A stretch of DNA of 64,000 nucleotides. It comes from an uncultured Nitrospirota bacterium. Lineage in GTDB: Bacteria > Nitrospinota > Nitrospinia > CAJXCL01. Position numbers and translations under genes: made by a program. Below the pieces are notes generated by a model that did not search any database, was not told the origin of the DNA, and saw nothing but the letters and a program-made list of their open reading frames with translations. The DNA is taken from the NCBI GenBank assembly GCA_913051775.1, contig CAJXCL010000006.1, positions 7,447 to 71,446 of the forward strand, given 5' to 3'. This document shows, piece by piece, positions 1 to 64,000 of the stretch. Every line of letters begins with the position of its first letter. Within the stretch, counting starts at the first letter, position 1.

Positions 1-939
1 GATATAATTATAGCCTTCGACAGAACCCTTGTAATGGATATTTACCGTGCCGGTAATGCTTGCCACAAAGAATGGATAAATTTTAGAAAACAACACGAAA
101 GTATATTAAGTTTAATTTCCATAGCTATAAATCCACTCCACATTGTTATTAATGCAATAGAAAAATTTATTTTTTCTCAAATACAAAAAACTACCGGAAA
201 AATTATTGTTCTTTCCGAAATTAGTGCTCTTCAGATTCGCCAGCATTATTCAGTAGAAGAAAACCGTTTTATTGTTGTACCTCCGGCAGTGGATTTAACA
301 CGTTTTGATAAGTCCAAATTACCGGTATACAGGAAAGAGCAGAGAAATAAATTAGGTATTGAAAAAAATACGTTGCTGCTTTTGCATGTCGGCTCCGGCT
401 TTAAGATAAAGGGGCTTAACAGTACTATTGCGTCGTTATCAATTTTAATAAATAAAGGATTGCGAGCAGAATTGCTTATCGCGGGAAAGAATGGATCAGC
501 GGTAAAAAAATATTTAAAACTCTGTCAAAAGATGGGGTTGGAAAACAATGTTCACTTTCTGGGAGGAGTTAAAGACATTGAGCGTTTTTACGCTGTTGCG
601 GATATCTTTGTTATGCCGTCTCTTTTTGAAACTTTTGGCATTGCAACTATAGAAGCATTATCCTTTGGATTACCTGTTATAATAGGCAGAGGCGCGGGGG
701 TTTCATCGATCGTCGAACAGGAAAAAATTGGAAAGGTGCTTAATGTGCCCGCTGATCCGGTTGAACTTGCTGACTTAATAGAGGAAACCGCTACAAATGA
801 AAATGGCCTAAAGTCAGCAGGGAAAATTGATCAGGAAATTGAAAAAAGAATAGGCGTGTCTTTAAAATATGATCATAGTGAGATAATAAAAAAATATTTA
901 ACCGTTATCGACCAGGTGGCACAAAGAAAAACCTTTTAG
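1..939 (+). CDS. GT4 family glycosyltransferase (WaaG/RfaG-like), 5'-truncated by window edge
   Basis: Frame is open from base 1 (DIIIAFDRTLVMDIYRAG); GT4 C-terminal motif ADIFVMPSLFETFGIATIEALSFGLPVI. Confidence 0.88.
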   Translation, partial: DIIIAFDRTLVMDIYRAGNACHKEWINFRKQHESILSLISIAINPLHIVINAIEKFIFSQIQKTTGKIIVLSEISALQIRQHYSVEENRFIVVPPAVDLTRFDKSKLPVYRKEQRNKLGIEKNTLLLLHVGSGFKIKGLNSTIASLSILINKGLRAELLIAGKNGSAVKKYLKLCQKMGLENNVHFLGGVKDIERFYAVADIFVMPSLFETFGIATIEALSFGLPVIIGRGAGVSSIVEQEKIGKVLNVPADPVELADLIEETATNENGLKSAGKIDQEIEKRIGVSLKYDHSEIIKKYLTVIDQVAQRKTF

Positions 940-952
940 TGCAAGATAATTT

Positions 953-1564
953 ATGATTGAAAAAGAAAGATTTTTGGAAATGTTTTTAAATGTTGTACCT
1001 CCAGACCTTGGTGGTTACCTGGAAGGTAATGCCGGGGGATCATCTATCAGGAAAATTGAAGGTCAAACACTATATAAAATATGCAGTATTTTCCAACCTA
1101 AAACAATTGTTGAAACAGGAACTCATAGTGGTTGCTCAACAAATTACTTATTAAAGTATGCGGTGGAAAATAGAGCAACCGTCTATAGCTTTGACGTGGT
1201 TAGTAATGCCGGGGCAGACATTATTAAAGACCTGAGATCCGCCCTAGTACTAAATAAACCCAAAAGAAAGCTGTGGCGAAAGGATGTAAACCTTGAAGAT
1301 ATTAAAAAAACAAGAGATATGTTTATTGAAACTGCTCAAAGAGGAATAGATCTTTTTTTTCACGATTCAGATCATAGATATAAGAATGTAAAGTGGGAAT
1401 TCGATAATATTACTTGTTTTATGGGAAAAGGGTCTCCGGTAATTCTTCATGATGTTTTAAATGATACAGCAAACCATGAAACTCATTTGCTATTTAAAGA
1501 AGTAGTTTGTAGCTGGAAACATATATTTGATACACCGAGTGGGCTTGGCTTAATAGTTTTATGA
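953..1564 (+). CDS. Class I SAM-dependent methyltransferase (Methyltransf_24-like)
   Basis: IVETGTHSGCST motif I, IDLFFHDSDHRY and ILHD motifs. Confidence 0.8.
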   Translation: MIEKERFLEMFLNVVPPDLGGYLEGNAGGSSIRKIEGQTLYKICSIFQPKTIVETGTHSGCSTNYLLKYAVENRATVYSFDVVSNAGADIIKDLRSALVLNKPKRKLWRKDVNLEDIKKTRDMFIETAQRGIDLFFHDSDHRYKNVKWEFDNITCFMGKGSPVILHDVLNDTANHETHLLFKEVVCSWKHIFDTPSGLGLIVL

Positions 1565-2376
1565 AACCATTAATCAGCGTTATTATAGGAACATATAATC
1601 ATTTATCATATTTGCAGCTTTGCTTGCTATCCTTGGAAAGGCAAACCTTCAATAATTTTGAAGTGATTATTGCGGATGATGGGTCTGGAAACGAAATTGG
1701 AGATTGGCTTAAAACCTATGTTACTCGATTTTTCGTAAAACACTTATGGCAGGAGGACAAGGGTTTTAGAAAGTGCAAGATGTTAAATAGGGCTGTTCAA
1801 GAATCCAAATCAGATTATATAGTATTTATAGACGCAGATTGTATTTTGAGTAAGAATTTTCTTTCTGAACACTGGCGTTATCACGAAAAAGGAACTTTCT
1901 TGGGAGGAAGACGTGTATTGATAACAAAGGAGTTTGTAGAAAAAGTAACTGCTGAGATAATATTGGAAGGTAACTTTGATGGAATAAATCTATGGGGAAT
2001 AAATCATATGCTTTCAGGTTATATTAAATACTATGAAGAAGCGTTAAGGCCGTTATATTATTTAAGAAAAAATAATTTCTTCAATTTAATGGGATGCAAT
2101 TTCTCCATTCACAAATCTGACCTGCTTTTGGTGAGAGGATTTGATGAAGAATATGAAAGCAGGGGTGGGGGAGAAGATACCGATATTTCCTTGAGGTTAA
2201 AGACTGCCGGGTATAAGATGAAGTCAGTAAGATACCGAGCTATTCAGTTTCACCTCGGCCATGATATTCCTGAGGACAAATCAAAATCCGCAAAAATATT
2301 TTCTGAGAAAAAGAAAATGATTAAAACTGCTGCAGATGCTAAAAATATTAAGATATCATTGAGCGATATTCATTAA
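1561..2376 (+). CDS. GT2 family glycosyltransferase
   Basis: ISVIIGTYN, ADDGS, FIDADC, GCNFSI..GFDEEY..GGEDTD; ATGA overlap with upstream gene. Confidence 0.9.
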   Translation: MKPLISVIIGTYNHLSYLQLCLLSLERQTFNNFEVIIADDGSGNEIGDWLKTYVTRFFVKHLWQEDKGFRKCKMLNRAVQESKSDYIVFIDADCILSKNFLSEHWRYHEKGTFLGGRRVLITKEFVEKVTAEIILEGNFDGINLWGINHMLSGYIKYYEEALRPLYYLRKNNFFNLMGCNFSIHKSDLLLVRGFDEEYESRGGGEDTDISLRLKTAGYKMKSVRYRAIQFHLGHDIPEDKSKSAKIFSEKKKMIKTAADAKNIKISLSDIH

Positions 2377-2415
2377 TCTATTTTTAAGATGCAGAGAATT
2401 ATTAAAATTTAATTA

Positions 2416-3235
2416 GTGGTACAACTTAAAGAGTTAAAATTGTGGAAATGGTTTAAAAACCCACACAATTCAAAGAATGAACAATGTGTTTTTTTTCATA
2501 TCCCAAAATCTGCTGGCGTGTGGGTTCAGCACCTATTTGATCACTGGAACAACAAGTTGGGTAGAAAAATATTCTTAGCTCCGCCGCAACATTTTTTTTA
2601 TTCATACGATTATAAGTGTGGCCTAAATGGCAGCATTAACTATGGAGGGATAAAAAAATATTTTAAAAGACATAATCTAAATAATTGTTTTACGATTTGT
2701 TCCATCAGAGATCCTTTTGAATGGTATCTTTCCTTCTTTATACGGTCGCATGGTTCGGATCCAGAATCTTCTTCCAGGAAAGGCCTTGTTCCTCATTATT
2801 CTACTTTCGATAAATTTATTCTCGATAACAAAATAAATTATGTTGGGGCAGTTAGACCTCACTTGAATGCCTGCAATAGTTTTGTAAGACTGACTTCTTT
2901 GAAAATGGATTTTGAACACTTAGTTTTAAATACATTCCTGAATTAACGGACTTTGTTAAAGATTCATTTATTAATTTGGAGCCAATTAATATTTATCTAA
3001 TGTAAAAAATGCAAAGCAATGAGATGCTTTGAACAACAGTGAATTAAAGAAAAAATTTAAGGTTTATATTGATAATCACAAAACTGAAAATTTTTATACA
3101 GAAGAAATGATAAAATTAATTTATAAAAGAGATAAACTAATTTTTTACCTTTTAAATTTAGATAGTCCAATAATATTGCCTGAGCAAAAACTGTCGCAAT
3201 ATATTAATTCTCTCAAACTACATATCAATTTATAG
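2416..3235 (+). pseudogene. Sulfotransferase (Sulfotransfer_2-like), disrupted
   Basis: 5' ORF has PAPS-binding FFHIPKSAG and SIRDPFEWYLSF; the typical C-terminus (FYTEEMIKLIYKRDKLIF) is in another frame at 3029-3235; joining needs frameshifts plus read-through of TGA at 3020. Confidence 0.6.
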
Positions 3236-3242
3236 ATTATAA

Positions 3243-4241
3243 ATGATCCACCTTTTAATTTGCCCACATGTTCTTGATTATGGCGGCTCACAAATAAGTG
3301 TTCATCACTGGGCAAAGCATTTAGATCCTTCAAAGTTTAAAATTACTATACTTGCTATGAAGGAGGGGGGGCTTTCAAATAAGTTTGAATCTAATTATTC
3401 AGTTTATTATGACGACATAGGCTATCCTAATGTTGAAAATTATATAAGAAGGTTTAAGCCAGATATACTCCATGCCTGTCCGGGAGGTGGTACCCCTCAA
3501 AAATATATTTCTAAAGCAGCGAAATTAGTTCCGGTTACGCAGACGATAATGTGTCCCAGGCTTGTATCAAACAAAAATGATGTTTCAGGTAGCATTGTGC
3601 TTTCAAAATATACTTTTTCACTTCAAAAAAACATAAAAGATGTTTTCCAGATTGATCCTCCTTTTGATATCACCGATTACGATACCAAACATTCAACAGA
3701 GTATTTTGGTTTGCCTGAAAATAAATTGATTGTTGGCTCGTTTGGAAACAACAGGCGTGAAAATTCTCATTTTATGAAAATTGTCAGATCTTATAAAAAT
3801 AATGACGTCCATTTTGTAATAAAAACAAACAAAAAATATAAGTATTTATTTGGAAGAAAAAGAATTACTACAATAAATAGAAGTTTGAGCGAGAACGAGA
3901 AACTAAGTTTGATAAGATGTTTCGATATTTTTTTATACCCAACGTCTAATGAATCTTATGGGCTGGTTTTTTTGGAAGCCATGTCTCAATATGTACCTAT
4001 TATAAGTTATGCTGATTCAGCTATTCCCGAGGTAATAGGAGACGGAGGTCTTTTAGCGCCTCTCAATAACATAAAGAAAATGATGGAACTGCTTGATGAT
4101 TTGACAACAAATGATAATAAAAGAAGGTCTATAGGTCAAGTGGGATATAAATTATTCAGGAAACGCAATGACCCTAAACTTATTGCCAAAAAGTATGAAG
4201 TGTTTTTTGAAGAAATATTGGGGAAACAAGACAGGATTTAA
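3243..4241 (+). CDS. GT4 family glycosyltransferase
   Basis: DYGGSQ N-terminal motif; DIFLYPTSNESYGLVFLEAMS. Confidence 0.88.
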   Translation: MIHLLICPHVLDYGGSQISVHHWAKHLDPSKFKITILAMKEGGLSNKFESNYSVYYDDIGYPNVENYIRRFKPDILHACPGGGTPQKYISKAAKLVPVTQTIMCPRLVSNKNDVSGSIVLSKYTFSLQKNIKDVFQIDPPFDITDYDTKHSTEYFGLPENKLIVGSFGNNRRENSHFMKIVRSYKNNDVHFVIKTNKKYKYLFGRKRITTINRSLSENEKLSLIRCFDIFLYPTSNESYGLVFLEAMSQYVPIISYADSAIPEVIGDGGLLAPLNNIKKMMELLDDLTTNDNKRRSIGQVGYKLFRKRNDPKLIAKKYEVFFEEILGKQDRI

Positions 4242-4281
4242 GTTCAAAATTCCTTCTTCTAACCCGTAGAAATACATGTCT

Positions 4282-5268
4282 TTACAAACCACACTGTTTT
4301 TTCATCATTTTTAAATCAGATTCTACCATTTCACGAACAAGCTCATCAAAAGACAAGTTGTATTTCCAGCCCAGCTTTTTCTTTGCTTTTGAGCTGTCTC
4401 CAAGCAGGTTATCAACCTCTGCAGGCCTCAAGAACTTTTCGCTCAATTTCACATGCTCCCGATAATCCAACCCTGCAACGGTAAATGCCTTTTCACAAAA
4501 CTCCTTTACAGAATGGTTTTCCCCGGAACAAATAACATAATCATCCGGTTTGTCCTGCTGGAGCATTGCCCACATGGCTTTTACATACTCCTTGGCATGA
4601 CCCCAATCTCTTTTTGCATCAAGGTTTCCCAGTACTAATTTATCTTTTAACCCTTTTTTAATCATAGCTACATGGGAGGATATTTTTCTTGTAACAAACT
4701 CGAACCCTCTTCTTGGTGATTCGTGATTATAGAGGATGCCACTGCACGTATATAACCCGTAGGCCTCCCGATAATTTCTGATTAAGTCAAAACCTGCAAC
4801 CTTTGAGATACCATAAGCAGATCTTGGATGAAATGGTGTATCTTCGTTTTGAGGCACTTCTTTTACCTTTCCAAACATTTCACTGGAACCTGCAAAATAA
4901 AGCCGAGCTTTAGGAACTATATCTCGAAAAGCGGAAAGAATATAATGAGTGCCATTAATATTAGTATTTAACGTTGAAAATTCGTCTTCAAAGCTGTAAC
5001 TCACATAACTTTGGGCTGCTAAATGATATATCTCATCAGGTTGTATTGCTTTTATAGATTTATAGACACTGGCATGGCTTTCTAATGACGCTGGAGTTAA
5101 ATGAATCTTATCCTTTATATGAAGGATCCTGCTCATCCTGTGATCTTCATCCTCTAACGCTACTCTTCTTACAAGACCGTATACCTCATATCCTTTTTCC
5201 AATAGAAGTTCGGCCAGATAACTTCCATCTTGTCCTGTAATTCCCGTTATTAAAACTTTTTTAGACAT
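4282..5268 (-). CDS. gmd: GDP-mannose 4,6-dehydratase
   Basis: LITGITGQDGSYLAELLL, LAAQSYV, YNHESPRRG, LGNLDAKRDWGHA. Confidence 0.97.
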   Translation of the reverse strand: MSKKVLITGITGQDGSYLAELLLEKGYEVYGLVRRVALEDEDHRMSRILHIKDKIHLTPASLESHASVYKSIKAIQPDEIYHLAAQSYVSYSFEDEFSTLNTNINGTHYILSAFRDIVPKARLYFAGSSEMFGKVKEVPQNEDTPFHPRSAYGISKVAGFDLIRNYREAYGLYTCSGILYNHESPRRGFEFVTRKISSHVAMIKKGLKDKLVLGNLDAKRDWGHAKEYVKAMWAMLQQDKPDDYVICSGENHSVKEFCEKAFTVAGLDYREHVKLSEKFLRPAEVDNLLGDSSKAKKKLGWKYNLSFDELVREMVESDLKMMKKQCGL

Positions 5269-5345
5269 TTTTTATCTGATAACCCTATAATGAACGTCTT
5301 ACAGAAGTTGACATTTGACATGTCAGTGCGAGCAAAGCATGGAGA

Positions 5346-5400
5346 CCCTTCGGCAGGCCAAAGGTGACATAAGAACTGTCATAGTGATCCTGTCGAACCA
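5346..5400. repeat. REP-like palindromic repeat (CCCTTCGxCAGGC..GTGACA / TGTCA..CCTGTCGAACC family)
   Basis: Inverted arms cccttcggcaggccaaaggtgaca and tgtcatagtgatcctgtcgaacca; related copies at 14675, 33330, 51808. Confidence 0.6.
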
Positions 5401-5510
5401 TAAATCCCGCACAGTTCGATTGATGATTAGGTACTTTACTTTCAGTGTCAACTTTATTTTTTCGTTTACTATACTTAAAAAAAATATGTCTCCTTTTTTA
5501 GCATATAGTT

Positions 5511-6641
5511 TCAATTCCTCGGACATTTTTCTTTTTCAGGCTTTTCCATATGATTAAATCTTGTAACAATATCATAAAGATGAGAGAAACTATGGTTTGC
5601 CATTAGCCATTCACGACCGTTTTTACCCATTGTATTTATTTTTTTCTTATCCGACAGCAAACTTTGAACCGCATAATCCAACTGAGACAGGTCATCCAAT
5701 GCAATTCCAAATTCTGGTTCTATCCAAGGGACTGCTTTTTTTAGAACTATTACTGGAAGTCCGCAGCATAAGGCTTCCTGCACTACTCTGGCAGTGCCTT
5801 CCGATGATGATGGATGAACCATTATTTTAGCTTTGTTATAAATTTTTAGCATATCATGATGCTGATACCTTCCGGAACAAAATTTACCTGAAAAAGATTT
5901 TTTTATGGGATATTTTAAAAAGAGCTTTCTTATTTTATGAAAAAATAATATATCCTCAGCCTTTGTATAAGGGGCGTTTTTAACATAACCACCCGCATGT
6001 ATCCAGCTATAGCTTCTTTTATTAACAACTTCCTGTAGCGTAGCAATTCCTTTTGCAGGGGTTAAACGGCCTGCGGAAACTATATCAAACTGTCTTTCCA
6101 TGTCCAAAGGCCTGAAAAAAACAGTATCTGCCCCCAACGGGGTTTTAAGTAATCTATTTTCAGGAACTTTTTTTAAAGCCCGTTCTATGGATTCTAAAGT
6201 CGGATGTACATAATAGTCGCACAAATCAAGTTCTTCCCATCCAAGAGTATTTTCGTTAACAGTACATCTTTCCCATAAAAAAAGAAGAGGGTCCCGTATT
6301 GTCTTTAATATCTTCAATCCCATTTGAGAACCGCTGCCTATTATATGTATTACATGAGGGCCCTGCTTTAATAACCATGGGCATACTTCATTATTTTCAT
6401 ACCACATTCGTCCTTTGCTTTGTCGCTGGTCTGGATTTTCTACGGGGAAAAATAACGCATTATATCCATCGTGCCTGATTGTGATTAATTTTTTATTTTT
6501 TGTTAATGAGATAAAAAAAACTTCTTCATTTTTTGCAAAAGCTTTGCGTAATTTTGAAAACCAGTCATCGTATCTTAAATATTCCATTTCAGTCATACCG
6601 TGTTCGAAAGGTGGTGTGAACTGAGTGAATACAATCTTCAT
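5511..6641 (-). CDS. GT4 family glycosyltransferase
   Basis: AGRLTPAKG and MVHPSSSEGTARVVQEALCCGLPVI. Confidence 0.82.
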   Translation of the reverse strand: MKIVFTQFTPPFEHGMTEMEYLRYDDWFSKLRKAFAKNEEVFFISLTKNKKLITIRHDGYNALFFPVENPDQRQSKGRMWYENNEVCPWLLKQGPHVIHIIGSGSQMGLKILKTIRDPLLFLWERCTVNENTLGWEELDLCDYYVHPTLESIERALKKVPENRLLKTPLGADTVFFRPLDMERQFDIVSAGRLTPAKGIATLQEVVNKRSYSWIHAGGYVKNAPYTKAEDILFFHKIRKLFLKYPIKKSFSGKFCSGRYQHHDMLKIYNKAKIMVHPSSSEGTARVVQEALCCGLPVIVLKKAVPWIEPEFGIALDDLSQLDYAVQSLLSDKKKINTMGKNGREWLMANHSFSHLYDIVTRFNHMEKPEKEKCPRN

Positions 6642-7804
6642 GTAATTACCTGTAAGTCAACCACATCATTAATTGCCTTTATCACGCGCTCAACAGGCAG
6701 TTGAACTAAACAATCACTTACTTTTCCCTTACCGCAACCTGTTAAATCGCACGGAAGGCATGAAAACTCTTCCATTGCGACAGCCTTACAAAAACCGTCT
6801 CCATTATCCCATGGCGCCCATTCAGCCGCATTCGTAGGCCCAAATATACCGATAGTTGGTATTTTTAAAGTTGAAGCCATATGCATTGGAGCAGAATCTA
6901 CACCTACAAACAATTTTGTCTTTTCCAATAAAGCTGCCAATTCTAAAAGTGATGTTTTTCCCGTTAAGTCTAACGGTTCAATCCCGCTATTTTTCACGAT
7001 TTCTTTTGAAATTTCCAAATCCAAAGGCTCTTCACCTCCTACAAGTACTATGGGGAGCCCAAAATTGTTATTGAGATATTTTATTAAGTCAACAAAGCCA
7101 TCGGTTCTCCAAGATTTAAAACGCCATCGAGTGGTTGGAGAAATGACAACGGGTGAAAAATTTGGTGCATGAATTTTATAATCCTTTAATTTGCTATAGA
7201 GACTTTTTCGTGATTTCTCCCCTGGATCAAGGTAAAGTTGACGCTGCGATACATCAGGATGTATCCCAATACATCTTAAAAAATCAAGGTTTCGTTCAAC
7301 AGCATGGCGGGGTTTTATGGGATAACTTATCAGATGAGTAGACAGCTTTTTTTTTCCGTACATCCCTTTATTTCCCGGGTTAAGAGAAACTCTTATCTTA
7401 GCTCCACTTAAAAATCCTGATATAGCGCCTCGATCACCAGAGTTCATATTCAAGACCAAATCGTATTTCCGATTCCTTACTGCTTTTAATAAATTCCATT
7501 CCTTGCTCAATCTTCTTTGATTGGATTTATGATGATCTACAATATGAATTTGTTTTATAAATTTATTATGACGGAGTAATGGTTCAGTCTTTTTATATAC
7601 CATTGCATCTATTTCAAATTCTTTATCTTTAAAATATTCATAGAGGCATCGAAAAACAGGAGTGGTTAAAAGAACGTCTCCAATATGCGCGAATTTAATA
7701 ACCAAGCAGCGCTGTACATTCGAAAGGTCAGGGTAGTTCCCATACCGATGTTTGAGTAAAGCTTCAGAGATAGGATGTTTATGGAACGATTTATTGTTGT
7801 TCAT
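6638..7804 (-). CDS. GT9 LPS heptosyltransferase (WaaQ/heptosyltransferase III-like)
   Basis: AHIGDVLLTTP, FVGVDSAPMHMA, IFGPT..EWAPW. Confidence 0.9.
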   Translation of the reverse strand: MNNNKSFHKHPISEALLKHRYGNYPDLSNVQRCLVIKFAHIGDVLLTTPVFRCLYEYFKDKEFEIDAMVYKKTEPLLRHNKFIKQIHIVDHHKSNQRRLSKEWNLLKAVRNRKYDLVLNMNSGDRGAISGFLSGAKIRVSLNPGNKGMYGKKKLSTHLISYPIKPRHAVERNLDFLRCIGIHPDVSQRQLYLDPGEKSRKSLYSKLKDYKIHAPNFSPVVISPTTRWRFKSWRTDGFVDLIKYLNNNFGLPIVLVGGEEPLDLEISKEIVKNSGIEPLDLTGKTSLLELAALLEKTKLFVGVDSAPMHMASTLKIPTIGIFGPTNAAEWAPWDNGDGFCKAVAMEEFSCLPCDLTGCGKGKVSDCLVQLPVERVIKAINDVVDLQVIT

Positions 7805-8703
7805 AGAATAGAAAGAATTTTACGACAACGATGAGCATAAGTATGGTTTGATAAAATGTGACTCTGGCCTTCCCGAGCTATACAGGATGCTTCAACGGAG
7901 TTTTTCGCATAATAAAGGGCTTTTTCAACAGCTTCTTCTTCCGATCTAAAGGTTGAATAGTGTTTCCCGTCTTCAAACAGGTCTTCATAGCCAAGATTAT
8001 CGTAAATATTTGTCAGCAACATTGCCTTCCCGTTTGCCATTGTCTCAAAAACTCTCATATTGATATCCTGCCCTTTGCTGCCGCTAAAACCGGCGCCAAC
8101 ATTAAAACCTATAGTACATAAAGCTATTTCATATGCAGCCGTTTTGCCAAACTTTTTTCTAAAATAAAAATTTGTGCTAAGACCGGCTTTTTTAAAGAGC
8201 TTTTTAAAACGTCGACGGTGTTCATAAGGAGCGGCACTCATGCCTATATCGTAATGATTTCGACGGAATATTCTCTTCCATGAACTCTCGTCTTCTGTCA
8301 AGGTCGGTTTATAAACATGGACATCTTTATCCGCAGCAAGGGGGAGCCATGCTGCGTTTGAGCCAAATTCGCTCACCATATGTTTTTGAGCGACCCATAT
8401 ATAGTCAAACTCGTGTTTTTCACAATATTCTTGATGGATTTTTAATTTGTGGCAAGAATCTATACTTACATACCCTTTAGGACTTCTGTAACATTTTAAA
8501 CTTGGAAAATCAACTGGTAGGCCACAATCAACCATTAACAACAAATCAGCATCCGGGAACTTCATATCCTGATCAGGCTGATGCGGATCAAATGGAATTT
8601 CAATAAGATCCACATCCTGTTTTTGCATTCCCTTAAAATAATAAGCTGATGCAGTGTGAGGAATTATACTGCGTAAAAAAACAACTTTATGCTTTTTTGC
8701 CAT
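7801..8703 (-). CDS. Glycosyltransferase, CgeB/Glyco_trans_1_2-like
   Basis: WLPLAAD, DINMRVFETMA, NHTYAHR motifs. Confidence 0.78.
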   Translation of the reverse strand: MAKKHKVVFLRSIIPHTASAYYFKGMQKQDVDLIEIPFDPHQPDQDMKFPDADLLLMVDCGLPVDFPSLKCYRSPKGYVSIDSCHKLKIHQEYCEKHEFDYIWVAQKHMVSEFGSNAAWLPLAADKDVHVYKPTLTEDESSWKRIFRRNHYDIGMSAAPYEHRRRFKKLFKKAGLSTNFYFRKKFGKTAAYEIALCTIGFNVGAGFSGSKGQDINMRVFETMANGKAMLLTNIYDNLGYEDLFEDGKHYSTFRSEEEAVEKALYYAKNSVEASCIAREGQSHILSNHTYAHRCRKILSIL

Positions 8704-8738
8704 TACTTTTTTTCAGTGATTTCTGTTGGCAGAATAAA

Positions 8739-10487
8739 TTAAATCTTTGAGGTTGTTACTTCTTCCTGATCACGGAACTGTATTTCATAAAGTCTTTGAT
8801 AAAGCCCTTTTTTCGCGAGAAGTTCTTCATGTGTGCCAGACTCTACAATTTTCCCCCTTTCCATAACAATGATCATATCCGCCTTTCTTACGGTGGACAA
8901 CCGATGGGCAATGACGAATGTAGTTCTGTTCTCCATAAGATTTTCGAGTGCATTCTGAATTATAGCTTCAGACGCGGTATCAAGGGACGAGGTTGCTTCA
9001 TCAAGAATTAATATTGGCGGGTTTTTGAGAATCGCTCTCGCAATGGATAACCTTTGTTTTTGTCCACCTGAAAGCTTTACCCCTCTTTCTCCAACCACAG
9101 TATCATAGCCATCTGGAAATTCCAGAATAAACTCATGAGCGTAAGCTGCTTTTGCGGCCAGAATGACATCTTTCTGATTTGATTCCGGCTTGCCGTATTT
9201 AATGTTATTCAGCACAGTATCATTAAAAAGTATAACGTCCTGGCTGACAATTCCGAACAGTGATCTAAGTGATTTTAAAGTTAATGCTGATATATCCATA
9301 CCATCTATATAAATTGTTCCCTCATCAGGCATATAAAATCTTGGGAGCATATTAATAAGGGTTGTTTTCCCAGCGCCGCTTTGTCCAACAATTGCGATTA
9401 TCATACCTCTGTTAATTGTAAAACTTATATGATCTAATGCTTTGTTTTTTGCGGAAGGATACGTAAACAATACACCATTGAATTTAATTTCCCATTTGAA
9501 TGAATTGATCTTATTCTTTCCGTCTTTCTCTCTTTCTACAGAAAGCAAACTGAATATCCTTTGAAGAGGTGCTCTGGCTTTCTGGATACCGTTATTTACT
9601 TTTGCAAGTCTCTTAGCCGGGGTGTAGAGCATAAATATTGCTGCAAGAAAAGAGAAAAAGTCTCCCGGTGTCATGACATCATCAATTATAAGTTTTCCTC
9701 CATACCACATGACAAAAGCTATGCCTACCCCAGCTACAGATTCCATCATCAGAGAAACAAGTTCTGAAACTCTTACGGAGCGCATATTCTCTCTGTAATA
9801 ATCTTTGCTTTTATATTTAAAGTGTTCAGTTCCATCGCTTTCTTTGCCAAATGCTTTAATCATTTTTATTCCTGAAAAACTCTCATGAAGTATTTCTGTT
9901 ATTAAGGAAATTTTTTCCTGGGCGCGCTGGCTTATGCGTTTTAATCTTTTTCCAAGAACACCTACACTATAAAAAGCTGTCGGCAATCCGACAATTGCTA
10001 TTAGCGTAAGGTCCCAGCGACGGTAGAGGGCAACGCCTGTAAGAGCTATAAGAGAAGCGCTCTCGATCAGTAAGTCTTTAATCGCCAGAGATACAACGAA
10101 CTGTAATGCATTTGTATCATTTACAACTTTAGACATCAGTGAACCGCTTGAGTTTTTACTAAAATATGTCATGGGTAACTTAATTATATGCTGGTAAAGC
10201 CGGTTTCTCAGGTCCATAACCATCTTCTGGGATGCAGACCTCATAAGGTATTCATGCAAATAAACAAAAGTCCCCTTTACAATAAAAATAGTTAATACAC
10301 CATATGGAAGAAGCATAAGCATGGAAATATTTTTCTTTTGAAGAAGACTGTCCAGGGCCGGTTTCACAAGCCATGCAAGAGACGCATTCAGAGCGGATAT
10401 GATGATACCGATCACGCCGGCGATAGCAACTCTTTTCCAGTAGGGCTTAACTAAATGAAAAATTGTTTTGTAGTCGTCCAATGTCAC
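8739..10487 (-). CDS. msbA: Lipid A export ABC transporter ATP-binding/permease MsbA
   Basis: TM domain plus GQSGAGKT, LSGGQKQR, ILDEATS; LPS cluster context. Confidence 0.88.
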   Translation of the reverse strand: MTLDDYKTIFHLVKPYWKRVAIAGVIGIIISALNASLAWLVKPALDSLLQKKNISMLMLLPYGVLTIFIVKGTFVYLHEYLMRSASQKMVMDLRNRLYQHIIKLPMTYFSKNSSGSLMSKVVNDTNALQFVVSLAIKDLLIESASLIALTGVALYRRWDLTLIAIVGLPTAFYSVGVLGKRLKRISQRAQEKISLITEILHESFSGIKMIKAFGKESDGTEHFKYKSKDYYRENMRSVRVSELVSLMMESVAGVGIAFVMWYGGKLIIDDVMTPGDFFSFLAAIFMLYTPAKRLAKVNNGIQKARAPLQRIFSLLSVEREKDGKNKINSFKWEIKFNGVLFTYPSAKNKALDHISFTINRGMIIAIVGQSGAGKTTLINMLPRFYMPDEGTIYIDGMDISALTLKSLRSLFGIVSQDVILFNDTVLNNIKYGKPESNQKDVILAAKAAYAHEFILEFPDGYDTVVGERGVKLSGGQKQRLSIARAILKNPPILILDEATSSLDTASEAIIQNALENLMENRTTFVIAHRLSTVRKADMIIVMERGKIVESGTHEELLAKKGLYQRLYEIQFRDQEEVTTSKI

Positions 10488-10694
10488 GTCCTGTAGTTAT
10501 ATTTTTTGCATTACCGCAGCATAAAGTAATAAATTATAGCTAAAGGTTAACATAAGAATATCTCAAGGCAAAATTTATCAATCATCAAGTGAAAGTTTTG
10601 TAGAAAAAAATATTTTTTCACTTTTTTTAAGCCTTCAGTGATGATCAATTGAAAGAGTCGTTGGAGTTTGTGAACCAAAAAATACGATCCCCTG

Positions 10695-11681
10695 TTACAA
10701 ATCTTTACGAATACATGCGATGCGCTTATTGATCTTCTCCTCAATTAGGTGTAAAAATTCCGGGCCGTGTAAGGATTTTTTTAAGTGAACAACGTAAGTT
10801 TCTTCTTCATGAAACGAAAGGTCTCGATCAATGTAGGTATTATTATATTTTTCGCATTCGAGCAGAATAACGTTTACAGGTGTTTCGAAAGAGTTACGAT
10901 AGATAGTAATAGTTTTCTCAAAAGTTTTAAAGGCATCGGGATCTGCCTTAAAAAGAATAGAGGACAGGGCGGTTTGTTCAATTAGGAAGTGGTGCGTTAG
11001 TTTGATTTGCTCCATCCAGCATTTTATGAATTGGCGGCTGGCAGGATTGTTCCTCATGAGAATAACCCCCGCGTTAATTGCTAAATAAGGAAGTGCTTTC
11101 TTGCATTTAACATAAGGATCTACCCCGATTCTAACATCATTCAACTTCCTTAAAGTTAGCGCCACATCGAAATCTTTTAAAAATATACTATGGAGCTGGC
11201 GCCACGCAAAGGCGTCTGCATCTAGAAAAATAATATTGCGGTCAGTTCTGGATAGACAATCAAGAAAACACGGCGCCTTTTGCGCCCAAATGTGACAGAT
11301 TCGTTTTTTGTAGTTTATAAATTTTTTCTTATCAATGATCCACGTTTTTTTTAATTGCCCGAAAAGCCTGAACCTTGTTTTTCGGGATAAGTATTTGAGT
11401 TGATCTGAAAAATTTTTATAAAAATATGAAAAGCACAAATTATCCACCCATTCACTTTTAAGCCACAGGGACTCTGGCCAAAAAATATAGTTAATGTTTT
11501 TATTTTTGCTGGAAAAGTCTTTAAGCAACAGGGAAGGTTTGGGGCTAACATCGTATAAGAATATTTGAGAGGAAGGATGAAGCGTTAAAAGGATTGTTGA
11601 ACTAATTTTGAAAAGCTTGAAATATTTTTCGTCCAAAAGATATAAAAAATCCGGTGTTTTATTAGTCATTGAACTTTCCAC
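10695..11681 (-). CDS. Putative nucleotide-diphospho-sugar transferase (GT-A fold)
   Basis: IIFLDADAF DxD motif, INAGVILM, EQTAL; start may be ATG at 11669. Confidence 0.6.
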   Translation of the reverse strand: MESSMTNKTPDFLYLLDEKYFKLFKISSTILLTLHPSSQIFLYDVSPKPSLLLKDFSSKNKNINYIFWPESLWLKSEWVDNLCFSYFYKNFSDQLKYLSRKTRFRLFGQLKKTWIIDKKKFINYKKRICHIWAQKAPCFLDCLSRTDRNIIFLDADAFAWRQLHSIFLKDFDVALTLRKLNDVRIGVDPYVKCKKALPYLAINAGVILMRNNPASRQFIKCWMEQIKLTHHFLIEQTALSSILFKADPDAFKTFEKTITIYRNSFETPVNVILLECEKYNNTYIDRDLSFHEEETYVVHLKKSLHGPEFLHLIEEKINKRIACIRKDL

Positions 11682-11844
11682 GGTTAATCGGTTTCTCTTT
11701 GTTTTTCTTTAGAATTATTGGATTATCTCATAAAAGAGCACTGAAGAAGCTTTTGGCTTTTAACCTCAGACCTTTTCCGATCTAGCGATTATGCGATTTT
11801 TTTAAATTGCAAATGAAAAGGGAAAAGCCTCTTTTGTGAGTACT

Positions 11845-14637
11845 TTAAATGATTTTAGGCTCCCATCCTTTTTCACGCGCAATTTTGAGTATTGCCGGAA
11901 GGATTGTTAAAGAGGCAATCATACAACATCCCACTCCTATGGTTAATAAAACACCAATACTGTAAATTCCTCTGTGTGAAGCGACCATAAGGCTGCCAAA
12001 GCCAATCATTGTAGTCAATGAGCTCATGATAACGGCTTTACCCGTGCTCTTGTATACCGGGGACACCGTACTGCCTACGTCAACTCTGTACCGGTGGACG
12101 ATATGGATACCGTTATCAACACCAATGCCAATAATGAGAGGCAGAATGACGAGATTTGCAAGATTAAATGGGAGGTCAAACAGTCCCATCAGGCCGAGAG
12201 TCCATAAAGTTCCGAGTGCCAATGGTAGAATGGCCAGGATAGCACAACGCCAATCCCTGAAAGATATCCAGACGAACGCCAAAATAGCTATTAATGCGTA
12301 AATACCCCCCTTGATGTATCCCTCCTTCATAAGACGACTGGATTCGCTCGCTGTTACTGCTGTGCCAGTAGCGTTGGGATCAATTGACCAGATATCTAAA
12401 ATAAACTTTTCCATTGGTTCTCTATCATAAATATTCGTTTTTGGAAATATCTGAAGGAGAAATTTTTTGGTTTTACCGATAAAACGTTCTTTAAGATTAT
12501 CAGGAATATCGCTAAGTATTATTTTTTTCGGATTAAGGGACTCTTTAAAAGTTTTCATTTTTTTATTAAAATCAGTAAATAGAATGGTTTGGTACTTATT
12601 CAAACTCTCTTCCACGAATGTTTTTTCTTGCCGCTTTGCTAAATAATTAAAATCAGAAATCAATTTTCTGATTTTTTTAATAGACTCGGCTTGAGGTTTG
12701 CGTTCTTCCTTCCAGCTATCTTTGTTTTCATTTCTCATTTTAAAATTAATTTTATTCAGGATATTGCTTAAACTATTTAAATCCACAGGGTTGCTGTCCT
12801 TGCTTGGAGTTGGAAATTTGCTGAATAAACGAGAAACCTTTTTAATGATATTTATTTTTTCTCCCTGTTGATCAGGTACGATAGAAGCGATACTACTTAC
12901 TACACTAACTGATGGAAGAGATTCGAGGTCTTTTTTTGTTGAAAGAACTTCATCAAATGAATTTACAATAATAGCTCCATACCAAGCGGATCTATCTGAA
13001 GTATTTAATATTTTCATCTCATACTCAACTGACTCTAAACCTGAGGCTTGAAGGTTCAGAATGTTGTAGTCAAAGCGGATATTTCTAATAAAAAAAATGG
13101 ATAAAAACGTGATAAAAAAACCCAAAAGAATTAAATTAATCGGTTTTTTCAGCAATAGATCAAAAAATGGGTGTACAGCCTTTTTTGACAGATCATAGTC
13201 GAATGCAAACTTTTTAGACAATTTTTGTATCCAATGAATATTTTTTAAACGCACCTTAATTATTATCATAGCCGGTAAAAGAATAATTGTGGCTATCAGG
13301 CAAATAATAATACCTGTTCCGGCTATAAAACCCAGTTCAGCAATGCCCTTGAAATCGGTAAAAATAGTTGCCATAAAAGCAAATGATGTAGTTATAGCCC
13401 CTGCAATAATTCCCTTCCCTGTCCCAATAAGTGAGTTGGTGATGGAAGCTGTCACATTGTTTCCAAGTTTTTGTTCTTCCTGAAACCTTGTAATGAAGTG
13501 AATGCCAAAATCTATGCCAAGCCCGATTAGAATAGTCGTAAAAACTACCGATAATATGTTTAAGTGACCAACAGTTAATGTGGTAAAACCAAGAGACCAG
13601 CATAGCGAAATAACTAATACAAAAACTGCGATAATTGGCAGGATGAATCTTTTTAAAGAAATAATAAAAAGGAGAGAGACACCTGCTAATGAAATTAAAG
13701 AGGCTTTGACCATATCATTACTTGTCGTCACCATCTCATCGGAAGCTAAAGCGGTGGGTCCGGTAACGCCGGCAATGACTCCAGGATGCTTTTCCTCTAA
13801 TTTTTTAATAAAATTTCGAGTAATCTTTATTGGGCCTACGGCCCTGGCAAAATCAGACTGACTTTCCTTCGGACTTACAAAAATATAATAAAACTTTTTC
13901 TCCTTTGAAGTGAGATACCCTTCTTCATCCATTTCTCCTTTTTTCTTAATAAGAAAATTATTCCAAACGGATGAAAAATCATTCTGAGCTTTTAAATGAC
14001 CCACCGTTTCTTCCAGAATGGATTCAACAAGTGTTAAATCTAATGGATTATCTATCTCCTTCTCATCACTTTTTTCATTTCCTCCAAAAAAATCCGAGAT
14101 TAACGTTCCAACCATGGCCTTGCTTATCTCCTTATTAACCTGCCTAAAAAAGGATTCAAGACCTGGATTTTTAATAAGACTGCCGATAAACGAGCTATTT
14201 GATTTTATTTTATTCTCTAAGGCATGAAGATCGTTTGGGCTGAGAAAGAGGAGTTTTTTGCTTTTAAAAAAATCTGCATCAATTTTATAAAAAACATCCT
14301 GAAATTTATCAGGATTGGAATGGAAAAAATGTGCAAGATCTTCTACAAAATCTTTTACTCTCTCATTGTTCGATCCTTCTATTGCTACAACTAACCCATC
14401 AGAATTCTTAAACTCCTCACGGAATTTTTGGTAGTCTTGATAGTACTTGGCATGAGGTGAAATGAGGTCATTCCTGTTGGTTAAATATTTAAGATTATCA
14501 ATAGTGTAATGTATAGATAATAGTGCAAGAAGAATTGAAAAGATTAGGATAAAGTAAGGATGTTTGCCAACAGAAGCTGAGATAGCTCCTAAAATCTTAT
14601 CCCTAAAATTTTTGTGGAATATTTGCATCGCTTGCAA
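11845..14637 (-). CDS. hpnN: MMPL/RND transporter, HpnN-like hopanoid transporter
   Basis: Duplicated GLGIDFGIH / GIGVDNGIH motifs, RFDYNILNLQ, 12-TM RND layout. Confidence 0.75.
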   Translation of the reverse strand: MQAMQIFHKNFRDKILGAISASVGKHPYFILIFSILLALLSIHYTIDNLKYLTNRNDLISPHAKYYQDYQKFREEFKNSDGLVVAIEGSNNERVKDFVEDLAHFFHSNPDKFQDVFYKIDADFFKSKKLLFLSPNDLHALENKIKSNSSFIGSLIKNPGLESFFRQVNKEISKAMVGTLISDFFGGNEKSDEKEIDNPLDLTLVESILEETVGHLKAQNDFSSVWNNFLIKKKGEMDEEGYLTSKEKKFYYIFVSPKESQSDFARAVGPIKITRNFIKKLEEKHPGVIAGVTGPTALASDEMVTTSNDMVKASLISLAGVSLLFIISLKRFILPIIAVFVLVISLCWSLGFTTLTVGHLNILSVVFTTILIGLGIDFGIHFITRFQEEQKLGNNVTASITNSLIGTGKGIIAGAITTSFAFMATIFTDFKGIAELGFIAGTGIIICLIATIILLPAMIIIKVRLKNIHWIQKLSKKFAFDYDLSKKAVHPFFDLLLKKPINLILLGFFITFLSIFFIRNIRFDYNILNLQASGLESVEYEMKILNTSDRSAWYGAIIVNSFDEVLSTKKDLESLPSVSVVSSIASIVPDQQGEKINIIKKVSRLFSKFPTPSKDSNPVDLNSLSNILNKINFKMRNENKDSWKEERKPQAESIKKIRKLISDFNYLAKRQEKTFVEESLNKYQTILFTDFNKKMKTFKESLNPKKIILSDIPDNLKERFIGKTKKFLLQIFPKTNIYDREPMEKFILDIWSIDPNATGTAVTASESSRLMKEGYIKGGIYALIAILAFVWISFRDWRCAILAILPLALGTLWTLGLMGLFDLPFNLANLVILPLIIGIGVDNGIHIVHRYRVDVGSTVSPVYKSTGKAVIMSSLTTMIGFGSLMVASHRGIYSIGVLLTIGVGCCMIASLTILPAILKIAREKGWEPKII

Positions 14638-14674
14638 CAGGAAAAATACTCCTTAAGCGGACTCATGGCGACAT

Positions 14675-14723
14675 TGTCGTGGTGAGCCTTCGGAGTGAGC
14701 TCAGTCGAACGCTTGCCGAACCA
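14675..14723. repeat. REP-like repeat (same family as 5346)
   Basis: tgtcgtggtgagccttcggagtgagctcagtcgaacgcttgccgaacca. Confidence 0.5.
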
Positions 14724-14922
14724 TCAAATTGCGGATTTCAGATTCTTGAAGAAAAATCTAAAGTTATTTATTCAGTTAATTCCACTTCCTTGTTGGTTCA
14801 AATCTCCCGGTAGAGGCTTCGAATCACGACTGCACTAACTTTTATGGCTTTTATTTTTTGAAAGCATTTAGCGAGTACCCCCCGTTGTTAGGTGGGATTA
14901 AGGGAGGGGTATATACTCTAAA

Positions 14923-15003
14923 TTGATTTCGACCATCCATGGTATCAACCCTTCGGGTGGTTTTTTTTAAGCCATCCAATTTTACCATCATGGCAAAATT
15001 GTG
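14923..15003 (-). repeat. Dispersed structured repeat, copy A (CACAATT...AGGGTTGA..GGATGG.CG family)
   Basis: Reverse complement cacaattttgccatgatggtaaaattggatgg..ccacccgaagggttgataccatggatggtcgaaatcaa matches 32201 and 41486. Confidence 0.7.
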
Positions 15004-15134
15004 AAGAATTTCAGTAGCTTGCTACGGGGAGCTTCAATATTTTGTTTGTCATAAGAAAAATTGGTGGAGCGAGCTTCTAAATAGTAAATCTTTTTATACT
15101 TACAGTGTAAGCTCTTCACGCGCTAGCATTACTT

Positions 15135-15348
15135 CACACTAATCCTCGGATTTCAACGCAAGCAGTGTTCTCACCTGTAGTCCCTAGTCAATCAACAGGG
15201 GGGGATTAATGAAATCTTCGATCTGGTTTTCTTTAATTATTTTTTCTTTGACAGCTTTCTTCAGAATCTTTGTAACCTTATAACGAAATTCTGAATTGGA
15301 TATGGGCTCTGGGATGGAATTCCAGACTCCCCAGAAAGTTAATTTCAT
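15135..15348 (-). pseudogene. N-terminal remnant of MBL-fold metallo-hydrolase
   Basis: MKLTFWGVWNSIPEP...then GTTGENTACVEIRG in a shifted frame (family consensus MKVKFWGVRGSIP..YGGNTSCVEV); stops, frameshift and truncation. Confidence 0.6.
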
Positions 15349-15509
15349 GCTAATTCCTCTAAATAGTAATTATTTAGAAACAAACTACATTATTTTTGTT
15401 ATATTTTCAAATATATTCTCAAGCTGGAAATTTAGTATTGGATGTTAAAAAGAGATTATTATAGTATAATTAAATTTCATAAAACTGTTCTTTTTAAAGG
15501 AGAAATGTC

Positions 15510-15680
15510 ATGGCAATTGATAAGGAACTGTTAGACATTTTAGCATGCCCGAAATGCAAAGGGGATATCTATCTCACAAAAGAAGGTAATGGCTTAATCT
15601 GTGATAAATGCAAATTAAAATATGAAATTAAAGACGATATTCCTATTATGTTAATCGATGAGGCAATTAAACTTAACTGA
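15510..15680 (+). CDS. Trm112/YcaR family protein (56 aa, not in ORF track)
   Basis: MAIDKELLDILACPKCKG..CDKCKLKYEIKDDIPIMLIDEA; AGGAG SD upstream. Confidence 0.92.
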   Translation: MAIDKELLDILACPKCKGDIYLTKEGNGLICDKCKLKYEIKDDIPIMLIDEAIKLN

Positions 15681-15695
15681 TAATTAATAAGAGAA

Positions 15696-16268
15696 ATGAA
15701 AACTAAAAAATTACTTAAAAAACTGTTGCTTTTGGTTTCGCTTTCTCTCATTATTTTAATTACGGTTTTTTTAATTAAAAATAGAAACAAACTTCCAAAA
15801 TCTTTTAATGTTGAGATTGTTAAAACCGGTATAAATGTAAGTATTGAAGATTTCCATTTAATTGAAGAGAAAGAGGGGGGGAAACAATGGGAGTTGAATG
15901 CCGATAAAGCTGAAGTTGTTAATTCCAAAGGAATTACACGTCTCAAAAATATCAAGATGAATTTTTTTCAAAAAAATGGAGATGAACTCTTTGTTTCTGC
16001 CGATAAAGGAATTATTCAGAATGGCAATAACAATATTGAGTTGATAGGAAATATTAAGGTTTCAAACCTTGATGGATATAGGTTAACAACAGAAAAGCTG
16101 AAATGGACGTCTGATAAAAAAACAATCCTAACCGATGACGAAATAGAAATCAGTGGTGCGGATTTGGATATTTTTGGGAAAAGAATGACAGTAGATGTGG
16201 AAAACGAAATTTTTGAAATATACGGCGGTGTTAGAGTCCTATATTATGAAATAAAAAATGGGGTTTAA
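15696..16268 (+). CDS. lptC: LPS export protein LptC
   Basis: Single N-terminal TM, WELNADKA, beta-rich; upstream of lptA/lptB. Confidence 0.85.
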   Translation: MKTKKLLKKLLLLVSLSLIILITVFLIKNRNKLPKSFNVEIVKTGINVSIEDFHLIEEKEGGKQWELNADKAEVVNSKGITRLKNIKMNFFQKNGDELFVSADKGIIQNGNNNIELIGNIKVSNLDGYRLTTEKLKWTSDKKTILTDDEIEISGADLDIFGKRMTVDVENEIFEIYGGVRVLYYEIKNGV

Positions 16269-16292
16269 AATCATCTTAATTAAGAAAGATTC

Positions 16293-16802
16293 ATGATAAC
16301 CTTTAACAAAATATCTAAAGTACTTTTAATCATTTGCATTATCTTCCCATCTCTTGGTGCTGCGGAAAAATTTTCAAAAGAAAAAAAAGACAACATCCCC
16401 ATAGAAATAACAGCGGAGAAGATGACTTCCGATCAAAAATCCAATAAAATTATTTTCATTGGAAATGTGGTCGCAAAACAGGATAAGCTAGTTATTCTTT
16501 CTGATAAGATGACAGTTTATAATAATAAGAAAGGCAGAAAATTAAGAAAAATTGTTGCCCAGGGAAATGTGAAAATTGAAAAAGGAGAAAGATTTGCTTC
16601 AGGGGACCGTGCAGTTTATATTGAAAAAGAAGAGAAAATTGTTTTAACGGGTAATCCTCATGCATGGGAAAAGGATAACGAAATTGTTGCGACAGAAATG
16701 ATTTTTTTATTAAATGAAGATAAATTTATAGTCAAAGGGAGTAAAGAAAAAAAAATAAAATTAACTTTATACCCTGACCAGAAAAACAAGAAGGATGAAT
16801 AG
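16293..16802 (+). CDS. lptA: LPS transport periplasmic protein LptA
   Basis: Signal peptide, PIEITAEKM, FIGNVVAKQ, LTGNP (OstA domain). Confidence 0.88.
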   Translation: MITFNKISKVLLIICIIFPSLGAAEKFSKEKKDNIPIEITAEKMTSDQKSNKIIFIGNVVAKQDKLVILSDKMTVYNNKKGRKLRKIVAQGNVKIEKGERFASGDRAVYIEKEEKIVLTGNPHAWEKDNEIVATEMIFLLNEDKFIVKGSKEKKIKLTLYPDQKNKKDE

Positions 16803-16830
16803 CTTTTTCTAAGTAGGAGGTTAAATAAGA

Positions 16831-17553
16831 TTGCAACTATTAAGAGCAATCAACCTTGTAAAGGAATATAAAAAAAGAAAAGTCGTAAATGGGATAAGTA
16901 TTGAAGTAAAAATGGGCGAAGTTGTAGGATTACTTGGTCCAAATGGAGCAGGTAAAACTACTTGCTTTTATATTATGGTGGGGCTTATCCGTCCTGAATC
17001 CGGTGAGGTTATTTATAATGGGAAAAAGTTGACATCGCTTCCTATGTATCAAAGGGCTCGGGAAGGAATAGGGTATCTTCCGCAAGAACCTTCTGTATTT
17101 CGTAAATTGACTGTTGAGGAGAATATCATGGCCATTTTAGAGACAAAAAAAGTTTCTAAATTAGAAATGAAAAAAAGAGCTCGATCTCTTTTAAAGGAAC
17201 TGAATATTTTGCATATCAAAAACACAAAAGCCTATTCTCTGTCCGGAGGTGAAAGGCGGCGAGTGGAAATTACTAGGGCTTTAGCCAGTTCGCCTTCTTT
17301 TATCTTGCTTGATGAACCGTTTGCTGGAATTGACCCCATTGCTGTGACTGATATCCAGGAAATTATTTCCAGATTGAGAGATAAAGGAATTGGTGTTTTA
17401 ATAACAGATCATAATGTCAAGGAAACTTTAAATATTACTGATCGGGCATATATAATTAATGAAGGAAAAATAATTGCTAAGGGACAGCCACAAACTATTG
17501 CAAATTGCGAGAAAGTAAAACAAATTTATCTTGGGGAACAGTTTTCGCTTTAA
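16831..17553 (+). CDS. lptB: LPS export ABC ATPase LptB
   Basis: [39 protein letters not shown]; TTG start. Confidence 0.96.
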
Positions 17554-17579
17554 TAGTTGTATAACGAAGGGTTGACGGT

Positions 17580-19007
17580 ATGGTATTAGAAATAAAATTG
17601 AATATGAAGGTGGCACATAGGATGGTAATGACGCCAATGCTTCAGCAGGCTATCAAGTTATTGCCTTTAGCTCGTTTGGAATTGGTACAAAAAGTCAGAC
17701 AGGAGTTAATAGAAAATCCTATGCTTGAAGAAGTGGTTTCTGAAGAAAATTCAGACGAAGAACAGGAAGAAGGATTTGTTGCCACTAAAAATGAGGAAGT
17801 GCAGCCCACAAAAGAAAATAATGATGAAAACCCTGATATCGATTGGGAAAATTTTATCCAGACTAATATTGATAGAGGTCTCTCGTCTGATGGTCTTACC
17901 GAACGCCCGTCTATTGAATCAACCCTGAAGAGTGAAATTTCACTTGGAGATCACCTGCTGTGGCAATTAATAATGGCCTCTGTTGATGAAAATGAAAAAG
18001 CTATAGGAACGGAGATTATTGGGAATATTAATGGTATCGGGTATTTAGAATGTTCGATAAATGTAATTGCAGAATCCCTTAAAGTGTGTGTTGAGAATGT
18101 TGAAAAGGTATTAAAATTAATCCAGTCTTTTGAACCACTCGGTATTGGTGCCAGAGGTTTACAGGAATGTCTCCTTATTCAGGCCAAAGCGTTGTCACCT
18201 GATAATAAACTTGTGGAAAGATTATTACAAAACCATATAAATCAGCTTGAAGAAAGATTTTTCCACAAAATTTCAAAAGAATTAGATGTTCCTGTCTCCG
18301 AAATCCTTAAAGCAATTAAACTTATCAAGGAGTTAAACCCCAAACCAGCATCACTATATAGCAGTGAAAGAGTTCAATATATTATTCCAGATGTTACAGT
18401 TGTTAAAAAAGACAACGAATACCGGGTATCCTTAAATGATGATGGAGTTCCCCTTATGAGAGTTAACCCGTTCTATCGAAAAATTCTAAAAAACGAAAAA
18501 CCTGACAATAGTGCGAAAGAATTCATGGAAGATAAATATCGGGCTGCCCTGTGGTTAATCAGAAGCATTGAACAGAGAAGGCAAACGATTTTAAAAGTTG
18601 CCACAAGCATTGTAAAATTCCAAAAAGATTTTTTTGATAGAGGATTGCCTTATTTAAAACCGCTGGTTTTAAGAAATGTAGCAGAAGATATAGAGATGCA
18701 TGAATCTACTGTAAGCCGTGTTACTACAATGAAATACATGCATACACCTCGCGGCATCATTGATTTTAAGTTCTTTTTTCATAGCGGTATTGAAAGCGAT
18801 GAAGGTGTTGCAACTTCTTCAGTTTTAATTAAGAATATGATTCAAGAGTTGATCAAAAAGGAGGATTCAAGCAGGCCAATTACTGATCAGCAATTAGTCC
18901 AGTCCTTAAAGAACAATCACGTTGAGATTGCAAGGCGTACGGTAAACAAATATCGTAAGGAATTGAAGATTTCTGCCGCCAGCAAGCGGAAAAGAATATA
19001 TGATTAA
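17580..19007 (+). CDS. rpoN: RNA polymerase sigma-54 factor
   Basis: MTPMLQQAIKLL, HESTVSRVT, RpoN box ARRTVNKYR. Confidence 0.97.
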   Translation: MVLEIKLNMKVAHRMVMTPMLQQAIKLLPLARLELVQKVRQELIENPMLEEVVSEENSDEEQEEGFVATKNEEVQPTKENNDENPDIDWENFIQTNIDRGLSSDGLTERPSIESTLKSEISLGDHLLWQLIMASVDENEKAIGTEIIGNINGIGYLECSINVIAESLKVCVENVEKVLKLIQSFEPLGIGARGLQECLLIQAKALSPDNKLVERLLQNHINQLEERFFHKISKELDVPVSEILKAIKLIKELNPKPASLYSSERVQYIIPDVTVVKKDNEYRVSLNDDGVPLMRVNPFYRKILKNEKPDNSAKEFMEDKYRAALWLIRSIEQRRQTILKVATSIVKFQKDFFDRGLPYLKPLVLRNVAEDIEMHESTVSRVTTMKYMHTPRGIIDFKFFFHSGIESDEGVATSSVLIKNMIQELIKKEDSSRPITDQQLVQSLKNNHVEIARRTVNKYRKELKISAASKRKRIYD

Positions 19008-19105
19008 ATGTTTCATGGATCCTAAGACCCATTGAAATGTATGTCCTTTTTTTATCCCTTCATTTTATCCGTATTTTTTATTTAAAAAATTAGGAGACAA
19101 CGTTA

Positions 19106-19657
19106 ATGAAAGTTTCGATAACCGGTCGTAAAATGGAAATGACAGAGGCACTGAATGAGCATATTAAAGAAAAGATCAGAGGAATTAAAAAGTTTTTAAA
19201 CGAAGTAAAAGATGTTCATATAGTGCTCTCAGTAGAAAAACACCGGCATTTTGCGGAAATTACACTCAATGCCAGCGGATATGTGATTCATTGTAAAGAA
19301 GAAACAAATAATATGTATTCAACTATTGATCAAGTTATTGGAAAGCTGACAAAACAGCTGAAAAAGCATAGGGACAAAATTATTACTTTGAAAAATAAAA
19401 AGAAATTGGGAGAGAGAGAAATAACCGGTTTCAGGTCAGACGTCTTGTCTTATGAAAAAGAAACAACAATGAGGGAAAATCCTCAGGTTATTAAATCAGT
19501 GAAATTTGATGCCAAACCTATATCTTTAGAAGAAGCAACTTTGGAAATTCGATCTACAAAAAACAATTTCTTGGTATTCAGAAATGCCTTGAATGAAAAA
19601 ATTAATATCCTCTATCATAGAAATGATGGGAACCTTGGACTAATTGATACAGATTAA
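19106..19657 (+). CDS. hpf: Ribosome hibernation promoting factor (long form)
   Basis: S30AE domain plus C-terminal FLVFRNA..YHRNDGNLGLID; follows rpoN. Confidence 0.92.
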   Translation: MKVSITGRKMEMTEALNEHIKEKIRGIKKFLNEVKDVHIVLSVEKHRHFAEITLNASGYVIHCKEETNNMYSTIDQVIGKLTKQLKKHRDKIITLKNKKKLGEREITGFRSDVLSYEKETTMRENPQVIKSVKFDAKPISLEEATLEIRSTKNNFLVFRNALNEKINILYHRNDGNLGLIDTD

Positions 19658-20121
19658 TGAAAATTAACGAAATATTAACTTTAGAAACAATTTTAGCGGA
19701 AGTTAAGGCAAATAACAAAGAAAATTCCATTGAGGAATTAGCCGAGTTTCTCTGTCAGAACCGTGCGATTGCTGATAAATCAGAATTAGTCCGTGTTCTT
19801 TTAGAAAGAGAAAAACTCGGTTCAACCGGTATCGGAGAAAATGTGGCAATTCCTCATGCTAAAATGAAGGGATTAAATCAAATCATTGCGGCATTTGGAA
19901 TTTCTAAAAATGGGGTCGAATTTGACTCTCTTGACCAGAAACCAGTAAATTTTATTTTCGTATTACTTGCTCCGGAAAACGCCACAGGAACTCATCTAAA
20001 AGCACTGGCAAGAATTTCCCGCCTGCTGAAAAACCAGGAACTTAAATCGAATCTTCTTAAAGCTTCCAACCGGGAGGATATTTATAATATTATTCTAAAT
20101 GAGGATTCTAAATTTCAATAA
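19657..20121 (+). CDS. ptsN: PTS IIA-Ntr
   Basis: REKLGSTGIGENVAIPHAK, HLKALARISRLL. Confidence 0.92.
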   Translation: MKINEILTLETILAEVKANNKENSIEELAEFLCQNRAIADKSELVRVLLEREKLGSTGIGENVAIPHAKMKGLNQIIAAFGISKNGVEFDSLDQKPVNFIFVLLAPENATGTHLKALARISRLLKNQELKSNLLKASNREDIYNIILNEDSKFQ

Positions 20122-20158
20122 TTCTGATACGTAATAAAATATTTAAAAGGAATTTAAA

Positions 20159-20572
20159 GTGTTTGGTGTTGTAGTAATTACTCATGAAAACTTAGGGGAA
20201 AAACTTCTTTCAACGGCGGAAACTATTGTGGGAAAGCTGGAAAATGTTGTTGCAGTCTCATTAGATTTTCCCCCCAAACCGGAAAGTACCAAAAAAGAGA
20301 TAGAGGAAGCTATTAAGAAGGTAGACAAAGGGAAAGGGGTTATTCTTTTAACTGACCTTTTTGGAGGAACTCCGTCCAATATCGCCATATCATTCCTGAA
20401 CCAAGATAATATTGAAGTGGTTTCGGGAGCGAATTTGCCCATGGCAATTAAAATACCTTTCTTGAAAAACCTTGATAACGTTCATGAAGCTGCAAAGATG
20501 CTTAAACAATATGGCCATGAAAGCATCTCTGTTGCCAGCCATCTTTTATCGGATAACGATAAAACTTCGTAA
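20159..20572 (+). CDS. PTS mannose/fructose-type IIA component
   Basis: VVITH, LTDLFGGTPSNIA, GANLPM. Confidence 0.9.
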   Translation: MFGVVVITHENLGEKLLSTAETIVGKLENVVAVSLDFPPKPESTKKEIEEAIKKVDKGKGVILLTDLFGGTPSNIAISFLNQDNIEVVSGANLPMAIKIPFLKNLDNVHEAAKMLKQYGHESISVASHLLSDNDKTS

Positions 20573-20577
20573 AAACC

Positions 20578-22335
20578 ATGATTAAATTAGCAGGAATCGG
20601 AGCATCAAGAGGTATCGCCATAGGTAAGATTTATTTACTTGACCGTTCCCGGATGTGTGTTCTGAAATATGAAATTCAAAAAGATGAAATTAATAAAGAG
20701 ATACAGCGTTTTAAGGAAGCGGTCGCAGAATCGACAAAATATCTAAATAAAATAAAAGAAAAAGCCAAAAAAAATCTCGATTCAAAGTTTTTGGGAATTA
20801 TGAACGGTCATATGATGATTTTGCAGGATGATCTGCTGGTAAGCGAAACTATAGATAGAATAAAAAACGAAAGGATAAATGCAGAATGGGTGTTTCAAAA
20901 ATCGATGAAACGGTTAAGAAATATTTTTTTGAAAATGGATGATGAATATTTAAGAGAGAGAGGAAAGGATATAGATCATGTGGGAAACTTGATTTTAAGG
21001 AATTTAATCGGCCATGATCAGGAAAGCATAGCTGATCTAAATGAAAAAGCTATCATTGTTTCGCGCGATCTGGCGCCTTCTGACGTTGTTCAAATGAAAA
21101 AAGACAAGGTATTGGGATTTGTTACCGAAGCGGGTGGAAAGACTTCACACGTTAGCATTATGGCAGCTTCTTTTGAAATCCCGGCTGTTGTTGGCTTAAA
21201 CGGTATTATTGAAAAGGCCGGGCTGGGTGATTCAATTATTGTTGACGGCATTGAGGGCGTTGTAATTATAAACCCGACAAAAGAAGAATTTAAGCATTAC
21301 TTAAAAAAACTCCAAATTTTTGAATACCACAACAAAGAACTACTGAAAATAAAAGATTTTAAAGCTGAAACAACAGACGGTTTTTCTGTTAAACTCATGG
21401 CAAATATCGAAACGAATCTTGAAATCCCATTGGCTAAAAGACAAGGAGCCCAAGGGGTAGGACTTTTCCGCACCGAATGCCTTTTTTTGAACAGGCAAGA
21501 CCTCCCATCAGAAGAGGAACACTTCCAAATATACAAAGAGACAGTGGAGAGTTTTGCGCCACATCCTGTCATTATTCGGACATTGGACGCAGGTGGTGAT
21601 AAAATCGTTCCACAACTTAACAAGATAGAAGCAAATCCGGCCCTTGGATTAAGAGCTATCCGGTATTCTCTTAAACAACTGAATATTTTTAAAGAGCAAT
21701 TGCGAGCTATTTTACGTGCCGGCCATTTTGGAAATATAAAAATAATGTACCCTTTGATTTCAGGACTTGAGGAGATTCAAAAAGCCAATGAAATTTTGGA
21801 AGAAGTAAAAGAAGATTTGAGCAGAGATGGAATCCCGTTTAAAAAAAATATCGAAATTGGAATAATGATAGAAACACCTTCAGCAGCCGTTATTGCGGAT
21901 GTGCTGGCACATGCTGTAGATTTCTTCAGTATAGGAACTAACGATTTGATTCAATATGTTCTGGCAGTAGATCGGACTAACGAAATGGTGGCCTCTCTTT
22001 ATCAGCCACTACATCCTTCCGTGCTAAGATTAATTCAGCTTGTTTTAAAGTCAGCTGAAAAAGCCAATATTGAAGTGAGTGTTTGCGGTTCAATGGGTGG
22101 AAACCCATTAAGCGCTCTGATTTTACTGGGACTGGGTAAAATCGATTCAATGAGCATGTATGCTCATTCTCTTCCTAAAATCAAAAAAATGATAAGAAAT
22201 GTATCTCTGAAGGATGCAAAAGATATTTCCAGCCATATTTTAACTTTATCCAGTTTTAAAGAGATAAATGATTATGTTAGTGCTGAAGTGCCTAAACGAT
22301 TTTCAGACGATATGAATTTTGCTGATTTAAATTAA
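20578..22335 (+). CDS. ptsI: Phosphoenolpyruvate-protein phosphotransferase (Enzyme I)
   Basis: [11 protein letters not shown] phospho-His, [19 protein letters not shown]. Confidence 0.93.
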
Positions 22336-22349
22336 GACAAGGAGACTTA

Positions 22350-23516
22350 ATGGATAATAAAAGTTATTTTTTTACTTCTGAATCTGTTACGGAAGGGCAT
22401 CCTGATAAAATGGCGGATCAGATTTCCGACTCAATACTGGATGCAATTTACGCCCAGGACCCGAACGGCAGGGTTGCCTGTGAAACGATGATAACCACCG
22501 GAATGGTTATTATCGCTGGTGAAGTTACCACTACCGCAACTATTGATATTCCTTCAATTGTGAGAAAAACCATTAAAGAAATTGGGTATGATAGAGGAAA
22601 GTATGGGTTTGACGCAGAAACTTGCGCGGTGATGGTTTCTCTTGATAAACAGTCTCCGGATATTTCCATAGGTGTTTCAAGAAAGAATGAAGATGATCAG
22701 GGAGCTGGGGATCAGGGTTTGATGTTTGGGTACGCAACAAATGAAACTACCGAGTTAATGCCGTTACCCATAATGCTTGCCCATAAGTTGACTATGCGTT
22801 TGGCAAAAGTAAGAAAGGATAAAACTTTATCTTACTTGAGAGCTGATGGAAAATCCCAGGTAACCGTGAAATATAATAATGGGAAGGCCGTAAATGTTAA
22901 TGCTATTGTCATTTCAACGCAGCACAGTGAAGACGTCTCTACGGAAAAGATAAAAGAAGATATTATTAAGCATGTCATTATCCCGGAATTGCCTAAAGGA
23001 CTTTATGATTTAAAAAAATTGGATATACATGTAAACCCTACCGGAAGATTTGTAGTTGGCGGGCCAATGGGAGATTGCGGCTTAACCGGACGAAAAATTA
23101 TTGTAGATACTTATGGAGGTATGGGACATCATGGGGGCGGCGCTTTCTCAGGAAAGGACCCTTCAAAAGTGGACAGATCGGCCTGTTACATGGCCCGCTA
23201 TATTGCCAAAAATATTGTTGCAGCCGGCATAGCCGATAAGTGTGAAGTTCAACTGGCTTATGCTATTGGAGTTGCAGATCCGGTTTCAGTAAAGACAGAT
23301 ACTTTTGGCACGGAAAAAATTTCTTCCGATAAAATCCAAAAGTTGATACGTAAACACTTTAACTTAAAACCGTCCGGTATAATAAAAACTTTGCAGCTTA
23401 GAAGGCCTATCTATAAAAAGACCGCTGCCTACGGACATTTTGGAAGAAATGAACCGGAATTCACCTGGGAGCGCACTGATAAAGCAGAAGAATTAAAAAA
23501 AGACGCCGGGCTATAA
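22350..23516 (+). CDS. metK: S-adenosylmethionine synthase
   Basis: [35 protein letters not shown]. Confidence 0.98.
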
Positions 23517-24152
23517 ATGCCAGACTTACACCCCATAAAAGTTGAATTGCTTTCCATCACTCCTGGGGCTGAAAAACTCCTCGAAGAAGCAGGGAGAACG
23601 TGCTACCTGTCATTTGACAGAACAAGCGAGGAAAGTTACAAGAAATTTATTCGAATGCTCGTCAGGAGTGGACATCTCTCTGTTTTAGAGCATGCTTCTG
23701 CCACTTTTAGAATTAAAGGCGGATCCCGAAGCTTTACGCATCAACTGGTCAGGCACAGGCTTTGCGCCTACTCTCAGCAGTCCCAGAGGTATGTTAATGA
23801 AAAAAACTTTTCTATTGTTATACCTGATTCCATTAAAAACAATTCAGAAGCTAAAGAAGCTTTCCTGTCATTAATTAATCATGCTAAGGACACATACGTT
23901 AAACTGCAGGAAATAGGTGTAAAAAAAGAAGACGCCAGGTTTGTCCTCCCCAATGCTATAGAAAGTGAAATTGTTATGACCGCGAACTTCAGGGAACTGA
24001 GACATATTTTTAAAGAACGCTGCCACAAAGCAGCCCAGTGGGAAATCAGAAAAATAGTAATAGAAATGCTGAAAATTATGAGAAAAGAAGCCCCTATTGT
24101 TTTTGAGGACTTTATAATTAACGAAGAAACACTTACCGCTGAAACCACATGA
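23517..24152 (+). CDS. thyX: FAD-dependent thymidylate synthase
   Basis: GHLSVLEH, QLVRHRLCAYSQQSQRY, AQWEIR. Confidence 0.95.
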   Translation: MPDLHPIKVELLSITPGAEKLLEEAGRTCYLSFDRTSEESYKKFIRMLVRSGHLSVLEHASATFRIKGGSRSFTHQLVRHRLCAYSQQSQRYVNEKNFSIVIPDSIKNNSEAKEAFLSLINHAKDTYVKLQEIGVKKEDARFVLPNAIESEIVMTANFRELRHIFKERCHKAAQWEIRKIVIEMLKIMRKEAPIVFEDFIINEETLTAETT

Positions 24153-24910
24153 CAATTCTTCTCACCAATGACGACGGAATAGCCGCGCCTGGTCTAAACG
24201 CCCTCTATAAAGGAATAAGTAAATTTTATCCTGTTAAAGTCGTGGCTCCGGAATCGGAACAAAGCGCCGTAGGACATGCTATTACCATTCACAACCCGCT
24301 TCGGGTAAAAAAGTTTTTTCAAGGAGAAAAATTTTTCGGGTACGCTGTAAACGGTACGCCGGCAGATTGCGTAAAAATCGCGGTGAAAGCTATTATGGAA
24401 GAACCGCCAAAATTGGTAATTTCAGGAATTAATTTCGGAGCCAATATAGGAACAAACCTGATATATTCCGGAACCGTCTCAGCAGCCACAGAAGCCGCTA
24501 TTTTAAATATCCCTTCCGTTGCCATTTCCCTGACTACCCGATTTGATCCGGATTTTTCCTATGCCGCCGAGTTTGCGCTAAAAATGGCCAAACTGATTTT
24601 AAAAAACGGGTTGCCTGATGGAATTTCAATAAACGTGAATATCCCGGCTGTGCCAAAAAATAAAATAGCCGGTGTGAGAGTCGTAAAACAGGGCAGGGCG
24701 CGAGTTGCAGAATGGTTCGATAAGCGAATGGATCCCTCAGGAAACACCTATTACTGGATGGCGGGAGAACTGGTGGCCTCGGAAGAAGAAGAGGACGCTG
24801 ATGAAGCAACCATAAAAAAAAATATGGTCTCTATTACTCCTATTCATTATGATATGACCGATTATAAGGGAATGGATAAAATTAAAAAGTGGAAGTTTAA
24901 TGAGCGCTGA
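24149..24910 (+). CDS. surE: 5'/3'-nucleotidase SurE
   Basis: ILLTNDDGI, GTPADCV, SGINFGAN, YSGTVSAA. Confidence 0.96.
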   Translation: MTILLTNDDGIAAPGLNALYKGISKFYPVKVVAPESEQSAVGHAITIHNPLRVKKFFQGEKFFGYAVNGTPADCVKIAVKAIMEEPPKLVISGINFGANIGTNLIYSGTVSAATEAAILNIPSVAISLTTRFDPDFSYAAEFALKMAKLILKNGLPDGISINVNIPAVPKNKIAGVRVVKQGRARVAEWFDKRMDPSGNTYYWMAGELVASEEEEDADEATIKKNMVSITPIHYDMTDYKGMDKIKKWKFNER

Positions 24911-25427
24911 CTACTATGCCATTTTAAAAACATCTCTCGGGTGGTGCGGAATTATTTATGGAAGGCATGGACTCATAAAAATCTATCTACCGGGAATGAA
25001 AAAAGAAAAGCTGAAAAAGAACATCCATTCCTATAATAAAAGTATTGTTGAACACACAGGCAAGATTAAAATCCTTGCCAGGAACATATGCAGTTATTTC
25101 AAAGGTAAAAATGTTCGATTAAATCTTCCCGTAGACATGAAAACAATGACTGAGTTTGAAAAAAATATTTATAAACAGGCAATGAAAATACCATTTGGAA
25201 AAGTGAAATCTTATAAATGGCTTGCGGAAAAAGCAGGCGTTTCCAATGGGGCAAGGGCAGTGGGAAACGCTCTGAGTAAAAATCCTGTCCCGTTAATTAT
25301 ACCGTGTCACCGGGTTATTAAAAGCGATGGGAGGTTGGGAGGGTTTTCAGCTCCCGGCGGTATCTTAATAAAAAGGAAAATGCTCTCCATTGAAGGGCAT
25401 GCAAATTATCCTTTGACTATAGAATGA
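24900..25427 (+). CDS. ogt: Methylated-DNA-protein-cysteine methyltransferase
   Basis: ARAVGNAL..NPVPLIIPCHRV. Confidence 0.92.
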   Translation: MSADYYAILKTSLGWCGIIYGRHGLIKIYLPGMKKEKLKKNIHSYNKSIVEHTGKIKILARNICSYFKGKNVRLNLPVDMKTMTEFEKNIYKQAMKIPFGKVKSYKWLAEKAGVSNGARAVGNALSKNPVPLIIPCHRVIKSDGRLGGFSAPGGILIKRKMLSIEGHANYPLTIE

Positions 25428-25572
25428 GAACATTTTTAAATTTTAAAAGTTTTCGGCAAGCATTAAAAATAAATGTCTCCATGCCGGAGACGGTTTAAAA
25501 AGTTCTATCCACATCCCTCTTATTGGTCCGGCTTAACCCTGACAGGAGATTATAGTTAAGACAGATCATTCC

Positions 25573-25622
25573 TTTGTGAACTTCGTGTCCTTCGCCCCGC
25601 TTAGCGGGGCTTAGTGGTTAGA
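25573..25622. repeat. Short palindromic intergenic repeat between convergent genes (possible terminator)
   Basis: ctttgtgaacttcgtgtccttcgccccgcttagcggggcttagtggtta with GCCCCGC/GCGGGGC hairpin; related motif at ~41597-41615. Confidence 0.45.
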
Positions 25623-25634
25623 CCTGAAAAAAAA

Positions 25635-26051
25635 CTATTCTCCAATTATTTTCACTAGAGCTCTTTTTTTTCTCCTGCCGTCAAATTCGCCATAGAAAAT
25701 CTGCTCCCAGGGACCGAAATCGAGTTTCCCCTCCGTAATGGCGACAACAACTTCTCTACCCATAATCTGACGTTTCATGTGAGCGTCGGCATTGTCCTCA
25801 CTTACATTATGGCGATACTGTGATACAGGCTCATGAGGTGCGAGCTTTTCAAGCCATTTATCATAGTCCTTGTGTAGCCCTGATTCATCATCATTAATGA
25901 AGACAGAAGCTGTTATATGCATGGCATTGACCAGAATAAGGCCTTCCTTGACCCCGCTTTCTCTCATACATTTTTCAATTTCTGTCGTGATATTAACAAA
26001 AGAGCGACGAGTTGGCACGTTAAACCATAATTCTTTACGATAGCTTTTCAT
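25635..26051 (-). CDS. YjbQ/UPF0047 family protein
   Basis: [36 protein letters not shown]. Confidence 0.92.
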
Positions 26052-26195
26052 AATTTAATATATGTGAAAAAAATACAATCTCAACTTACACCAAACAAAT
26101 TAATAATCTCCAGTTATAACACATATTATTCCGTTCCAATGAAGCATTCAGTTTCCTGGGTTTAGAGCTGATTTTCTGTGCTACTAATTTTTTAT

Positions 26196-26224
26196 TTGCT
26201 AATGTTTTTTAAATATAGTAGCAT
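26196..26224 (+). promoter_or_regulatory. Putative sigma70 promoter of csp
   Basis: TTGCTA-N17-TAGCAT, giving a ~105 nt 5' UTR typical of csp genes. Confidence 0.45.
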
Positions 26225-26336
26225 TACGTAATAGTTTTTAGCAGAGGTTTTAATTTTCAGTGCAGAAATTTTCTAAAGTCTGGTTTTTTAACGCTCTGGC
26301 TAAATGGAATCATCAACCGAGGGGAGGTGAAACCAC

Positions 26337-26552
26337 GTGGCAGAGCGTGAAACAGGAACTGTAAAATGGTTTAATGGCAGTAAGGGGTACGGGTTTATTT
26401 CAAGAGATGAGGGTAACGATATTTTTGTCCATTTTAGTGCAATTGGTGGCGACGGATATCGGAGTTTAGAAGAAGGCCAAAAAGTAGAATTTGTCGTTAC
26501 GGAAGGACAGAAAGGCCCTCAGGCTCAGGATGTTACTGTTGTACCGGAATAG
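26337..26552 (+). CDS. Cold-shock protein
   Basis: [24 protein letters not shown]; GGAGGTG SD and GTG start. Confidence 0.96.
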
Positions 26553-26748
26553 ACGAAACGACTTTGAATGTGTTGAGAGAGTGCATTGCCTGCGGCCCTG
26601 TAGAGTTCAATTAAGCTTTTCTCTCCCTGCTACGTCGGGGCTTTGTTGCGGGTAGCTTTAAATATACAGGCGGTGTTTATAATCACTATCTGTGGCTTAT
26701 CACTTTTGAATATCGGTTTTGCAAGGCCGAGGTGTGATGTTTTTAATA

Positions 26749-26786
26749 AAGAACCTCAGATTTTGAAGGTATCTGGGGGTTTTTGT
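26749..26786 (+). terminator. Probable intrinsic terminator between csp and rpsU
   Basis: aagaacctcagat-loop-atctgggggt followed by a T run. Confidence 0.55.
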
Positions 26787-26833
26787 TGTGTCTAAAAAAT
26801 TATGAAAGATAGGGAAGTAGGTGAAAAACAGCT

Positions 26834-27019
26834 TTGGACATTAAAGTATATGGAAATGATATAGAAAAAGCTCTCAGATCCTTGAAACGACAGCTTGTAA
26901 AGGAAGGTCTTTTCAAAGAAATCAAAAAAAGAAGCTTTTATGAAAAGCCTCATGAAAAAAAGAAAAGGAAACAGAGAGAGGCAAGGAAAACAAGAATGAA
27001 GACACTGAAATATGGGTAA
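26834..27019 (+). CDS. rpsU: 30S ribosomal protein S21
   Basis: IEKALRSLKRQ..EIKKRSFYEKP..KKRKQREARK. Confidence 0.93.
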   Translation: MDIKVYGNDIEKALRSLKRQLVKEGLFKEIKKRSFYEKPHEKKKRKQREARKTRMKTLKYG

Positions 27020-27419
27020 TCTAATATTTTCTTATTAGGGAAAAACTGAGCGATTGCCCTAATTTTAATCAAGCCTCGACAAACTTTAACACTGTTAAGG
27101 AAAAATCTCCTTCATTTTCTAATTGGTTGCACATCGTTGATTCTTGTAACTATTTGGATTTTAAGGCTATTCCTTCCTGGTTTTTCGTATAGAAGCCAAT
27201 TATCCTTCGTTATTACCCATGGCACATAAGAGCTGTTTTATCCTTCATTAGCAGTAACTTCAGAAAAGCTGCACCGAGTTTTTTTAATATCCAAACTCTG
27301 GTTTACCGCAGAAGACATGGTATTCAAAAACTTAGACGTCATTAGCGCGCGGTACACACTAATTAATTCATAACATCCCTCCTATCAATAAATCATGCTA
27401 TGTTATAATGTCTTGAAAT

Positions 27420-30400
27420 ATGAAACACAATTTTTTAAAAAAAGAGACAGATTTTGTAGAAAATTTATTAAAGGAAGGGAAAAAAAATATTTCACTGAAT
27501 GGGCTTTATAGTTCCGCAAAAGCCCTTTTTTTATTTCAGCTTAAAGAGGTTTGTGATAGACCGGTCCTAGTTATTACGCGAGATCAAAGAGGAGCAGAGG
27601 AATTGCTCCATGACCTTTCTTTTTTTTTCAAATGGAGTGCCTGCCAGAATTCCTCCTTCTTATATTTCCCCTCATGGGATTTATTACCTTATGAATATCT
27701 ATCTCCTCAAAAAGAAATTGTCGGAGAACGGCTGAAAACCCTTCTGGAATTGTCTCAGGGAAAATCCTCCCTTCTGGTTACTTCTCTTGAGCCGTGCTTA
27801 CAGCTTTTAATTCCACAGGACGAATTAAAGAGAAGTATTTTAAAATTTGATCTTAAAGATTATCTTGATCTGGAAATTGTGGCGAATTGTCTTGTATCCA
27901 GCGGATACGAGCATGTAGAAATTGTGGAAGATAGAGGTGAATTTTCTGTCCGCGGAGGGATTATCGATGTTTTTCCATCGAATCACTCTGATCCTTTTAG
28001 AATTGAACTCTTTGGGGATGAAATAGAATCTATCCGCCGCTTTGATGTGGATTCCCAGGTTTCTGTAGAGCGCGTCAATAGTTTGATTGTAATGCCTGTG
28101 ATTGAACAGATATTAAATAAAGAAATTTTATCAAAAGGAATTGAAAAAATTAAAGCAGAAGCTGACTCGTCAAAGTTCCCACAAAAAATCATTAACGAAA
28201 CTATCAATCGATTAGAAAACATCTATCCCTTCTCAGGAGTGGAATTATTGAATCCTTATTTTTATTCCAACATGGACTCTTTGATTGATTATCTGGATAA
28301 AGATTATCTGATTGTCCTGGATGAACCTGAACTGATTGAAAATAAGAGGCGCAAGTTTGAGGAGCTAATTTATGAGGAGTACGATAAAGCAATCGCTCGC
28401 AGAGAATTTGTACCGTCACCCGAAAAGCTCTTTCTAAATAAAGAACAATTCTATACGCAGATTAATAAAAGAAATACATTGGAAATACACTCATTAACAA
28501 TATCGGAAAAACATAATGAAACAGAAAGCACGGTTTCCGTGCGACAGATTCCTTCTTTTAAAGATAGAATAAAGGATTTTATCGAACAGCTCAAATCATG
28601 GCAGAAAGAAGGAAATAGTGTTGTTCTGACTATTTCTTCGGAAGGCAAGGCAACGAGGTTTAAAGAACTATTACTCGGGTACGATGTAGTTTTGGAAGTA
28701 GTGGTTGGTGACTTATCAAATGGAATTAACCTGACTGAATCTAAAACTATTTTTGTTTCGGAACATGAGATTTTTGGACAACAACATAAAGAGAAATATA
28801 GACTGACAACCGGCAAACAAACCTTTTATAGAGGACTTAAAGACCTTAAAGAAGGAGATTTAGTGGTGCATGTCGATTATGGAATAGGATTGTACCAAGG
28901 CGAAAAAGATTTGGAAGTAGAAGGAGGGTCTGGTGAATTTCTGGATCTATTATATGCGGATGATGAAAAACTGTATCTCCCGGTGGAAAGGTTGAACCTG
29001 ATTCAAAAATATTCTGGAGCAGGGCAGGGGAGTCCGTCTCTCGATAAAATCGGTGGAGTTAAATGGAAAAAACAAAAGGAAAAAGTTAAAAAATCTATTA
29101 AAGAAATGGCGGAAGATTTGCTTAAGCTCTATGCTGCGAGAGAAATTGTGAAAGGCCATGCCTATCAGGAAGATAGTGATTTGCACAGGCAGTTTGCCGA
29201 TGCTTTTGAATTTGTTGAGACCGAACATCAGCTCAAAGCGATAGAAGATGTATTGGCCGACATGGAGAAAGATAAACCAATGGATAGATTGATTTGCGGG
29301 GATGTGGGTTATGGCAAGACGGAAGTAGCAATGCGGGCAGCTTTGAAGGCAGTGTCAGATTCCAAACAGGTGGCGTTTTTGGTTCCTACAACAATATTAG
29401 CCCAGCAACATCTCAATACTTTTAATAAACGTTTTGAGGGTTACCCTGTAAAGATTGACATGTTAAACAGGTTTCGTCCTCCTAAAATACAAAAAGAAAT
29501 TATAAAAAAAGTGGAGTTAGGGGAAGTGGATGTTATTATTGGAACTCACCGTATCCTGCAAAAGGATATTAAGTTTAAAGACCTGGGACTGATTGTCATT
29601 GATGAAGAACAGAGATTTGGTGTCAAGCACAAGGAAAAACTAAAAAAATTACGAAAAAAAGTTGAAGTCCTGACTCTAACGGCGACACCAATACCAAGGA
29701 CTCTTCATTTTTCATTAATGGGTGTCCGTGATTTGAGTGTTATTGAAACCCCGCCAAAGGACCGCCTCGCGATTAAAACATATATCCATAAATTTAATGA
29801 AGCGGCTATTTGTCAGGCAATCAAAAAGGAAGTGGGGAGGGGAGGACAAGTATTTTTTGTCCATAACTGGGTCGCTTCCATCAGTTCTATGACAGACTAT
29901 ATTAAACGAATTGTTCCGGGAATAAATGTGGATTTTGCTCATGGACAAATGCGCGAGCATAAGCTTGAAAAAGTTATGATGAAATTTATTAACAGGGAAA
30001 TTGATGTCCTGATTTGCACTACTATTATTGAAGCGGGTCTTGATATACCTTCCGCAAATACAATTATTATTAACCGGGCAGACAGATTTGGATTATCGCA
30101 ATTATATCAGCTCAGGGGAAGAGTAGGGCGGGACTGTCATCAGGCCTACGCCTACCTCCTGGTGCCTGATGATATGCTCCTGTCAGACGCAACTCGTAAA
30201 CGTTTGAGAGCAATTGAAGAACTAAGTGATTTAGGTTCTGGTTTTCAGTTAGCCTCAAGGGATATGGAAATCAGGGGATCGGGAAATTACCTCGGACACC
30301 AGCAGTCAGGAAATATATCCGCAGTTGGTTTTGACCTATATTGCAAATTAATGGAAGAGACTGTCAGAGAGATTAAAGGAGAAATCCCGGAACAAGATTT

Positions 30401-30842
30401 TGAACCGAAAATCAATCTCCATATTAGAGGGTTTATTCCAAAAGATTATATCCCTAATCTCAATCAGAGGCTTGAGTTTTATCGTAGGCTTTATATGACT
30501 TACGATCAGGAAAATACAGATAAAATTTTGAATGAGCTAAAGGACAGGTACGGACCGCCGCCGGAACCTTTAAAAAAACTGATCGCTGTATTGGAAATAA
30601 AACTTCTATGTCATCAATTAAAAATAAATGATATATCCCTTATGAATGGAAAAGTGAAAATGAAGGTTATGAACGAAACTCCTATTTCAATCGAGAGAGT
30701 TATGAATTCTATAGAAAATGGAACACATAGAATATCATTTTTGAATGATAACACATTTCTAATAGAAATAGCAGGTAAGAGCTGGAACGAAATATGTGCT
30801 GAAATAAAGAGGAGTTTAAAAAAGCTCACTGTTTATGATTAA
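27420..30842 (+). CDS. mfd: Transcription-repair coupling factor
   Basis: RGGIIDVF, CarD-like domain, GDVGYGKTEVA, DEEQRFGV, QLRGRVGR, TRCF C-terminus. Confidence 0.97.
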   Translation: MKHNFLKKETDFVENLLKEGKKNISLNGLYSSAKALFLFQLKEVCDRPVLVITRDQRGAEELLHDLSFFFKWSACQNSSFLYFPSWDLLPYEYLSPQKEIVGERLKTLLELSQGKSSLLVTSLEPCLQLLIPQDELKRSILKFDLKDYLDLEIVANCLVSSGYEHVEIVEDRGEFSVRGGIIDVFPSNHSDPFRIELFGDEIESIRRFDVDSQVSVERVNSLIVMPVIEQILNKEILSKGIEKIKAEADSSKFPQKIINETINRLENIYPFSGVELLNPYFYSNMDSLIDYLDKDYLIVLDEPELIENKRRKFEELIYEEYDKAIARREFVPSPEKLFLNKEQFYTQINKRNTLEIHSLTISEKHNETESTVSVRQIPSFKDRIKDFIEQLKSWQKEGNSVVLTISSEGKATRFKELLLGYDVVLEVVVGDLSNGINLTESKTIFVSEHEIFGQQHKEKYRLTTGKQTFYRGLKDLKEGDLVVHVDYGIGLYQGEKDLEVEGGSGEFLDLLYADDEKLYLPVERLNLIQKYSGAGQGSPSLDKIGGVKWKKQKEKVKKSIKEMAEDLLKLYAAREIVKGHAYQEDSDLHRQFADAFEFVETEHQLKAIEDVLADMEKDKPMDRLICGDVGYGKTEVAMRAALKAVSDSKQVAFLVPTTILAQQHLNTFNKRFEGYPVKIDMLNRFRPPKIQKEIIKKVELGEVDVIIGTHRILQKDIKFKDLGLIVIDEEQRFGVKHKEKLKKLRKKVEVLTLTATPIPRTLHFSLMGVRDLSVIETPPKDRLAIKTYIHKFNEAAICQAIKKEVGRGGQVFFVHNWVASISSMTDYIKRIVPGINVDFAHGQMREHKLEKVMMKFINREIDVLICTTIIEAGLDIPSANTIIINRADRFGLSQLYQLRGRVGRDCHQAYAYLLVPDDMLLSDATRKRLRAIEELSDLGSGFQLASRDMEIRGSGNYLGHQQSGNISAVGFDLYCKLMEETVREIKGEIPEQDFEPKINLHIRGFIPKDYIPNLNQRLEFYRRLYMTYDQENTDKILNELKDRYGPPPEPLKKLIAVLEIKLLCHQLKINDISLMNGKVKMKVMNETPISIERVMNSIENGTHRISFLNDNTFLIEIAGKSWNEICAEIKRSLKKLTVYD

Positions 30843-30945
30843 GGTCAATTTGTATTGCTTGATATTATAGTTATTATAAAGGGTTAGTGAGAACCTATCG
30901 AATTAATGGTTTGATTTAAGCATTCTATTTGTTGTGAGTGGAGAT

Positions 30946-32166
30946 ATGAAAGAATTCTCAAAGACAATCGAGCTTAGAGGGCACATTATTGATTCCCTCA
31001 TCCTGCCAAAAGTCTATGACGAAATTATAGACAGGGGAGGCAACTATTCTTCAGATGAAATCATAATAGGGAAAACAAAAAAAAATATTAGTTACGCAAG
31101 GTTAAAGGTTACCGCACCTGACCAGAAGCTGCTTGAAAATATTTTGGACAGACTTCATGAGCTGGGAGCAATCATTAAGGAAGAAGAAGATGTGGTTTTA
31201 AGAGTTGCAAAAAAAGACGGTGTATTTCCTGAAGGTTTTTACTCGACTACCAACCTGGATACTTATATAAATCATAAAAATAAGTGGATAAAGGTTAAAA
31301 ATATTTCAATGGATTGTGGAATTCGAGTTGATAACAAACATATAAAAGCTGAATCCTTAAAAATGATAGATGTAAAAAAAGGGGATAAGTTTGTTGTCGG
31401 GATAAAAGGAGTACGACTTAATTTGCCGGAGCAGCCCAAAAAAAAGGGTGTGTTTGAGTTTATGAGCAGCGGGATTTCCTCTGAGAAGCCGAAGGGAGTC
31501 ATTATTAAACGCATTGCCGAAGAGATAACTGAACTCAAAAAAGATAAAAGCGCTAAAGTGCTTTTTGTCTGCGGTCCGGCTATTATCCACACGGGTTCCA
31601 GAAAATACTTAATCAATTTGATAAACAAGGGGTATCTGGATATCCTTTTTGCGGGGAACGCATTAGCGGTTCACGATATAGAGGCGTCACTTTACGGAAC
31701 CTCCCTTGGGGTTTCACTTGAAAAAGGGGTTGTCACACCGGGCGGACACAGGCATCACTTGCGGGCTATAAATACTATCAGAGAAGCAGGGGGAATAAAA
31801 AAATCGATTAAAAAAGGTATTTTGAAGAGCGGAATAATGTATTCCTGCGTGAAAAATAAATGTGACTTCCTGCTTGCCGGTTCTATTCGCGATGATGGTC
31901 CGCTTCCAGAGGTTATTACAGATATAATATCCGCACAGAAAGAGATGAAAAGAAAACTTAAAGGAGTAAAATTGGTCGTCATGGTATCTACGATGCTTCA
32001 TTCCATTGCTGTCGGCAATTTACTGTCAGCAAATGTAAGAACTATATGTGTGGATATTGATCCAGCAGTCGTAACAAAGCTAACTGACAGAGGAACTATC
32101 CAGGCAACAGGAATAATCATTGATGTGGAAACTTTTTTAAGAGAACTCTGTGACAATATGCCATAA
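30946..32166 (+). CDS. TIGR00300 family LOR/SDH-like protein (ornithine cyclodeaminase-like; C-terminal half of ArgZ/AgrE)
   Basis: LRGHIIDS, FYSTTN, GNALAVHDIE, LAGSIRDDGPLP, MLHSIAVGN, KLTDRG. Confidence 0.88.
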   Translation: MKEFSKTIELRGHIIDSLILPKVYDEIIDRGGNYSSDEIIIGKTKKNISYARLKVTAPDQKLLENILDRLHELGAIIKEEEDVVLRVAKKDGVFPEGFYSTTNLDTYINHKNKWIKVKNISMDCGIRVDNKHIKAESLKMIDVKKGDKFVVGIKGVRLNLPEQPKKKGVFEFMSSGISSEKPKGVIIKRIAEEITELKKDKSAKVLFVCGPAIIHTGSRKYLINLINKGYLDILFAGNALAVHDIEASLYGTSLGVSLEKGVVTPGGHRHHLRAINTIREAGGIKKSIKKGILKSGIMYSCVKNKCDFLLAGSIRDDGPLPEVITDIISAQKEMKRKLKGVKLVVMVSTMLHSIAVGNLLSANVRTICVDIDPAVVTKLTDRGTIQATGIIIDVETFLRELCDNMP

Positions 32167-32200
32167 AGATTTTTTCACCGCAGGGTGGCAGGGCCATAAC

Positions 32201-32257
32201 CACAATTAGGCATGGAAAAACGCCCGTAGGGTTGAGGCACTGGATGGCCGAAATCAA
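32201..32257 (+). repeat. Dispersed structured repeat, copy B
   Basis: cacaattaggcatgg..cgcccgtagggttgaggcactggatggccgaaatcaa. Confidence 0.65.
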
Positions 32258-32363
32258 AAAGGTTGCTGCCTAATTGCCTAACAAAAACTTTGCTAATAAA
32301 TCAAAATTTTTTTGTAGATTTGGCGTGCAGAGATAGCGGAGTTCTTTAAACACTGTTTGCGAC

Positions 32364-32418
32364 CTCCTTTAATCCCCTCCTTAGCAAGGAGGGGATTAAA
32401 GGGAAATGCAGGGGTGGT
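32364..32418. repeat. C/G-run palindromic REP-like repeat
   Basis: cctttaatcccctccttagcaaggaggggattaaaggg perfect hairpin; related motifs at ~14880, ~38310, ~53423. Confidence 0.6.
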
Positions 32419-32485
32419 CAAAAACAATACTTATCTTGTTTATTCTGTAATCCTGTCTAATAATAATTTAAAGAGGTGATTCCTT

Positions 32486-33277
32486 ATTGCTAAACTATTA
32501 ATGTGTCCTCCTACGTACTATACGGTTAATTATGAAATCAATCCCTGGATGAATGTCCGGGTCAAACCGGATAAACAGAAGGCTTCGGCACAATGGAAAA
32601 ATTATTATAAACTTTTAACAAAACTAAAATTCAAAGTTCACAAAATTAAACCCCGCCCCGGTCTTCCTGATATGGTCTTCACTGCCAATGCCGGATTTCT
32701 ATTTAAAAAGAAATTTATTGCCAGTAACTTTCGATATCCCCAGAGACAGGGAGAAGTAAAATATTTTTCTCAATGGTTTAAGAGAAAAGGATATGAAGTC
32801 ATCACTCTTCCTCAAAACTATTTATTTGAAGGTGAGGGGGATGCATTAGTTATTGGGGATACGCTTGTGGCTGGTTTCAGATTCAGGTCTGATATCCACT
32901 CACACAGGTATATTGGCGATGCCATAGATAAACGGGTCATATCTTTGGAACTTGTAAGTTCGAATTTTTACCACCTTGATACCTGTTTCTGCCCATTAGA
33001 CCACAAAACAGCCTTGTATTTTCCTGCGGCATTTGATAAGTACGGGAAAAAGGTTTTAAACCACCTTATTCCAAACCTGATAAAAATCAATAATAAAGAC
33101 GCGATGAATTTTTGCTGTAATGCGTTAGTCAGCGGAAAAAAAGTAGTGATGAACAACTGCACAGCCAAACTAAAAGGTCGTTTAGAGGGTCTAGGATTTA
33201 AAGTCTTTTGCCTGGACTTCAGTGAGTTTATAAAAGCCGGTGGCAGCAGCAAATGCCTTGCACTTTACCTTCACTGA
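32486..33277 (+). CDS. Amidinotransferase-fold arginine dihydrolase-like protein (N-terminal half of ArgZ/AgrE)
   Basis: LMCPP..VNYEINPWM, DMVFTANAG, FEGEGD, YHLDTCF, GGSSKC; start is ATT at 32486 or ATG at 32501. Confidence 0.88.
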   Translation: MAKLLMCPPTYYTVNYEINPWMNVRVKPDKQKASAQWKNYYKLLTKLKFKVHKIKPRPGLPDMVFTANAGFLFKKKFIASNFRYPQRQGEVKYFSQWFKRKGYEVITLPQNYLFEGEGDALVIGDTLVAGFRFRSDIHSHRYIGDAIDKRVISLELVSSNFYHLDTCFCPLDHKTALYFPAAFDKYGKKVLNHLIPNLIKINNKDAMNFCCNALVSGKKVVMNNCTAKLKGRLEGLGFKVFCLDFSEFIKAGGSSKCLALYLH

Positions 33278-33329
33278 GCACATTTTATCAGAATGTGATA
33301 GAGGAACTAAAAGGAACAAATTTTTTTGA

Positions 33330-33350
33330 TTCGACAGGCTCACCATGACA
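33330..33350. repeat. REP-like repeat arm (same family as 5346)
   Basis: ttcgacaggctcaccatgaca. Confidence 0.5.
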
Positions 33351-33668
33351 GTTATTCGGTAGGTAACCCTCCCCTAACTCCTGTCGGCGGAGTTTTATTT
33401 AGTGGTTTCCTGCCCTTCCCCAGGAATTTTTGGTAATTCGAAGTGTGTAGATGTGGTTAGCTCGTCTTGACATGATACCTCCGTGGGCATGACCGACATC
33501 TGCCTTATCATAAATAAAATTGAAAATTTAGTTCGCCTCACCCTGACTGAAAACTACTTCAAATGTGTCATAAGTTACTCTTGACGGTTGCTAATTTTTT
33601 GCTTTATCTTGGTGCATGGTGTAAATTTCAAGACGTTTAACAATTGCAATAGTGGCCGGATCCTCTTT

Positions 33669-34346
33669 ATGCGAATATTATTAGTAGAAGACGATAAAAA
33701 AATTGCTTCTTTTGTTTCTAAAGGATTTAAAGCAGCAGGTTTTGCTGTAGATCATGTTAAAGATGGAGAAGAAGGGCTTGACCTGGCGTCAACTGAACCT
33801 TATGATGCCGCAATTGTTGATATTATGCTTCCAAAACTGGATGGTCTTACTCTTATAAAATTATTACGCAAAGATAAGATCAATACTCCGGTCATAATCC
33901 TGAGCGCTAAAGGATCAGTTGATGATAGAATAACAGGTTTAAATACCGGTAGCGATGATTATTTAACCAAACCATTTTCTTTTTCCGAGCTACTTGCCAG
34001 AGTTCAGGCATTGATTAGAAGAGCAAGTGGAGTCACGGAACCAAGCACTCTTAAAGTAGAGGATGTTGTGCTGAACCTTATTACTCGCGAAATTACCAGG
34101 GGAAACAAGAAAATAGAGTTGCAGCCCCTGGAATTCTCTCTTCTTGAGTATCTTATGCGCAATGCGGGAAGAGTTGTCTCAAAAACTATGATAATGGAAC
34201 ATGTATGGGATTACCATTTTGATCCTCAGACCAATGTGGTTGAGTCAAGAATCTATAACTTGAGGGAGAAAATAGACAAAGATTTTCCTGAAAAACTAAT
34301 CCATACTATACGGGGAGTGGGGTATGTCATTAAGGGATCTGATTGA
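33669..34346 (+). CDS. OmpR-family response regulator (CusR/CzcR-like)
   Basis: MRILLVEDD, DIMLPKLDG, DDYLTKPF, IHTIRGVGY; ATG 33669 preferred over upstream TTG. Confidence 0.93.
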   Translation: MRILLVEDDKKIASFVSKGFKAAGFAVDHVKDGEEGLDLASTEPYDAAIVDIMLPKLDGLTLIKLLRKDKINTPVIILSAKGSVDDRITGLNTGSDDYLTKPFSFSELLARVQALIRRASGVTEPSTLKVEDVVLNLITREITRGNKKIELQPLEFSLLEYLMRNAGRVVSKTMIMEHVWDYHFDPQTNVVESRIYNLREKIDKDFPEKLIHTIRGVGYVIKGSD

Positions 34347-35760
34347 ATTTCGACATACCCTGGTTTTCCGTTTAACCATGTGGTATACAGCTATCTTCGC
34401 AATTTCCACCTCCGTGGTATTTATATTTTTCTATTTTCTTCTAACAGCCATAATTAAAGACAAAATAGATCAGGATCTTCATGGAAAGGTAAATAGATTT
34501 TCTAGGGTTTTCTCCAATCAAGGGGTTAATACTGTAATTCGGAATGCAATAATTGAAACCCAGGCTGCCGGAGAGGAAAAAATATTTTTTAGGCTTATTG
34601 ACCTGTCAGGGCAGGTGTTTTCCTCTTCCAATATCTCTTATTGGGAAGACATAAAAGTTGACGAAAATGTTATATATAATCTTCTCAGAGGTTCAGATTA
34701 TGTCTTTCAAACAATATCAGCGACTAACCGCAAGCATAAAGTTCGAGTTCTATACAGCTATATTGATCCGGGAATAGTTATGCAACTGGGACATTCGATG
34801 GAAAACTCTACAAGGATATTTGAAGTATTCAGAAAGACATTTTTTGTAACCATGTCTGCTATTATTATTTTTGCCGCGCTTATTGGTAGTTTTTTAGCTA
34901 AAAGAGCACTATCCGGTGTTTGGAAAGTTACCCGGACAGCACAGCATATTTCAGAGGGTTCTATTGATGAACGGGTTCCAGTAACAGAAAGAGGAGATGA
35001 GCTTGATCAACTTGCAACAACATTTAATCAAATGCTGGATCGTATTCAAAAGCTGATAATCACGACAAAAGAAATGAGTGACAATATTGCTCATGATTTA
35101 CGGAGTCCTGTTACCAGGATAAGAGGAGAGGCTGAAATTGCTATAACTACAAGCACGTCAATTGACGAATATCAAAATATGGCATCCGGAACTGTTGAAG
35201 AATGTGACCGTCTTCTCGATATGATCAATACTATGCTTATGATTTCAAAGACTGAAAGCGGGGTGCAGGAAATAAATAAGTCGAATATAGATATTGTAAA
35301 AACTTTAAAGAGCGCCTGCGATCTCTTTCAGCCAATGGCGAAAAATAAGGGCTTGAAGTTGATATGTAATAATTCTGATAATATTATGCTAAACGGAGAT
35401 ACTCGAAAGATACAGCGCATGATAGCCAATCTTTTGGATAATGCTATAAAATATTCTACTTCAGAAGGAAACATATACTTATCAGCTTTTTTGGATAATG
35501 AAAAATCAGTTGTTATTTCTGTTAAAGACACGGGGATTGGAATTGAGGATAAGGATATACCGCATATTTTTAATCGGTTTTATAGATGTGATCCCAGCAG
35601 GCCCCAGGGCGGTGCGGGCTTGGGATTAAGCCTTGCAAAAGCAATTGTAGAGGCCCACGATGGAAAAATCACCGTTAAAAGCGTCAAAAACGCAGGCAGT
35701 ACTTTTATTGTTACCATTCCTAATGAAGGCTCTTCTAATGCTTCAGCAAGCTTCGCATGA
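34324..35760 (+). CDS. Sensor histidine kinase (HAMP, HisKA, HATPase)
   Basis: Two TMs, IAHDLRSP, NLLDNAIKY, DTGIGI, GAGLGLSL. Confidence 0.93.
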   Translation: MSLRDLIEFRHTLVFRLTMWYTAIFAISTSVVFIFFYFLLTAIIKDKIDQDLHGKVNRFSRVFSNQGVNTVIRNAIIETQAAGEEKIFFRLIDLSGQVFSSSNISYWEDIKVDENVIYNLLRGSDYVFQTISATNRKHKVRVLYSYIDPGIVMQLGHSMENSTRIFEVFRKTFFVTMSAIIIFAALIGSFLAKRALSGVWKVTRTAQHISEGSIDERVPVTERGDELDQLATTFNQMLDRIQKLIITTKEMSDNIAHDLRSPVTRIRGEAEIAITTSTSIDEYQNMASGTVEECDRLLDMINTMLMISKTESGVQEINKSNIDIVKTLKSACDLFQPMAKNKGLKLICNNSDNIMLNGDTRKIQRMIANLLDNAIKYSTSEGNIYLSAFLDNEKSVVISVKDTGIGIEDKDIPHIFNRFYRCDPSRPQGGAGLGLSLAKAIVEAHDGKITVKSVKNAGSTFIVTIPNEGSSNASASFA

Positions 35761-36350
35761 CATGTTGCTGAAAGTATTTAGCGAACGCAGTTGCAGTCTC
35801 GTCTTTTTTACCAAAAAATCCAAAATAAATTCGAAGCTCAAATATGCTAATACCTAAAACTTTTTTCTCACCGCAGAGACGCTGAGATTAAAACATTTTA
35901 TTTTTTCATGAGAGAAGCTTGAAAAAATAAAAGATAAATAATTTTTCCTCTGTGCTTTTAATCTATGCGGTTAATTTTCCCCATCCTTATCAACACAATT
36001 AAAGTTCCACTTGCGAAATAAAGCAGAAAAATAGACCAAAAAGGGCCTTAACTGAAAATAACATTTTGATCATTTTCAGACCATACTCTCGTTAACTGCC
36101 CGTCTTATAATATTCATATAATAAATTAACTCGCGAAGTTCACTTAATTACAAATGCTTTATTTTTTTTTAAACTAAACATCAACTAATGATAGCGAACC
36201 TTCGGCTTGTTATTTTATTAAATAAAAACAAAAGGAGGTGAAATGCACTATGACTAAAACAATTTCTAACAATAAAAGATCACGCTGAATTCAGAACACA
36301 GAATAAAAAAACGTTTAACTTTACTTTAATAACAACAGGAGGTATCAAAA

Positions 36351-37775
36351 ATGAAACAATTAAAGAAATGGGAAAAATTCAGTTTTCTATTTTTAATAGC
36401 GGTATTTGTAATAACGATGGGAAATCGGTTAAGTACTGCATCCGTAAATCCTGACTCCCATATGATTCCTGGTAATTTTAGCGGCATTGCCTTAAAAGCC
36501 CGACCCGGAGTAGTAAACATTAGAACAGTAAAAAAAATAAAGACTGCCGGACATGAGTTTCGTAATATTCCTGGTAACCCTTTTGGCGGTAGAGGTTTCT
36601 CCGGACCTTTCTCAAAGGGTATGCCTTCTTTTGACCACAAACAGCAGGGACTGGGGTCCGGTTTTTTAATAGATGTGGGAGGATATATTGTTACTAATAA
36701 TCATGTTATAGATAATGCAGTTCAAATAAAAGTCAAACTGGCAAACGAAAAAGAGTTCGACGCTGAAATTGTGGGAAGAGACCCCAATACGGACCTGGCA
36801 TTAATAAAAATCCCGGGTGGTAACGACCTAGTTCCCCTGCCAATGGGAAATTCCGATAAATTACAGGTTGGAAAGTGGGTTGTGGCAATAGGAAGTCCAT
36901 TCGGACTGGAGCAGACCGTAACTGCGGGAATAGTTAGCGCCAAAGGGCGTGTTCTTGGTTCCGGACCTTACGATGACTATATTCAGACAGACGCTTCCAT
37001 AAATCCAGGAAATAGTGGAGGGCCTCTTCTTGATATGGATGGAAAAGTTGTTGGTATAAACACCGCAATATTGAGAAATGGACAGGGTGTTGGTTTTGCC
37101 ATACCGGTAAATCTTGCTGAAGAGGTTATTACTCAATTAAAAAAAGATGGGAAAGTGACCCGCGGTTGGCTTGGGGTAGGCATTCAGGATATTACCCCGG
37201 AATTAGCAGAGTATTATGGACTTAAAGAAAAAAAAGGAGTTCTTGTCACAGATGTTTATAAAGCGGACCCGGCAGATAAAGGAGGAATTAAAATCAATGA
37301 TGTAATCACAGCAGTGGATGGAAAGAAAATAAAATCTACCCGGGACCTTTCTCGAACGATTGCAAACTCCCGAGTGGAAAAAACAGTAAACATTACCATT
37401 TTTAGAGATAATAATGAAAAAACCTTTTCTGTTAAATTGGGGGAAAGAGCAAAGTCAGCCAGACATAATCCTCGACAAAAAGGAAGCTTGGAAGAATTTG
37501 GATTTCATGTTGTAGAATTAACATGGGAATTAGCGAAGCAGTATGGTTATAAGGAAAATGAAAAAGGGTTGTTGGTTGTCTCAGTTAAGCCGAAATCTAG
37601 GGGCTACTATGCAGGTCTTCAGCAGGGTGATCTTTTGGTTGAAATAAATCGAGTTCCTTTAGAATCCTTGAGGGATTATGAGGAAAAAGTTAATAAAACC
37701 AAGGATGGAAACTTAATTACTCTACTGCTGAAAAGAGGCAATAGCCGTATTGTTGTTGCAAAGCTTACAAAATAG
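36351..37775 (+). CDS. DegP/HtrA (Do) serine protease with two PDZ domains
   Basis: TNNHVI, DLAL, INPGNSGGPL, RGWLGV. Confidence 0.94.
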   Translation: MKQLKKWEKFSFLFLIAVFVITMGNRLSTASVNPDSHMIPGNFSGIALKARPGVVNIRTVKKIKTAGHEFRNIPGNPFGGRGFSGPFSKGMPSFDHKQQGLGSGFLIDVGGYIVTNNHVIDNAVQIKVKLANEKEFDAEIVGRDPNTDLALIKIPGGNDLVPLPMGNSDKLQVGKWVVAIGSPFGLEQTVTAGIVSAKGRVLGSGPYDDYIQTDASINPGNSGGPLLDMDGKVVGINTAILRNGQGVGFAIPVNLAEEVITQLKKDGKVTRGWLGVGIQDITPELAEYYGLKEKKGVLVTDVYKADPADKGGIKINDVITAVDGKKIKSTRDLSRTIANSRVEKTVNITIFRDNNEKTFSVKLGERAKSARHNPRQKGSLEEFGFHVVELTWELAKQYGYKENEKGLLVVSVKPKSRGYYAGLQQGDLLVEINRVPLESLRDYEEKVNKTKDGNLITLLLKRGNSRIVVAKLTK

Positions 37776-37781
37776 ATTTAT

Positions 37782-38053
37782 TTAAGGGCACTTCCAAAAA
37801 CTCAATTCACCTATTTTATCAGGGTGTCCGAAAATATGTTTCTCGGGTTGTAGTCCCGCTTTTAAACGGCCTAGCGTTGCGTAAGGCGCTAAAAAACAAG
37901 AACTAAACAGCGCCTAAAAAGTCTTAAAGTGGGCCGTCTAAAGATCAACCCTTTGGGATACTACGAGCTTTTAAATCGTTGCCCATTGTTTTCGGATAGC
38001 CTGATCAAGGGGGTTGTTACCAGAGAAAAATTAGTTTTTGGAAGTGCCCTTAA
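37782..38053. mobile_element. Non-autonomous MITE (264 bp) with TTAA target duplication and nested inner inverted repeats
   Basis: TTAA|GGGCACTTCCAAAAACT ... AGTTTTTGGAAGTGCCC|TTAA perfect 17-bp TIR; no ORF inside. Confidence 0.8.
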
Positions 38054-38079
38054 TATTGATTAACTTGTGGTAGAAATTC

Positions 38080-38118
38080 GGGTTCCCGGGTAAAAATCTG
38101 GGGACCCAATATTTTTTT
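38080..38118 (+). terminator. Probable intrinsic terminator downstream of degP/MITE
   Basis: gggttcccggg-taaaaa-tctggggaccc hairpin followed by aatattttttt. Confidence 0.5.
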
Positions 38119-38514
38119 GCAACAGCCCGACATTGCGATTAGTTAACTATTAATTGAAAACTGTTAATTAGTTTCTGAGCCCTGACCTCTGGCAACTGAC
38201 AACTGCTTTAGAAGTATACGAAGATAGTTTGTCAATAGGTAAGGTCTGACCCAAATTCAGTGTGAAAAAAAAGTATTTTGCGACGAGGAAAAGTGTGTCC
38301 TTTGTAAACCTCCTTCTAATCTGTGTCCCTTTTACCTTTATAAGGGGGAATTTTTTGGAAATGAGCCTCTACCTAACTCCTTTCTCCAGCTCTCTGCGAC
38401 CTTGCACCCGCAGGGAGTGCCCTTGGGGTACGGTCAATTAGCCAGTTGACAAGGATCGGCACTGTCAGTTTTTTACTATAGTTTTTTCTCAACCATAAGG
38501 GTAGAATTTATAAG

Positions 38515-39870
38515 ATGAGTGTTGAAGTAAAAATCATTCCAGGAGAATTACCGATCTTCTGGAATAGGAGCGCTGTTTTTTTTGTGAACTTGCACGCACT
38601 TTTTTTTGGCAATGATGACCTGACAAAGGTTATGGAGAGAGAAATATGCGGTATGACAACTTATGGTGGTCGTGTAGTTTCTATCCTCAACTTGATATTC
38701 CGCAATAAAAAAAACCTTGTTATCCTGGAAGCGCCTCCTGACGAAGCATTACTGGAATATGTTTCAAATAAACTTGGTATTTCAATTCCAGATATAGAAG
38801 TATTATCTTTTAAAAGTTACGGATCCTTAAAGGAACTGATTACGAATAATGAAGTTGAACCGGTTATTAAAAAGATACGTAGACATTCCGCGGAATGGGT
38901 TGACGGCTTTGTGACGGATGAAACCCTTACAGCTATAGCGGACAGCACAGGTAAATCAACGATAAGTAGTTTTGAAGGGAGTAAAAAGGGAAACAACAAA
39001 CTCCTTTTGCATAACCATCTTGAAGAAAAAGGCCTGCCCGTGTTCGATACTTTTCTCGCGTCCTCAGCAGGGGAAGTTATTTCATGTTTCGATAAACTTT
39101 ACAAGACTGGCTACCACGAAGCAGTCATAAAATCGCAAATCGGTGCGTCCGGATGCGGACTGGAAAAACACTATACAGCCTGTAATACGAACAGTGAGTT
39201 ACCGGATTATTTCTTTTTCGAAGGACCCTGCCTGGTGCAAGGATGGCTCGATGAAAAGGTTAAAGCAGTAAAACATATAGGCTCTCCAAGTGTTCAGATG
39301 TTTTTGAGCGATACAGAGCTTTCTTTATTTGATATAACTGAACAGTTTCTAAGTGATAGACATGTTCATGAAGGGAATATTTCACCTCCTCCTTATTTTA
39401 AAAGATATCCACAAATTAAAGAGGAAATGTTATCCCAGGCTCAGGTAGCAGGACGCTGGTTGCATGAGCAGGGTTACCGGGGGACAGGGGGTGTGGATTT
39501 TCTAACTGTTAAAAGGAATGGAAAAGTCGAAGTGATTGTTAATGAAATAAACGCGAGAGTTACAGGCGCTACTTACCCCTCTGTTTTGGCACGCTATTTT
39601 CTTCCCCACAAAGCATGGGTTATGAGGAATTTAAAGTTTGAAGGCGCTTTGCAGGGTTATCAATTATTAGCTAAACTTGATCGCAACGGTCTGTTGTTTA
39701 AAAAGGATATGGAAAGAGGAATATTGCCTTTTAACTTTAACCTAAATGAGTCAGGGAATGTAAGCAAAGGGCAGTTTCTCTTTTTAGCTCCTGATACGGA
39801 AGAGTGTAAAAAATTATTAGAGAGTATACAAAATGTTTTCCCATCAATATGCAAATTTGATAGAGATTAG
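38515..39870 (+). CDS. Uncharacterised ATP-grasp fold ligase (PGM1/pre-ATP-grasp-like)
   Basis: NNKLLLH, VIKSQIGASGCG, SPSVQ, HEGN, GYRGTGGVDF, NEINARVTGATYP. Confidence 0.7.
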   Translation: MSVEVKIIPGELPIFWNRSAVFFVNLHALFFGNDDLTKVMEREICGMTTYGGRVVSILNLIFRNKKNLVILEAPPDEALLEYVSNKLGISIPDIEVLSFKSYGSLKELITNNEVEPVIKKIRRHSAEWVDGFVTDETLTAIADSTGKSTISSFEGSKKGNNKLLLHNHLEEKGLPVFDTFLASSAGEVISCFDKLYKTGYHEAVIKSQIGASGCGLEKHYTACNTNSELPDYFFFEGPCLVQGWLDEKVKAVKHIGSPSVQMFLSDTELSLFDITEQFLSDRHVHEGNISPPPYFKRYPQIKEEMLSQAQVAGRWLHEQGYRGTGGVDFLTVKRNGKVEVIVNEINARVTGATYPSVLARYFLPHKAWVMRNLKFEGALQGYQLLAKLDRNGLLFKKDMERGILPFNFNLNESGNVSKGQFLFLAPDTEECKKLLESIQNVFPSICKFDRD

Positions 39871-39878
39871 GAGAAAAA

Positions 39879-40985
39879 ATGAAGAATAATCTCAGCCGTC
39901 GTCTTGTGGAGTTAACCCGCGACCTTGTGCTTATTCCAACTAGTAGCTCACATCCCAATAATATTGAAAGATCTATTGAGTTGATCAAAAACCATCTTGA
40001 AGAAACCGAAGGAATAACTATCCAGACTTATCATTCACATGGCATTCCATCAATAACAGCGCTTCCAAAAAATCAACCAAAGCCGGACGTACTTTTCTGT
40101 GCTCACATCGATGTTGTTTCTTTGCCTGAAGATGCTTTTTACAGGTCGCGTATGGAGAACGGACGGATATATGGCCCAGGGGCTGCCGATATGAAAGGCG
40201 CTCTTGCCATTCTTCTTGAAATCTTTCGGGATATCCATGCCCGTCTACCTGACGCATCTTTAGGGCTTATGGTTACGACAGACGAAGAAAGGGGAGGGGA
40301 TTATGGGGTAAAATTTTTGTTTGAGGAAAAGGGACTAAGATGCGGTGTCGCAATAATACCGGACGCGGGTTCATTAAATGAAATCACTATTGAAGAAAAA
40401 GGGATTTTACACTTAGCTATCCGCTCTCATGGACCTGCAGGGCACGCCTGTCGTCCATGGTTAGTTGATAACCCAATGGAAAGACTTTTGGATTGCCTCA
40501 GACAGGTAAAATCTTTCTTTAATGAAATGAAAAAAGGTGGGGGTGATCACTGGTATTCGACATTTACAGTCACAATAATACGGACGAAAAATGAGGCATA
40601 CAACCGTATTCCTGCGCAAGTGGAGGCAATTTGTGATGTCCGTTTCACTCCTCCATCTACAACTGAAAAAATGATCGAAATTCTAAAGGATAAAATCGGT
40701 AAAGATATGGAACTGGAAGTTCTGATTTCAGCGGGGACGTCTCAATTTTCACCTGACCCTCTTTTTATTTCTGTAACCGAGGAAATTACCGGCAAACCGG
40801 TTAAGCTTTGCAAGTCGCACGGGGCAAGTGATGCTCGGTTTGTTACTTCTCTCGGAATTCCGGTCATAATATCCCGTCCTATAGTCGGAAATATTCACTC
40901 AGAAAATGAATGGATTGATATTGAATCCATGTCTACTCTCTACCGGATTTATGAAAAGTATTTGCTGAGAAAACTTGTTAAATGA
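39879..40985 (+). CDS. M20 family metallo-hydrolase (ArgE/DapE-like)
   Basis: AHIDVV, GAADMKG, DEERGG, GASDARF, NIHSENEWI. Confidence 0.9.
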   Translation: MKNNLSRRLVELTRDLVLIPTSSSHPNNIERSIELIKNHLEETEGITIQTYHSHGIPSITALPKNQPKPDVLFCAHIDVVSLPEDAFYRSRMENGRIYGPGAADMKGALAILLEIFRDIHARLPDASLGLMVTTDEERGGDYGVKFLFEEKGLRCGVAIIPDAGSLNEITIEEKGILHLAIRSHGPAGHACRPWLVDNPMERLLDCLRQVKSFFNEMKKGGGDHWYSTFTVTIIRTKNEAYNRIPAQVEAICDVRFTPPSTTEKMIEILKDKIGKDMELEVLISAGTSQFSPDPLFISVTEEITGKPVKLCKSHGASDARFVTSLGIPVIISRPIVGNIHSENEWIDIESMSTLYRIYEKYLLRKLVK

Positions 40986-41048
40986 TGCAGGCTAATCACA
41001 TGGACTCAAATCGATGATTTTCCTGTGGTCTTTGTCTTTGCAGTAAAA

Positions 41049-41447
41049 TTAGCCCGGAATTATTTTTAAAAAAATCTCTCTATTACGTGGTCCGTCAAAT
41101 TCCGCGAAAAATATTCCCTGCCATGTGCCGAGTACTAATTTCCCTCTTTCTATGATCACTGTCTCTGAAGCTCCGAAAAAAGAAGATTTTATATGGCTGT
41201 CCGAATTCCCTTCTCCATGGCGATAGTCCGGGTCATTGTGATCAATGAATTTTGAGGTTTTCAGGTTAATATCAGTGAGCACGGAGGGGTCCGCGTTTTC
41301 ATTGATAGTAATTCCCGCTGTTGTGTGAGGGCAGTAGATGAGTACAATACCGTCTGAAATTCCAATTTTCCGAACCGCCTTTGCAACATCACCTGTGATA
41401 TCCACAAATTCAGATCGATATTGGGTTTTCACTTTTAAAGCTATCAT
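41049..41447 (-). CDS. YjbQ/UPF0047 family protein (second paralog)
   Basis: PHTTAGITINENADP, NSDSHIKS, GTWQGIFFAEFDGPR. Confidence 0.92.
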   Translation of the reverse strand: MIALKVKTQYRSEFVDITGDVAKAVRKIGISDGIVLIYCPHTTAGITINENADPSVLTDINLKTSKFIDHNDPDYRHGEGNSDSHIKSSFFGASETVIIERGKLVLGTWQGIFFAEFDGPRNREIFLKIIPG

Positions 41448-41485
41448 TTTTTACCTTGAATGTCATAGCGCGACGGAGCCGCAAT

Positions 41486-41569
41486 CACAATTCGGTATAA
41501 AAAACCGAATTGGACGATTTCCGGAGGAAAGTCACACGGAGGGTTCAGACCAAGGATGGTCGCAATTAA
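41486..41569 (+). repeat. Dispersed structured repeat, copy C
   Basis: cacaattcggtataaaaaaccgaattggacgatttccggaggaaagtcacacggagggttcagaccaaggatggtcgcaattaa. Confidence 0.7.
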
Positions 41570-41633
41570 AATATTCATGACTATGAAGTCATGCTCAGCG
41601 GGGCGAAGAGCGCAAGGGGAAATTAAATTTATT

Positions 41634-42134
41634 CTAATGTTTTTTTAAAAATTTTTTCACAATCCATTTCGCGATTTCAGAAACATCATCTCTTTTAAAC
41701 TGCGGAATATCAAGGCCGTACTTATTGTCTGAAATAAGGGCGATAACGTGGTTATCGTTTTTGCAGGACAAATTGTTTTCCGCTAAATCAGCCGCAATTT
41801 CTATTTTATCATGATCTCCTTCCTTATATCCTTCAGCTATCAGTAAATCTGTGCCATCTGCATGTCGGAAAGCAATTTCATTTAAGGTAAGCTCTTTTTC
41901 GACATCGCGGACTAACGCAAGCATTTTAGGGGAAGATAGAATTGTTAAAGTAGCGCCGGCATGTTTATGTCGCCAACTGTCCTTTCCCTCTTTATCGAAA
42001 TCAAACCCATGACTCCTGTCATGTTTTACAGTTGCAATGCGGTATCCTTTATTAGTCAACTCAGGGATAAGCTTTTCGATAAAGGTCGTTTTCCCGCTAT
42101 TCGATTTACCTATAATAGATAAAACTGGTATCAT
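41634..42134 (-). CDS. mobB: Molybdopterin-guanine dinucleotide biosynthesis protein B
   Basis: GKSNSGKTT, VKHD, GKDSWRH..AGA, EGYK. Confidence 0.9.
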   Translation of the reverse strand: MIPVLSIIGKSNSGKTTFIEKLIPELTNKGYRIATVKHDRSHGFDFDKEGKDSWRHKHAGATLTILSSPKMLALVRDVEKELTLNEIAFRHADGTDLLIAEGYKEGDHDKIEIAADLAENNLSCKNDNHVIALISDNKYGLDIPQFKRDDVSEIAKWIVKKFLKKH

Positions 42135-42297
42135 ATTTTTTATATTTAAATATAAAGTTCTTTCTTAAAAAATCATATAATAACTTATACTTAAGTTTTC
42201 TTTATAATACAGCAAAACGATAGTTTTCAGCAGCGGCAGTGGAGTATACAGAGCGGTCAGGAGGCCGCAGCCACAATTTCTATAAAGGGATTATGCT

Positions 42298-44415
42298 ATG
42301 TCTTTTCTCGAGAAGTCAAGTCGTTTAAAGAAGCAGCTGACACTGCTTAATGTATATGCCATTGTTGTTGGAGCAACACTTGGAGACGGATTGTTTCTCC
42401 TTCCCGGTATTGCGACTCAACAGGCAGGTCCGGCTGTGGTTCTCTGTTATCTTATTGCTGTTCTTCCTCTTATACCCGCTATGTTCAGCGTAGTGGAACT
42501 TTCTACGGCAATGCCGCGTGCCGGTGGGGTATATTATTTCATCGACCGGAGTACGCATCCCCTTCTCGGAACTATAGGTGGACTTGGGACGTGGTGTGCT
42601 CTCATCTTGAAAATTTCCTTGGCTCTTATTGGGATGGGAGTCTATATAAATCTTTTTTTTCCCGATATGCCCTTTACACTTCTGGCTGCATGTCTTGCAT
42701 TGTTATTTGGATGTATCAATTTATTTAGTGCCGGGAAATCAGGTTCGTTACAGGTTATTATGGTTTTTGGCCTCCTGACATTTATTGGATGGTTCATAGG
42801 TGTAGGTTCTTTTCATATTGAAGCAAATCACTTCACCGGTTTTTTTAATAAAGGCACCGAAGCCTTTCTTTCCACCGCTGGACTGATCTATATAAGTTAT
42901 ATAGGTATTACGAAGATAGCCAGTGTTTCGGAGGAAATAAAGGATCCTGAAAGAAATCTCCCTCTCGGCATCTTTTTAGCCATGATTACGGTGGTAATTG
43001 TTTATGTTTTAGGCACATTGGTTATCGTGGGTGTTGTCCCGCCACAGAAACTTTTTGGTAGTCTCACACCTGTTGCAGATGCAGCGCATATACTGGCGGG
43101 ATCATGGGGAGTAAAAATTACTGCGATGGCCGCGTTGCTTGCTTTTTTATCCATAGCAAATGCCGGAATAATGAGCGCTTCAAGATATCCGCTTGCCATG
43201 AGCCGAGATCATCTACTACCTCGATATTTTACTTCATTTAATAAAAGTGGTATTCCGGACCGCGGAATCTATATTACCATCGCCATGGTTCTTGTTGTTA
43301 TTTTTCTTTTTGATCCACTTAAAATTGCCAAATTAGCAAGCGCTTTTCAACTGTTGATGTTTTCACTTATCTGCCTTGCTGTTATTGTTATGAGGGAGAG
43401 CAGGATAGAATCTTATGATCCAGGATACAGGTCTCCCCTGTACCCCTGGATGCAGATTTTTGGAATATTCGCCCCTTTTGTCCTTATTTTTGAAATTGGC
43501 ATGATCTCTTTATTGTTTACCTTCGGCCTCGTTCTCCTCAGCTCCGTATGGTATTTCTTCTATGCCCATGACAAAGTAGAACGGGTTGGCGCAATGTATC
43601 ATATTTTTGAACGAATGGGACAGCGTCGATTTGGCGGTCTTGATAGAGAACTTCGCGGTATTCTTGTTGAAAAAGGGTTGCGGGGTTCAGATCCTTTTGA
43701 TGAAGTGATTACACGAGCACAAGTTATAATGCTTTCAAAAAAGACCACCTTTGAACAAGCTGTATTACGAGCTTCAGATCTGCTGTCTCAGCATCTGCCA
43801 TACACAGCTGCTCAACTCACCAAACGTTTTTTGGAAGATACAAAATTGGGAATTACTCCTGTTACCCATGGCCTTGCTCTTCCTCACCTTCGACTTCCGA
43901 ACGTTAAGCGACCTGAAATGGTTCTTCTTCAATGTCGTCCGGGAATCATAATAGATAAAAATATGCAGATTCCTGATACAGGATACTCCTCTGGTCCGAT
44001 ACATGCCGTCTTCTTTCTTGTCAGCCCGTTGGAAAATCCAGGCCAGCACCTGCGAATCCTTGCTAGTATCGCCGGTCACGCGGACGACGACCGTTTTATA
44101 CCTGACTGGCTCTCCGCAACAAACGAAAATAAGTTAAAGAAATTGTTTCTCAAGGATAAGCATTTTCTCACTATCCACATTAAAGAGGATTCCCAAAGCG
44201 CTTCGTTTATTAGTCAGGCAATTGGTGATTTAGAATTGCCTGAAAACTGCCTGATTGCTTTTATTCTCCGAATTAATAAAACTATTATTCCCAGGGGAAA
44301 TACGGTGCTTGAAGAAAAAGACCTTATTACTTTTATTGGGGAGCCTCATGCTATAGAGCAAGTCTATAATCAATACGGAGGGCGCAAGCAGAAAAAAATT
44401 GAAGATTCCGCATAG
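42298..44415 (+). CDS. APC-family amino acid permease fused to PTS EIIA and TrkA-C domains
   Basis: ELSTAMPRAGG, SEEIKDPERNLP, YRSPLYPW; LALPHLR (EIIA His); IIPRGNTVLEEKD (TrkA-C). Confidence 0.85.
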   Translation: MSFLEKSSRLKKQLTLLNVYAIVVGATLGDGLFLLPGIATQQAGPAVVLCYLIAVLPLIPAMFSVVELSTAMPRAGGVYYFIDRSTHPLLGTIGGLGTWCALILKISLALIGMGVYINLFFPDMPFTLLAACLALLFGCINLFSAGKSGSLQVIMVFGLLTFIGWFIGVGSFHIEANHFTGFFNKGTEAFLSTAGLIYISYIGITKIASVSEEIKDPERNLPLGIFLAMITVVIVYVLGTLVIVGVVPPQKLFGSLTPVADAAHILAGSWGVKITAMAALLAFLSIANAGIMSASRYPLAMSRDHLLPRYFTSFNKSGIPDRGIYITIAMVLVVIFLFDPLKIAKLASAFQLLMFSLICLAVIVMRESRIESYDPGYRSPLYPWMQIFGIFAPFVLIFEIGMISLLFTFGLVLLSSVWYFFYAHDKVERVGAMYHIFERMGQRRFGGLDRELRGILVEKGLRGSDPFDEVITRAQVIMLSKKTTFEQAVLRASDLLSQHLPYTAAQLTKRFLEDTKLGITPVTHGLALPHLRLPNVKRPEMVLLQCRPGIIIDKNMQIPDTGYSSGPIHAVFFLVSPLENPGQHLRILASIAGHADDDRFIPDWLSATNENKLKKLFLKDKHFLTIHIKEDSQSASFISQAIGDLELPENCLIAFILRINKTIIPRGNTVLEEKDLITFIGEPHAIEQVYNQYGGRKQKKIEDSA

Positions 44416-44558
44416 CAACAGGCTGCAGGAATACGCTCGCAAAACACTTTCAGAAAGCGATAAATAAAACCAAAATATATATTATCTTTGCTGAGTATCA
44501 ATGTAGTCTTAAAAATGCTTTTGTCTCTTATTCCTTAATAAATCTTATTAGTAATAAT

Positions 44559-45338
44559 ATGAAAATTTCTCTATTTCAAATTGACGCTTTTGCAAGTAGG
44601 GTTTTCTCAGGAAATTCTGCTGCAGTGTGTCCTCTCGATAAATGGATTGATGATTCCATCATGCAGGCTATAGCGAGAGAAAATAACCTTTCTGAAACAG
44701 CGTTTTTCGTAAAGAGGGAGAAGCAGTATGAACTGCGCTGGTTTACGCCGGTTACCGAAGTAGACCTCTGCGGGCACGCTACTTTAGCCGCCGCTTTCGT
44801 ATTATTCAATGAACTAAAAATATCGGCAAAGGAAATCGTGTTTCATACAAAAAGCGGTCCGCTTACTGTTGAACAAAAAGGAGAGCTTTTGGAAATGGAT
44901 TTTCCCATGCAGCTACCGGTTGCCTGTGATGTTCCTAATGATTTAATCAAAGGGTTAGGCAAAAAACCGGCAGAAGTTTTAAATTCAGAGGATTATTTGG
45001 CAATCTTTGATTCTGAAAGCAAAGTAAGAAATATAAAGCCGGACTTTGAACGACTGAAACGTCTTGACTTAAGAGGTGTAATTGTAACCTCACCCGGAGA
45101 GAAATCGGATTTTGTATCCCGGTTTTTTGCTCCAAAATTAGGTATTAATGAAGACCCAGTAACAGGATCTGCCCACTGTTCATTAGCTCCCTACTGGAAA
45201 AGACGCCTGGGAAAGAGCAAACTACATGCTATTCAATTATCTTCACAAGGCGGAGAATTATACTGTGAAATTCTTGATAAAAGGGTACTGATTTCAGGGA
45301 AAGCAGTTAAATTTTCGCATCGGGAAATTTTTGTTTGA
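44559..45338 (+). CDS. PhzF family isomerase
   Basis: QIDAF..GNSAAV, NLSETAF, EVDLCGHATLA, EDPVTGSAH. Confidence 0.93.
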   Translation: MKISLFQIDAFASRVFSGNSAAVCPLDKWIDDSIMQAIARENNLSETAFFVKREKQYELRWFTPVTEVDLCGHATLAAAFVLFNELKISAKEIVFHTKSGPLTVEQKGELLEMDFPMQLPVACDVPNDLIKGLGKKPAEVLNSEDYLAIFDSESKVRNIKPDFERLKRLDLRGVIVTSPGEKSDFVSRFFAPKLGINEDPVTGSAHCSLAPYWKRRLGKSKLHAIQLSSQGGELYCEILDKRVLISGKAVKFSHREIFV

Positions 45339-45491
45339 AAGTGCAGATCTCTACATTAAAGATTTCTTGCAACGATCCCTGTACCAGTGAGGTTTAGGGC
45401 TTGTTGCGTGTGGCTTTAATTCAATAAATTTTCATAAAGTAAAATGTTTTATGAATTCGCCTTGTAAATTACTAAAGTATTTTATGCTATA

Positions 45492-45961
45492 GGAATCCTG
45501 AAAGGTGTTACAACGAAGGATCTATTTGGGGCAAGAAGGTAAGAACGAGTTTCTGAAAACAAAAAAGGGAAACGATGAAAAATATTTTAGATACTTCCGC
45601 AATTTTATCATATTTGGGAAAAGAAAAAGGCTCTGCAAAACTAGATTCTTTTAAAAGTGGATTGGCAATACCTTTTATAGCTTTAACCAAACTTTATCAG
45701 ACTAGCTGACAGAAAAAGGGAAAGGTGACAGCAGAGAAAATAAACGGTGTGGTAAAAGCCTAATAACTTCCAATGCTCTTGCCGGATGAAAAAATTATTC
45801 TCACGGTAGGCAAGTTTAAAGTAAATTACCATCTGGGCATTGCCGATACTTTTATCATTTACTTCGCGTATAATAGAAAATATTCGTTGGTGACCAAAGA
45901 CCCGGATTTTGAGATCTTAAAAGACAAGGTGAAAAATTTTTATGGCTTTGAGCTTTCATAA
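45492..45961 (+). pseudogene. Decayed vapBC toxin-antitoxin locus (antitoxin C-terminal remnant plus PIN toxin with internal stops)
   Basis: From 45575: MKNILDTSAILSYL..*..**..LGIADTFI..LVTKDPDF; upstream GILKGVTTKDLFGARR*ERV ends in ATGA overlap. Confidence 0.7.
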
Positions 45962-46082
45962 ATAATTATTATTTCCGGACAGTACGCTTTTTTCAAAGTC
46001 CAATCACCATCTTAAATCTTTAAACCCAGAGTAAGATTTGGGATAATCACCTCTTATAACGGTCTTGCAATTTTTTCATTCT

Positions 46083-46823
46083 ATGCATCGATTCTTTTTA
46101 AAACAAAAACAAATTCTAAATAATAATGTCTTTTTTAATCCCGAAGAAAGTAAACAGATCAAAAATGTCCTGCGCCTTTCAACAAAGGACCGCCTTTTGG
46201 TTTTGGATAATCAAGGAAACACCTATACAGTGGAAATCTCAAAATCAGATAATAAAACTTTAAAAGGAAATATTATTAAAAAGCAATTTGAAAGTCCTGA
46301 CTCTAGGTTCTCAATAACATTAGGACAGGCTTTAACTAAAGGTTCGAAAATAGATTTTATTATTCAAAAGGCGACAGAACTGGGTGTGGAAAACATCACT
46401 TTTATCGAGACTGAAAGAAGTGTGGTCAAATATAAAAATGTTCAGGCAAAAGATAAATTGAAAAGATGGGAAAAAATAGCTAAAGAGGCCGCGGAGCAAT
46501 CGCATCGCTTAACTATTCCGACTGTTTCCTGCTACCGGAATTTAGAAGATTTTTGTGAAACTGATGAAAATGCAAACCTAAGATTGATATTTTGGGAAAA
46601 GGAAAAGGAAAAAAAGTTGAGAGATTACCTGAAAAATGATATTGGTATAAGCCGTTTATCAATATTGATTGGTCCTGAAGGGGGATTCAGCTCAAAAGAA
46701 ATCGAGCTGACCCGTAAATTCGGCTTCATTCCTGTAGGGTTAGGTTCTCGAATCCTTAAAACAGAAACGGCTGTATTATCTATTTTAAGCATTATCCAAT
46801 ACATAAATGAGGAATTAGGATAA
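46083..46823 (+). CDS. rsmE: 16S rRNA m3U1498 methyltransferase
   Basis: IQKATELGV, EAAEQS, IGPEGGFS, LGSRILKTETA. Confidence 0.95.
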   Translation: MHRFFLKQKQILNNNVFFNPEESKQIKNVLRLSTKDRLLVLDNQGNTYTVEISKSDNKTLKGNIIKKQFESPDSRFSITLGQALTKGSKIDFIIQKATELGVENITFIETERSVVKYKNVQAKDKLKRWEKIAKEAAEQSHRLTIPTVSCYRNLEDFCETDENANLRLIFWEKEKEKKLRDYLKNDIGISRLSILIGPEGGFSSKEIELTRKFGFIPVGLGSRILKTETAVLSILSIIQYINEELG

Positions 46824-46828
46824 AAGGT

Positions 46829-48388
46829 ATGGGAAAAATAAAAACAGCACTTATTAGTGTATCGGATAAAACAGGGATTGTTGAATTCGCAAAGTTTCTA
46901 TCAGAAAACAGAGTAGAAATATTATCTACAGGTGGTACGGCCACACTTCTAAAAGAAAATAGCCTGTCTGTAACAATGGTCTCAGAGTATACAGGATTTC
47001 CTGAAATGATGGATGGCAGGGTAAAGACCCTTCATCCAAAAATCCACGGTGGATTATTAGGAAAACGGGACGATGCAAATCACATGAAAGTGATGAAAGA
47101 ACACGGCATAAAGCCTATAGATATGTTAGTGGTGAATCTTTATCCATTTGAAGAAACGATCTCAAAAGAGGACTGTTCCTTTGAAGACGCCGTTGAAAAC
47201 ATTGATATTGGCGGGCCATCCATGATGAGGTCCGCTGCCAAAAATCATAAAGACGTCGCTGTTGTTGCAAACTCTCGCCGTTATGAAAAAATAATGCAGG
47301 AATTGAAGGATAATGACTTTTCTATCGGTAAAAAAACTAGACTGTCACTGGCACAGGAGGCGTTTGCCCATATTAGCCGCTACGACAGCCTTATTTCTGA
47401 TTATCTTTTAGAAAAAAGCGAAACTAGTAAATCTCATTATCCTGAAAACCATCATATTTTATTGAGAAAAATTCAGGATTTACGTTATGGAGAAAATCCT
47501 CACCAGAGCGCCGCTTTTTATATAGATGCTCGATCAGGAAATACAGACATTACACAGGCTCAACAGTTACAAGGGAAAGAACTCTCTTTTAATAATATTA
47601 TCGACCTGGACGCTGCTTTGAAAGTGGTTCTGGAGTTTAAGGAGACAGCTTCAGTTATTATTAAACATACAAATCCCTGCGGAATTGGTATTGATGAAAG
47701 CCTTGTTGAAGCGTACAAAAAGGCAAAGGAAACAGACCCTGTTTCTGCTTTCGGGGGTATTATTGGATTTAACAGAATAGTTGATGCGTCAACCGCTGAA
47801 GAAATTGTGATGACTTTTATCGAAGCTATGATTGCGCCTGATTACGAAAAAAAAGCGTTAGAGATACTTTCGAGGAAAAAGAATTTAAGACTGATGAAGC
47901 TGCCCGGGGGAGTGGGAAAAATGAATGGGGGAAACCTGGATATAAAAAGGGTGTCAGGTGGTTTACTTTTGCAAAATAATGACGATATAGATTTAGTAGA
48001 ATCGCAACTCAAAGTGGTTACTAAAAGACAGCCTTCTCAAGATCAATGGAAAGCATTGCGTTTTGCGTGGAAAGCGGCAAAACATGTGAAATCGAATGCC
48101 ATTGTCTTTGCAAAAAAAGACCGCACTATAGGTATTGGCGCCGGACAGATGAGTCGTGTTGATTCCACCAAGATTGCGGTTGAAAAAGCAAAAAGCTCTC
48201 TAAAAGGAACTGTTATGGCGTCAGACGCCTTCTTCCCTTTTCGAGATGCAATTGACGCGGCTGCTGAAAATGGGATAGCTGCTATAATTCAACCGGGCGG
48301 TTCTATAAAAGATGAGGAAGTAATTACGGCAGCCAATGAACACAAAATTGCTATGGTATTTACCGGCATCCGGCATTTTAAACATTAA
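46829..48388 (+). CDS. purH: Bifunctional AICAR transformylase/IMP cyclohydrolase
   Basis: [40 protein letters not shown]. Confidence 0.98.
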
Positions 48389-48444
48389 TTTTTAGTTTTC
48401 GGTAGTCAGCAATTTGCTTATAGTCGGTCGGATACAGTTAAATC

Positions 48445-49713
48445 ATGAAAGTCTTAGTAATAGGCAGCGGGGGCAGGGAACACGCCCTGGTGTGGAAGAT
48501 TTCCCAGAGCCAGATGGTTTCTGAAATATTTTGCGCTCCGGGAAATCCCGGGATAGAAGACAAGGCAAGCCTTGTTGATATAAAGGCTGATGATATTGAT
48601 GGTTTGCTGAACTTTGCCAAAGATAAAAAGATTGATTTAACAATAGTAGGTCCTGAGCTGCCACTTACTTTAGGGATAGTGGATCTTTTCGAAGGAGCTG
48701 GACTTAAAATTTTTGGTCCGTCCAAAAAAGCTGCTGAGCTAGAAAAGAGTAAAGCCTTTAGCAAGGATCTCCTGAGAAAATATAAAATCCCCAGTGCAAA
48801 CTATAAACTCTTTACATCTTCTCAGAGTGCCGGAGAATATCTAAAAGATCAGAAGTTTCCAATTGTAATTAAAGCGGATGGTTTAGCCGCCGGGAAAGGT
48901 GTAATCATTTGTGATTCTTTAGAAAGCGCGGAACAGGCAGTAGAAGAAATACTGGTAAAAAAAATATTCGGTAGTGCCGGCAATAAAATAGTTATTGAAG
49001 AATTCCTTGAAGGGGAAGAAGTTTCTGTTCTTGCTTTTTCTGATGGAAATAATATAGTGCCTCTTGAGCCGGCTCAGGACCATAAAGCAATCTATGATGG
49101 AAATCGAGGGCCTAATACCGGAGGTATGGGAGCCTATTCTCCAGCGCCCATTTTTACCGATACTCTGGCTGAAGAAATTCTTGAAAATATTTTAAAACCC
49201 ACAATCAAGGCAATGGCTCTAGAAGGAAGGGCCTATAAAGGAATACTCTACGCCGGGTTAATGATTATACGCGAGGAACCAAAGGTTTTAGAATTTAATG
49301 TGCGGTTTGGCGATCCAGAAACTCAGCCTATTCTTATGCGGATGGAAAGTGACATTGTGCCACTTTTTCTTGCTGCTATTGAGGGGAGATTGGATAGTCA
49401 AAAAATAAAATGGCGTAAAGACGCATCTGTGTGCGTTGTGATGGCATCGGCAGGCTATCCTTACAGCTACCCAAAGGGAGAAAAAATTGAAGGGGTTGAT
49501 AAACTGAGAAACAGCAGGAATACTGTTGTTTTTCATGCAGGCACAAAAAAAGTTGATAACAAATTGGTGACTAACGGAGGAAGGGTATTGGGAGTTACCT
49601 CCCTTGGAAATACTGTTTCAGAGGCCATCAAAAATTCTTATCGGGCAGTCTCAAAGATTTCATGGGAGAATGTATATTACCGAAGAGATATTGGAAAGAA
49701 GGGGGTAAAGTGA
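48445..49713 (+). CDS. purD: Phosphoribosylamine-glycine ligase
   Basis: GSGGREHAL, KADGLAAGKGV, GPNTGGMG, RFGDPETQ. Confidence 0.98.
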   Translation: MKVLVIGSGGREHALVWKISQSQMVSEIFCAPGNPGIEDKASLVDIKADDIDGLLNFAKDKKIDLTIVGPELPLTLGIVDLFEGAGLKIFGPSKKAAELEKSKAFSKDLLRKYKIPSANYKLFTSSQSAGEYLKDQKFPIVIKADGLAAGKGVIICDSLESAEQAVEEILVKKIFGSAGNKIVIEEFLEGEEVSVLAFSDGNNIVPLEPAQDHKAIYDGNRGPNTGGMGAYSPAPIFTDTLAEEILENILKPTIKAMALEGRAYKGILYAGLMIIREEPKVLEFNVRFGDPETQPILMRMESDIVPLFLAAIEGRLDSQKIKWRKDASVCVVMASAGYPYSYPKGEKIEGVDKLRNSRNTVVFHAGTKKVDNKLVTNGGRVLGVTSLGNTVSEAIKNSYRAVSKISWENVYYRRDIGKKGVK

Positions 49714-50648
49714 AGGGGCTATTTGTACGAATATTTTGCATTGGAAGAATTTTTTTAGGTTTTTTTCTGTTATCAGTATTTCTTTTATTGGCAGGTAATG
49801 TATCAGCAGAGATGGGAGCATCATTTGCTTTTAATAATGGCTACCGATCCGATGATATCGATTGGAATATTGCCGGGGATACCGCTGGAAACAATCCAAA
49901 TATTTTATCAGAGTTGACCTGGAGTGATTTAAAGATTTATCAGTTGCAAGCAGAGGGTAAAGTTATTTTGGAATGGTTATATCTGCGCGGTTCAGTAGGT
50001 TACGGTTGGATTTTGGATGGCGACAACCAGGATTCAGACTATTTGGGGAACAACCGTACTTTTGAATATTCCAGATCAAATAACAGTTCTGATAATGGAA
50101 ATGTAATGGATGCTTCTATAGGGGTGGGGTATCCATTTGAACCCGGAGCCGGGTGGTTGAGAATGACGCCTCTTCTGGGTTATTCCCTCCATGAGCAAGA
50201 TCTCACTATAACAAACGGTTTTCAAACCATTCCTTCAGACGGATCATTTTCAGGTTTGAACAGCACCTATCATGCTAAGTGGAAGGGGCCATGGGCAGGT
50301 ATTGACTTCTCCATTGAAGCAAGCAGAAGACTTTCGCTTTTCAGTTCTTTTGAGTATCACTGGGCGGATTATGACGGTGAAGCAAACTGGAACCTCAGGA
50401 CTGACTTTGAGCATCCGAAGAGTTTTGAACATGATGCAAGCGGCAAAGGCATTGTGGTCTCTGCCGGTGGTAGTTACGCTATAAGTAAGAATTGGCTTAT
50501 CAACGCGAATATAGATTACCGGGAGAGCTCAACTGATGCTGGCACTGACCGCACCTTCTTTGCTGATGGCACTACGTCGGACACACGTCTCAATGAAGTC
50601 AATTGGAGCTCCTATTCGGCCATGTTAGGAATAATCTTCCGTTTTTAG
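49710..50648 (+). CDS. Outer-membrane beta-barrel protein (omptin/autotransporter-barrel-like, unknown function)
   Basis: Signal peptide, amphipathic beta strands, NILSELTW, DQ/NQDSDY-type motif, C-terminal Phe; GTG overlaps purD stop. Confidence 0.72.
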   Translation: MKGLFVRIFCIGRIFLGFFLLSVFLLLAGNVSAEMGASFAFNNGYRSDDIDWNIAGDTAGNNPNILSELTWSDLKIYQLQAEGKVILEWLYLRGSVGYGWILDGDNQDSDYLGNNRTFEYSRSNNSSDNGNVMDASIGVGYPFEPGAGWLRMTPLLGYSLHEQDLTITNGFQTIPSDGSFSGLNSTYHAKWKGPWAGIDFSIEASRRLSLFSSFEYHWADYDGEANWNLRTDFEHPKSFEHDASGKGIVVSAGGSYAISKNWLINANIDYRESSTDAGTDRTFFADGTTSDTRLNEVNWSSYSAMLGIIFRF

Positions 50649-50760
50649 GCTTGCTATGGAGCAGATGTCGAAGTATAAAAGCTCAGGAGTTGTGTTAATA
50701 ATGCAATCATTGCATTATGTTGTGTTACAAAGGCATACCGGACGGTACGGCAAAAAAGCA

Positions 50761-53268
50761 TTAGCCGCATTTTGAATAACCACACAGTCGGCATAGCAGG
50801 CAGCCATCGGCATGTTCAAGATTCCCTCCATTGCAATCCGGACAGATCATGATCGTGGCCAATTCAAGAAGGTGCGGGTCGTCAGGCTCTTCAAACTTTG
50901 TATCTGATTTGGGTTGATTTCCCTTCTTTTCCTCTTTTTTTCTTTTTAAATATTGATGTATAGCTTTTCCAATAGCATCCGAGCAGGACAAGATTTTCTC
51001 ACCGTTTTCCCATGATTGCTGGTGGCAGCTTATTCCGCGCAGTTGTTTGGTAATGATATCTGGTTCAATATTTGACCTGAGGGCGAGCGAAACCAGGCGC
51101 CCTATAGCTTCTAACTGGGAAGCCGCACATCCGCCGGCTTTTCCCATCTGAGTAAATATTTCAAAAGGAATTTCATTGTCACATTCATTAACAGTTAAAT
51201 ACATGTTGCCGCAGCCTGTTGATACTAACTGGGTACTCCCACGAGTTATTTTTGGTCTGGGTCTTGGAGTTATTTTTGTGGAGGGCTGCTGTTTTTTTGC
51301 GGGTTTAACAGTACCAGTTGTCAGTACCTGTTTGGATCTGCTGCCATCCCTGTAAATTGTGACCCCTTTGCAACCGGTAGAGTGGGCAAGCATATAGGCT
51401 TTGCGAATGTCATCCTCGGTTGCTGAATTAGGAAAATTCACTGTTTTGGAAACGGCATTATCCGTACTTTTTTGAAAAGCAGCCTGTATTTTTATATGCT
51501 GTTCAGGAGTAGCATTATGTGCTGTAACAAATAAGCTTGCGATATCTGCGGGTACTTCAGAAATATTTTCAAGATGTCCTTCATGAGCAATTGTCCTCAT
51601 CAAGTCAGCCGAATAGAACTCTCTTTCTTTAGCCATCTGTTCAAACAAAGGGTGAACTTCTATCAGCTCGTCATTATCCATCACATTTCTCACATATGAT
51701 ACGGCAAAGATTGGCTCAATACCGGAAGAACAGTTGGCAATAATGCTGATAGTACCTGTTGGCGCGATAGTAGTGGTTGTAGCGTTGCGGGGCTTTATCT
51801 CATCCTTATCCTGAGCAGAGTCGAAGGGCGGTTTATCATAAATACTGCCTTCAAAAGTTGGGAATAAACCCCTTTTTTCGGCTAATAAGACAGATGCCTT
51901 TTTTGATTCTTTATTTATAAAGGACATAACCACTTCTCCAATCGTTATAGCTTCATCAGAATCATAAGGAATGCCTAGTTTAATAAGCATATCGGCAAAC
52001 CCCATAACCCCTAATCCAATTTTCCGGTTTGCTTTAGTCATAAGTTCAATTTTTTTCAAAGGGAAATGATTTATCTCTATAACATTATCCAGAAAATGAA
52101 CCGCTTTATGTATAGTACAAGAAAGTTTTTCAAAATCTATTTCCCGCAGAATTAATGGTGCATCAATGGAGCCATTCGTATCCCCTGAGTTAAGCTTCGC
52201 ATTGCTGGAACTCCCCCTTTCTTTGACCATGGCTGAAAGATTAATAGAACCTAGGTTGCAAGATTCATAGGGAAGTAAAGGCTGTTCACCGCAGGGATTT
52301 GTGCTTTCTATGCTGCCTGAATTTGGGGTAGGGTTATCCCTGTTAATCCGGTCAATAAAGATGATTCCCGGATCGCCGTTTTTCCATGCCGATGAAACTA
52401 TATTGTTAAAAACCTTTTCTGCGGAAAGTTTCCCTGAAATTTCGTTGGAATGTGGATTATAAAGGTTGTAATCCTCTCTTTTAATAACCGCTTTCATAAA
52501 CACGTCAGTTAAAGCCACGGAAATATTGAAATTATTTATCTGATTATCGTCTTCTTTACATGTGATAAATTTTTCGATATCAGGGTGGTCAACTCTGAGA
52601 ACTCCCATGTTTGCTCCGCGTCTGGTTCCACCCTGCTTAATAGCTTCAGTTGCCGAGTCAAATACTTTCATGAACGAAATAGGACCGCTCGACACTCCGT
52701 TTGTTGTCGCCACAGGTGAGTTTGCCGGGCGGAGACGAGAAAAGCTAAAACCAGTTCCTCCTCCGCTTTTATGGATCAATGCAGTATCTTTAATGGTTTC
52801 AAAAATGCTTTCCATGGAATCTTCAATTGGCAGAACAAAACAGGCGGATAATTGCTGCAACTCACGTCCGGCGTTCATTAAAGTCGGAGAATTAGGCAAA
52901 AAATCCAGGCTGGCCATCATATTATAAAATTCTTCTTCAGTTACTGAAACATCAGCATCTGGATTAAATTTGAGATCTGCAGAAGCAATATTTTTTGCAA
53001 CTCTGAGAAAGAGATCTTTCGGTTTTTCAACGACTTTCCCGTCTTCATTTTTCTTTAAATACCTCTTTTCCAATACCTTCAGAGAATTTTCAGATAAAAC
53101 AGGTTCCGGAAATCTGCCTTCGTTTTTAGTATTACCAGCTACATGCTTTATTAAGGTTTTAAGAGTACCGGGTGGTTCAGTAGGTTTTTGAGAGTTAGAA
53201 AGGGTGCTATCCGATGTAGAACTTTTATGCGTTTCTTGTACTCCAGTTTTGCGTTCTTTTAACTTCAT
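50761..53268 (-). CDS. nrdJ: Class II (B12-dependent) ribonucleotide reductase with C-terminal TSCPD/Zn-ribbon domain
   Basis: [43 protein letters not shown]-terminal [13 protein letters not shown]. Confidence 0.94.
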
Positions 53269-53316
53269 AATATGCCCTTTCGTAGTAATATTTTTATATA
53301 AAATGAGATTAGATTG

Positions 53317-53363
53317 ACCCTCTATATTGTATGGAGAAGAAAATTTACCTCAATATATAGTAT
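53317..53363. promoter_or_regulatory. Tandem NrdR boxes upstream of nrdJ
   Basis: accctctatattgtat (53317) and cctcaatatatagtat (53348) resemble acaCwATATaTwGtgt and are 31 nt apart. Confidence 0.65.
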
Positions 53364-53501
53364 ATGTCAAGTTAAATTTCGTGCATTTGTAGAAAATTTT
53401 GATGAAATACAAACCTGCCAAAACCACCCCTTTAATCCTTACTAAAGGAGGGGACACAGTCCGGAACAATCGTTTTGAAAGATCTTCCGTTTCTATGAGA
53501 T

Positions 53502-54266
53502 TCATAAATTCTTATCGATTAATGTATCCAAAATTTTCTTGGCTTCTTCAGTAATGTTTTCGGAAATTTTATCGTTGTTTTTATCGTGTTTATTAGAACT
53601 TTCTTTATTACTTTTGCTGACACGGCCTTTTTTATCTTCGTTTTTCTCACTGTCTTCTAAACTTCCCGTTATGGCATCCAGACCGGTTTTTATCTTATCC
53701 TTCATATCGGGTAATTTAAGTTTATCCTGCACGTTTTCCATAAGTTTTTTTTTCATATCTTTCATAACCTTACTTTGCATATTTTCCATAATATTTTTAT
53801 CAGAAAAAGAGGTTTTCGATAGTTCACGTGAAATATTCAGGATGTAAGGAGCTAATTTTGACTTTGCAATGATTTCTTTTTTGGCATAAGGGACAAAGCC
53901 GATAGGAATCATAATCACCGCAATAATTAATATTCCCTTAACCAATCCCAGGAGGCTACCACCAATACGATCGGTAACAGTAAGAGTTTTAGTTTCATAT
54001 AGCAGCTTTCGGACTAATTGCCCAATCTGGCTTATAATTAGCGCGGAAAAGATAAATATAAATCCAAAACTTAATAAATCGGCTACCATTTTATTTGAAA
54101 CAAAATCGGAAATCTGAGTGGAAATAAGAGAATAATATCTATGGGAGAGAATAAAAGCGAAAATAATTGAAGCAAGTGAAAACAGCTCCTTAATCAGCCC
54201 CCTGATAAGGCTGTAAACTGTTGACGCTATCAGTAAAACTATAACGCTAATGTCAAACCAATGCAT
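53502..54266 (-). CDS. CvpA (colicin V production) family protein with charged C-terminal tail
   Basis: MHWFD..RGLIKELFSL, DRIGGSLLGLVKG, SKLAPY. Confidence 0.88.
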   Translation of the reverse strand: MHWFDISVIVLLIASTVYSLIRGLIKELFSLASIIFAFILSHRYYSLISTQISDFVSNKMVADLLSFGFIFIFSALIISQIGQLVRKLLYETKTLTVTDRIGGSLLGLVKGILIIAVIMIPIGFVPYAKKEIIAKSKLAPYILNISRELSKTSFSDKNIMENMQSKVMKDMKKKLMENVQDKLKLPDMKDKIKTGLDAITGSLEDSEKNEDKKGRVSKSNKESSNKHDKNNDKISENITEEAKKILDTLIDKNL

Positions 54267-54435
54267 AGTATGCTATTAATTTTATATTATAAAAAATAAT
54301 AATCAACCCCAATATAGAATTTTAAAAATTCTATATCGGGTTTTGCGTTTTAATCTAAATGATTTGGACACGCTCGACATTATGTTGACAATTGAATTGG
54401 ATTAAAATATTTTAGTGTTTTTGGAGGGTACTAAT

Positions 54436-54672
54436 ATGAATGAAACACATTTTGACATAGAATTAAATTGTAGGGGTTTATCCTGTCCATTGCCTATCGT
54501 TAAAACAAAAATGGCTATTTCAAAATTGAGGGAAGGACAGGTGCTTAAGATAATTTCTACAGACCCCGGGACCAGAGCTGACATGGCTGCATGGTCTTCC
54601 AGAACCGGCCATGAAATTATAATGTCTGAAAATAATAACGGGGAATACATTTTTTATCTTAAACATAAATAA
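54436..54672 (+). CDS. TusA family sulfur carrier
   Basis: LNCRGLSCPLPIVKTK, STDPG. Confidence 0.92.
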   Translation: MNETHFDIELNCRGLSCPLPIVKTKMAISKLREGQVLKIISTDPGTRADMAAWSSRTGHEIIMSENNNGEYIFYLKHK

Positions 54673-54673
54673 C

Positions 54674-54907
54674 TTAAACCTTTTTTTGGACTATTATATG
54701 CCAATCGGTACTGTTTATCTTTATTACTTCCAAAACCTTATGCCCTTCGTTTTCCATACTTCCGGGGACATTTTTCGTAGCAGGCTCATGGTCAATAATT
54801 ATTTTAAGAATTTTTCCCGCATCCATTTCTTCAAGCGTTAGTTTAGACTTTACAAAAGTATAAGGACAAACCTCTCCTTTTATGTTAATTGTTTTATCCG
54901 GTTCCAT
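54674..54907 (-). CDS. TusA/YeeD family sulfur carrier
   Basis: IKGEVCPYTFVKSK, DHEPA..NVP. Confidence 0.9.
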   Translation of the reverse strand: MEPDKTINIKGEVCPYTFVKSKLTLEEMDAGKILKIIIDHEPATKNVPGSMENEGHKVLEVIKINSTDWHIIVQKKV

Positions 54908-54922
54908 GTATTAATTTCTATC

Positions 54923-55174
54923 CTATACACAAACAACTTTATCGGTAGAAAAGATTATATTCAGCATTTCCTTATAATCTATTGCTTGATTCTCTGTGTT
55001 TATTTTACATAAATCCGCGTCTTCTTTAAGAACTTTTACTTTATCTATTTTCCTCAGTTTTTCTAGGCAAACGGCGTTTTGGATTAAAATTGCCTCATGA
55101 TTTTCTTTTTTTATATCGAAATATTTTAAAAATGGAGAATCAGGGTTACGGATAATAAAAAGAGATTTTTTCAT
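54923..55174 (-). CDS. DsrH/TusB-like protein
   Basis: ILIQNAV, VLKEDA, IDYKEMLNIIF..DKVV. Confidence 0.72.
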   Translation of the reverse strand: MKKSLFIIRNPDSPFLKYFDIKKENHEAILIQNAVCLEKLRKIDKVKVLKEDADLCKINTENQAIDYKEMLNIIFSTDKVVCV

Positions 55175-55182
55175 TTTATTTA

Positions 55183-55521
55183 TCAATGAATAACAACATT
55201 TGCCTTATCAAGAAGATCAATAAACTCAGGGGGCTTAATACTTTGATATTTAATATTATTAGAAATAGAGAAATTGCCCGCATCTTCTACATAAAACTTT
55301 GCATCCAATTCCGCCAGCATTTTAACATGTTTGAAAGCAGGTTTCATATTGGCCTTTGATTTATCCAGTTCCTGCAAAACATGACATGAATTTCCTAAGA
55401 ACACGAGATTTAAAATATTTTCATCATTTAAGGTTAAACCCACGGCAAGGCGAAGCTTTTCTAAAGCTTTGTTTGTTTCAAAGGTATAATCGGAAAAAAT
55501 AATAAAAATGCTTTTGGTCAA
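55183..55521 (-). CDS. DsrF/DsrE-like protein
   Basis: EKLRLAVGLT, LVFLG, FYVE, ANVVIH; between DsrE and DsrH. Confidence 0.62.
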   Translation of the reverse strand: MTKSIFIIFSDYTFETNKALEKLRLAVGLTLNDENILNLVFLGNSCHVLQELDKSKANMKPAFKHVKMLAELDAKFYVEDAGNFSISNNIKYQSIKPPEFIDLLDKANVVIH

Positions 55522-55594
55522 ATTCCCTCCTAAACGCGTAAAAATTTTGCTACGAAGTATTTTGAGATTCGTATTTTATTAAATTCCAATGAGA

Positions 55595-55909
55595 TTATAT
55601 AAACGCAATATACCTGTCTGTTTCATTAGCGATAAAGGCATTGTCATATTGGCTTCCGTATTTAAATCCTTGGTATTTATAAGCATGAAGCTCATCCGCG
55701 CTATGAGTACAAACCGTCACCTTAACTCTCTTATCTTTAGCAAGTTCTTGAAGGGATTCGTTTGTCCCGTTAAGCGCTCCCTCATGCATCAGAAAAAGTT
55801 CAACTTCTATACCCTCTTTTACTGCTGCCGACGAAAGACCAATAGCTGAAAGGGTATCCTGGCTTTCAGGTCCCTTAAAAAGCAGTATTCCAAGTTTTTT
55901 CTTTTTCAT
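55595..55909 (-). CDS. DsrE family sulfur relay protein
   Basis: LGILLFKGP, VELFLMHEGA, VTVCTHSA (conserved Cys), GSQYD. Confidence 0.8.
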   Translation of the reverse strand: MKKKKLGILLFKGPESQDTLSAIGLSSAAVKEGIEVELFLMHEGALNGTNESLQELAKDKRVKVTVCTHSADELHAYKYQGFKYGSQYDNAFIANETDRYIAFI

Positions 55910-55912
55910 AAA

Positions 55913-56242
55913 TCAGGGACCTTTATCAAGTTCAGGCAAGATAAACTGTTTTTCAATTTGGGTAATCTCGCTAACTTTTTCCACAATAGTTTTCATTTTT
56001 ATTTTTAACGGCTCAAAATAAAGGCTGATTTTTCTTTCATTTGCTTTAAAGCGAGCTGAATTGACACCCTCCAATTTTTTTAACTCACTGGCTATCATAT
56101 CCTTACCCATAATACAGCAGATATTATTTTTATCGAAATTGATTGTTAAGCGTTTTTCATCCGCTTGTGCATGGGATGCAACTACAAAAAACATCAAGAA
56201 CAAAAGACTAATCTTAAAAATCCGCTGCTTTAGCCACATCAT
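55913..56242 (-). CDS. Secreted HMA-like (heavy-metal-associated) domain protein
   Basis: Signal peptide, NICCIMG then ELKKLEGVNSA..ISLYFEP ferredoxin-like pattern; start uncertain. Confidence 0.55.
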   Translation of the reverse strand: MMWLKQRIFKISLLFLMFFVVASHAQADEKRLTINFDKNNICCIMGKDMIASELKKLEGVNSARFKANERKISLYFEPLKIKMKTIVEKVSEITQIEKQFILPELDKGP

Positions 56243-56636
56243 CTAAATCCATCTCCAATTGTTTTGCGACTTTCATCATTGCTCTTGGCTGAAATAAAGC
56301 CGCGAAAGCTGTAGGTTTTAAATAAGAAATGTAAATCGTATTTTCATTTTTCGGCTGGTAAACCACTAATCGGACAGGCATAAAGACGCCTGCTCTCAAA
56401 TCCGACGAAACAACTTCATTGCAATTTATGAGATTGCACATTTCGATAATCTTATAATGCTGAAACCCTATGCTTAATTTATCTACCAGTGCGGCTTTTT
56501 CTTTTATGTTATCAACATTTACAATTTTTACAATGCGATAATTTTTTAATTGGGCTTCTTTGATTAAATTTTCTATTATTTCACCAAAATCAGCTTTTTG
56601 AAAAACGTGAGTTACAATATCTTTGTTGATGTCCAT
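56214..56636 (-). CDS. DUF302 domain protein
   Basis: YKIIEMCN, AGVFMPVRLVVY, ISYLKPT. Confidence 0.8.
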   Translation of the reverse strand: MDINKDIVTHVFQKADFGEIIENLIKEAQLKNYRIVKIVNVDNIKEKAALVDKLSIGFQHYKIIEMCNLINCNEVVSSDLRAGVFMPVRLVVYQPKNENTIYISYLKPTAFAALFQPRAMMKVAKQLEMDLDDVAKAADF

Positions 56637-56668
56637 TAAACCATTATATAAACTGATTAAGGGGTATG

Positions 56669-57814
56669 CTATTTCATCATAACTAATTTTTCTGTTTTTT
56701 CATTCCAGACTGCCAACCAATACCAGAGATACATAATTCCAAAAACAAATAACAGAGCAATCAACCAGCTATTGAAGATATCAGGGAGAAATACCCTTTT
56801 AAAATAAGAATATTCAAATACCAGTTGCAATATTACATGAGTGCCCGCTGCTGAAAGGGAAAATGCAAAAACAGCCAACCATGACTTCAGTTGACCTTCT
56901 CCGGAGCGCCATAGAGACCCTGAAGCGCAACCTCCGGCGAGAACCATTCCGATAGCAAATATAAAGCCTCCTATAACAGCAGGCAATCCCGCTGAAGGGG
57001 CTATTTGAACAGTAAAATCTTTAATTCCGGAAAATTTTAAGATAGAAAAACCAGAAATACAAATTAGAAAAGCCGTAACAACCGCTTTTATCATCTCTCC
57101 CTCCCCGGTCAAAAAAGGTTCTCTAAAAGCCCGCACAAAGCAGAATCTCGATCTCTGGTTTGTGATTCCTAAAATCACGGCCAGGCAGAAAATAACACCC
57201 AGAACATTTAAATCCAGATAGTCGTAATAATAAGGAATTAACAACAGACCGGTAACTACTACAGAAATGCCTGAGTAAATTTGAAGCAGGGGAGGGGGGT
57301 AAAAAGCTTTTCCACTTTTGACCGGCTTTTTTTCAGATCTTCTCATGTCCCATATCAAATAATTAAGACCTGCAATTGTGCCGATAAGCAGACCTAACAT
57401 CATGAATAAGCCGCTTCCTGATAGGGCGCTGATGGAACTAAAAAATCCGCCTATGGTGCACCCCCTGGCAAAATTTGCCCCAATTCCCATTAATATACCC
57501 CCCCAAATACCTTTCATTGCTTCTTTAAGAGGCGGTATTTGTATGCTGAACTCTTTTGCCAGCAATGCAGAGCCAAAGGCGCCAAACAAAAAAGCCATAT
57601 CCATTACTGAGCTGGTATGTTCCAGAGGAGATATTTGTGCAACATCTGGAAAATTTGGAATGAACTCAAGCAGATGCAGTCCCCAATTTCGTAATCCCGA
57701 GAAAATAGACCAGGGACTGTCAAAGGCAAACATCATGGTATTGACAAATCCAATAAGCAAAGCGCCAATAAATGGAGACCACTGGCTTTTAAAAAGGCTT
57801 TTCCAGATTTCCAA
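56669..57814 (-). CDS. YeeE/YedE (TsuA-like) sulfur-compound transporter
   Basis: ARGCTIG, QRSRFCF, AGGCASG three-Cys motifs; multi-TM. Confidence 0.92.
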   Translation of the reverse strand: MEIWKSLFKSQWSPFIGALLIGFVNTMMFAFDSPWSIFSGLRNWGLHLLEFIPNFPDVAQISPLEHTSSVMDMAFLFGAFGSALLAKEFSIQIPPLKEAMKGIWGGILMGIGANFARGCTIGGFFSSISALSGSGLFMMLGLLIGTIAGLNYLIWDMRRSEKKPVKSGKAFYPPPLLQIYSGISVVVTGLLLIPYYYDYLDLNVLGVIFCLAVILGITNQRSRFCFVRAFREPFLTGEGEMIKAVVTAFLICISGFSILKFSGIKDFTVQIAPSAGLPAVIGGFIFAIGMVLAGGCASGSLWRSGEGQLKSWLAVFAFSLSAAGTHVILQLVFEYSYFKRVFLPDIFNSWLIALLFVFGIMYLWYWLAVWNEKTEKLVMMK

Positions 57815-57829
57815 TTATGATACTTTCTG

Positions 57830-58174
57830 TCAGGAGAATTTAATTTCTTTAGAAGCTTTAAACGTTTCGTTTTGATTGCTTTGAAAAACAACTTTCAGAG
57901 TTGCTTCCTTATCCGCTTTTAAAGGGAATTCGATTCTTGGATTCTGGCTTACGGCAGAGGACATTAAAAAAGTACAAACTTTTTCTTTACCGTAAAATAC
58001 TTCCATTTCTTTTAGATATACTGCCGGTTCTTTTCTGTAAAAATCATCCGTATCTCCTATAGTTGCCAGGCCTGTAATAGAAGGGTATTTTGGCTGTACA
58101 GCTACATTAATAATATCCCCTTTTTTAATTTTCCTCGGCAGTTTAATTTTAGGAGGTTTTTTTTTTCTTGCCAC
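57830..58174 (-). CDS. SoxZ-like protein
   Basis: KKGDIINV..YPSITG, SSAVSQNPRIEF, LKVVF; no signal peptide; GTG start right after the SoxY-like gene. Confidence 0.78.
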   Translation of the reverse strand: MARKKKPPKIKLPRKIKKGDIINVAVQPKYPSITGLATIGDTDDFYRKEPAVYLKEMEVFYGKEKVCTFLMSSAVSQNPRIEFPLKADKEATLKVVFQSNQNETFKASKEIKFS

Positions 58175-58175
58175 T

Positions 58176-58640
58176 TTAGCACCCTCCGCCGACAATTCTA
58201 ATCATCGCATCTCCAACCCACCGTCCATGTTTACTGCAAGCTATCACAGCGTAAACTGTGGTAGTACCTGCTGCCATTCGAGTCTGGAACTTCAAATGTG
58301 GTCTTCCATTTTGTGGAGAAAATAAAAATCTCCCTTTTGTCGTAATAGGATCTGATAATACAATAACATCAACACTTTCAACAAAATGATCCTTTTCCAT
58401 AGGATGATCGAGAGTAAGTTCTATGGGTACAAATCTACCGTCTTCCGCAACCATCGGAATTTTAAGTTTGGGTGTATGAGTTTTTTCCAGCCCTCGTAAA
58501 TTATCTATATCCTTTGCTTTTTGAATGTCATCAGGCAAAGCTATAGCAGCAGCAAGTTTGGGGTCTACTTTTCCAAGAAAGGACATCGTAAACAGACCAA
58601 TGCTTACATGTTTAACAAAATTTCTTCTATCTAATTTCAT
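58176..58640 (-). CDS. Tat-exported SoxY-like protein with desulfoferrodoxin/SOR-like metal motif
   Basis: DRRNF Tat motif; P.VAEDGRFVP (SoxY-like); EKTHTP, HPMEKDH, CSKHG; C-terminal GGGC. Confidence 0.75.
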   Translation of the reverse strand: MKLDRRNFVKHVSIGLFTMSFLGKVDPKLAAAIALPDDIQKAKDIDNLRGLEKTHTPKLKIPMVAEDGRFVPIELTLDHPMEKDHFVESVDVIVLSDPITTKGRFLFSPQNGRPHLKFQTRMAAGTTTVYAVIACSKHGRWVGDAMIRIVGGGC

Positions 58641-58675
58641 AGGATATTAATAATAATTTAACCGATCTCTATTCT

Positions 58676-59026
58676 TTATTTATTCCATTTTTTAATAAGT
58701 TCCGATAATATTTTAGTTTCTTCTTCCGTAATGTTCTTGGTCGCCGGCATTCCTTCTTCATATTTTTCAGGATATCGTGTTTTTTCTTTGGAAACGCCCT
58801 TTAAAAGCATCTCGTTAATGGTCCTGACATCGTATTTTCTAATAAAATCATTGTTTCGAAGCGACGGGGCGTCTCCTCCGCCTTTAGCGTTTCTACCATG
58901 ACACTCGGCGCAAGCATTCAGGTAAATCATCTTAATGTTTTTATTCGGAAATATTTCAGCTGCTGAAATAGATGTTGGTAATAAAAAAACACCGCAAAGA
59001 ATAAAGATGACTACAAATCGATTCAT
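58676..59026 (-). CDS. Periplasmic monoheme cytochrome c
   Basis: Signal peptide, CAECH, APSL, GMPA axial Met. Confidence 0.88.
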   Translation of the reverse strand: MNRFVVIFILCGVFLLPTSISAAEIFPNKNIKMIYLNACAECHGRNAKGGGDAPSLRNNDFIRKYDVRTINEMLLKGVSKEKTRYPEKYEEGMPATKNITEEETKILSELIKKWNK

Positions 59027-59050
59027 ATTACAGCACTCTAATAATTATAT

Positions 59051-59275
59051 TAGTGCCTGACCGAGAAATGTCCCCCTTTGCGGTCATTTCGAGCCCTTAT
59101 AGTCATTCTAAGAGAGCCAAGCTACTGAAAAATTCTCGTTCAGGACAGACCTGGCAAGGCTCTTCAAAAGGCTCACGATGAACTCTGTGAGAAACCTAGT
59201 GAATTAAAATATTAAGGTTAAAGATTTCTCTCTTCCGTCGAAATCACAAATACTGAGCTTTTCGTTCCTGCACTA
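59051..59275. mobile_element. Degenerate MITE-like/REP composite element
   Basis: Imperfect TIR tagtgcctgaccgagaa / ttttcgttcctgcacta; internal gtcatttcga...tcgaaatcac and gagaaacct...agatttctc arms. Confidence 0.5.
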
Positions 59276-60130
59276 TTTGCCGGACAATGGTGTCGGTAAC
59301 GCGTGATGGGGTTCTCCATCTACACTCATGCTATGGATTACTTCATTAGTATTAGCATCGATCTGGTGCAGCATTCTACCAAAAGTTTCTGCAACCCAGT
59401 ATGATTTGTTGTCCGGCATTAAACCTATATTGCATAATCCTTCCGCGTCTTTAATCTCGATGCTTCCAACCTCTTTTTTACTCTTGGCGTCATAGATTCC
59501 CACTCTGCTTTCGCCCCTCAAAGTCACCAGTATACGTTTTTTATCGGGTGAAAAAGCTACGCCGTGAGGATTTTTCCCTACTTTAAACTCTCCAACCTTT
59601 TTTCTATTTTTCCAGTCGACAATTGAGACTTTATTCCCGCTGCCGCCAGCCACGTAAACATTTCCATCTGGACCAAAGACAAACTGGTGAGAATCACTTG
59701 GCGTCTTGATAATATCGTATTTCCCGGTTATCCGGTCCAAAACAATAACTTTTTTATTCTGACTGGCAGAGATTACGTGTTTTCCGTCAGGCGCTACAAG
59801 GATTCCACAATTTTTAGTTGTTTCAGGAATTGGAAACCATTTACTAACGCCCTTTTTGGCAATATTATATTCCACAATATCACCCGGAGGCATAGCGTTC
59901 ATATATAAATATTTTTTATCCGGAGACATAGCTACCCCGTGAGATCCCAGTATAGGCAATGGCGAATAAGATACAACGGTTTTTGTTTCCGGGTTGATAA
60001 GAGCCATTTGTTTGGTTTTATCAAGAATTACGCGAATAAGGTAATCAGGTTCAGCGTGTACCGTAATTACAGAAGCGATCATAGAAAAAATAAAAATAAA
60101 TACAGACAAAACTGCCGTTTTTTTTAACAT
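59273..60130 (-). CDS. Secreted YncE/YVTN-type beta-propeller protein
   Basis: Signal peptide; six repeats such as HGVAMSPD, CGILVAPDG, HQFVFGPDG, HGVAFSPD, CNIGLMPD. Confidence 0.85.
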   Translation of the reverse strand: MLKKTAVLSVFIFIFSMIASVITVHAEPDYLIRVILDKTKQMALINPETKTVVSYSPLPILGSHGVAMSPDKKYLYMNAMPPGDIVEYNIAKKGVSKWFPIPETTKNCGILVAPDGKHVISASQNKKVIVLDRITGKYDIIKTPSDSHQFVFGPDGNVYVAGGSGNKVSIVDWKNRKKVGEFKVGKNPHGVAFSPDKKRILVTLRGESRVGIYDAKSKKEVGSIEIKDAEGLCNIGLMPDNKSYWVAETFGRMLHQIDANTNEVIHSMSVDGEPHHALPTPLSGK

Positions 60131-60230
60131 TTTTTATCTCTCCAAAAAATAAATTATTGAAAAAAACTTTATAGCTAAAATTTTTTTAATTAAAAATCAC
60201 CCCTTTCTCTGTTAATTTGTTATATAGTAA

Positions 60231-60345
60231 GTAAGCCTGCCTTAAAAAACGAGGTATCAAAGGAAATGAGAGGGATTGCATCCCCCTTGCCCTCGCTCTG
60301 CATTCATCCCCGCCATAAATAGCTGGATATTCTGCGATTATTTCA
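60231..60345. mobile_element. Probable IS200/IS605-family end remnant
   Basis: gcattcatccccgccataaatagctggatattctgcg subterminal hairpin resembling IS605-type ends; no transposase. Confidence 0.4.
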
Positions 60346-60437
60346 TAAAGCGGCCAATGGGTCGCAACCAAATAGGGCTTCCGTCCTGGCAAAAAAACTT
60401 TCTCAAAAAAGAAGTTTTTACAGTTTATAGCATAAAG

Positions 60438-60830
60438 TTAAGATTTTTTCGAGATCGATCTTAAAAAGTTTATTATGTCCCAAATCTCATTATTCTTAAG
60501 GATCAAGCCAAATGGAGGCATCTCAAACCATATACCTCCGTTTTTGATTTTTTGAAATAAAAAACCATCTGAAATGTCGGCAATCGTTCCGTCCGTAAAA
60601 TCCCATGGAACCACTTCAAAACTTTCAGCAGAAGGTCCATTCCCATCCGCTTTTTCTCCATGACAAACGGAACATTTTTCAAAAAAAAGCTTATTTCCAT
60701 TTGAAATAGATTTTGAGTCAGCGGCTCGAGGATTTTTAATTGCGTCAACATCGATTTCTTTTTCTTTGGCGTAACTAAAACAGGTTAAAATAAAAAAGAC
60801 ACCAAGAGTTAAGGCGATTAATCTCATCAT
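60438..60830 (-). CDS. Periplasmic monoheme cytochrome c
   Basis: Signal peptide, KNP..GNKLF..CSVCHG..DGNGP, SDG.LF.KI.NG, MPPF. Confidence 0.9.
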   Translation of the reverse strand: MMRLIALTLGVFFILTCFSYAKEKEIDVDAIKNPRAADSKSISNGNKLFFEKCSVCHGEKADGNGPSAESFEVVPWDFTDGTIADISDGFLFQKIKNGGIWFEMPPFGLILKNNEIWDIINFLRSISKKS

Positions 60831-61051
60831 AATTCCTTTCATTATAACTTTAAAGGGATTTATAATCAAAAGGATTTTAGTTGGTTTCCATCTCTAATAG
60901 GGTATAAAGATAATCTCGTACTATGTTCTTTTTTAATGGATTTTTGAGGTTTTGTGGTTTTCGACAGACAGGCAAGTTGTGGCATTTATAATGATTGACT
61001 TTTAAAAACAACAAATATCGTTATGGACAAAAGAGCTGATTCCTGCAAGAT

Positions 61052-61849
61052 CTATGCAAGTGAACTCCCCGTACGCATGGTGTTCTGCTCTGCGGTGAGA
61101 TAGATGATCTGATTCATACGAAAGACCTTGTCATATAGGTCTTCCTTTATGTACTGGGAATGAAACACCCGGGCGTCGAAGATGGCTAATCTATTGGGCT
61201 TCATCTCCACGAGTTGCAGCAATTCCCAAAACTCATTTCCATCGTTGATATAGTTATTCCCCTTGGCGGCGAACAAGGGGTTGAAGATCATACTGCGTTG
61301 GAAGTTTTCATAGCCTTCCTCTGTTTGAAAGAATTCGTTACTCAGTTCGAGTCGCTCGGCCAATTGCCAAACCTCTTGATCCGGCGTGATAGGGAGCCTT
61401 GGCAGCCGTTCTAAATCTGTCGGACGATGGCGATAGAGTGCGGTTCCTCCGGTAGAGGACTGCTCAGGATTCAGATAGATCAATGCGGTAATATCCGGGT
61501 CTATGTGTGGTGCACGCTGCCCGATATTGAGTCGGTAGTCCATTGTGGTTAGGGCTTGAAAAACGGCTAACTGGGGTTGAAAAAACGAATATAGCTGCGA
61601 TCCCCAAAGTTGACTTATTGCGTTGATAACGGGTTCGGTACTTATATTGATTTGCGCTCGACGTCCGGGGAAGTTTCCGGTGAGATCATAATGGTCGGTA
61701 TAGGGCAGTTTGGCTATAACCTGTAGAATCTTTTCCAGGTCCTTATAGAAATTATCAACCAGGACTGCTTTATGCTTCCCCTTGCCAACGTATGCTACTT
61801 GACTCTTTAAATTAGGGTTAATCTCTAGGAGGTCATCATTTATTTCCAC
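61052..61849 (-). CDS. DUF6445-like 2OG-Fe(II) oxygenase-fold protein
   Basis: VDNFY, FPGRR, PHID, LIYLN, GGTALYRH, NRLAIF..FHS. Confidence 0.75.
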   Translation of the reverse strand: MEINDDLLEINPNLKSQVAYVGKGKHKAVLVDNFYKDLEKILQVIAKLPYTDHYDLTGNFPGRRAQINISTEPVINAISQLWGSQLYSFFQPQLAVFQALTTMDYRLNIGQRAPHIDPDITALIYLNPEQSSTGGTALYRHRPTDLERLPRLPITPDQEVWQLAERLELSNEFFQTEEGYENFQRSMIFNPLFAAKGNNYINDGNEFWELLQLVEMKPNRLAIFDARVFHSQYIKEDLYDKVFRMNQIIYLTAEQNTMRTGSSLA

Positions 61850-61881
61850 AGCTTTTCTCCTTAAAGTTCGAGATCATATAT

Positions 61882-61897
61882 ATCAATTTGCATGCCA
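61882..61897 (-). promoter_or_regulatory. Putative sigma54 (-24/-12) promoter
   Basis: TGGCAT-GCAAA-TTGAT on the minus strand ~33 nt upstream of the start; palindrome GTTAC-N6-GTAAC at 61984-61999. Confidence 0.5.
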
Positions 61898-62388
61898 TCT
61901 TTATACATTCTTGATTTATTTCTTACAGTATTGATATATTTGGAGAAATCTAAAATAATGAGTTTTGGAGGGAATGCAGCGATGTTACATATGAGTAACG
62001 GGAAGGATATAATGACAAATCATAACGCTCTTTACTCCCAAGTGCAATCATGTATATTGTGATGTATCTAATTAAGCATACAATATATTGGATAAAAAGA
62101 GCAAAATGTAATTGGACGGTTAAATTGGCCTTAAGTTAACTAATAATACTTAATCTAAACAACAGTTACTTTACATATTTCCAAGTCAAGCTTTTTTTGA
62201 GATGACTTCAACTTTGAGCGGGTGGCAAGCCTGACTTCGCCCCAACAAGAATAAATTTGCCACAAAGAGACTAAGAAAGAAAGAAAAATCTTCAAGATTT
62301 TGTGGCTTAGCGGAAAAAAATCAATATGTTGTAGAAAAACAGTGCAAAAAAAAATGTTACCGGTTGGCAATGCAAAAGAAGTATCTAA

Positions 62389-63624
62389 TTACAACATCTT
62401 TTGTGCCACGATTTCTAATCCTTGAAATTTTAAAGAGAGATTGCAACCGGGGTACTTGCTGTAAGCATCCGTTTCATCTTTGTATTCGTTGGAGTCTAAA
62501 TGTGTGACTTTAAATCCGGATTGTTTGATGTCAGAGATAAGGGTTTGACAGAAATCATCTTCAATTTCAATGAGGGATTCTAAGTAACCGGAAGTCAACT
62601 TTTTTTTGAATTCAGCATCATCTGCCTGACGCAGAATTCGGAGTTCCACGTCAGTATCCAAAATCTCAAGTATTCCGTCAGGTTCAAGACTTTCCCAAGC
62701 CCAGCGAAGGAATTTTTTCCTTTCCATTCGTTTTAAATGATGCATGAATTTATTTGACATAATTAAGCCGAATTTTAAATTTTGCGGGGCTTTGTCCGGG
62801 AAATCGGCATCAAGGATTTCAATGTTCCGCTTGCCCAACATAGTTTTGTAATGAGTGAGGCATTGGAAGATGAAGGGCATGCAATCGGTTAAAACCAGCC
62901 TGGGATAATTTCCAGGCCAGTTAAAAATCACTCTAAGGCCGGCCAGGCCGGTTGCTACATCCATCAGAGACTGGTTCAGGTTGCGGGGCTTAGGCTCAAC
63001 TGGATTTTGCCAGGGGAAATTCTTTGTCTCAAACACGTAATAGCTATAACATTCACTCAACAATCTTATGATTTCCGGGTCTTTATAAAACAGAGGATCT
63101 TTTCTAAGGGTCAGGGCCAGTTGCTGAAATAGGAAGTCCATCTTGCGGTTCAGCGACACCAGTTGTAGATTTGCTTTCACTACTCTACCTGATGGTTCCG
63201 TAACTCTCCGTCTATCGTGAACAGAAGCGGCGCCTGATAAAGGAACTCTTGGATTCGTTGGAACCGCCGGATTCCCAGATGTTTCAGGTTCGAAGAAATC
63301 ACCATACTCTTTTTGCAGGTTTTTATTGATGAGATCAAAATTTAATAATACTGATAGTCTTTCGTGCTGAAGATAAACCAGGTCAGCCAGGTCAATCATC
63401 ATTTCCGGGTAAATAGCGCACAGCAGCGTATTGAAACACTCCTGGTATTCCATTCCCTTTGGAGTATCGGCAAATCCCAGTAATTTATTCAAATGCTCAA
63501 ATAGAGCTTTTGCCCGTATATCCAGCACAGGTAAAAAGGAATTTTTTAATCCTAAAAAGGATCTTCCTCTACCGGTCAGTAAAGGAAGTTTATCCGAAGT
63601 TTTTACAAAAATAGGGCAGTTCAA
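62389..63624 (-). CDS. Class I SAM-dependent methyltransferase domain protein
   Basis: LMDVATGLAG, FMHHL, LEPDG.L.ILD; likely TTG start at 63624 after AAAGGT SD. Confidence 0.72.
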   Translation of the reverse strand: MNCPIFVKTSDKLPLLTGRGRSFLGLKNSFLPVLDIRAKALFEHLNKLLGFADTPKGMEYQECFNTLLCAIYPEMMIDLADLVYLQHERLSVLLNFDLINKNLQKEYGDFFEPETSGNPAVPTNPRVPLSGAASVHDRRRVTEPSGRVVKANLQLVSLNRKMDFLFQQLALTLRKDPLFYKDPEIIRLLSECYSYYVFETKNFPWQNPVEPKPRNLNQSLMDVATGLAGLRVIFNWPGNYPRLVLTDCMPFIFQCLTHYKTMLGKRNIEILDADFPDKAPQNLKFGLIMSNKFMHHLKRMERKKFLRWAWESLEPDGILEILDTDVELRILRQADDAEFKKKLTSGYLESLIEIEDDFCQTLISDIKQSGFKVTHLDSNEYKDETDAYSKYPGCNLSLKFQGLEIVAQKML

Positions 63625-63628
63625 ATCA

Positions 63629-64000
63629 TTACCTTTGTTTGGCATATATCTGGGGCAGTCGATTAGTTCCGTACTTTGAGATATAGAGGAAAACATGTTC
63701 GCGCGCGTTGATCCGCACAGCCCAGGGTTCGAAATCATTGCGATAGATATCTTCGGAAAGCTCCATAGCCTCCATACAGGTGATGCCTATCGGCTTGTTA
63801 AGTGTGTAATAGTAGTCGAGCGGTATATCATATTCGTCCTGCTTGTGAATCGTGATTCCGAACCTCTCCGGGTTTTGAACAATCGGCGAGTGGCGATACG
63901 CAACAAAATTAGACATTTCAACCGAATGAATGTTTTCCTTATTTTCAAGAAGGAACTCTCGTGTCTCCCCGACCTCTTCCCTAGTTTCTCCGGGGAAGCC
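63629..64000 (-). CDS. C-terminal part of a B12-binding-type radical SAM protein (truncated by window edge)
   Basis: Frame is open to the window end: GFPGETREEVGETREFL..SNFVAYRHSPI..NPERFGI. Confidence 0.75.
   Translation of the reverse strand, partial: GFPGETREEVGETREFLLENKENIHSVEMSNFVAYRHSPIVQNPERFGITIHKQDEYDIPLDYYYTLNKPIGITCMEAMELSEDIYRNDFEPWAVRINAREHVFLYISKYGTNRLPQIYAKQR

Follow-up and report, generated by a model that had tools for sequence, protein, structure and literature searches.

What might a SoxYZ-like sulfur carrier do in a marine Nitrospinota genome without the usual Sox partners? This question is raised by a gene cluster spanning positions 54415-60869 of the window, i.e., of the whole 64,000-nt stretch of DNA that was analysed. 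The cluster consists of twelve co-oriented ORFs on the minus strand and one convergent TusA gene on the plus strand. ORF calls combined with Pfam and NCBIfam scores confirm its existence as described in the initial annotation. That annotation had counted twelve genes, eleven of them co-oriented; the actual number is thirteen, because the DsrF-like and DsrH-like genes are two ORFs. The limits given there, 54436 and 60830, correspond to ATG starts located inside the two terminal genes. The features are listed below, with curated cut-offs in brackets.

60438-60869, minus strand: class-I monoheme c-type cytochrome (CSVCH) with signal peptide; Pfam Cytochrom_C 38.2 (21.3)
59273-60130, minus strand: YVTN/YncE-type beta-propeller of six blades with signal peptide; TIGR02276 40 (27.85)
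58676-59026, minus strand: second class-I monoheme c-type cytochrome (CAECH) with signal peptide; Cytochrom_C 32.7 (21.3)
58176-58640, minus strand: SorY, a SoxY/SOR hybrid with TAT signal; SoxY 59.5 (28.4) and Desulfoferrodox 41.8 (22.2)
57830-58195, minus strand: SoxZ-like protein without signal peptide; Pfam SoxZ 49.4 (25)
56669-57814, minus strand: YeeE/YedE-family membrane channel of 381 aa; Sulf_transp 176.6 (27)
56214-56636, minus strand: DUF302 protein without signal peptide, C67-x4-C72 motif; DUF302 38.5 (23)
55913-56242, minus strand: HMA-fold-like secreted protein, vicinal Cys42-Cys43 replacing CxxC; HMA 17.6, below cut-off (24.8)
55595-55909, minus strand: DsrE/TusD-like protein with Cys67; Pfam DsrE 28.9 (22.7)
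55183-55521, minus strand: DsrF/TusC-like protein; Pfam DsrE family 21.9, below cut-off (22.7)
54923-55186, minus strand: DsrH/TusB-like protein, a weak call made mainly on position and size; TIGR03011 15 bits, E 0.02 (49.2)
54674-54907, minus strand: TusA-family sulfurtransferase, CPYT motif; Pfam TusA 67.8 (28.6)
54415-54672, plus strand: convergent TusA, CPLP motif; Pfam TusA 79.1 (28.6), NCBIfam TusA 52.3 bits
54308-54340, no strand assigned: 33-nt palindrome with a 15-pair stem, between cvpA and the plus-strand tusA

The family names assigned earlier hold over cut-off for the cytochromes, the propeller, SoxY/SOR, SoxZ, YeeE, DUF302, DsrE and both TusA proteins, while the HMA-like, DsrF-like and DsrH-like calls are weaker than claimed. 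For the DsrH-like ORF, no match to a DsrH-family (sulfur-relay) Pfam model was obtained at E ≤ 10; its sole Pfam match is DUF211 (E 0.04, under cut-off). RNA-library contigs from four runs in four studies cover the cluster, and one of 3,725 nt runs from YeeE to the first cytochrome gene with zero mismatches. Due to possible DNA carry-over, these contigs are taken as a hint only.

The SoxY-like protein, here referred to as SorY, carries the twin-arginine motif DRRNFVK, a C-terminal carrier arm GGGC with the carrier cysteine C154, and all five Fe(His)4Cys ligands of superoxide reductases (SORs), namely H55, H79, H85, C135, and H138. The Pfam SoxY and Desulfoferrodox matches fall on one and the same stretch, both over cut-off. 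A phmmer search against PDB returned Ignicoccus SOR 4bk8 (E 3.3e-5, all five ligands aligned) as well as SoxY 4uwq_B (E 1.1e-4), and Foldseek matches of the SorY model (pLDDT 84.1) show SOR and Paracoccus SoxY interleaved at the top. All 15 close relatives have H79, H85, C135, H138, and C154, and 14 of the 15 have H55; the terminal carrier cysteine is also kept in a wider 18-row set. Among the best 150 cluster representatives, 36 have the five ligands complete, and many have a VGGC end. In a phylogeny computed for the core region with the 104 of 151 rows that were retained, a branch of 60 ordinary SoxY rows splits from the 44-row ligand-bearing set with an SH-aLRT of 99. SorY stays below the equivalog cut-offs for SoxY (55 vs 125) and the SOR domain (23.8 vs 61.9). 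The hybrid nature proposed earlier is borne out by the dual Pfam match, the five ligands, and the conserved carrier cysteine: SorY is, as judged from its sequence, a true SoxY/SOR hybrid with a predicted iron site and a carrier cysteine. A conserved gene set centred on such an iron-site carrier points to an undescribed handling of sulfur outside the cell membrane.

The pairing with a SoxZ-like partner is preserved as well. In every related locus a SoxZ gene adjoins SorY, and all four long relatives examined have the two as a fusion. In a sister variant found in four further genomes, a gene for a SoxB-like hydrolase (418-441 bits against TIGR04486, cut-off 550) sits between SorY and SoxZ in every case; a HupE/UreJ metal permease is also encoded there. 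The SoxB-like gene supports a Sox-type sulfur chemistry. The window-type cluster is devoid of this hydrolase, so that it has no means of completing a thiosulfate cycle in the Sox manner.

As in canonical Sox, a periplasmic carrier with the SoxY fold bears its cysteine on a C-terminal arm rich in Gly, SoxZ is encoded next to it, only SoxY has a TAT signal, the operon includes c-type cytochromes and, in the sister variant, a SoxB-like hydrolase is present. In contrast, the Fe(His)4Cys site is missing in ordinary SoxY, the arm ends in GGGC rather than GGCGG, the window type has the six-bladed His/Cys propeller as an obligate neighbour, and SoxA, SoxX, SoxB, and SoxCD are encoded neither in the cluster nor in the genome. 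The missing partners, remarked on earlier for the cluster, are indeed missing from the whole genome, which is 96% complete: it reveals no SoxA or SoxB over cut-off, no second SoxY, no DsrAB, DsrC or sHdr cluster, no SelD, and no PQQ dehydrogenase. Its only siroheme protein is of the NirA/Sir type, and the CCG proteins comprise SdhE plus a single isolated GlcF-like protein. As canonical sox, dsr, and sHdr genes are absent from the genome, this SoxYZ serves no canonical Sox set. The genome encodes a full sulfate-assimilation set and hence does not depend on the cluster for its sulfur supply.

The assumption that the entire gene set is one conserved unit did not hold. Common to the loci is a core of six genes (cytochrome c, propeller, cytochrome c, SorY, SoxZ, and YeeE), which is present in four genomes of two phylum-level groups. 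Its order is repeated in the loci L001 and L003 and, partially, in L002, whose short contig is truncated on either side; the arrangement is thus not due to chance. The first cytochrome is kept at its position in L001 and L003, the second in all three. Window-type SorY has a patchy distribution even within the genus (two of four genomes). DUF302 and the HMA-like gene recur together in one other genome (one of the three other window-type loci). The DsrEFH-like and TusA genes are specific to this strain and not conserved with the core; a DsrE-like gene occurs in one of the four genomes of the genus, the one studied here.

Strong matches to the propeller are confined to 4 of 153 searched genomes, all with window-type SorY; the match in genome G120 (E 5.7e-25) is cut by a contig end. 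Seven residues are invariant among 23 close relatives: H64, C108, H148, H189, C233, H275, and H276. These His/Cys sites lie 40-44 residues apart, one per blade, and each marks the start of an inner strand in the six-blade model (pLDDT 88.4). With such a residue on the inner strand of every blade, these His and Cys residues would ring the central tunnel and suggest a candidate metal site at the hub. For the hub site, as for the distance between iron and arm in SorY, the reading is based on sequence and secondary structure only. The fold search with the propeller returned generic YVTN and WD40 matches only, with no metalloenzyme among them. For the first cytochrome (60438-60869), no SoxA or SoxX model match was obtained at E ≤ 0.01. 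Propeller and cytochromes may, as proposed earlier, stand in place of SoxAX/B.

YeeE directly follows SoxZ in all four window-type loci (L001, L002, L003, and the window), which substantiates its proposed link to the SoxYZ-like pair. With the thiosulfate uptake system YeeE/TsuA-YeeD/TsuB (structures 6leo and 8j4c), the cluster has in common a Sulf_transp channel, nearby TusA-family proteins, and counterparts of the three channel cysteines: Cys119, Cys225, and Cys296 align with Cys293, Cys22, and Cys91 of TsuA, respectively. However, the window channel scores below the TsuA cut-offs (103 vs 400, 98 vs 645), and its two halves come in the opposite order to those of TsuA and match the YedE/FdhT model in order. 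The channel is also coupled with a module of periplasmic proteins, which TsuA does without. L003 and L100 likewise have DUF302 behind YeeE, and the accessible part of PMC11034169 reports DUF302 and YeeE in Sulfitobacter sox clusters. In L003, a homologue of the HMA-like protein with the same CC motif comes after DUF302. The HMA-like protein of the window, with weak matches to the CopZ, UxxU, and MerTP models, is possibly a periplasmic metal or sulfur chaperone. An Atlas search with it gave a lead only.

How, then, is the cluster to be read? We regard it as about an even call that it is a Sox-related periplasmic sulfur-carrier module working without SoxXA, SoxB, and SoxCD. Rather unlikely in comparison is a function of SorY as a periplasmic TAT-SOR, which would guard the periplasm by reducing superoxide or other reactive species with electrons from the two adjoining cytochromes, with YeeE and the relay genes as mere neighbours. 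The five iron ligands, the twin-arginine signal, the Desulfoferrodox score, and the presence of two cytochromes beside it fit such a role; TAT-SORs are a recognised, uncharacterised class in the accessible part of the SORGOdb paper (PMC3116461), and the highly transcribed TAT-SOR of a plume Sulfurimonas is read as a periplasmic SOR in that of PMC10066037. Unlike this class as portrayed there, SorY has a SoxY arm cysteine, a SoxZ partner or fusion, sulfur-gene neighbours, and a SOR-domain score below the cut-off. Neither the invariant carrier cysteine nor the association with SoxZ is needed for SOR activity, and the SoxB-like gene of the sister clusters speaks against it as well. Moreover, classical armless TAT-SORs exist separately in the phylum Nitrospinota: seven other genomes gave weaker SorY matches (E 1e-6 to 1e-11), and the six of these that were read encode such proteins; the flanking 1.5 kb or so on each side contain neither SoxZ nor a cytochrome or YeeE. 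The E-K-H motif matters in SORs; in SorY the position immediately ahead of the first His ligand varies and is not occupied by Lys.

Even less probable is an import or detoxification of selenium or a soft metal by the YedE-type channel, the TusA/YedF-like proteins, the HMA-like chaperone, and a metal-binding propeller. The best NCBIfam match of the channel is indeed YedE/FdhT (125 bits), the nearest models of the TusA at 54674-54907 are YedF and YeeD, and the HMA-like matches and the metal permease of the sister cluster point in the same direction. Yet the scores lie far below cut-offs (125 vs 350, 51.4 vs 79, 26.6 vs 95), SelD over cut-off occurs in none of the four genomes of the genus, and the SoxY arm, SoxZ, and the SoxB-like gene would be left unexplained. 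We give similarly little weight to a distant cousin of the triad that NCBI links by name to PQQ/quinoprotein dehydrogenases. The cluster would then be a redox module assisting some periplasmic dehydrogenase rather than acting on inorganic sulfur. The same three protein kinds are found side by side, matching propeller TIGR03866 (72.5), SoxYZ-like carrier TIGR04557 (42.8 and 36.6), and cytochrome c550 PedF TIGR04494 (26.3 and 24.5), but none reaches its cut-off (287, 140, and 122, respectively). A PQQ alcohol-dehydrogenase family protein is absent from the cluster and from all four genomes of the genus, SoxY and SoxZ are separate genes in the window, the carrier combines the cysteine arm with the iron ligands, and the SOR ligands, the YeeE linkage, and the sister SoxB-like gene indicate sulfur. 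This argues against a PQQ-dehydrogenase-associated SoxYZ system, which had been considered at the outset.

The cluster itself is real and Sox-like; for the proposed sulfur-carrier module, we infer the substrate and every catalytic step as follows. A reduced sulfur compound would be bound covalently at Cys154 of SorY-SoxZ, with the propeller, probably a metalloprotein, as catalytic partner and the two cytochromes carrying the electrons. The iron site of SorY, predicted at the pole opposite the arm, may give the carrier an integral site for redox reactions or docking. The sulfur species would then pass through YeeE and, in this strain, be received as persulfide by the two TusA proteins and the DsrEFH-like set. 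As the genome is devoid of a cytoplasmic sulfur-oxidising pathway, imported sulfur would most likely be channelled into biosynthetic or trafficking routes, with any gain of energy confined to the periplasm.

The claim of an undescribed system stands in part: we found no published account of the iron-site carrier SorY or its propeller partner, but a relay from SoxYZ via a YeeE-type channel to TusA/DsrE is published. For Hyphomicrobium denitrificans, the accessible part of PMC11582611 describes an import route from SoxYZ through SoxT1A (YeeE-like) and Rhd442/DsrE3C/TusA to sHdr. In both systems, the genes for a carrier of the SoxYZ type and a channel of the YeeE family are found together with those for cytoplasmic TusA/DsrE-type acceptors, and in both carrier-bound sulfur would be imported for cytoplasmic use. 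In contrast to that route as far as it is covered there, the window system is without SoxXAB for loading and without sHdr-LbpA for sulfur oxidation, its channel is of the YedE/FdhT-colinear type, and its acceptor genes are strain-specific. The palindrome beside the plus-strand tusA may act as a terminator or operator.

We found, at window positions 54415–60869, twelve ORFs that share the minus strand and one that converges on them, with short intergenic gaps and several overlapping genes. The initial annotation had described a unit of twelve genes; as the DsrF-like and DsrH-like proteins are encoded by two separate ORFs, the actual count is 13:

ORF 1, minus strand: monoheme cytochrome c
ORF 2, minus strand: beta-propeller, 285 aa
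ORF 3, minus strand: second monoheme cytochrome c
ORF 4, 58176–58640, minus strand: SoxY-like protein, 154 aa, named SorY here
ORF 5, minus strand: SoxZ-like protein
ORF 6, 56669–57814, minus strand: YeeE/YedE-family membrane protein, 381 aa
ORF 7, 56214–56636, minus strand: DUF302 protein
ORF 8, minus strand: HMA-like protein, secreted, carrying a Cys-Cys pair
ORF 9, minus strand: DsrE-like protein
ORF 10, minus strand: DsrF-like protein
ORF 11, minus strand: DsrH-like protein
ORF 12, minus strand: TusA
ORF 13, plus strand: second TusA, convergent

Most of the gene names proposed in that annotation are backed by scores above curated cut-offs, among them the DsrE-like protein (28.9 against 22.7), but three are weaker than was implied. 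The DsrF-like protein reaches 21.9 on the DsrE family model (cut-off 22.7), the DsrH-like protein matches TIGR03011 only (15 bits against 49.2, E 0.02), and the HMA-like protein scores 17.6 against an HMA cut-off of 24.8, with Atlas search scores below 0.9 that provide a lead only. The cluster is flanked by the housekeeping genes purH, purD, cvpA, mfd, and a class II ribonucleotide reductase gene. Between 53500 and 60500 the G+C content ranges from 0.32 to 0.39, compared to 0.41–0.44 in the flanks, and it reaches its minimum over cvpA, the TusA genes, and the DsrEFH-like genes. The cluster is preceded upstream by genes for a DUF6445 protein (61052–61849) and for a protein of 449 aa whose match to methyltransferases is weak (62389–63738).

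Our central observation concerns SorY. Along the same stretch, this protein matches two Pfam families above their cut-offs, SoxY (PF13501, 59.5 against 28.4) and Desulfoferrodoxin (PF01880, 41.8 against 22.2); its scores on the equivalog models of SoxY (TIGR04488, 55) and superoxide reductase (SOR; TIGR00332, 23.8) stay under the respective cut-offs of 125 and 61.9. The top sequence hit in a search of solved structures is the Ignicoccus SOR 4bk8 (E 3.3e-5), whose iron ligands, four His and one Cys, are in register with H55, H79, H85, C135, and H138 of SorY. The next distinct family is represented by the Thermus SoxY 4uwq_B (E 1.1e-4), aligned through the terminal GGC. With the AlphaFold model of SorY (pLDDT 84.1) as query, Ignicoccus SOR and Paracoccus SoxY are interleaved at the top of the Foldseek results, with target-normalised TM-scores of 0.75–0.79 and 0.72–0.74, respectively. 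By the double Pfam match, the ligand alignment, and the fold search, SorY is a true hybrid, as its earlier description as SoxY-like/SOR had proposed.

The N-terminus of SorY, as read from the sequence, carries the twin-arginine motif DRRNFVK. Cysteine occurs just twice in the protein, as the ligand C135 and as the final residue, C154, which closes the C-terminal GGGC. This arm differs from that of canonical SoxY, for which the title of TIGR04488 gives the motif GGCGG. SorY also departs from the SORs, where Glu-Lys stands directly before the first His ligand, whereas SorY reads E-K-T-H and the residue preceding this His varies across the family.

In 15 close relatives H79, H85, C135, H138, and C154 are invariant and H55 is present in 14; the arm cysteine is kept in the wider set, too. 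When 1.84 billion cluster representatives were searched with a profile, 592 matched at an E-value of at most 0.001, and 36 of the best 150 of them hold all five ligands, many of the 36 ending in VGGC. The gene after SorY encodes SoxZ (PF08770, 49.4 bits), and longer relatives of SorY (256–284 aa) are SorY-SoxZ fusions; in all four that were scanned, SoxY, Desulfoferrodoxin, and SoxZ domains were detected and the linker keeps the GGC. A quick core-region tree, based on 104 of 151 rows after dropping the 47 with more than 12 gaps, splits 44 ligand-bearing rows from 60 ordinary SoxY rows (SH-aLRT 99). In their source databases the relatives are named either 'SoxY' or 'desulfoferrodoxin', and they derive from MAGs labelled Nitrospinota, Nitrospirales, Candidatus Methylomirabilis and, in one case, merely 'bacterium'.

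In the SorY model, C135 closes the second-last strand (residues 125–135), H138 is part of the hairpin, and the final strand (139–151) spans the sandwich before the arm begins. Judging from this secondary structure, the iron site and the arm should sit at opposite poles of one subunit, which would place the arm out of reach of its own iron. Self-loading in cis would fit less well than a SorY with two poles, one for redox or docking and one for sulfur, or than action between subunits. A complex prediction for SorY (33–154), SoxZ, and the propeller (27–285), with alignments for each, scored 0.00 against a mark of 0.32 and speaks neither for nor against binding.

Window-type SorY (E < 1e-80) occurs in the genomes of four GTDB species. 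Two of them, the window's own genome G000 and G002, are among the four genomes of the window's genus, while G120 and G121 form part of a second phylum-level group. The order cytochrome c, propeller, cytochrome c, SorY, SoxZ, YeeE is identical in the three other loci with a core of this type (L001, L002, and L003), the L002 contig, of 2.1 kb, being truncated at either end. In L003, but not in L001, YeeE is followed by DUF302 and the Cys-Cys HMA-like gene. Among the loci compared, the DsrE/F/H-like genes and both TusA genes are present in the window only, and a DsrE-like query matched a single one of the four genomes of the genus, G000 itself. Of the larger unit first proposed, the six-gene core is thus conserved, but the remaining genes are strain-specific additions. 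Strong matches to the propeller were obtained in four of 153 searched genomes, the same four which hold window-type SorY; the match in G120 ends at a contig edge (E 5.7e-25). These four genomes represent two lineages rather than four independent events.

Weaker matches to the SorY-type query alignment (E 1e-6 to 1e-11) were found in seven other genomes of the phylum (L083–L089). The six loci read (L083–L086, L088, and L089) encode classical TAT-signal SORs without an arm cysteine, each standing alone within about 1.5 kb on either side. SoxY proteins of Gemmatimonadales/Gemmatimonadota, which share a peptide pattern and make up 77 of the 80 loci retrieved from genome contigs, were considered as relatives and dismissed; all 21 that were read terminate in NGCG and are missing the C-x2-H ligands, and these loci belong to a different system. 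At the one such locus scanned (L013 7977–11007, Gemmatimonadota), an NGCG SoxY paralogue with SoxZ is followed by genes for a metallo-beta-lactamase-fold protein and a two-domain rhodanese.

The second group includes four more genomes (G123, G135, G142, and G147; loci L099–L102) that encode a more distant SorY. All ligands are present in these sister proteins, which end in VGGC. Their genes are arranged in the order 437-aa propeller, SorY, 520-aa gene, SoxZ, cytochrome c, HupE/UreJ-type permease, and DUF255 thioredoxin-like protein; YeeE and DUF302 genes adjoin the set in L100, and a DUF302 gene does so in L102. The 520-aa gene (L100 5526–7088) matches the SoxB model TIGR04486 with 423 bits over model positions 102–554, under the cut-off of 550 and far above its score on every nucleotidase model. 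All four sister-variant genomes contain this SoxB-like gene (418–441 bits, all under 550), and true SoxB above the cut-off is found in four other genomes of the second group. In G120 and G121 a SoxB-like match at an E-value of at most 1e-60 is absent. The sister variant supports a link between the SorY carrier and Sox-type chemistry.

The propeller of the window is modelled with six blades (pLDDT 88.4, pTM 0.84). A structure search returned generic YVTN and WD40 propellers only, headed by the YVTN domain of an archaeal S-layer protein (1l0q). The family is narrow, with 23 relatives at 60% identity or above and the next match at 28%. Of the 23 close relatives, 17 were aligned with the window protein; C108, C233, H64, H148, H189, H275, and H276 are invariant in all 18 members, C108 and C233 being the only cysteines in the whole protein. 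The invariant residues follow each other at distances of 40–44 positions, each at, or immediately ahead of, a blade's first and innermost strand. Propeller enzymes such as nitrous-oxide reductase and thiocyanate dehydrogenase carry their hub metal sites at this place, so the invariant His and Cys residues point to a putative metal-binding ring at the mouth of the propeller tunnel. Both variants include a metal-handling accessory, the Cys-Cys HMA-like protein in the window and HupE/UreJ in the sister variant, which, as a weak link, would fit a metal-dependent periplasmic partner. The co-inherited, His/Cys-lined propeller is a candidate periplasmic metalloenzyme of a new kind.

The YeeE-family protein matches Sulf_transp (PF04143) with 176.6 bits. 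It aligns to the solved TsuA in two pieces with swapped halves, residues 212–325 corresponding to TsuA 9–120 and residues 52–145 to TsuA 226–319, and it is colinear with the YedE/FdhT model, the best-scoring one (125 against a cut-off of 350). The TsuA equivalogs likewise stay under their cut-offs (NF052577, 103.1 against 400; NF041049, 98.2 against 645). Its residues C225, C296, and C119 are the counterparts of C22, C91, and C293 in TsuA (6leo), the latter two of which are described as indispensable in passages of PMC11582611. Both TusA proteins keep the cysteine motif CP-x-P/T, and DsrE keeps its single Cys. The DUF302 proteins encoded after YeeE share a C-x4-C motif, CNLINC in the window (56214–56636), CNLFTC in L003 (9963–10385), and CNLFSC in L100 (1533–1949).

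The canonical partners of SoxYZ, which had been noted as missing from the cluster, are absent from the genome G000 (2.05 Mb, 107 contigs, 96% complete) as well. Neither SoxB (best score 133.8 against 550) nor SoxA (43.6 against 110) was found in G000 above cut-off, nor was a second SoxY, a DsrC/TusE (PF04358) match, or an sHdr cluster. The 584-aa ORF on contig C12 behind the best SoxB score was rejected as a Sox partner, being nucleotidase-like and in a context unrelated to sulfur. The SoxA-like stretch on C37 was rejected likewise; it belongs to a Cys-rich repeat protein, again in a context unrelated to sulfur, and the spurious partial match stems from a 236-aa secreted protein (663–1373) consisting mostly of NACNPC-type repeats. 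Two CCG-domain proteins were discarded as sHdr candidates, one being SdhE in a fumarate reductase/succinate dehydrogenase operon and the other a lone GlcF-like protein. G000 further encodes a PAPS/APS reductase and two ATP sulfurylases for sulfate assimilation, one Oxidored_molyb protein, and just one siroheme protein, a TusA fusion of the NirA/Sir type (797 aa). Such fusions with a C-terminal TusA (792–797 aa) are located at 12727–15120 on the minus strand of C40 in G000, next to glnB and amt, and at 3613–5991 of L001 in a sister genome, directly upstream of the core.

If the cluster is read as a carrier system of the Sox-like kind, with a metallo-carrier that has no precedent and a novel partner enzyme, the following scheme can be proposed. 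Sulfur would be held covalently on Cys154 of SorY-SoxZ, the propeller would act as the catalytic partner, and the two cytochromes would connect the reaction with the respiratory chain. YeeE may then move a sulfur species inward, which in this strain the TusA and DsrEFH-like proteins would accept as persulfide. No SoxB-like gene accompanies the window type, so a substrate that leaves the carrier free of sulfonate seems more likely, for example sulfide, polysulfide, or some other sulfane donor. The imported sulfur is most likely used in biosynthesis or trafficking, since G000 has no cytoplasmic oxidation pathway. In its widest form, the proposal is that SorY is the first sulfur carrier with a redox-active non-heme iron centre of its own and a living link between SOR and SoxY, which, together with the His/Cys-hub propeller and two cytochromes, performs SoxXA- and SoxB-independent periplasmic sulfur oxidation feeding YeeE. 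We put this forward tentatively and regard it as possible but rather doubtful.

Three other readings draw on the same genes. A periplasmic superoxide reductase would suit the iron ligands, the twin-arginine signal, and the two cytochromes alike, and TAT-SOR is a named, uncharacterised class in passages of PMC3116461. SorY shares centre II and the N-terminal twin-arginine motif with that class, whose description there includes neither an arm cysteine nor an obligate SoxZ partner, and a superoxide reductase leaves the invariant arm Cys, SoxZ, and the SoxB-like gene unexplained; moreover, in the six other genomes of the phylum that were read, out of seven matching, armless TAT-SORs stand alone.

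Kinship with a PQQ-associated triad is suggested by three neighbouring genes that match three families so named by NCBI, but the scores lie far below the cut-offs: 42.8 and 36.6 against 140 for TIGR04557, 72.5 against 287 for TIGR03866, and 26.3 and 24.5 against 122 for TIGR04494. Furthermore, the cluster contains no PQQ or quinoprotein dehydrogenase, and the PQQ alcohol-dehydrogenase family (TIGR03075) has no member in the four genomes of the genus. Identity with the PQQ-dehydrogenase-associated SoxYZ-like systems, which the initial annotation had named as one possible refutation, is contradicted by these scores and by the missing dehydrogenase. Selenium or metal handling, finally, could account for the sub-threshold matches to YedE/FdhT, YedF, and UxxU/CopZ; against it stands the absence of SelD above cut-off from all four genomes of the genus.

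SoxYZ stands at the centre of the thiosulfate-oxidising system that is most widespread among bacteria, and its carrier is not known to have a cofactor. A SoxY family that keeps the iron ligands and is always paired with SoxZ implies that the SoxY and SOR families share an origin, and some carriers may join the redox chemistry themselves. Nitrospinota, Nitrospirales, and Methylomirabilis are better known for nitrogen cycling; a sulfur role in these groups, given the marine and vent libraries, would bear on the linkage of the marine nitrogen and sulfur cycles. If the proposal in its widest form is true, Nitrospinota relatives of marine nitrite oxidisers would possess an unrecognised sulfur metabolism. 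The system is small, with six genes and all but one product soluble.

Parts of the scheme are already in print. Passages of PMC11582611 describe a relay from SoxYZ via a YeeE-type protein to TusA/DsrE in Hyphomicrobium, and passages of PMC11034169 place DUF302 and YeeE genes inside sox clusters of Sulfitobacter. The iron-site carrier and the propeller partner are not described in the literature searched: full-text queries found nothing joining SoxY with superoxide reductase, SoxY and desulfoferrodoxin met only via a reference list, and nothing relevant on SoxYZ with a beta-propeller or YVTN protein was among the matches listed. In its available passages, a comparative study of the Nitrospinota (PMC10839748) reports Sox solely as SoxABXYZ in the class UBA7883 and makes no mention of the SorY cluster.

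The 6.5-kb cluster region is present in the 16 public runs listed. Ten are DNA runs, which may be the assembly's own source, and six are metatranscriptome libraries of marine, seawater, and hydrothermal-vent origin. Contigs of four RNA libraries from four studies cover the region; in single runs, parts of the cluster lack such coverage. One contig, 3,725 nt long and without a mismatch, extends over 57073–60797, with one end within YeeE and the other close to where the first cytochrome gene starts. These contigs are a hint of transcription and no proof, as DNA carry-over is possible. RNA-library contigs cover the upstream DUF6445 gene, too. A promoter and terminator scan gave counts near those of shuffled sequences, and the single Rfam match in 53000–62500 is at chance level. 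Between cvpA and the plus-strand tusA, a 33-nt palindrome with a 15-pair stem (54308–54340) is situated just upstream of a promoter-like site at 54385–54413.

Follow-up and report, generated by a model that had tools for sequence, protein, structure and literature searches.

Can a sulfur carrier of the SoxY type also harbor the iron site of a superoxide reductase? SoxY and superoxide reductase (SOR) are treated as unrelated, the former as a metal-free sulfur carrier and the latter as an iron enzyme of oxidative-stress defence. The question is raised by a gene in the 64,000-nucleotide stretch of DNA analysed here (the window), which encodes a protein of 154 amino acids, here called SOR-SoxY (Table 1). 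According to the original prediction, this protein is a Tat substrate in which the arm of a SoxY is fused to the iron site of a SOR, so that a redox-active iron would be located next to the sulfur-carrying cysteine. The coexistence of the complete His4-Cys ligand pattern of SOR centre II and the features of SoxY in one Tat substrate is confirmed, but neither the fusion nor the proximity of the two sites within one subunit is supported.

Table 1. Positions of SOR-SoxY, its sequence elements and its neighbouring genes in the window
Feature	Position	Strand	Remarks
SOR-SoxY gene (SoxY-type carrier with SOR centre II ligands)	58176..58640	minus	154 aa, Tat-exported; ATG start, TAA stop
Twin-arginine signal peptide, residues 1 to ~35	58536..58640	minus	RR at 5-6; putative cleavage site
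E52-K53-T54-H55-T56-P57, first putative iron ligand H55	58470..58487	minus	aligned to ETHTP of 4bk8
PMVAEDGRFVPI (P62..I73), SoxY-specific hairpin motif 'VAEDGRxVP'	58422..58457	minus	canonical SoxY consensus PxIAENGxTVP
H79-P80-M81-E82-K83-D84-H85, second and third putative iron ligands	58386..58406	minus	from alignments
C135-S136-K137-H138-G139, putative axial Cys and fourth His ligand	58224..58238	minus	from alignments
G151-G152-G153-C154, swinging arm	58179..58190	minus	Cys is the last residue
soxZ-like partner	57830..58174	minus	Pfam SoxZ 49.4 bits; no signal peptide
116-aa secreted monohaem cytochrome c (CAECH)	58676..59026	minus	directly upstream of SOR-SoxY
285-aa secreted YVTN/YncE-type beta-propeller	59273..60130	minus	Pfam YNCE 31.1 bits
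143-aa secreted monohaem cytochrome c	60438..60869	minus	orthologous to the cytochrome 3' of soxZ in relatives
381-aa YedE/YeeE-family sulfur permease	56669..57814	minus	Pfam Sulf_transp 176.6 bits
DUF302 protein	56214..56636	minus	Pfam 38.5 bits
Secreted 109-aa HMA-like protein	within 54415..56242		Pfam HMA 17.6 bits, below cut-off
Two DsrE-like genes	55595-55909, 55183-55521		Pfam DsrE 28.9 and 21.9 bits
87-aa ORF	within 54415..56242		among the cytoplasmic relay genes
TusA	54674-54907	minus	Pfam TusA matches at the locus 67.8 and 79.1 bits
TusA	54415-54672	plus	Pfam TusA matches at the locus 67.8 and 79.1 bits

The N-terminus of SOR-SoxY has DRRNFVK as its twin-arginine motif; after it come a hydrophobic stretch and then AAA/AIA, with the signal peptide likely cleaved after either. 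R5 and R6 do not vary among the 20 family members aligned, and the structure model has a low-confidence helix in this region. Export via the Tat system had also been considered to fit a cofactor-loaded protein. However, it is no argument for a cofactor, since metal-free canonical SoxY proteins (class D rows) carry RR signals too. Contigs from the RNA libraries of four studies span the gene, one of which, of 3725 nt, covers positions 57073-60797 without differences; as these contigs may contain DNA, they are a hint of expression only and no proof of transcription, strand or operon structure.

All five positions of the His4-Cys pattern are present. In the SOR of Ignicoccus (4bk8; phmmer against PDB sequences, E 3.3e-5), the H..HPxxxxH..CxxH columns line up with H55, H79, H85, C135 and H138; the counterparts are H25, H50, H56 and the CxxH pair, the iron ligands of that protein. 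The Pfam model Desulfoferrodox (PF01880) matches residues 51-142 with 41.8 bits (cut-off 22.2; E 1.6e-10), whilst the NCBIfam model TIGR00332 (neela_ferrous) remains below its cut-off (23.8 vs. 61.9 bits). Compared with the classical E-K-H SORs, an additional residue separates the Glu and Lys of the E52-K53-T54-H55 segment from the His, and this E-K-x-H register is the same as in five aligned Tat-SORs (consensus LEKKHxP). The structure model superposes on SOR over 115 residues. From the SOR alignment and the strand geometry of the model, the five positions may converge as in a centre II.

The features of SoxY are present as well. The SoxY-specific hairpin motif, which is missing from the Tat-SOR alignment, is found in the segment from P62 to I73, and the protein ends in RIVGGGC (R148..C154), with Cys154 directly before the TAA stop codon and without a GGCGG end, as had been predicted. 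The terminal GGC aligns with that of SoxY of Thermus (4uwq_B; phmmer against PDB sequences, E 1.1e-4). Pfam SoxY (PF13501) matches residues 58-154 with 59.5 bits (cut-off 28.4; E 4.4e-16) and thus outscores Desulfoferrodox, whilst the cut-off of TIGR04488 (SoxY_true) is not reached (55 vs. 125 bits). Both Pfam models hit the same stretch of the protein and, therefore, represent one Ig-like domain and not two joined parts, as the term fusion would imply. The Ig-like fold of the model can be superposed on solved SoxY, and the model fits solved SOR and solved SoxY structures equally well. Judged from the overlapping profiles, SOR-SoxY is a single Ig-like domain with an ancestry common to SOR and SoxY.

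Lack of conservation had been named beforehand as a result that would speak against an iron site. The ligand set and the SoxY features are, however, kept across phyla. In close homologues, H79, H85, C135, H138 and the GGC are invariant (16/16), H55 is present in 15 of 16, and K137, G139, R140 and W141 around the Cys-His pair are likewise invariant in all 16. Among 20 aligned family members at 32-84% identity, H55, H79, C135, G152 and C154 are invariant, with H85 and H138 retained by 90% or more. In a wider set of 80 relatives, on genome contigs from many phyla, the five ligands and the arm cysteine occur together in 61. The cysteine is the terminal residue in 35 of the 80 and is followed by three residues in one, whilst 25 have a C-terminal extension; most representatives of this kind that were scanned have SoxZ there. 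Relatives that keep the ligands are found in Nitrospinota, SAR324, Gammaproteobacteria, Nitrospirota, Rokubacteria/Methylomirabilota, Anaerolineales and Entotheonella. A phylum-wide search gave a match at E <= 1e-10 in 9 of 120 genomes.

These data bear on the possibility that SOR-SoxY is an ordinary metal-free SoxY, in which the His and Cys residues are an evolutionary relic or form a purely structural metal site, e.g., for zinc. Canonical SoxY works without a metal, and two of its GGCGG-ending representatives (P0060 and P0074) still score 29 bits on Desulfoferrodox. Also, a few family members show partial loss of the ligands (P0017, P0021, P0028, L041, L072, and L073). However, decay would be expected of an unused site, whereas five of five ligands are kept by 61 of the 64 complete arm-bearing relatives at only 30-45% overall identity, with three lacking a ligand. 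In the clade of canonical SoxY, in contrast, the ligands are lost (33 class D rows). We therefore consider a metal-free SoxY unlikely. SOR-SoxY also differs from canonical SoxY: the proteins of Paracoccus pantotrophus (2ox5), Thermus thermophilus (4uwq) and Chlorobium (2nnc) do not have the five SOR ligands that are kept in SOR-SoxY. Furthermore, canonical SoxY ends in GGCGG and not at the Cys, and it functions with SoxAX and SoxB, both of which are missing from the genome that encodes SOR-SoxY.

How the family relates to its two neighbours was evaluated by profile comparison and phylogeny. In hhalign, the SOR-SoxY family matches canonical SoxY with an E-value of 6.6e-35 and Tat-SOR with 2.1e-28, whereas canonical SoxY and Tat-SOR match each other with 5.9e-10 only, scores that would place the family between the two. 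In the tree, the Tat-SORs are basal, and canonical SoxY (SH-aLRT 99) is the sister of the ligand-bearing clade (84); this tree was obtained in a quick search, its 102 columns comprise those of the ligands, and its key nodes have no more than 84-85 SH-aLRT support. On these alignments, SOR-SoxY is a member of a widespread family that links the SoxY and SOR families.

SORs that are exported have been described before. The TAT-SOR class of SORGOdb is defined by a twin-arginine signal and a centre II only, and seven such proteins were predicted in 2011 (PMC3116461). A 'TAT-1Fe-SOR' was reported in a plume Sulfurimonas, where it was described as highly transcribed (PMC10066037). Might SOR-SoxY, then, be a plain periplasmic TAT-SOR, with a C-terminal cysteine and a SoxZ-like neighbour that take no part in sulfur carriage? 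The two types share the signal, the centre II with the full ligand set and the E-K-x-H loop, and the N-terminal segment AKDxxNLxxLEKxHxP. Moreover, Desulfoferrodox is matched above its cut-off, two secreted cytochromes c are encoded nearby as possible electron donors, and no superoxide dismutase of the Fe/Mn or Cu/Zn type was found in the genome. However, the GGC arm is invariant, the VAEDG motif is specific to SoxY, and Pfam SoxY scores above Desulfoferrodox. Almost all relatives have an adjacent or fused SoxZ, and 27 of 39 encode a SoxB-like hydrolase nearby. Of the seven weaker matches of the phylum-wide search, two were inspected, and both are arm-less Tat-SORs in other genomes of the same phylum, without SoxZ among the listed ORFs. 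Thus, a plain TAT-SOR appears improbable.

The Tat-SORs examined match Desulfoferrodox only and end in CNxHGLWE plus ~6-8 residues, without the Cys arm or VAEDG motif of SOR-SoxY. With its arm, its SoxY motif and its SoxZ partner, SOR-SoxY has more than the signal and the centre II to which the TAT-SOR class is confined, a distinction that is based on the Tat-SORs examined here; an arm may occur among the seven members in SORGOdb. Unlike the 1Fe SORs or neelaredoxins of Ignicoccus hospitalis (4bk8), Pyrococcus (1do6) and Thermotoga (2amu), SOR-SoxY is exported, has the SoxY hairpin motif and the C-terminal Cys arm, is paired with SoxZ, and has the Glu and Lys shifted by one residue relative to the classical E-K-H.

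The predicted signal-less SoxZ partner is encoded by the gene directly downstream. Its probable start codon is a GTG at 58174, one base after the TAA of soxY, with a GGAGG 8 nt upstream; homologues begin at the aligned MARK/MAKK. An alternative TTG start at 58195, proposed by the ORF finder, would create an overlap of 20 nt with soxY. The predicted complex of SOR-SoxY and SoxZ, calculated with iron included, scored 0.92 vs. 0.12 for the best control. Of 80 solved complexes, 58 attain this mark, as do 2 of 110 pairs that are mismatched. At least 97% of the contacts are common to the runs, the pLDDT of the partner is at least 88, and Cys154 lies within the predicted interface. The high score may rest on likeness to solved SoxYZ structures.

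The position of the arm is relevant for the function of the putative iron site. In the model, C135 and H138 are located in a hairpin, which is followed by a continuous strand of 13 residues (139-151) up to the GGGC arm. Therefore, the arm would leave the domain from the pole opposite the iron site, and, judged from this strand geometry, the arm cysteine would be ~25 Å or more away from the site in the same subunit. Hence, the model topology does not support an iron next to the sulfur-carrying Cys within one subunit. The catalytic or sensing role that had been proposed for the iron may nonetheless apply.

The genes around SOR-SoxY suggest a larger system (Table 1). The order of the genes for the 116-aa cytochrome c and SOR-SoxY is kept in two related loci (L007 and L008). 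The spacer between this cytochrome gene and that for the beta-propeller (59027-59272) is missing between the same genes in L007; it has no repeat in the genome and no Rfam match, and its folding is no better than that of shuffled sequences (z -1.09). The 143-aa cytochrome c is 34% identical (E 7e-19) to the one in relative L018. The beta-propeller scores 72.5 bits on NCBIfam TIGR03866, which is below the cut-off, and the permease scores under the NCBIfam cut-offs for TsuA and YedE. Similar genes recur within 6 kb in the 39 unfused relatives: SoxZ in 33, the beta-propeller in 30, cytochrome c in 28, the SoxB-like hydrolase in 27, YedE in 25, and DUF302 in 22. In relatives, the SoxB-like gene sits between those for Y and Z (the copy of L018 scores 413.5 bits on TIGR04486); it is absent from the module here. 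The HMA-like, DsrE-like and TusA genes may be part of the same system, from their adjacency only. Separately, the possibility that the 109-aa HMA-like protein is a split form of the cytochrome-c-fused N-terminal domain found in relatives was considered and rejected (BLAST E 0.081).

The genome, which is 96% complete, contains no further SoxY or SOR gene. The best matches in it to SoxB (133.8 vs. a cut-off of 550 bits) and SoxA (43.6 vs. 110 bits) are far below threshold, SoxAX is missing from the module as well, and DsrA and AprA were not found. A SoxB-type match of 608 aa was considered as the missing partner but was rejected, as it is only 27% identical to the SoxB-like protein of the relatives; we take it for a 5'-nucleotidase-type enzyme. 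The lack of SoxB, SoxA, DsrA and AprA counts against a sulfur carrier, since neither how the arm would be loaded nor where the sulfur would go in the cytoplasm is accounted for. Matches to CCG-domain (HdrB-like) proteins are present in the genome.

One way in which the arm could be loaded is by the iron centre itself. It would catalyse oxidative sulfur loading on the arm of a neighbouring heterodimer, thereby replacing the haem protein SoxAX, and would pass the electrons to cytochromes c. Besides the lack of SoxAX, the nearly constant presence of a cytochrome c gene is consistent with such a role, as is the SoxB-like hydrolase encoded between Y and Z in relatives, whose presence there implies arm-bound sulfonate adducts. 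However, arm and iron site appear to be at opposite poles within the subunit, the Glu/Lys loop is conserved and points to a chemistry of anions or superoxide, and the beta-propeller or the cytochromes could load the sulfur instead. Such catalysis is, in our view, very unlikely. The same low probability is given to the wider scenario in which SoxY arose from a periplasmic SOR and the iron-bearing clade represents a haem-independent, self-loading Sox system, with the Fe(His)4Cys site loading the arm in trans and donating electrons to cytochrome c.

Several described systems resemble the locus in part. TIGR04557 comprises quinoprotein-dehydrogenase-associated SoxYZ-like carriers such as PP_2677 of the ped cluster of Pseudomonas putida. 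In these, Y and Z are fused, whereas they are encoded by separate genes here; SOR-SoxY scores below the cut-off of this model (42.8 vs. 140 bits), and likely members among our matches (such as P0066, P0107, and P0135) lack the ligands. In the ped cluster, the genes reported alongside that of the carrier encode a periplasmic beta-propeller of the YVTN type (TIGR03866 family) and a small cytochrome c of the PedF family (PMC12997753). The combination of carrier, beta-propeller and cytochrome c is shared with the module of SOR-SoxY, which matched the same models weakly, but no PQQ dehydrogenase is encoded in the window.

The arrangement also resembles two systems for sulfur import. The first is that of SoxT, in which a periplasmic SoxYZ-type carrier is encoded beside a YeeE/YedE permease, as is the case here. 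According to the report on this system, sulfur that SoxYZ has first bound in the periplasm requires the YeeE-like SoxT for its oxidation in the cytoplasm, and a direct transfer from the SoxY cysteine to SoxT was proposed (PMC11582611). The second is the YedE-TusA-DsrE or 'YTD' gene cluster, described as combining a permease with cytoplasmic TusA and DsrE-like proteins, which are found here as well. The NCBIfam models do not allow for assigning the permease to SoxT, TsuA or YedE. In contrast to both systems, no sHdr, Dsr or Apr system was identified here, whereas the CCG-domain matches mentioned above are present.

Altogether, we somewhat favor the explanation that SOR-SoxY descended from a periplasmic Tat-SOR and is a carrier of the SoxY type that is exported by Tat, probably contains iron and has two functional sites apart from each other. 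At one pole, it would have a mononuclear Fe(His)4(Cys) site together with the Glu/Lys loop, and at the other the SoxY arm ending in Cys154. SOR-SoxY would fold and take up iron in the cytoplasm and bind the signal-less, translationally coupled SoxZ, after which the pair would be exported by the Tat system. In the periplasm, the arm cysteine would carry sulfane sulfur. In many relatives, the SoxB-like hydrolase, the gene for which is absent here, would trim sulfur derived from thiosulfate. The sulfur might then be handed over to the adjacent YedE/SoxT-like permease and, from there, to the cytoplasmic TusA and DsrE-like proteins. The iron site is probably too far away to act directly on the arm of the same subunit; it may be a second, independent one-electron site that works with the co-encoded c-type cytochromes. 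Its chemistry would most likely still be that of a SOR, with the binding and reduction of superoxide or a similar small anion, and the site would thereby protect the exposed persulfide carrier in oxic sea water. A SOR in the periplasm could, however, not stand in for a cytoplasmic superoxide defence. The scheme builds on the observed sequence features and their conservation, the fold, the neighbouring genes and the predicted contact between Y and Z, whereas we infer metal binding, the cargo of the arm, its transfer to YedE and what the iron site does chemically.

No description of the SOR-SoxY family was found in print. A literature term search gave nothing combining SoxY and superoxide reductase, and nothing relevant was found on periplasmic superoxide reductase with twin-arginine or SoxZ. 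Among the matches listed, a Sox term and desulfoferrodoxin occur together in one paper only, in which SoxYZ appears solely in the reference list. Iron and Desulfoferrodoxin did not come up in a term search of the 2024 survey of the SoxY family. Databases are inconsistent in naming the family members, which are called 'SoxY', 'desulfoferrodoxin' or 'hypothetical' at random, and this skews inferences from metagenomes on thiosulfate oxidation and oxygen tolerance.

SOR-SoxY and its relatives show the homology of SoxY and SOR, and they show that both sets of features are kept under selection in a large clade of wide phylogenetic range. If iron is bound, not every carrier of the SoxYZ type would be passive, and a testable route for the evolution of Sox carriers would be available. 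In that case, the conserved periplasmic module of carrier, SoxZ, beta-propeller, cytochrome c, YedE permease, DUF302 and often a SoxB-like hydrolase would be a candidate system for handling sulfur, or both sulfur and oxidants, in abundant uncultured bacteria of oceans and aquifers. If the self-loading scenario were true, the family would represent a new metallo-enzymology of sulfur oxidation in SAR324, Nitrospinota, Arenicellales and Rokubacteria, which are abundant marine and groundwater lineages.

SOR-SoxY, a predicted Tat-exported carrier of the SoxY type that keeps the ligands of superoxide reductase (SOR) centre II, begins with MKLDRRNFVKHV..., where a twin-arginine motif is followed by a hydrophobic stretch and AAA/AIA, and ends with RIVGGGC, directly followed by a TAA stop codon. 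The sequence strings quoted in the original prediction were all recovered in the translation of the ORF (see table). The Pfam models SoxY (59.5 bits, residues 58-154) and Desulfoferrodox (41.8 bits, residues 51-142) both match above their curated cut-offs, and the protein falls below the cut-off of all stricter NCBIfam models, i.e., SoxY_true_GGCGG, SoxY_para_1, fused SoxYZ-like, neela_ferrous and dfx_rbo. Among PDB sequences, Ignicoccus hospitalis SOR (4bk8, E 3.3e-5) gives the top match, and in this alignment H55, H79, H85, C135 and H138 occupy the H / HPxxxxH / CxxH columns, which are those of the iron ligands in SOR. The next match is Thermus SoxY (4uwq_B, E 1.1e-4), in an alignment that reaches the terminal GGC.

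Location of the SOR-SoxY gene, of its motifs and of further features of the window
Feature	Position	Strand	Basis
SOR-SoxY ORF, 154 residues	58176-58640	minus	ORF translation
EKTHTP	SOR-SoxY residues 52-57		
PMVAEDGRFVPI	SOR-SoxY residues 62-73		
HPMEKDH	SOR-SoxY residues 79-85		
CSKHG	SOR-SoxY residues 135-139		
HMA-like secreted protein, 109 aa	55913-56242	minus	
Spacer, 246 nt	59027-59272		
Spacer, 307 nt	60131-60437		
DUF6445 protein	61052-61849	minus	75.5 bits
ORF, 449 aa	62389-63738	minus	

SOR-SoxY is one domain. The proposed fusion of a SoxY arm to a SOR-type iron site was not borne out, since the two Pfam domains cover the same stretch and profile comparisons place the family between the two. 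In these profile-profile comparisons, which show a family intermediate in sequence between canonical SoxY and Tat-exported SORs (Tat-SORs), the family matched canonical SoxY with an E-value of 6.6e-35 and Tat-SORs with 2.1e-28, as against 5.9e-10 for canonical SoxY versus Tat-SORs. The family is a mosaic. It resembles SOR in the segment AKDxxNLxxLEKxHxP and the motif CxKHGxW and SoxY in VAEDGRxVP and V-GGC, and HPMExDHYI has counterparts in both (SPMTxxDYV in SoxY). A quick maximum-likelihood tree was built from 73 chosen rows (21 unfused ligand-bearing proteins, 3 with partial ligands, 11 fusions, 28 canonical SoxY, 5 Tat-SORs and 5 signal-less SORs, the latter serving as root), to the exclusion of all other hits, over 102 columns including the ligand columns. 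The Tat-SORs are basal in this tree, and a node above them (SH-aLRT 85) unites the canonical SoxY clade (99) with a second clade (84) containing all the arm proteins that bear ligands; the key nodes are modestly supported. As judged from sequence, SOR-SoxY belongs to a broad and unnamed clade in which SoxY-family carriers retain a putatively metal-binding SOR iron site.

Both Pfam domains are found in all 15 close homologues (56-99% identity). In the 16-row alignment, H79, H85, C135, H138, G152, G153 and C154 are invariant, and H55 is present in 15 rows, the sole exception being an N-terminally truncated fragment. Searching 1.84 billion representatives with a profile yielded 588 hits at E <= 0.001, the best 150 of which were classified. 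All five ligands are combined with a terminal Cys in 8, with a Cys followed by three residues in 1, and with the arm Cys plus a long extension at the C-terminus in 12 (most of the scanned ones match Pfam SoxZ there); in another 16 the arm column is unaligned, and these are a mix of SoxZ fusions and true Tat-SORs matching only Desulfoferrodox. The others are canonical SoxY with at most two ligands (33), proteins with the arm Cys and three or four ligands (4), fragments (64) and other proteins (12). Relatives are also encoded by 174 stretches of genome contigs, and the record titles of the best 80 loci, which were kept and sorted, name Nitrospinota, SAR324, Gammaproteobacteria/Arenicellales, Nitrospirota, Rokubacteria/Methylomirabilota, Anaerolineales and Entotheonella. 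Their ORFs combine five ligands with a terminal Cys (35), with the arm Cys and a fusion (25) or with Cys plus three residues (1), or have the arm Cys with one ligand changed (3); the remainder has five ligands and no aligned arm (5, i.e., three classical SORs, one misaligned and one truncated), is partial (9) or belongs elsewhere (2). SOR-SoxY might be a metal-free SoxY with relic residues, but this is improbable: of the 64 complete ORFs with an arm among these loci, 61 keep all five ligands at an identity of ~30-45% with the query, a pattern expected of a site in use. The predicted co-occurrence of the His4-Cys ligands with the SoxY arm is thus conserved in homologues.

In the structural model, the strands comprise residues 58-60, 64-67, 71-76, 87-93, 101-106, 115-120, 125-135 and 139-151. 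H55, H79/H85 and C135/H138 all lie at strand ends at one pole. At the opposite pole are the VAEDG hairpin (67-70) and the point where the last strand runs out into G152-G153-C154. As a continuous strand of 13 residues spans ~40 A, the arm Cys should be at least 25 A from the iron site of its own subunit. This modelled geometry speaks against the placement of Fe next to the sulfur-carrying Cys. Hence, the original prediction holds as an observation, all of its features being present, and its interpretation holds in part, without the fusion and the adjacency of Fe and Cys.

The next gene encodes a homologue of SoxZ (Pfam 49.4 bits) that lacks a signal peptide. SoxZ homologues start where the window gene has a GTG (58174), which lies one base past the soxY stop codon, and on the minus strand (58150-58215) the codons of the GGGC arm (GGC GGA GGG TGC) include GGAGG, 8 nt upstream of this GTG. 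This suggests that soxZ is translationally coupled to soxY and probably starts at the GTG, yielding 114 aa and not an overlapping TTG-started ORF of 121 aa. When the complex of SOR-SoxY residues 34-154 with SoxZ as the partner was predicted, iron riding along, the score was 0.92 versus 0.12 for the best control. Of 80 solved complexes 58 attained this mark, as did 2 of 110 mismatched pairs; contact agreement between runs was at least 97% and partner pLDDT at least 88. Since SoxYZ structures have already been solved, this result may reflect only likeness to them. At the arm pole the predicted interface includes residues 69-71 and Cys154, and at the iron pole it includes M81 and residues 107-113. 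That the iron acts in trans, as a catalyst of sulfur loading, is considered very improbable.

The minus-strand cluster consists of genes for a cytochrome c (143 aa), a beta-propeller (285 aa), a cytochrome c (116 aa), SOR-SoxY and SoxZ, followed by those for a YedE-family permease, DUF302, the HMA-like protein, two DsrE-like proteins, an 87-aa ORF and TusA. A second TusA is encoded on the plus strand, and the remainder of the window contains housekeeping genes. The HMA-like protein, encoded between DUF302 and the DsrE-like genes, has an unusual adjacent Cys-Cys (NNICCIMGKD) and weakly matches the model named 'UxxU metal-binding (seleno)protein', with 26.6 bits vs 95; a homologue occupies the same place in L008, a relative's locus. 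The two spacers between the propeller and cytochrome genes, 246 and 307 nt in the window, are far shorter in a 90%-identical relative (L007), where they measure 3 and 174 nt. The 246-nt spacer is single-copy, without an Rfam match and not unusual in structure, and RNA-library contigs of two studies part from the window sequence at 60392 and 60424. Immediately beyond the cluster lie the DUF6445 gene and the 449-aa ORF, the latter without a Pfam match at E <= 1e-5.

Within 6 kb of 39 unfused relatives, SoxZ (33), the propeller (30), cytochrome c (28), a SoxB-like gene (27), YedE (25) and DUF302 (22) recur, these counts being lower bounds because many contigs are short. The SoxB-like gene, usually located between soxY and soxZ (loci L009-L031 and others), encodes a divergent metallophosphoesterase of ~530 aa; the one at L018:8455-10071 scores 413.5 bits with TIGR04486, under the cut-off of 550. 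No such gene was found in the window cluster or in the own genome (96% complete), where the best match is 27% identical. Searches of this genome also failed to find true SoxB, SoxA, DsrA and AprA, Fe/Mn and Cu/Zn superoxide dismutases, and a second SoxY or SOR gene. Its only SoxA-family hit is weak (43.6 bits), i.e., a secreted 236-aa protein on another contig (L006:663-1373) in which numerous cysteine-rich octapeptides of the ACNPCAKN type surround a CWDCH haem motif. A 98-aa ORF of the same repeats lies just upstream of it, and next comes a 392-aa ORF (1379-2557) in which CxxCH occurs several times.

SORGOdb defines a TAT-SOR class, with seven predicted members (PMC3116461), and a TAT-1Fe-SOR is reported to be highly transcribed in a plume Sulfurimonas (PMC10066037); the searched text of neither paper mentions SoxY. 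Among 120 genomes of this phylum, nine match the family profile at E <= 1e-10, and the match extends through the arm only in the own genome and in a second genome from its genus. Two weaker matches that were inspected are arm-less Tat-SORs of 164 aa (L093:2427-2921, minus) and 158 aa (L094:1811-2287, minus), which end in ...CN(L/V)HGLWEGTK... and have HEM where HPM stands in SOR-SoxY; no SoxZ is among the listed ORFs around them. It is unlikely that SOR-SoxY is itself a plain periplasmic SOR. Public names of family members vary from 'SoxY' and 'desulfoferrodoxin (superoxide reductase-like protein)' to 'hypothetical protein', and in an automatic atlas the label 'Desulfoferrodoxin/Sulfur oxidation protein SoxY domain-containing protein' is given to two clusters, one with 76 and one with 82 members. 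A literature search outside subscription journals and supplements found nothing linking SoxY to superoxide reductase, desulfoferrodoxin or neelaredoxin.

Considering the SoxY features, SoxZ, the SoxB-like gene of relatives and the YedE/TusA/DsrE genes, the arm would carry sulfur that is handed toward YedE/TusA/DsrE. This matches the SoxT system, in which the entry of SoxYZ-bound sulfane sulfur into the cytoplasm is reported to require a YeeE-like SoxT (PMC11582611). In the ped cluster of Pseudomonas putida, a fused SoxYZ-like carrier is described together with a beta-propeller and cytochrome c550 (PMC12997753), and the window proteins weakly match the same NCBIfam models. For the iron site, the favoured reading is that it has been kept as a SOR-type site and is served by the cytochromes of the cluster, because the ligands and the acidic and basic residues before the first His are conserved, in the same E-K-x-H register as in arm-less Tat-SORs. 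Electrons would come from these cytochromes and, given the opposite poles in the model, the site would function independently of the arm in the same subunit.

At least 10 studies have marine or seawater metagenomes that contain near-identical DNA, and RNA-library contigs of four studies cover the gene; one of 3725 nt spans 57073-60797 with zero differences and another, of 482 nt, spans 58182-58663. These RNA-library contigs hint that the gene is expressed in the sea. SOR-SoxY is of real interest for the evolution of Sox carriers and for periplasmic sulfur and oxidant chemistry.
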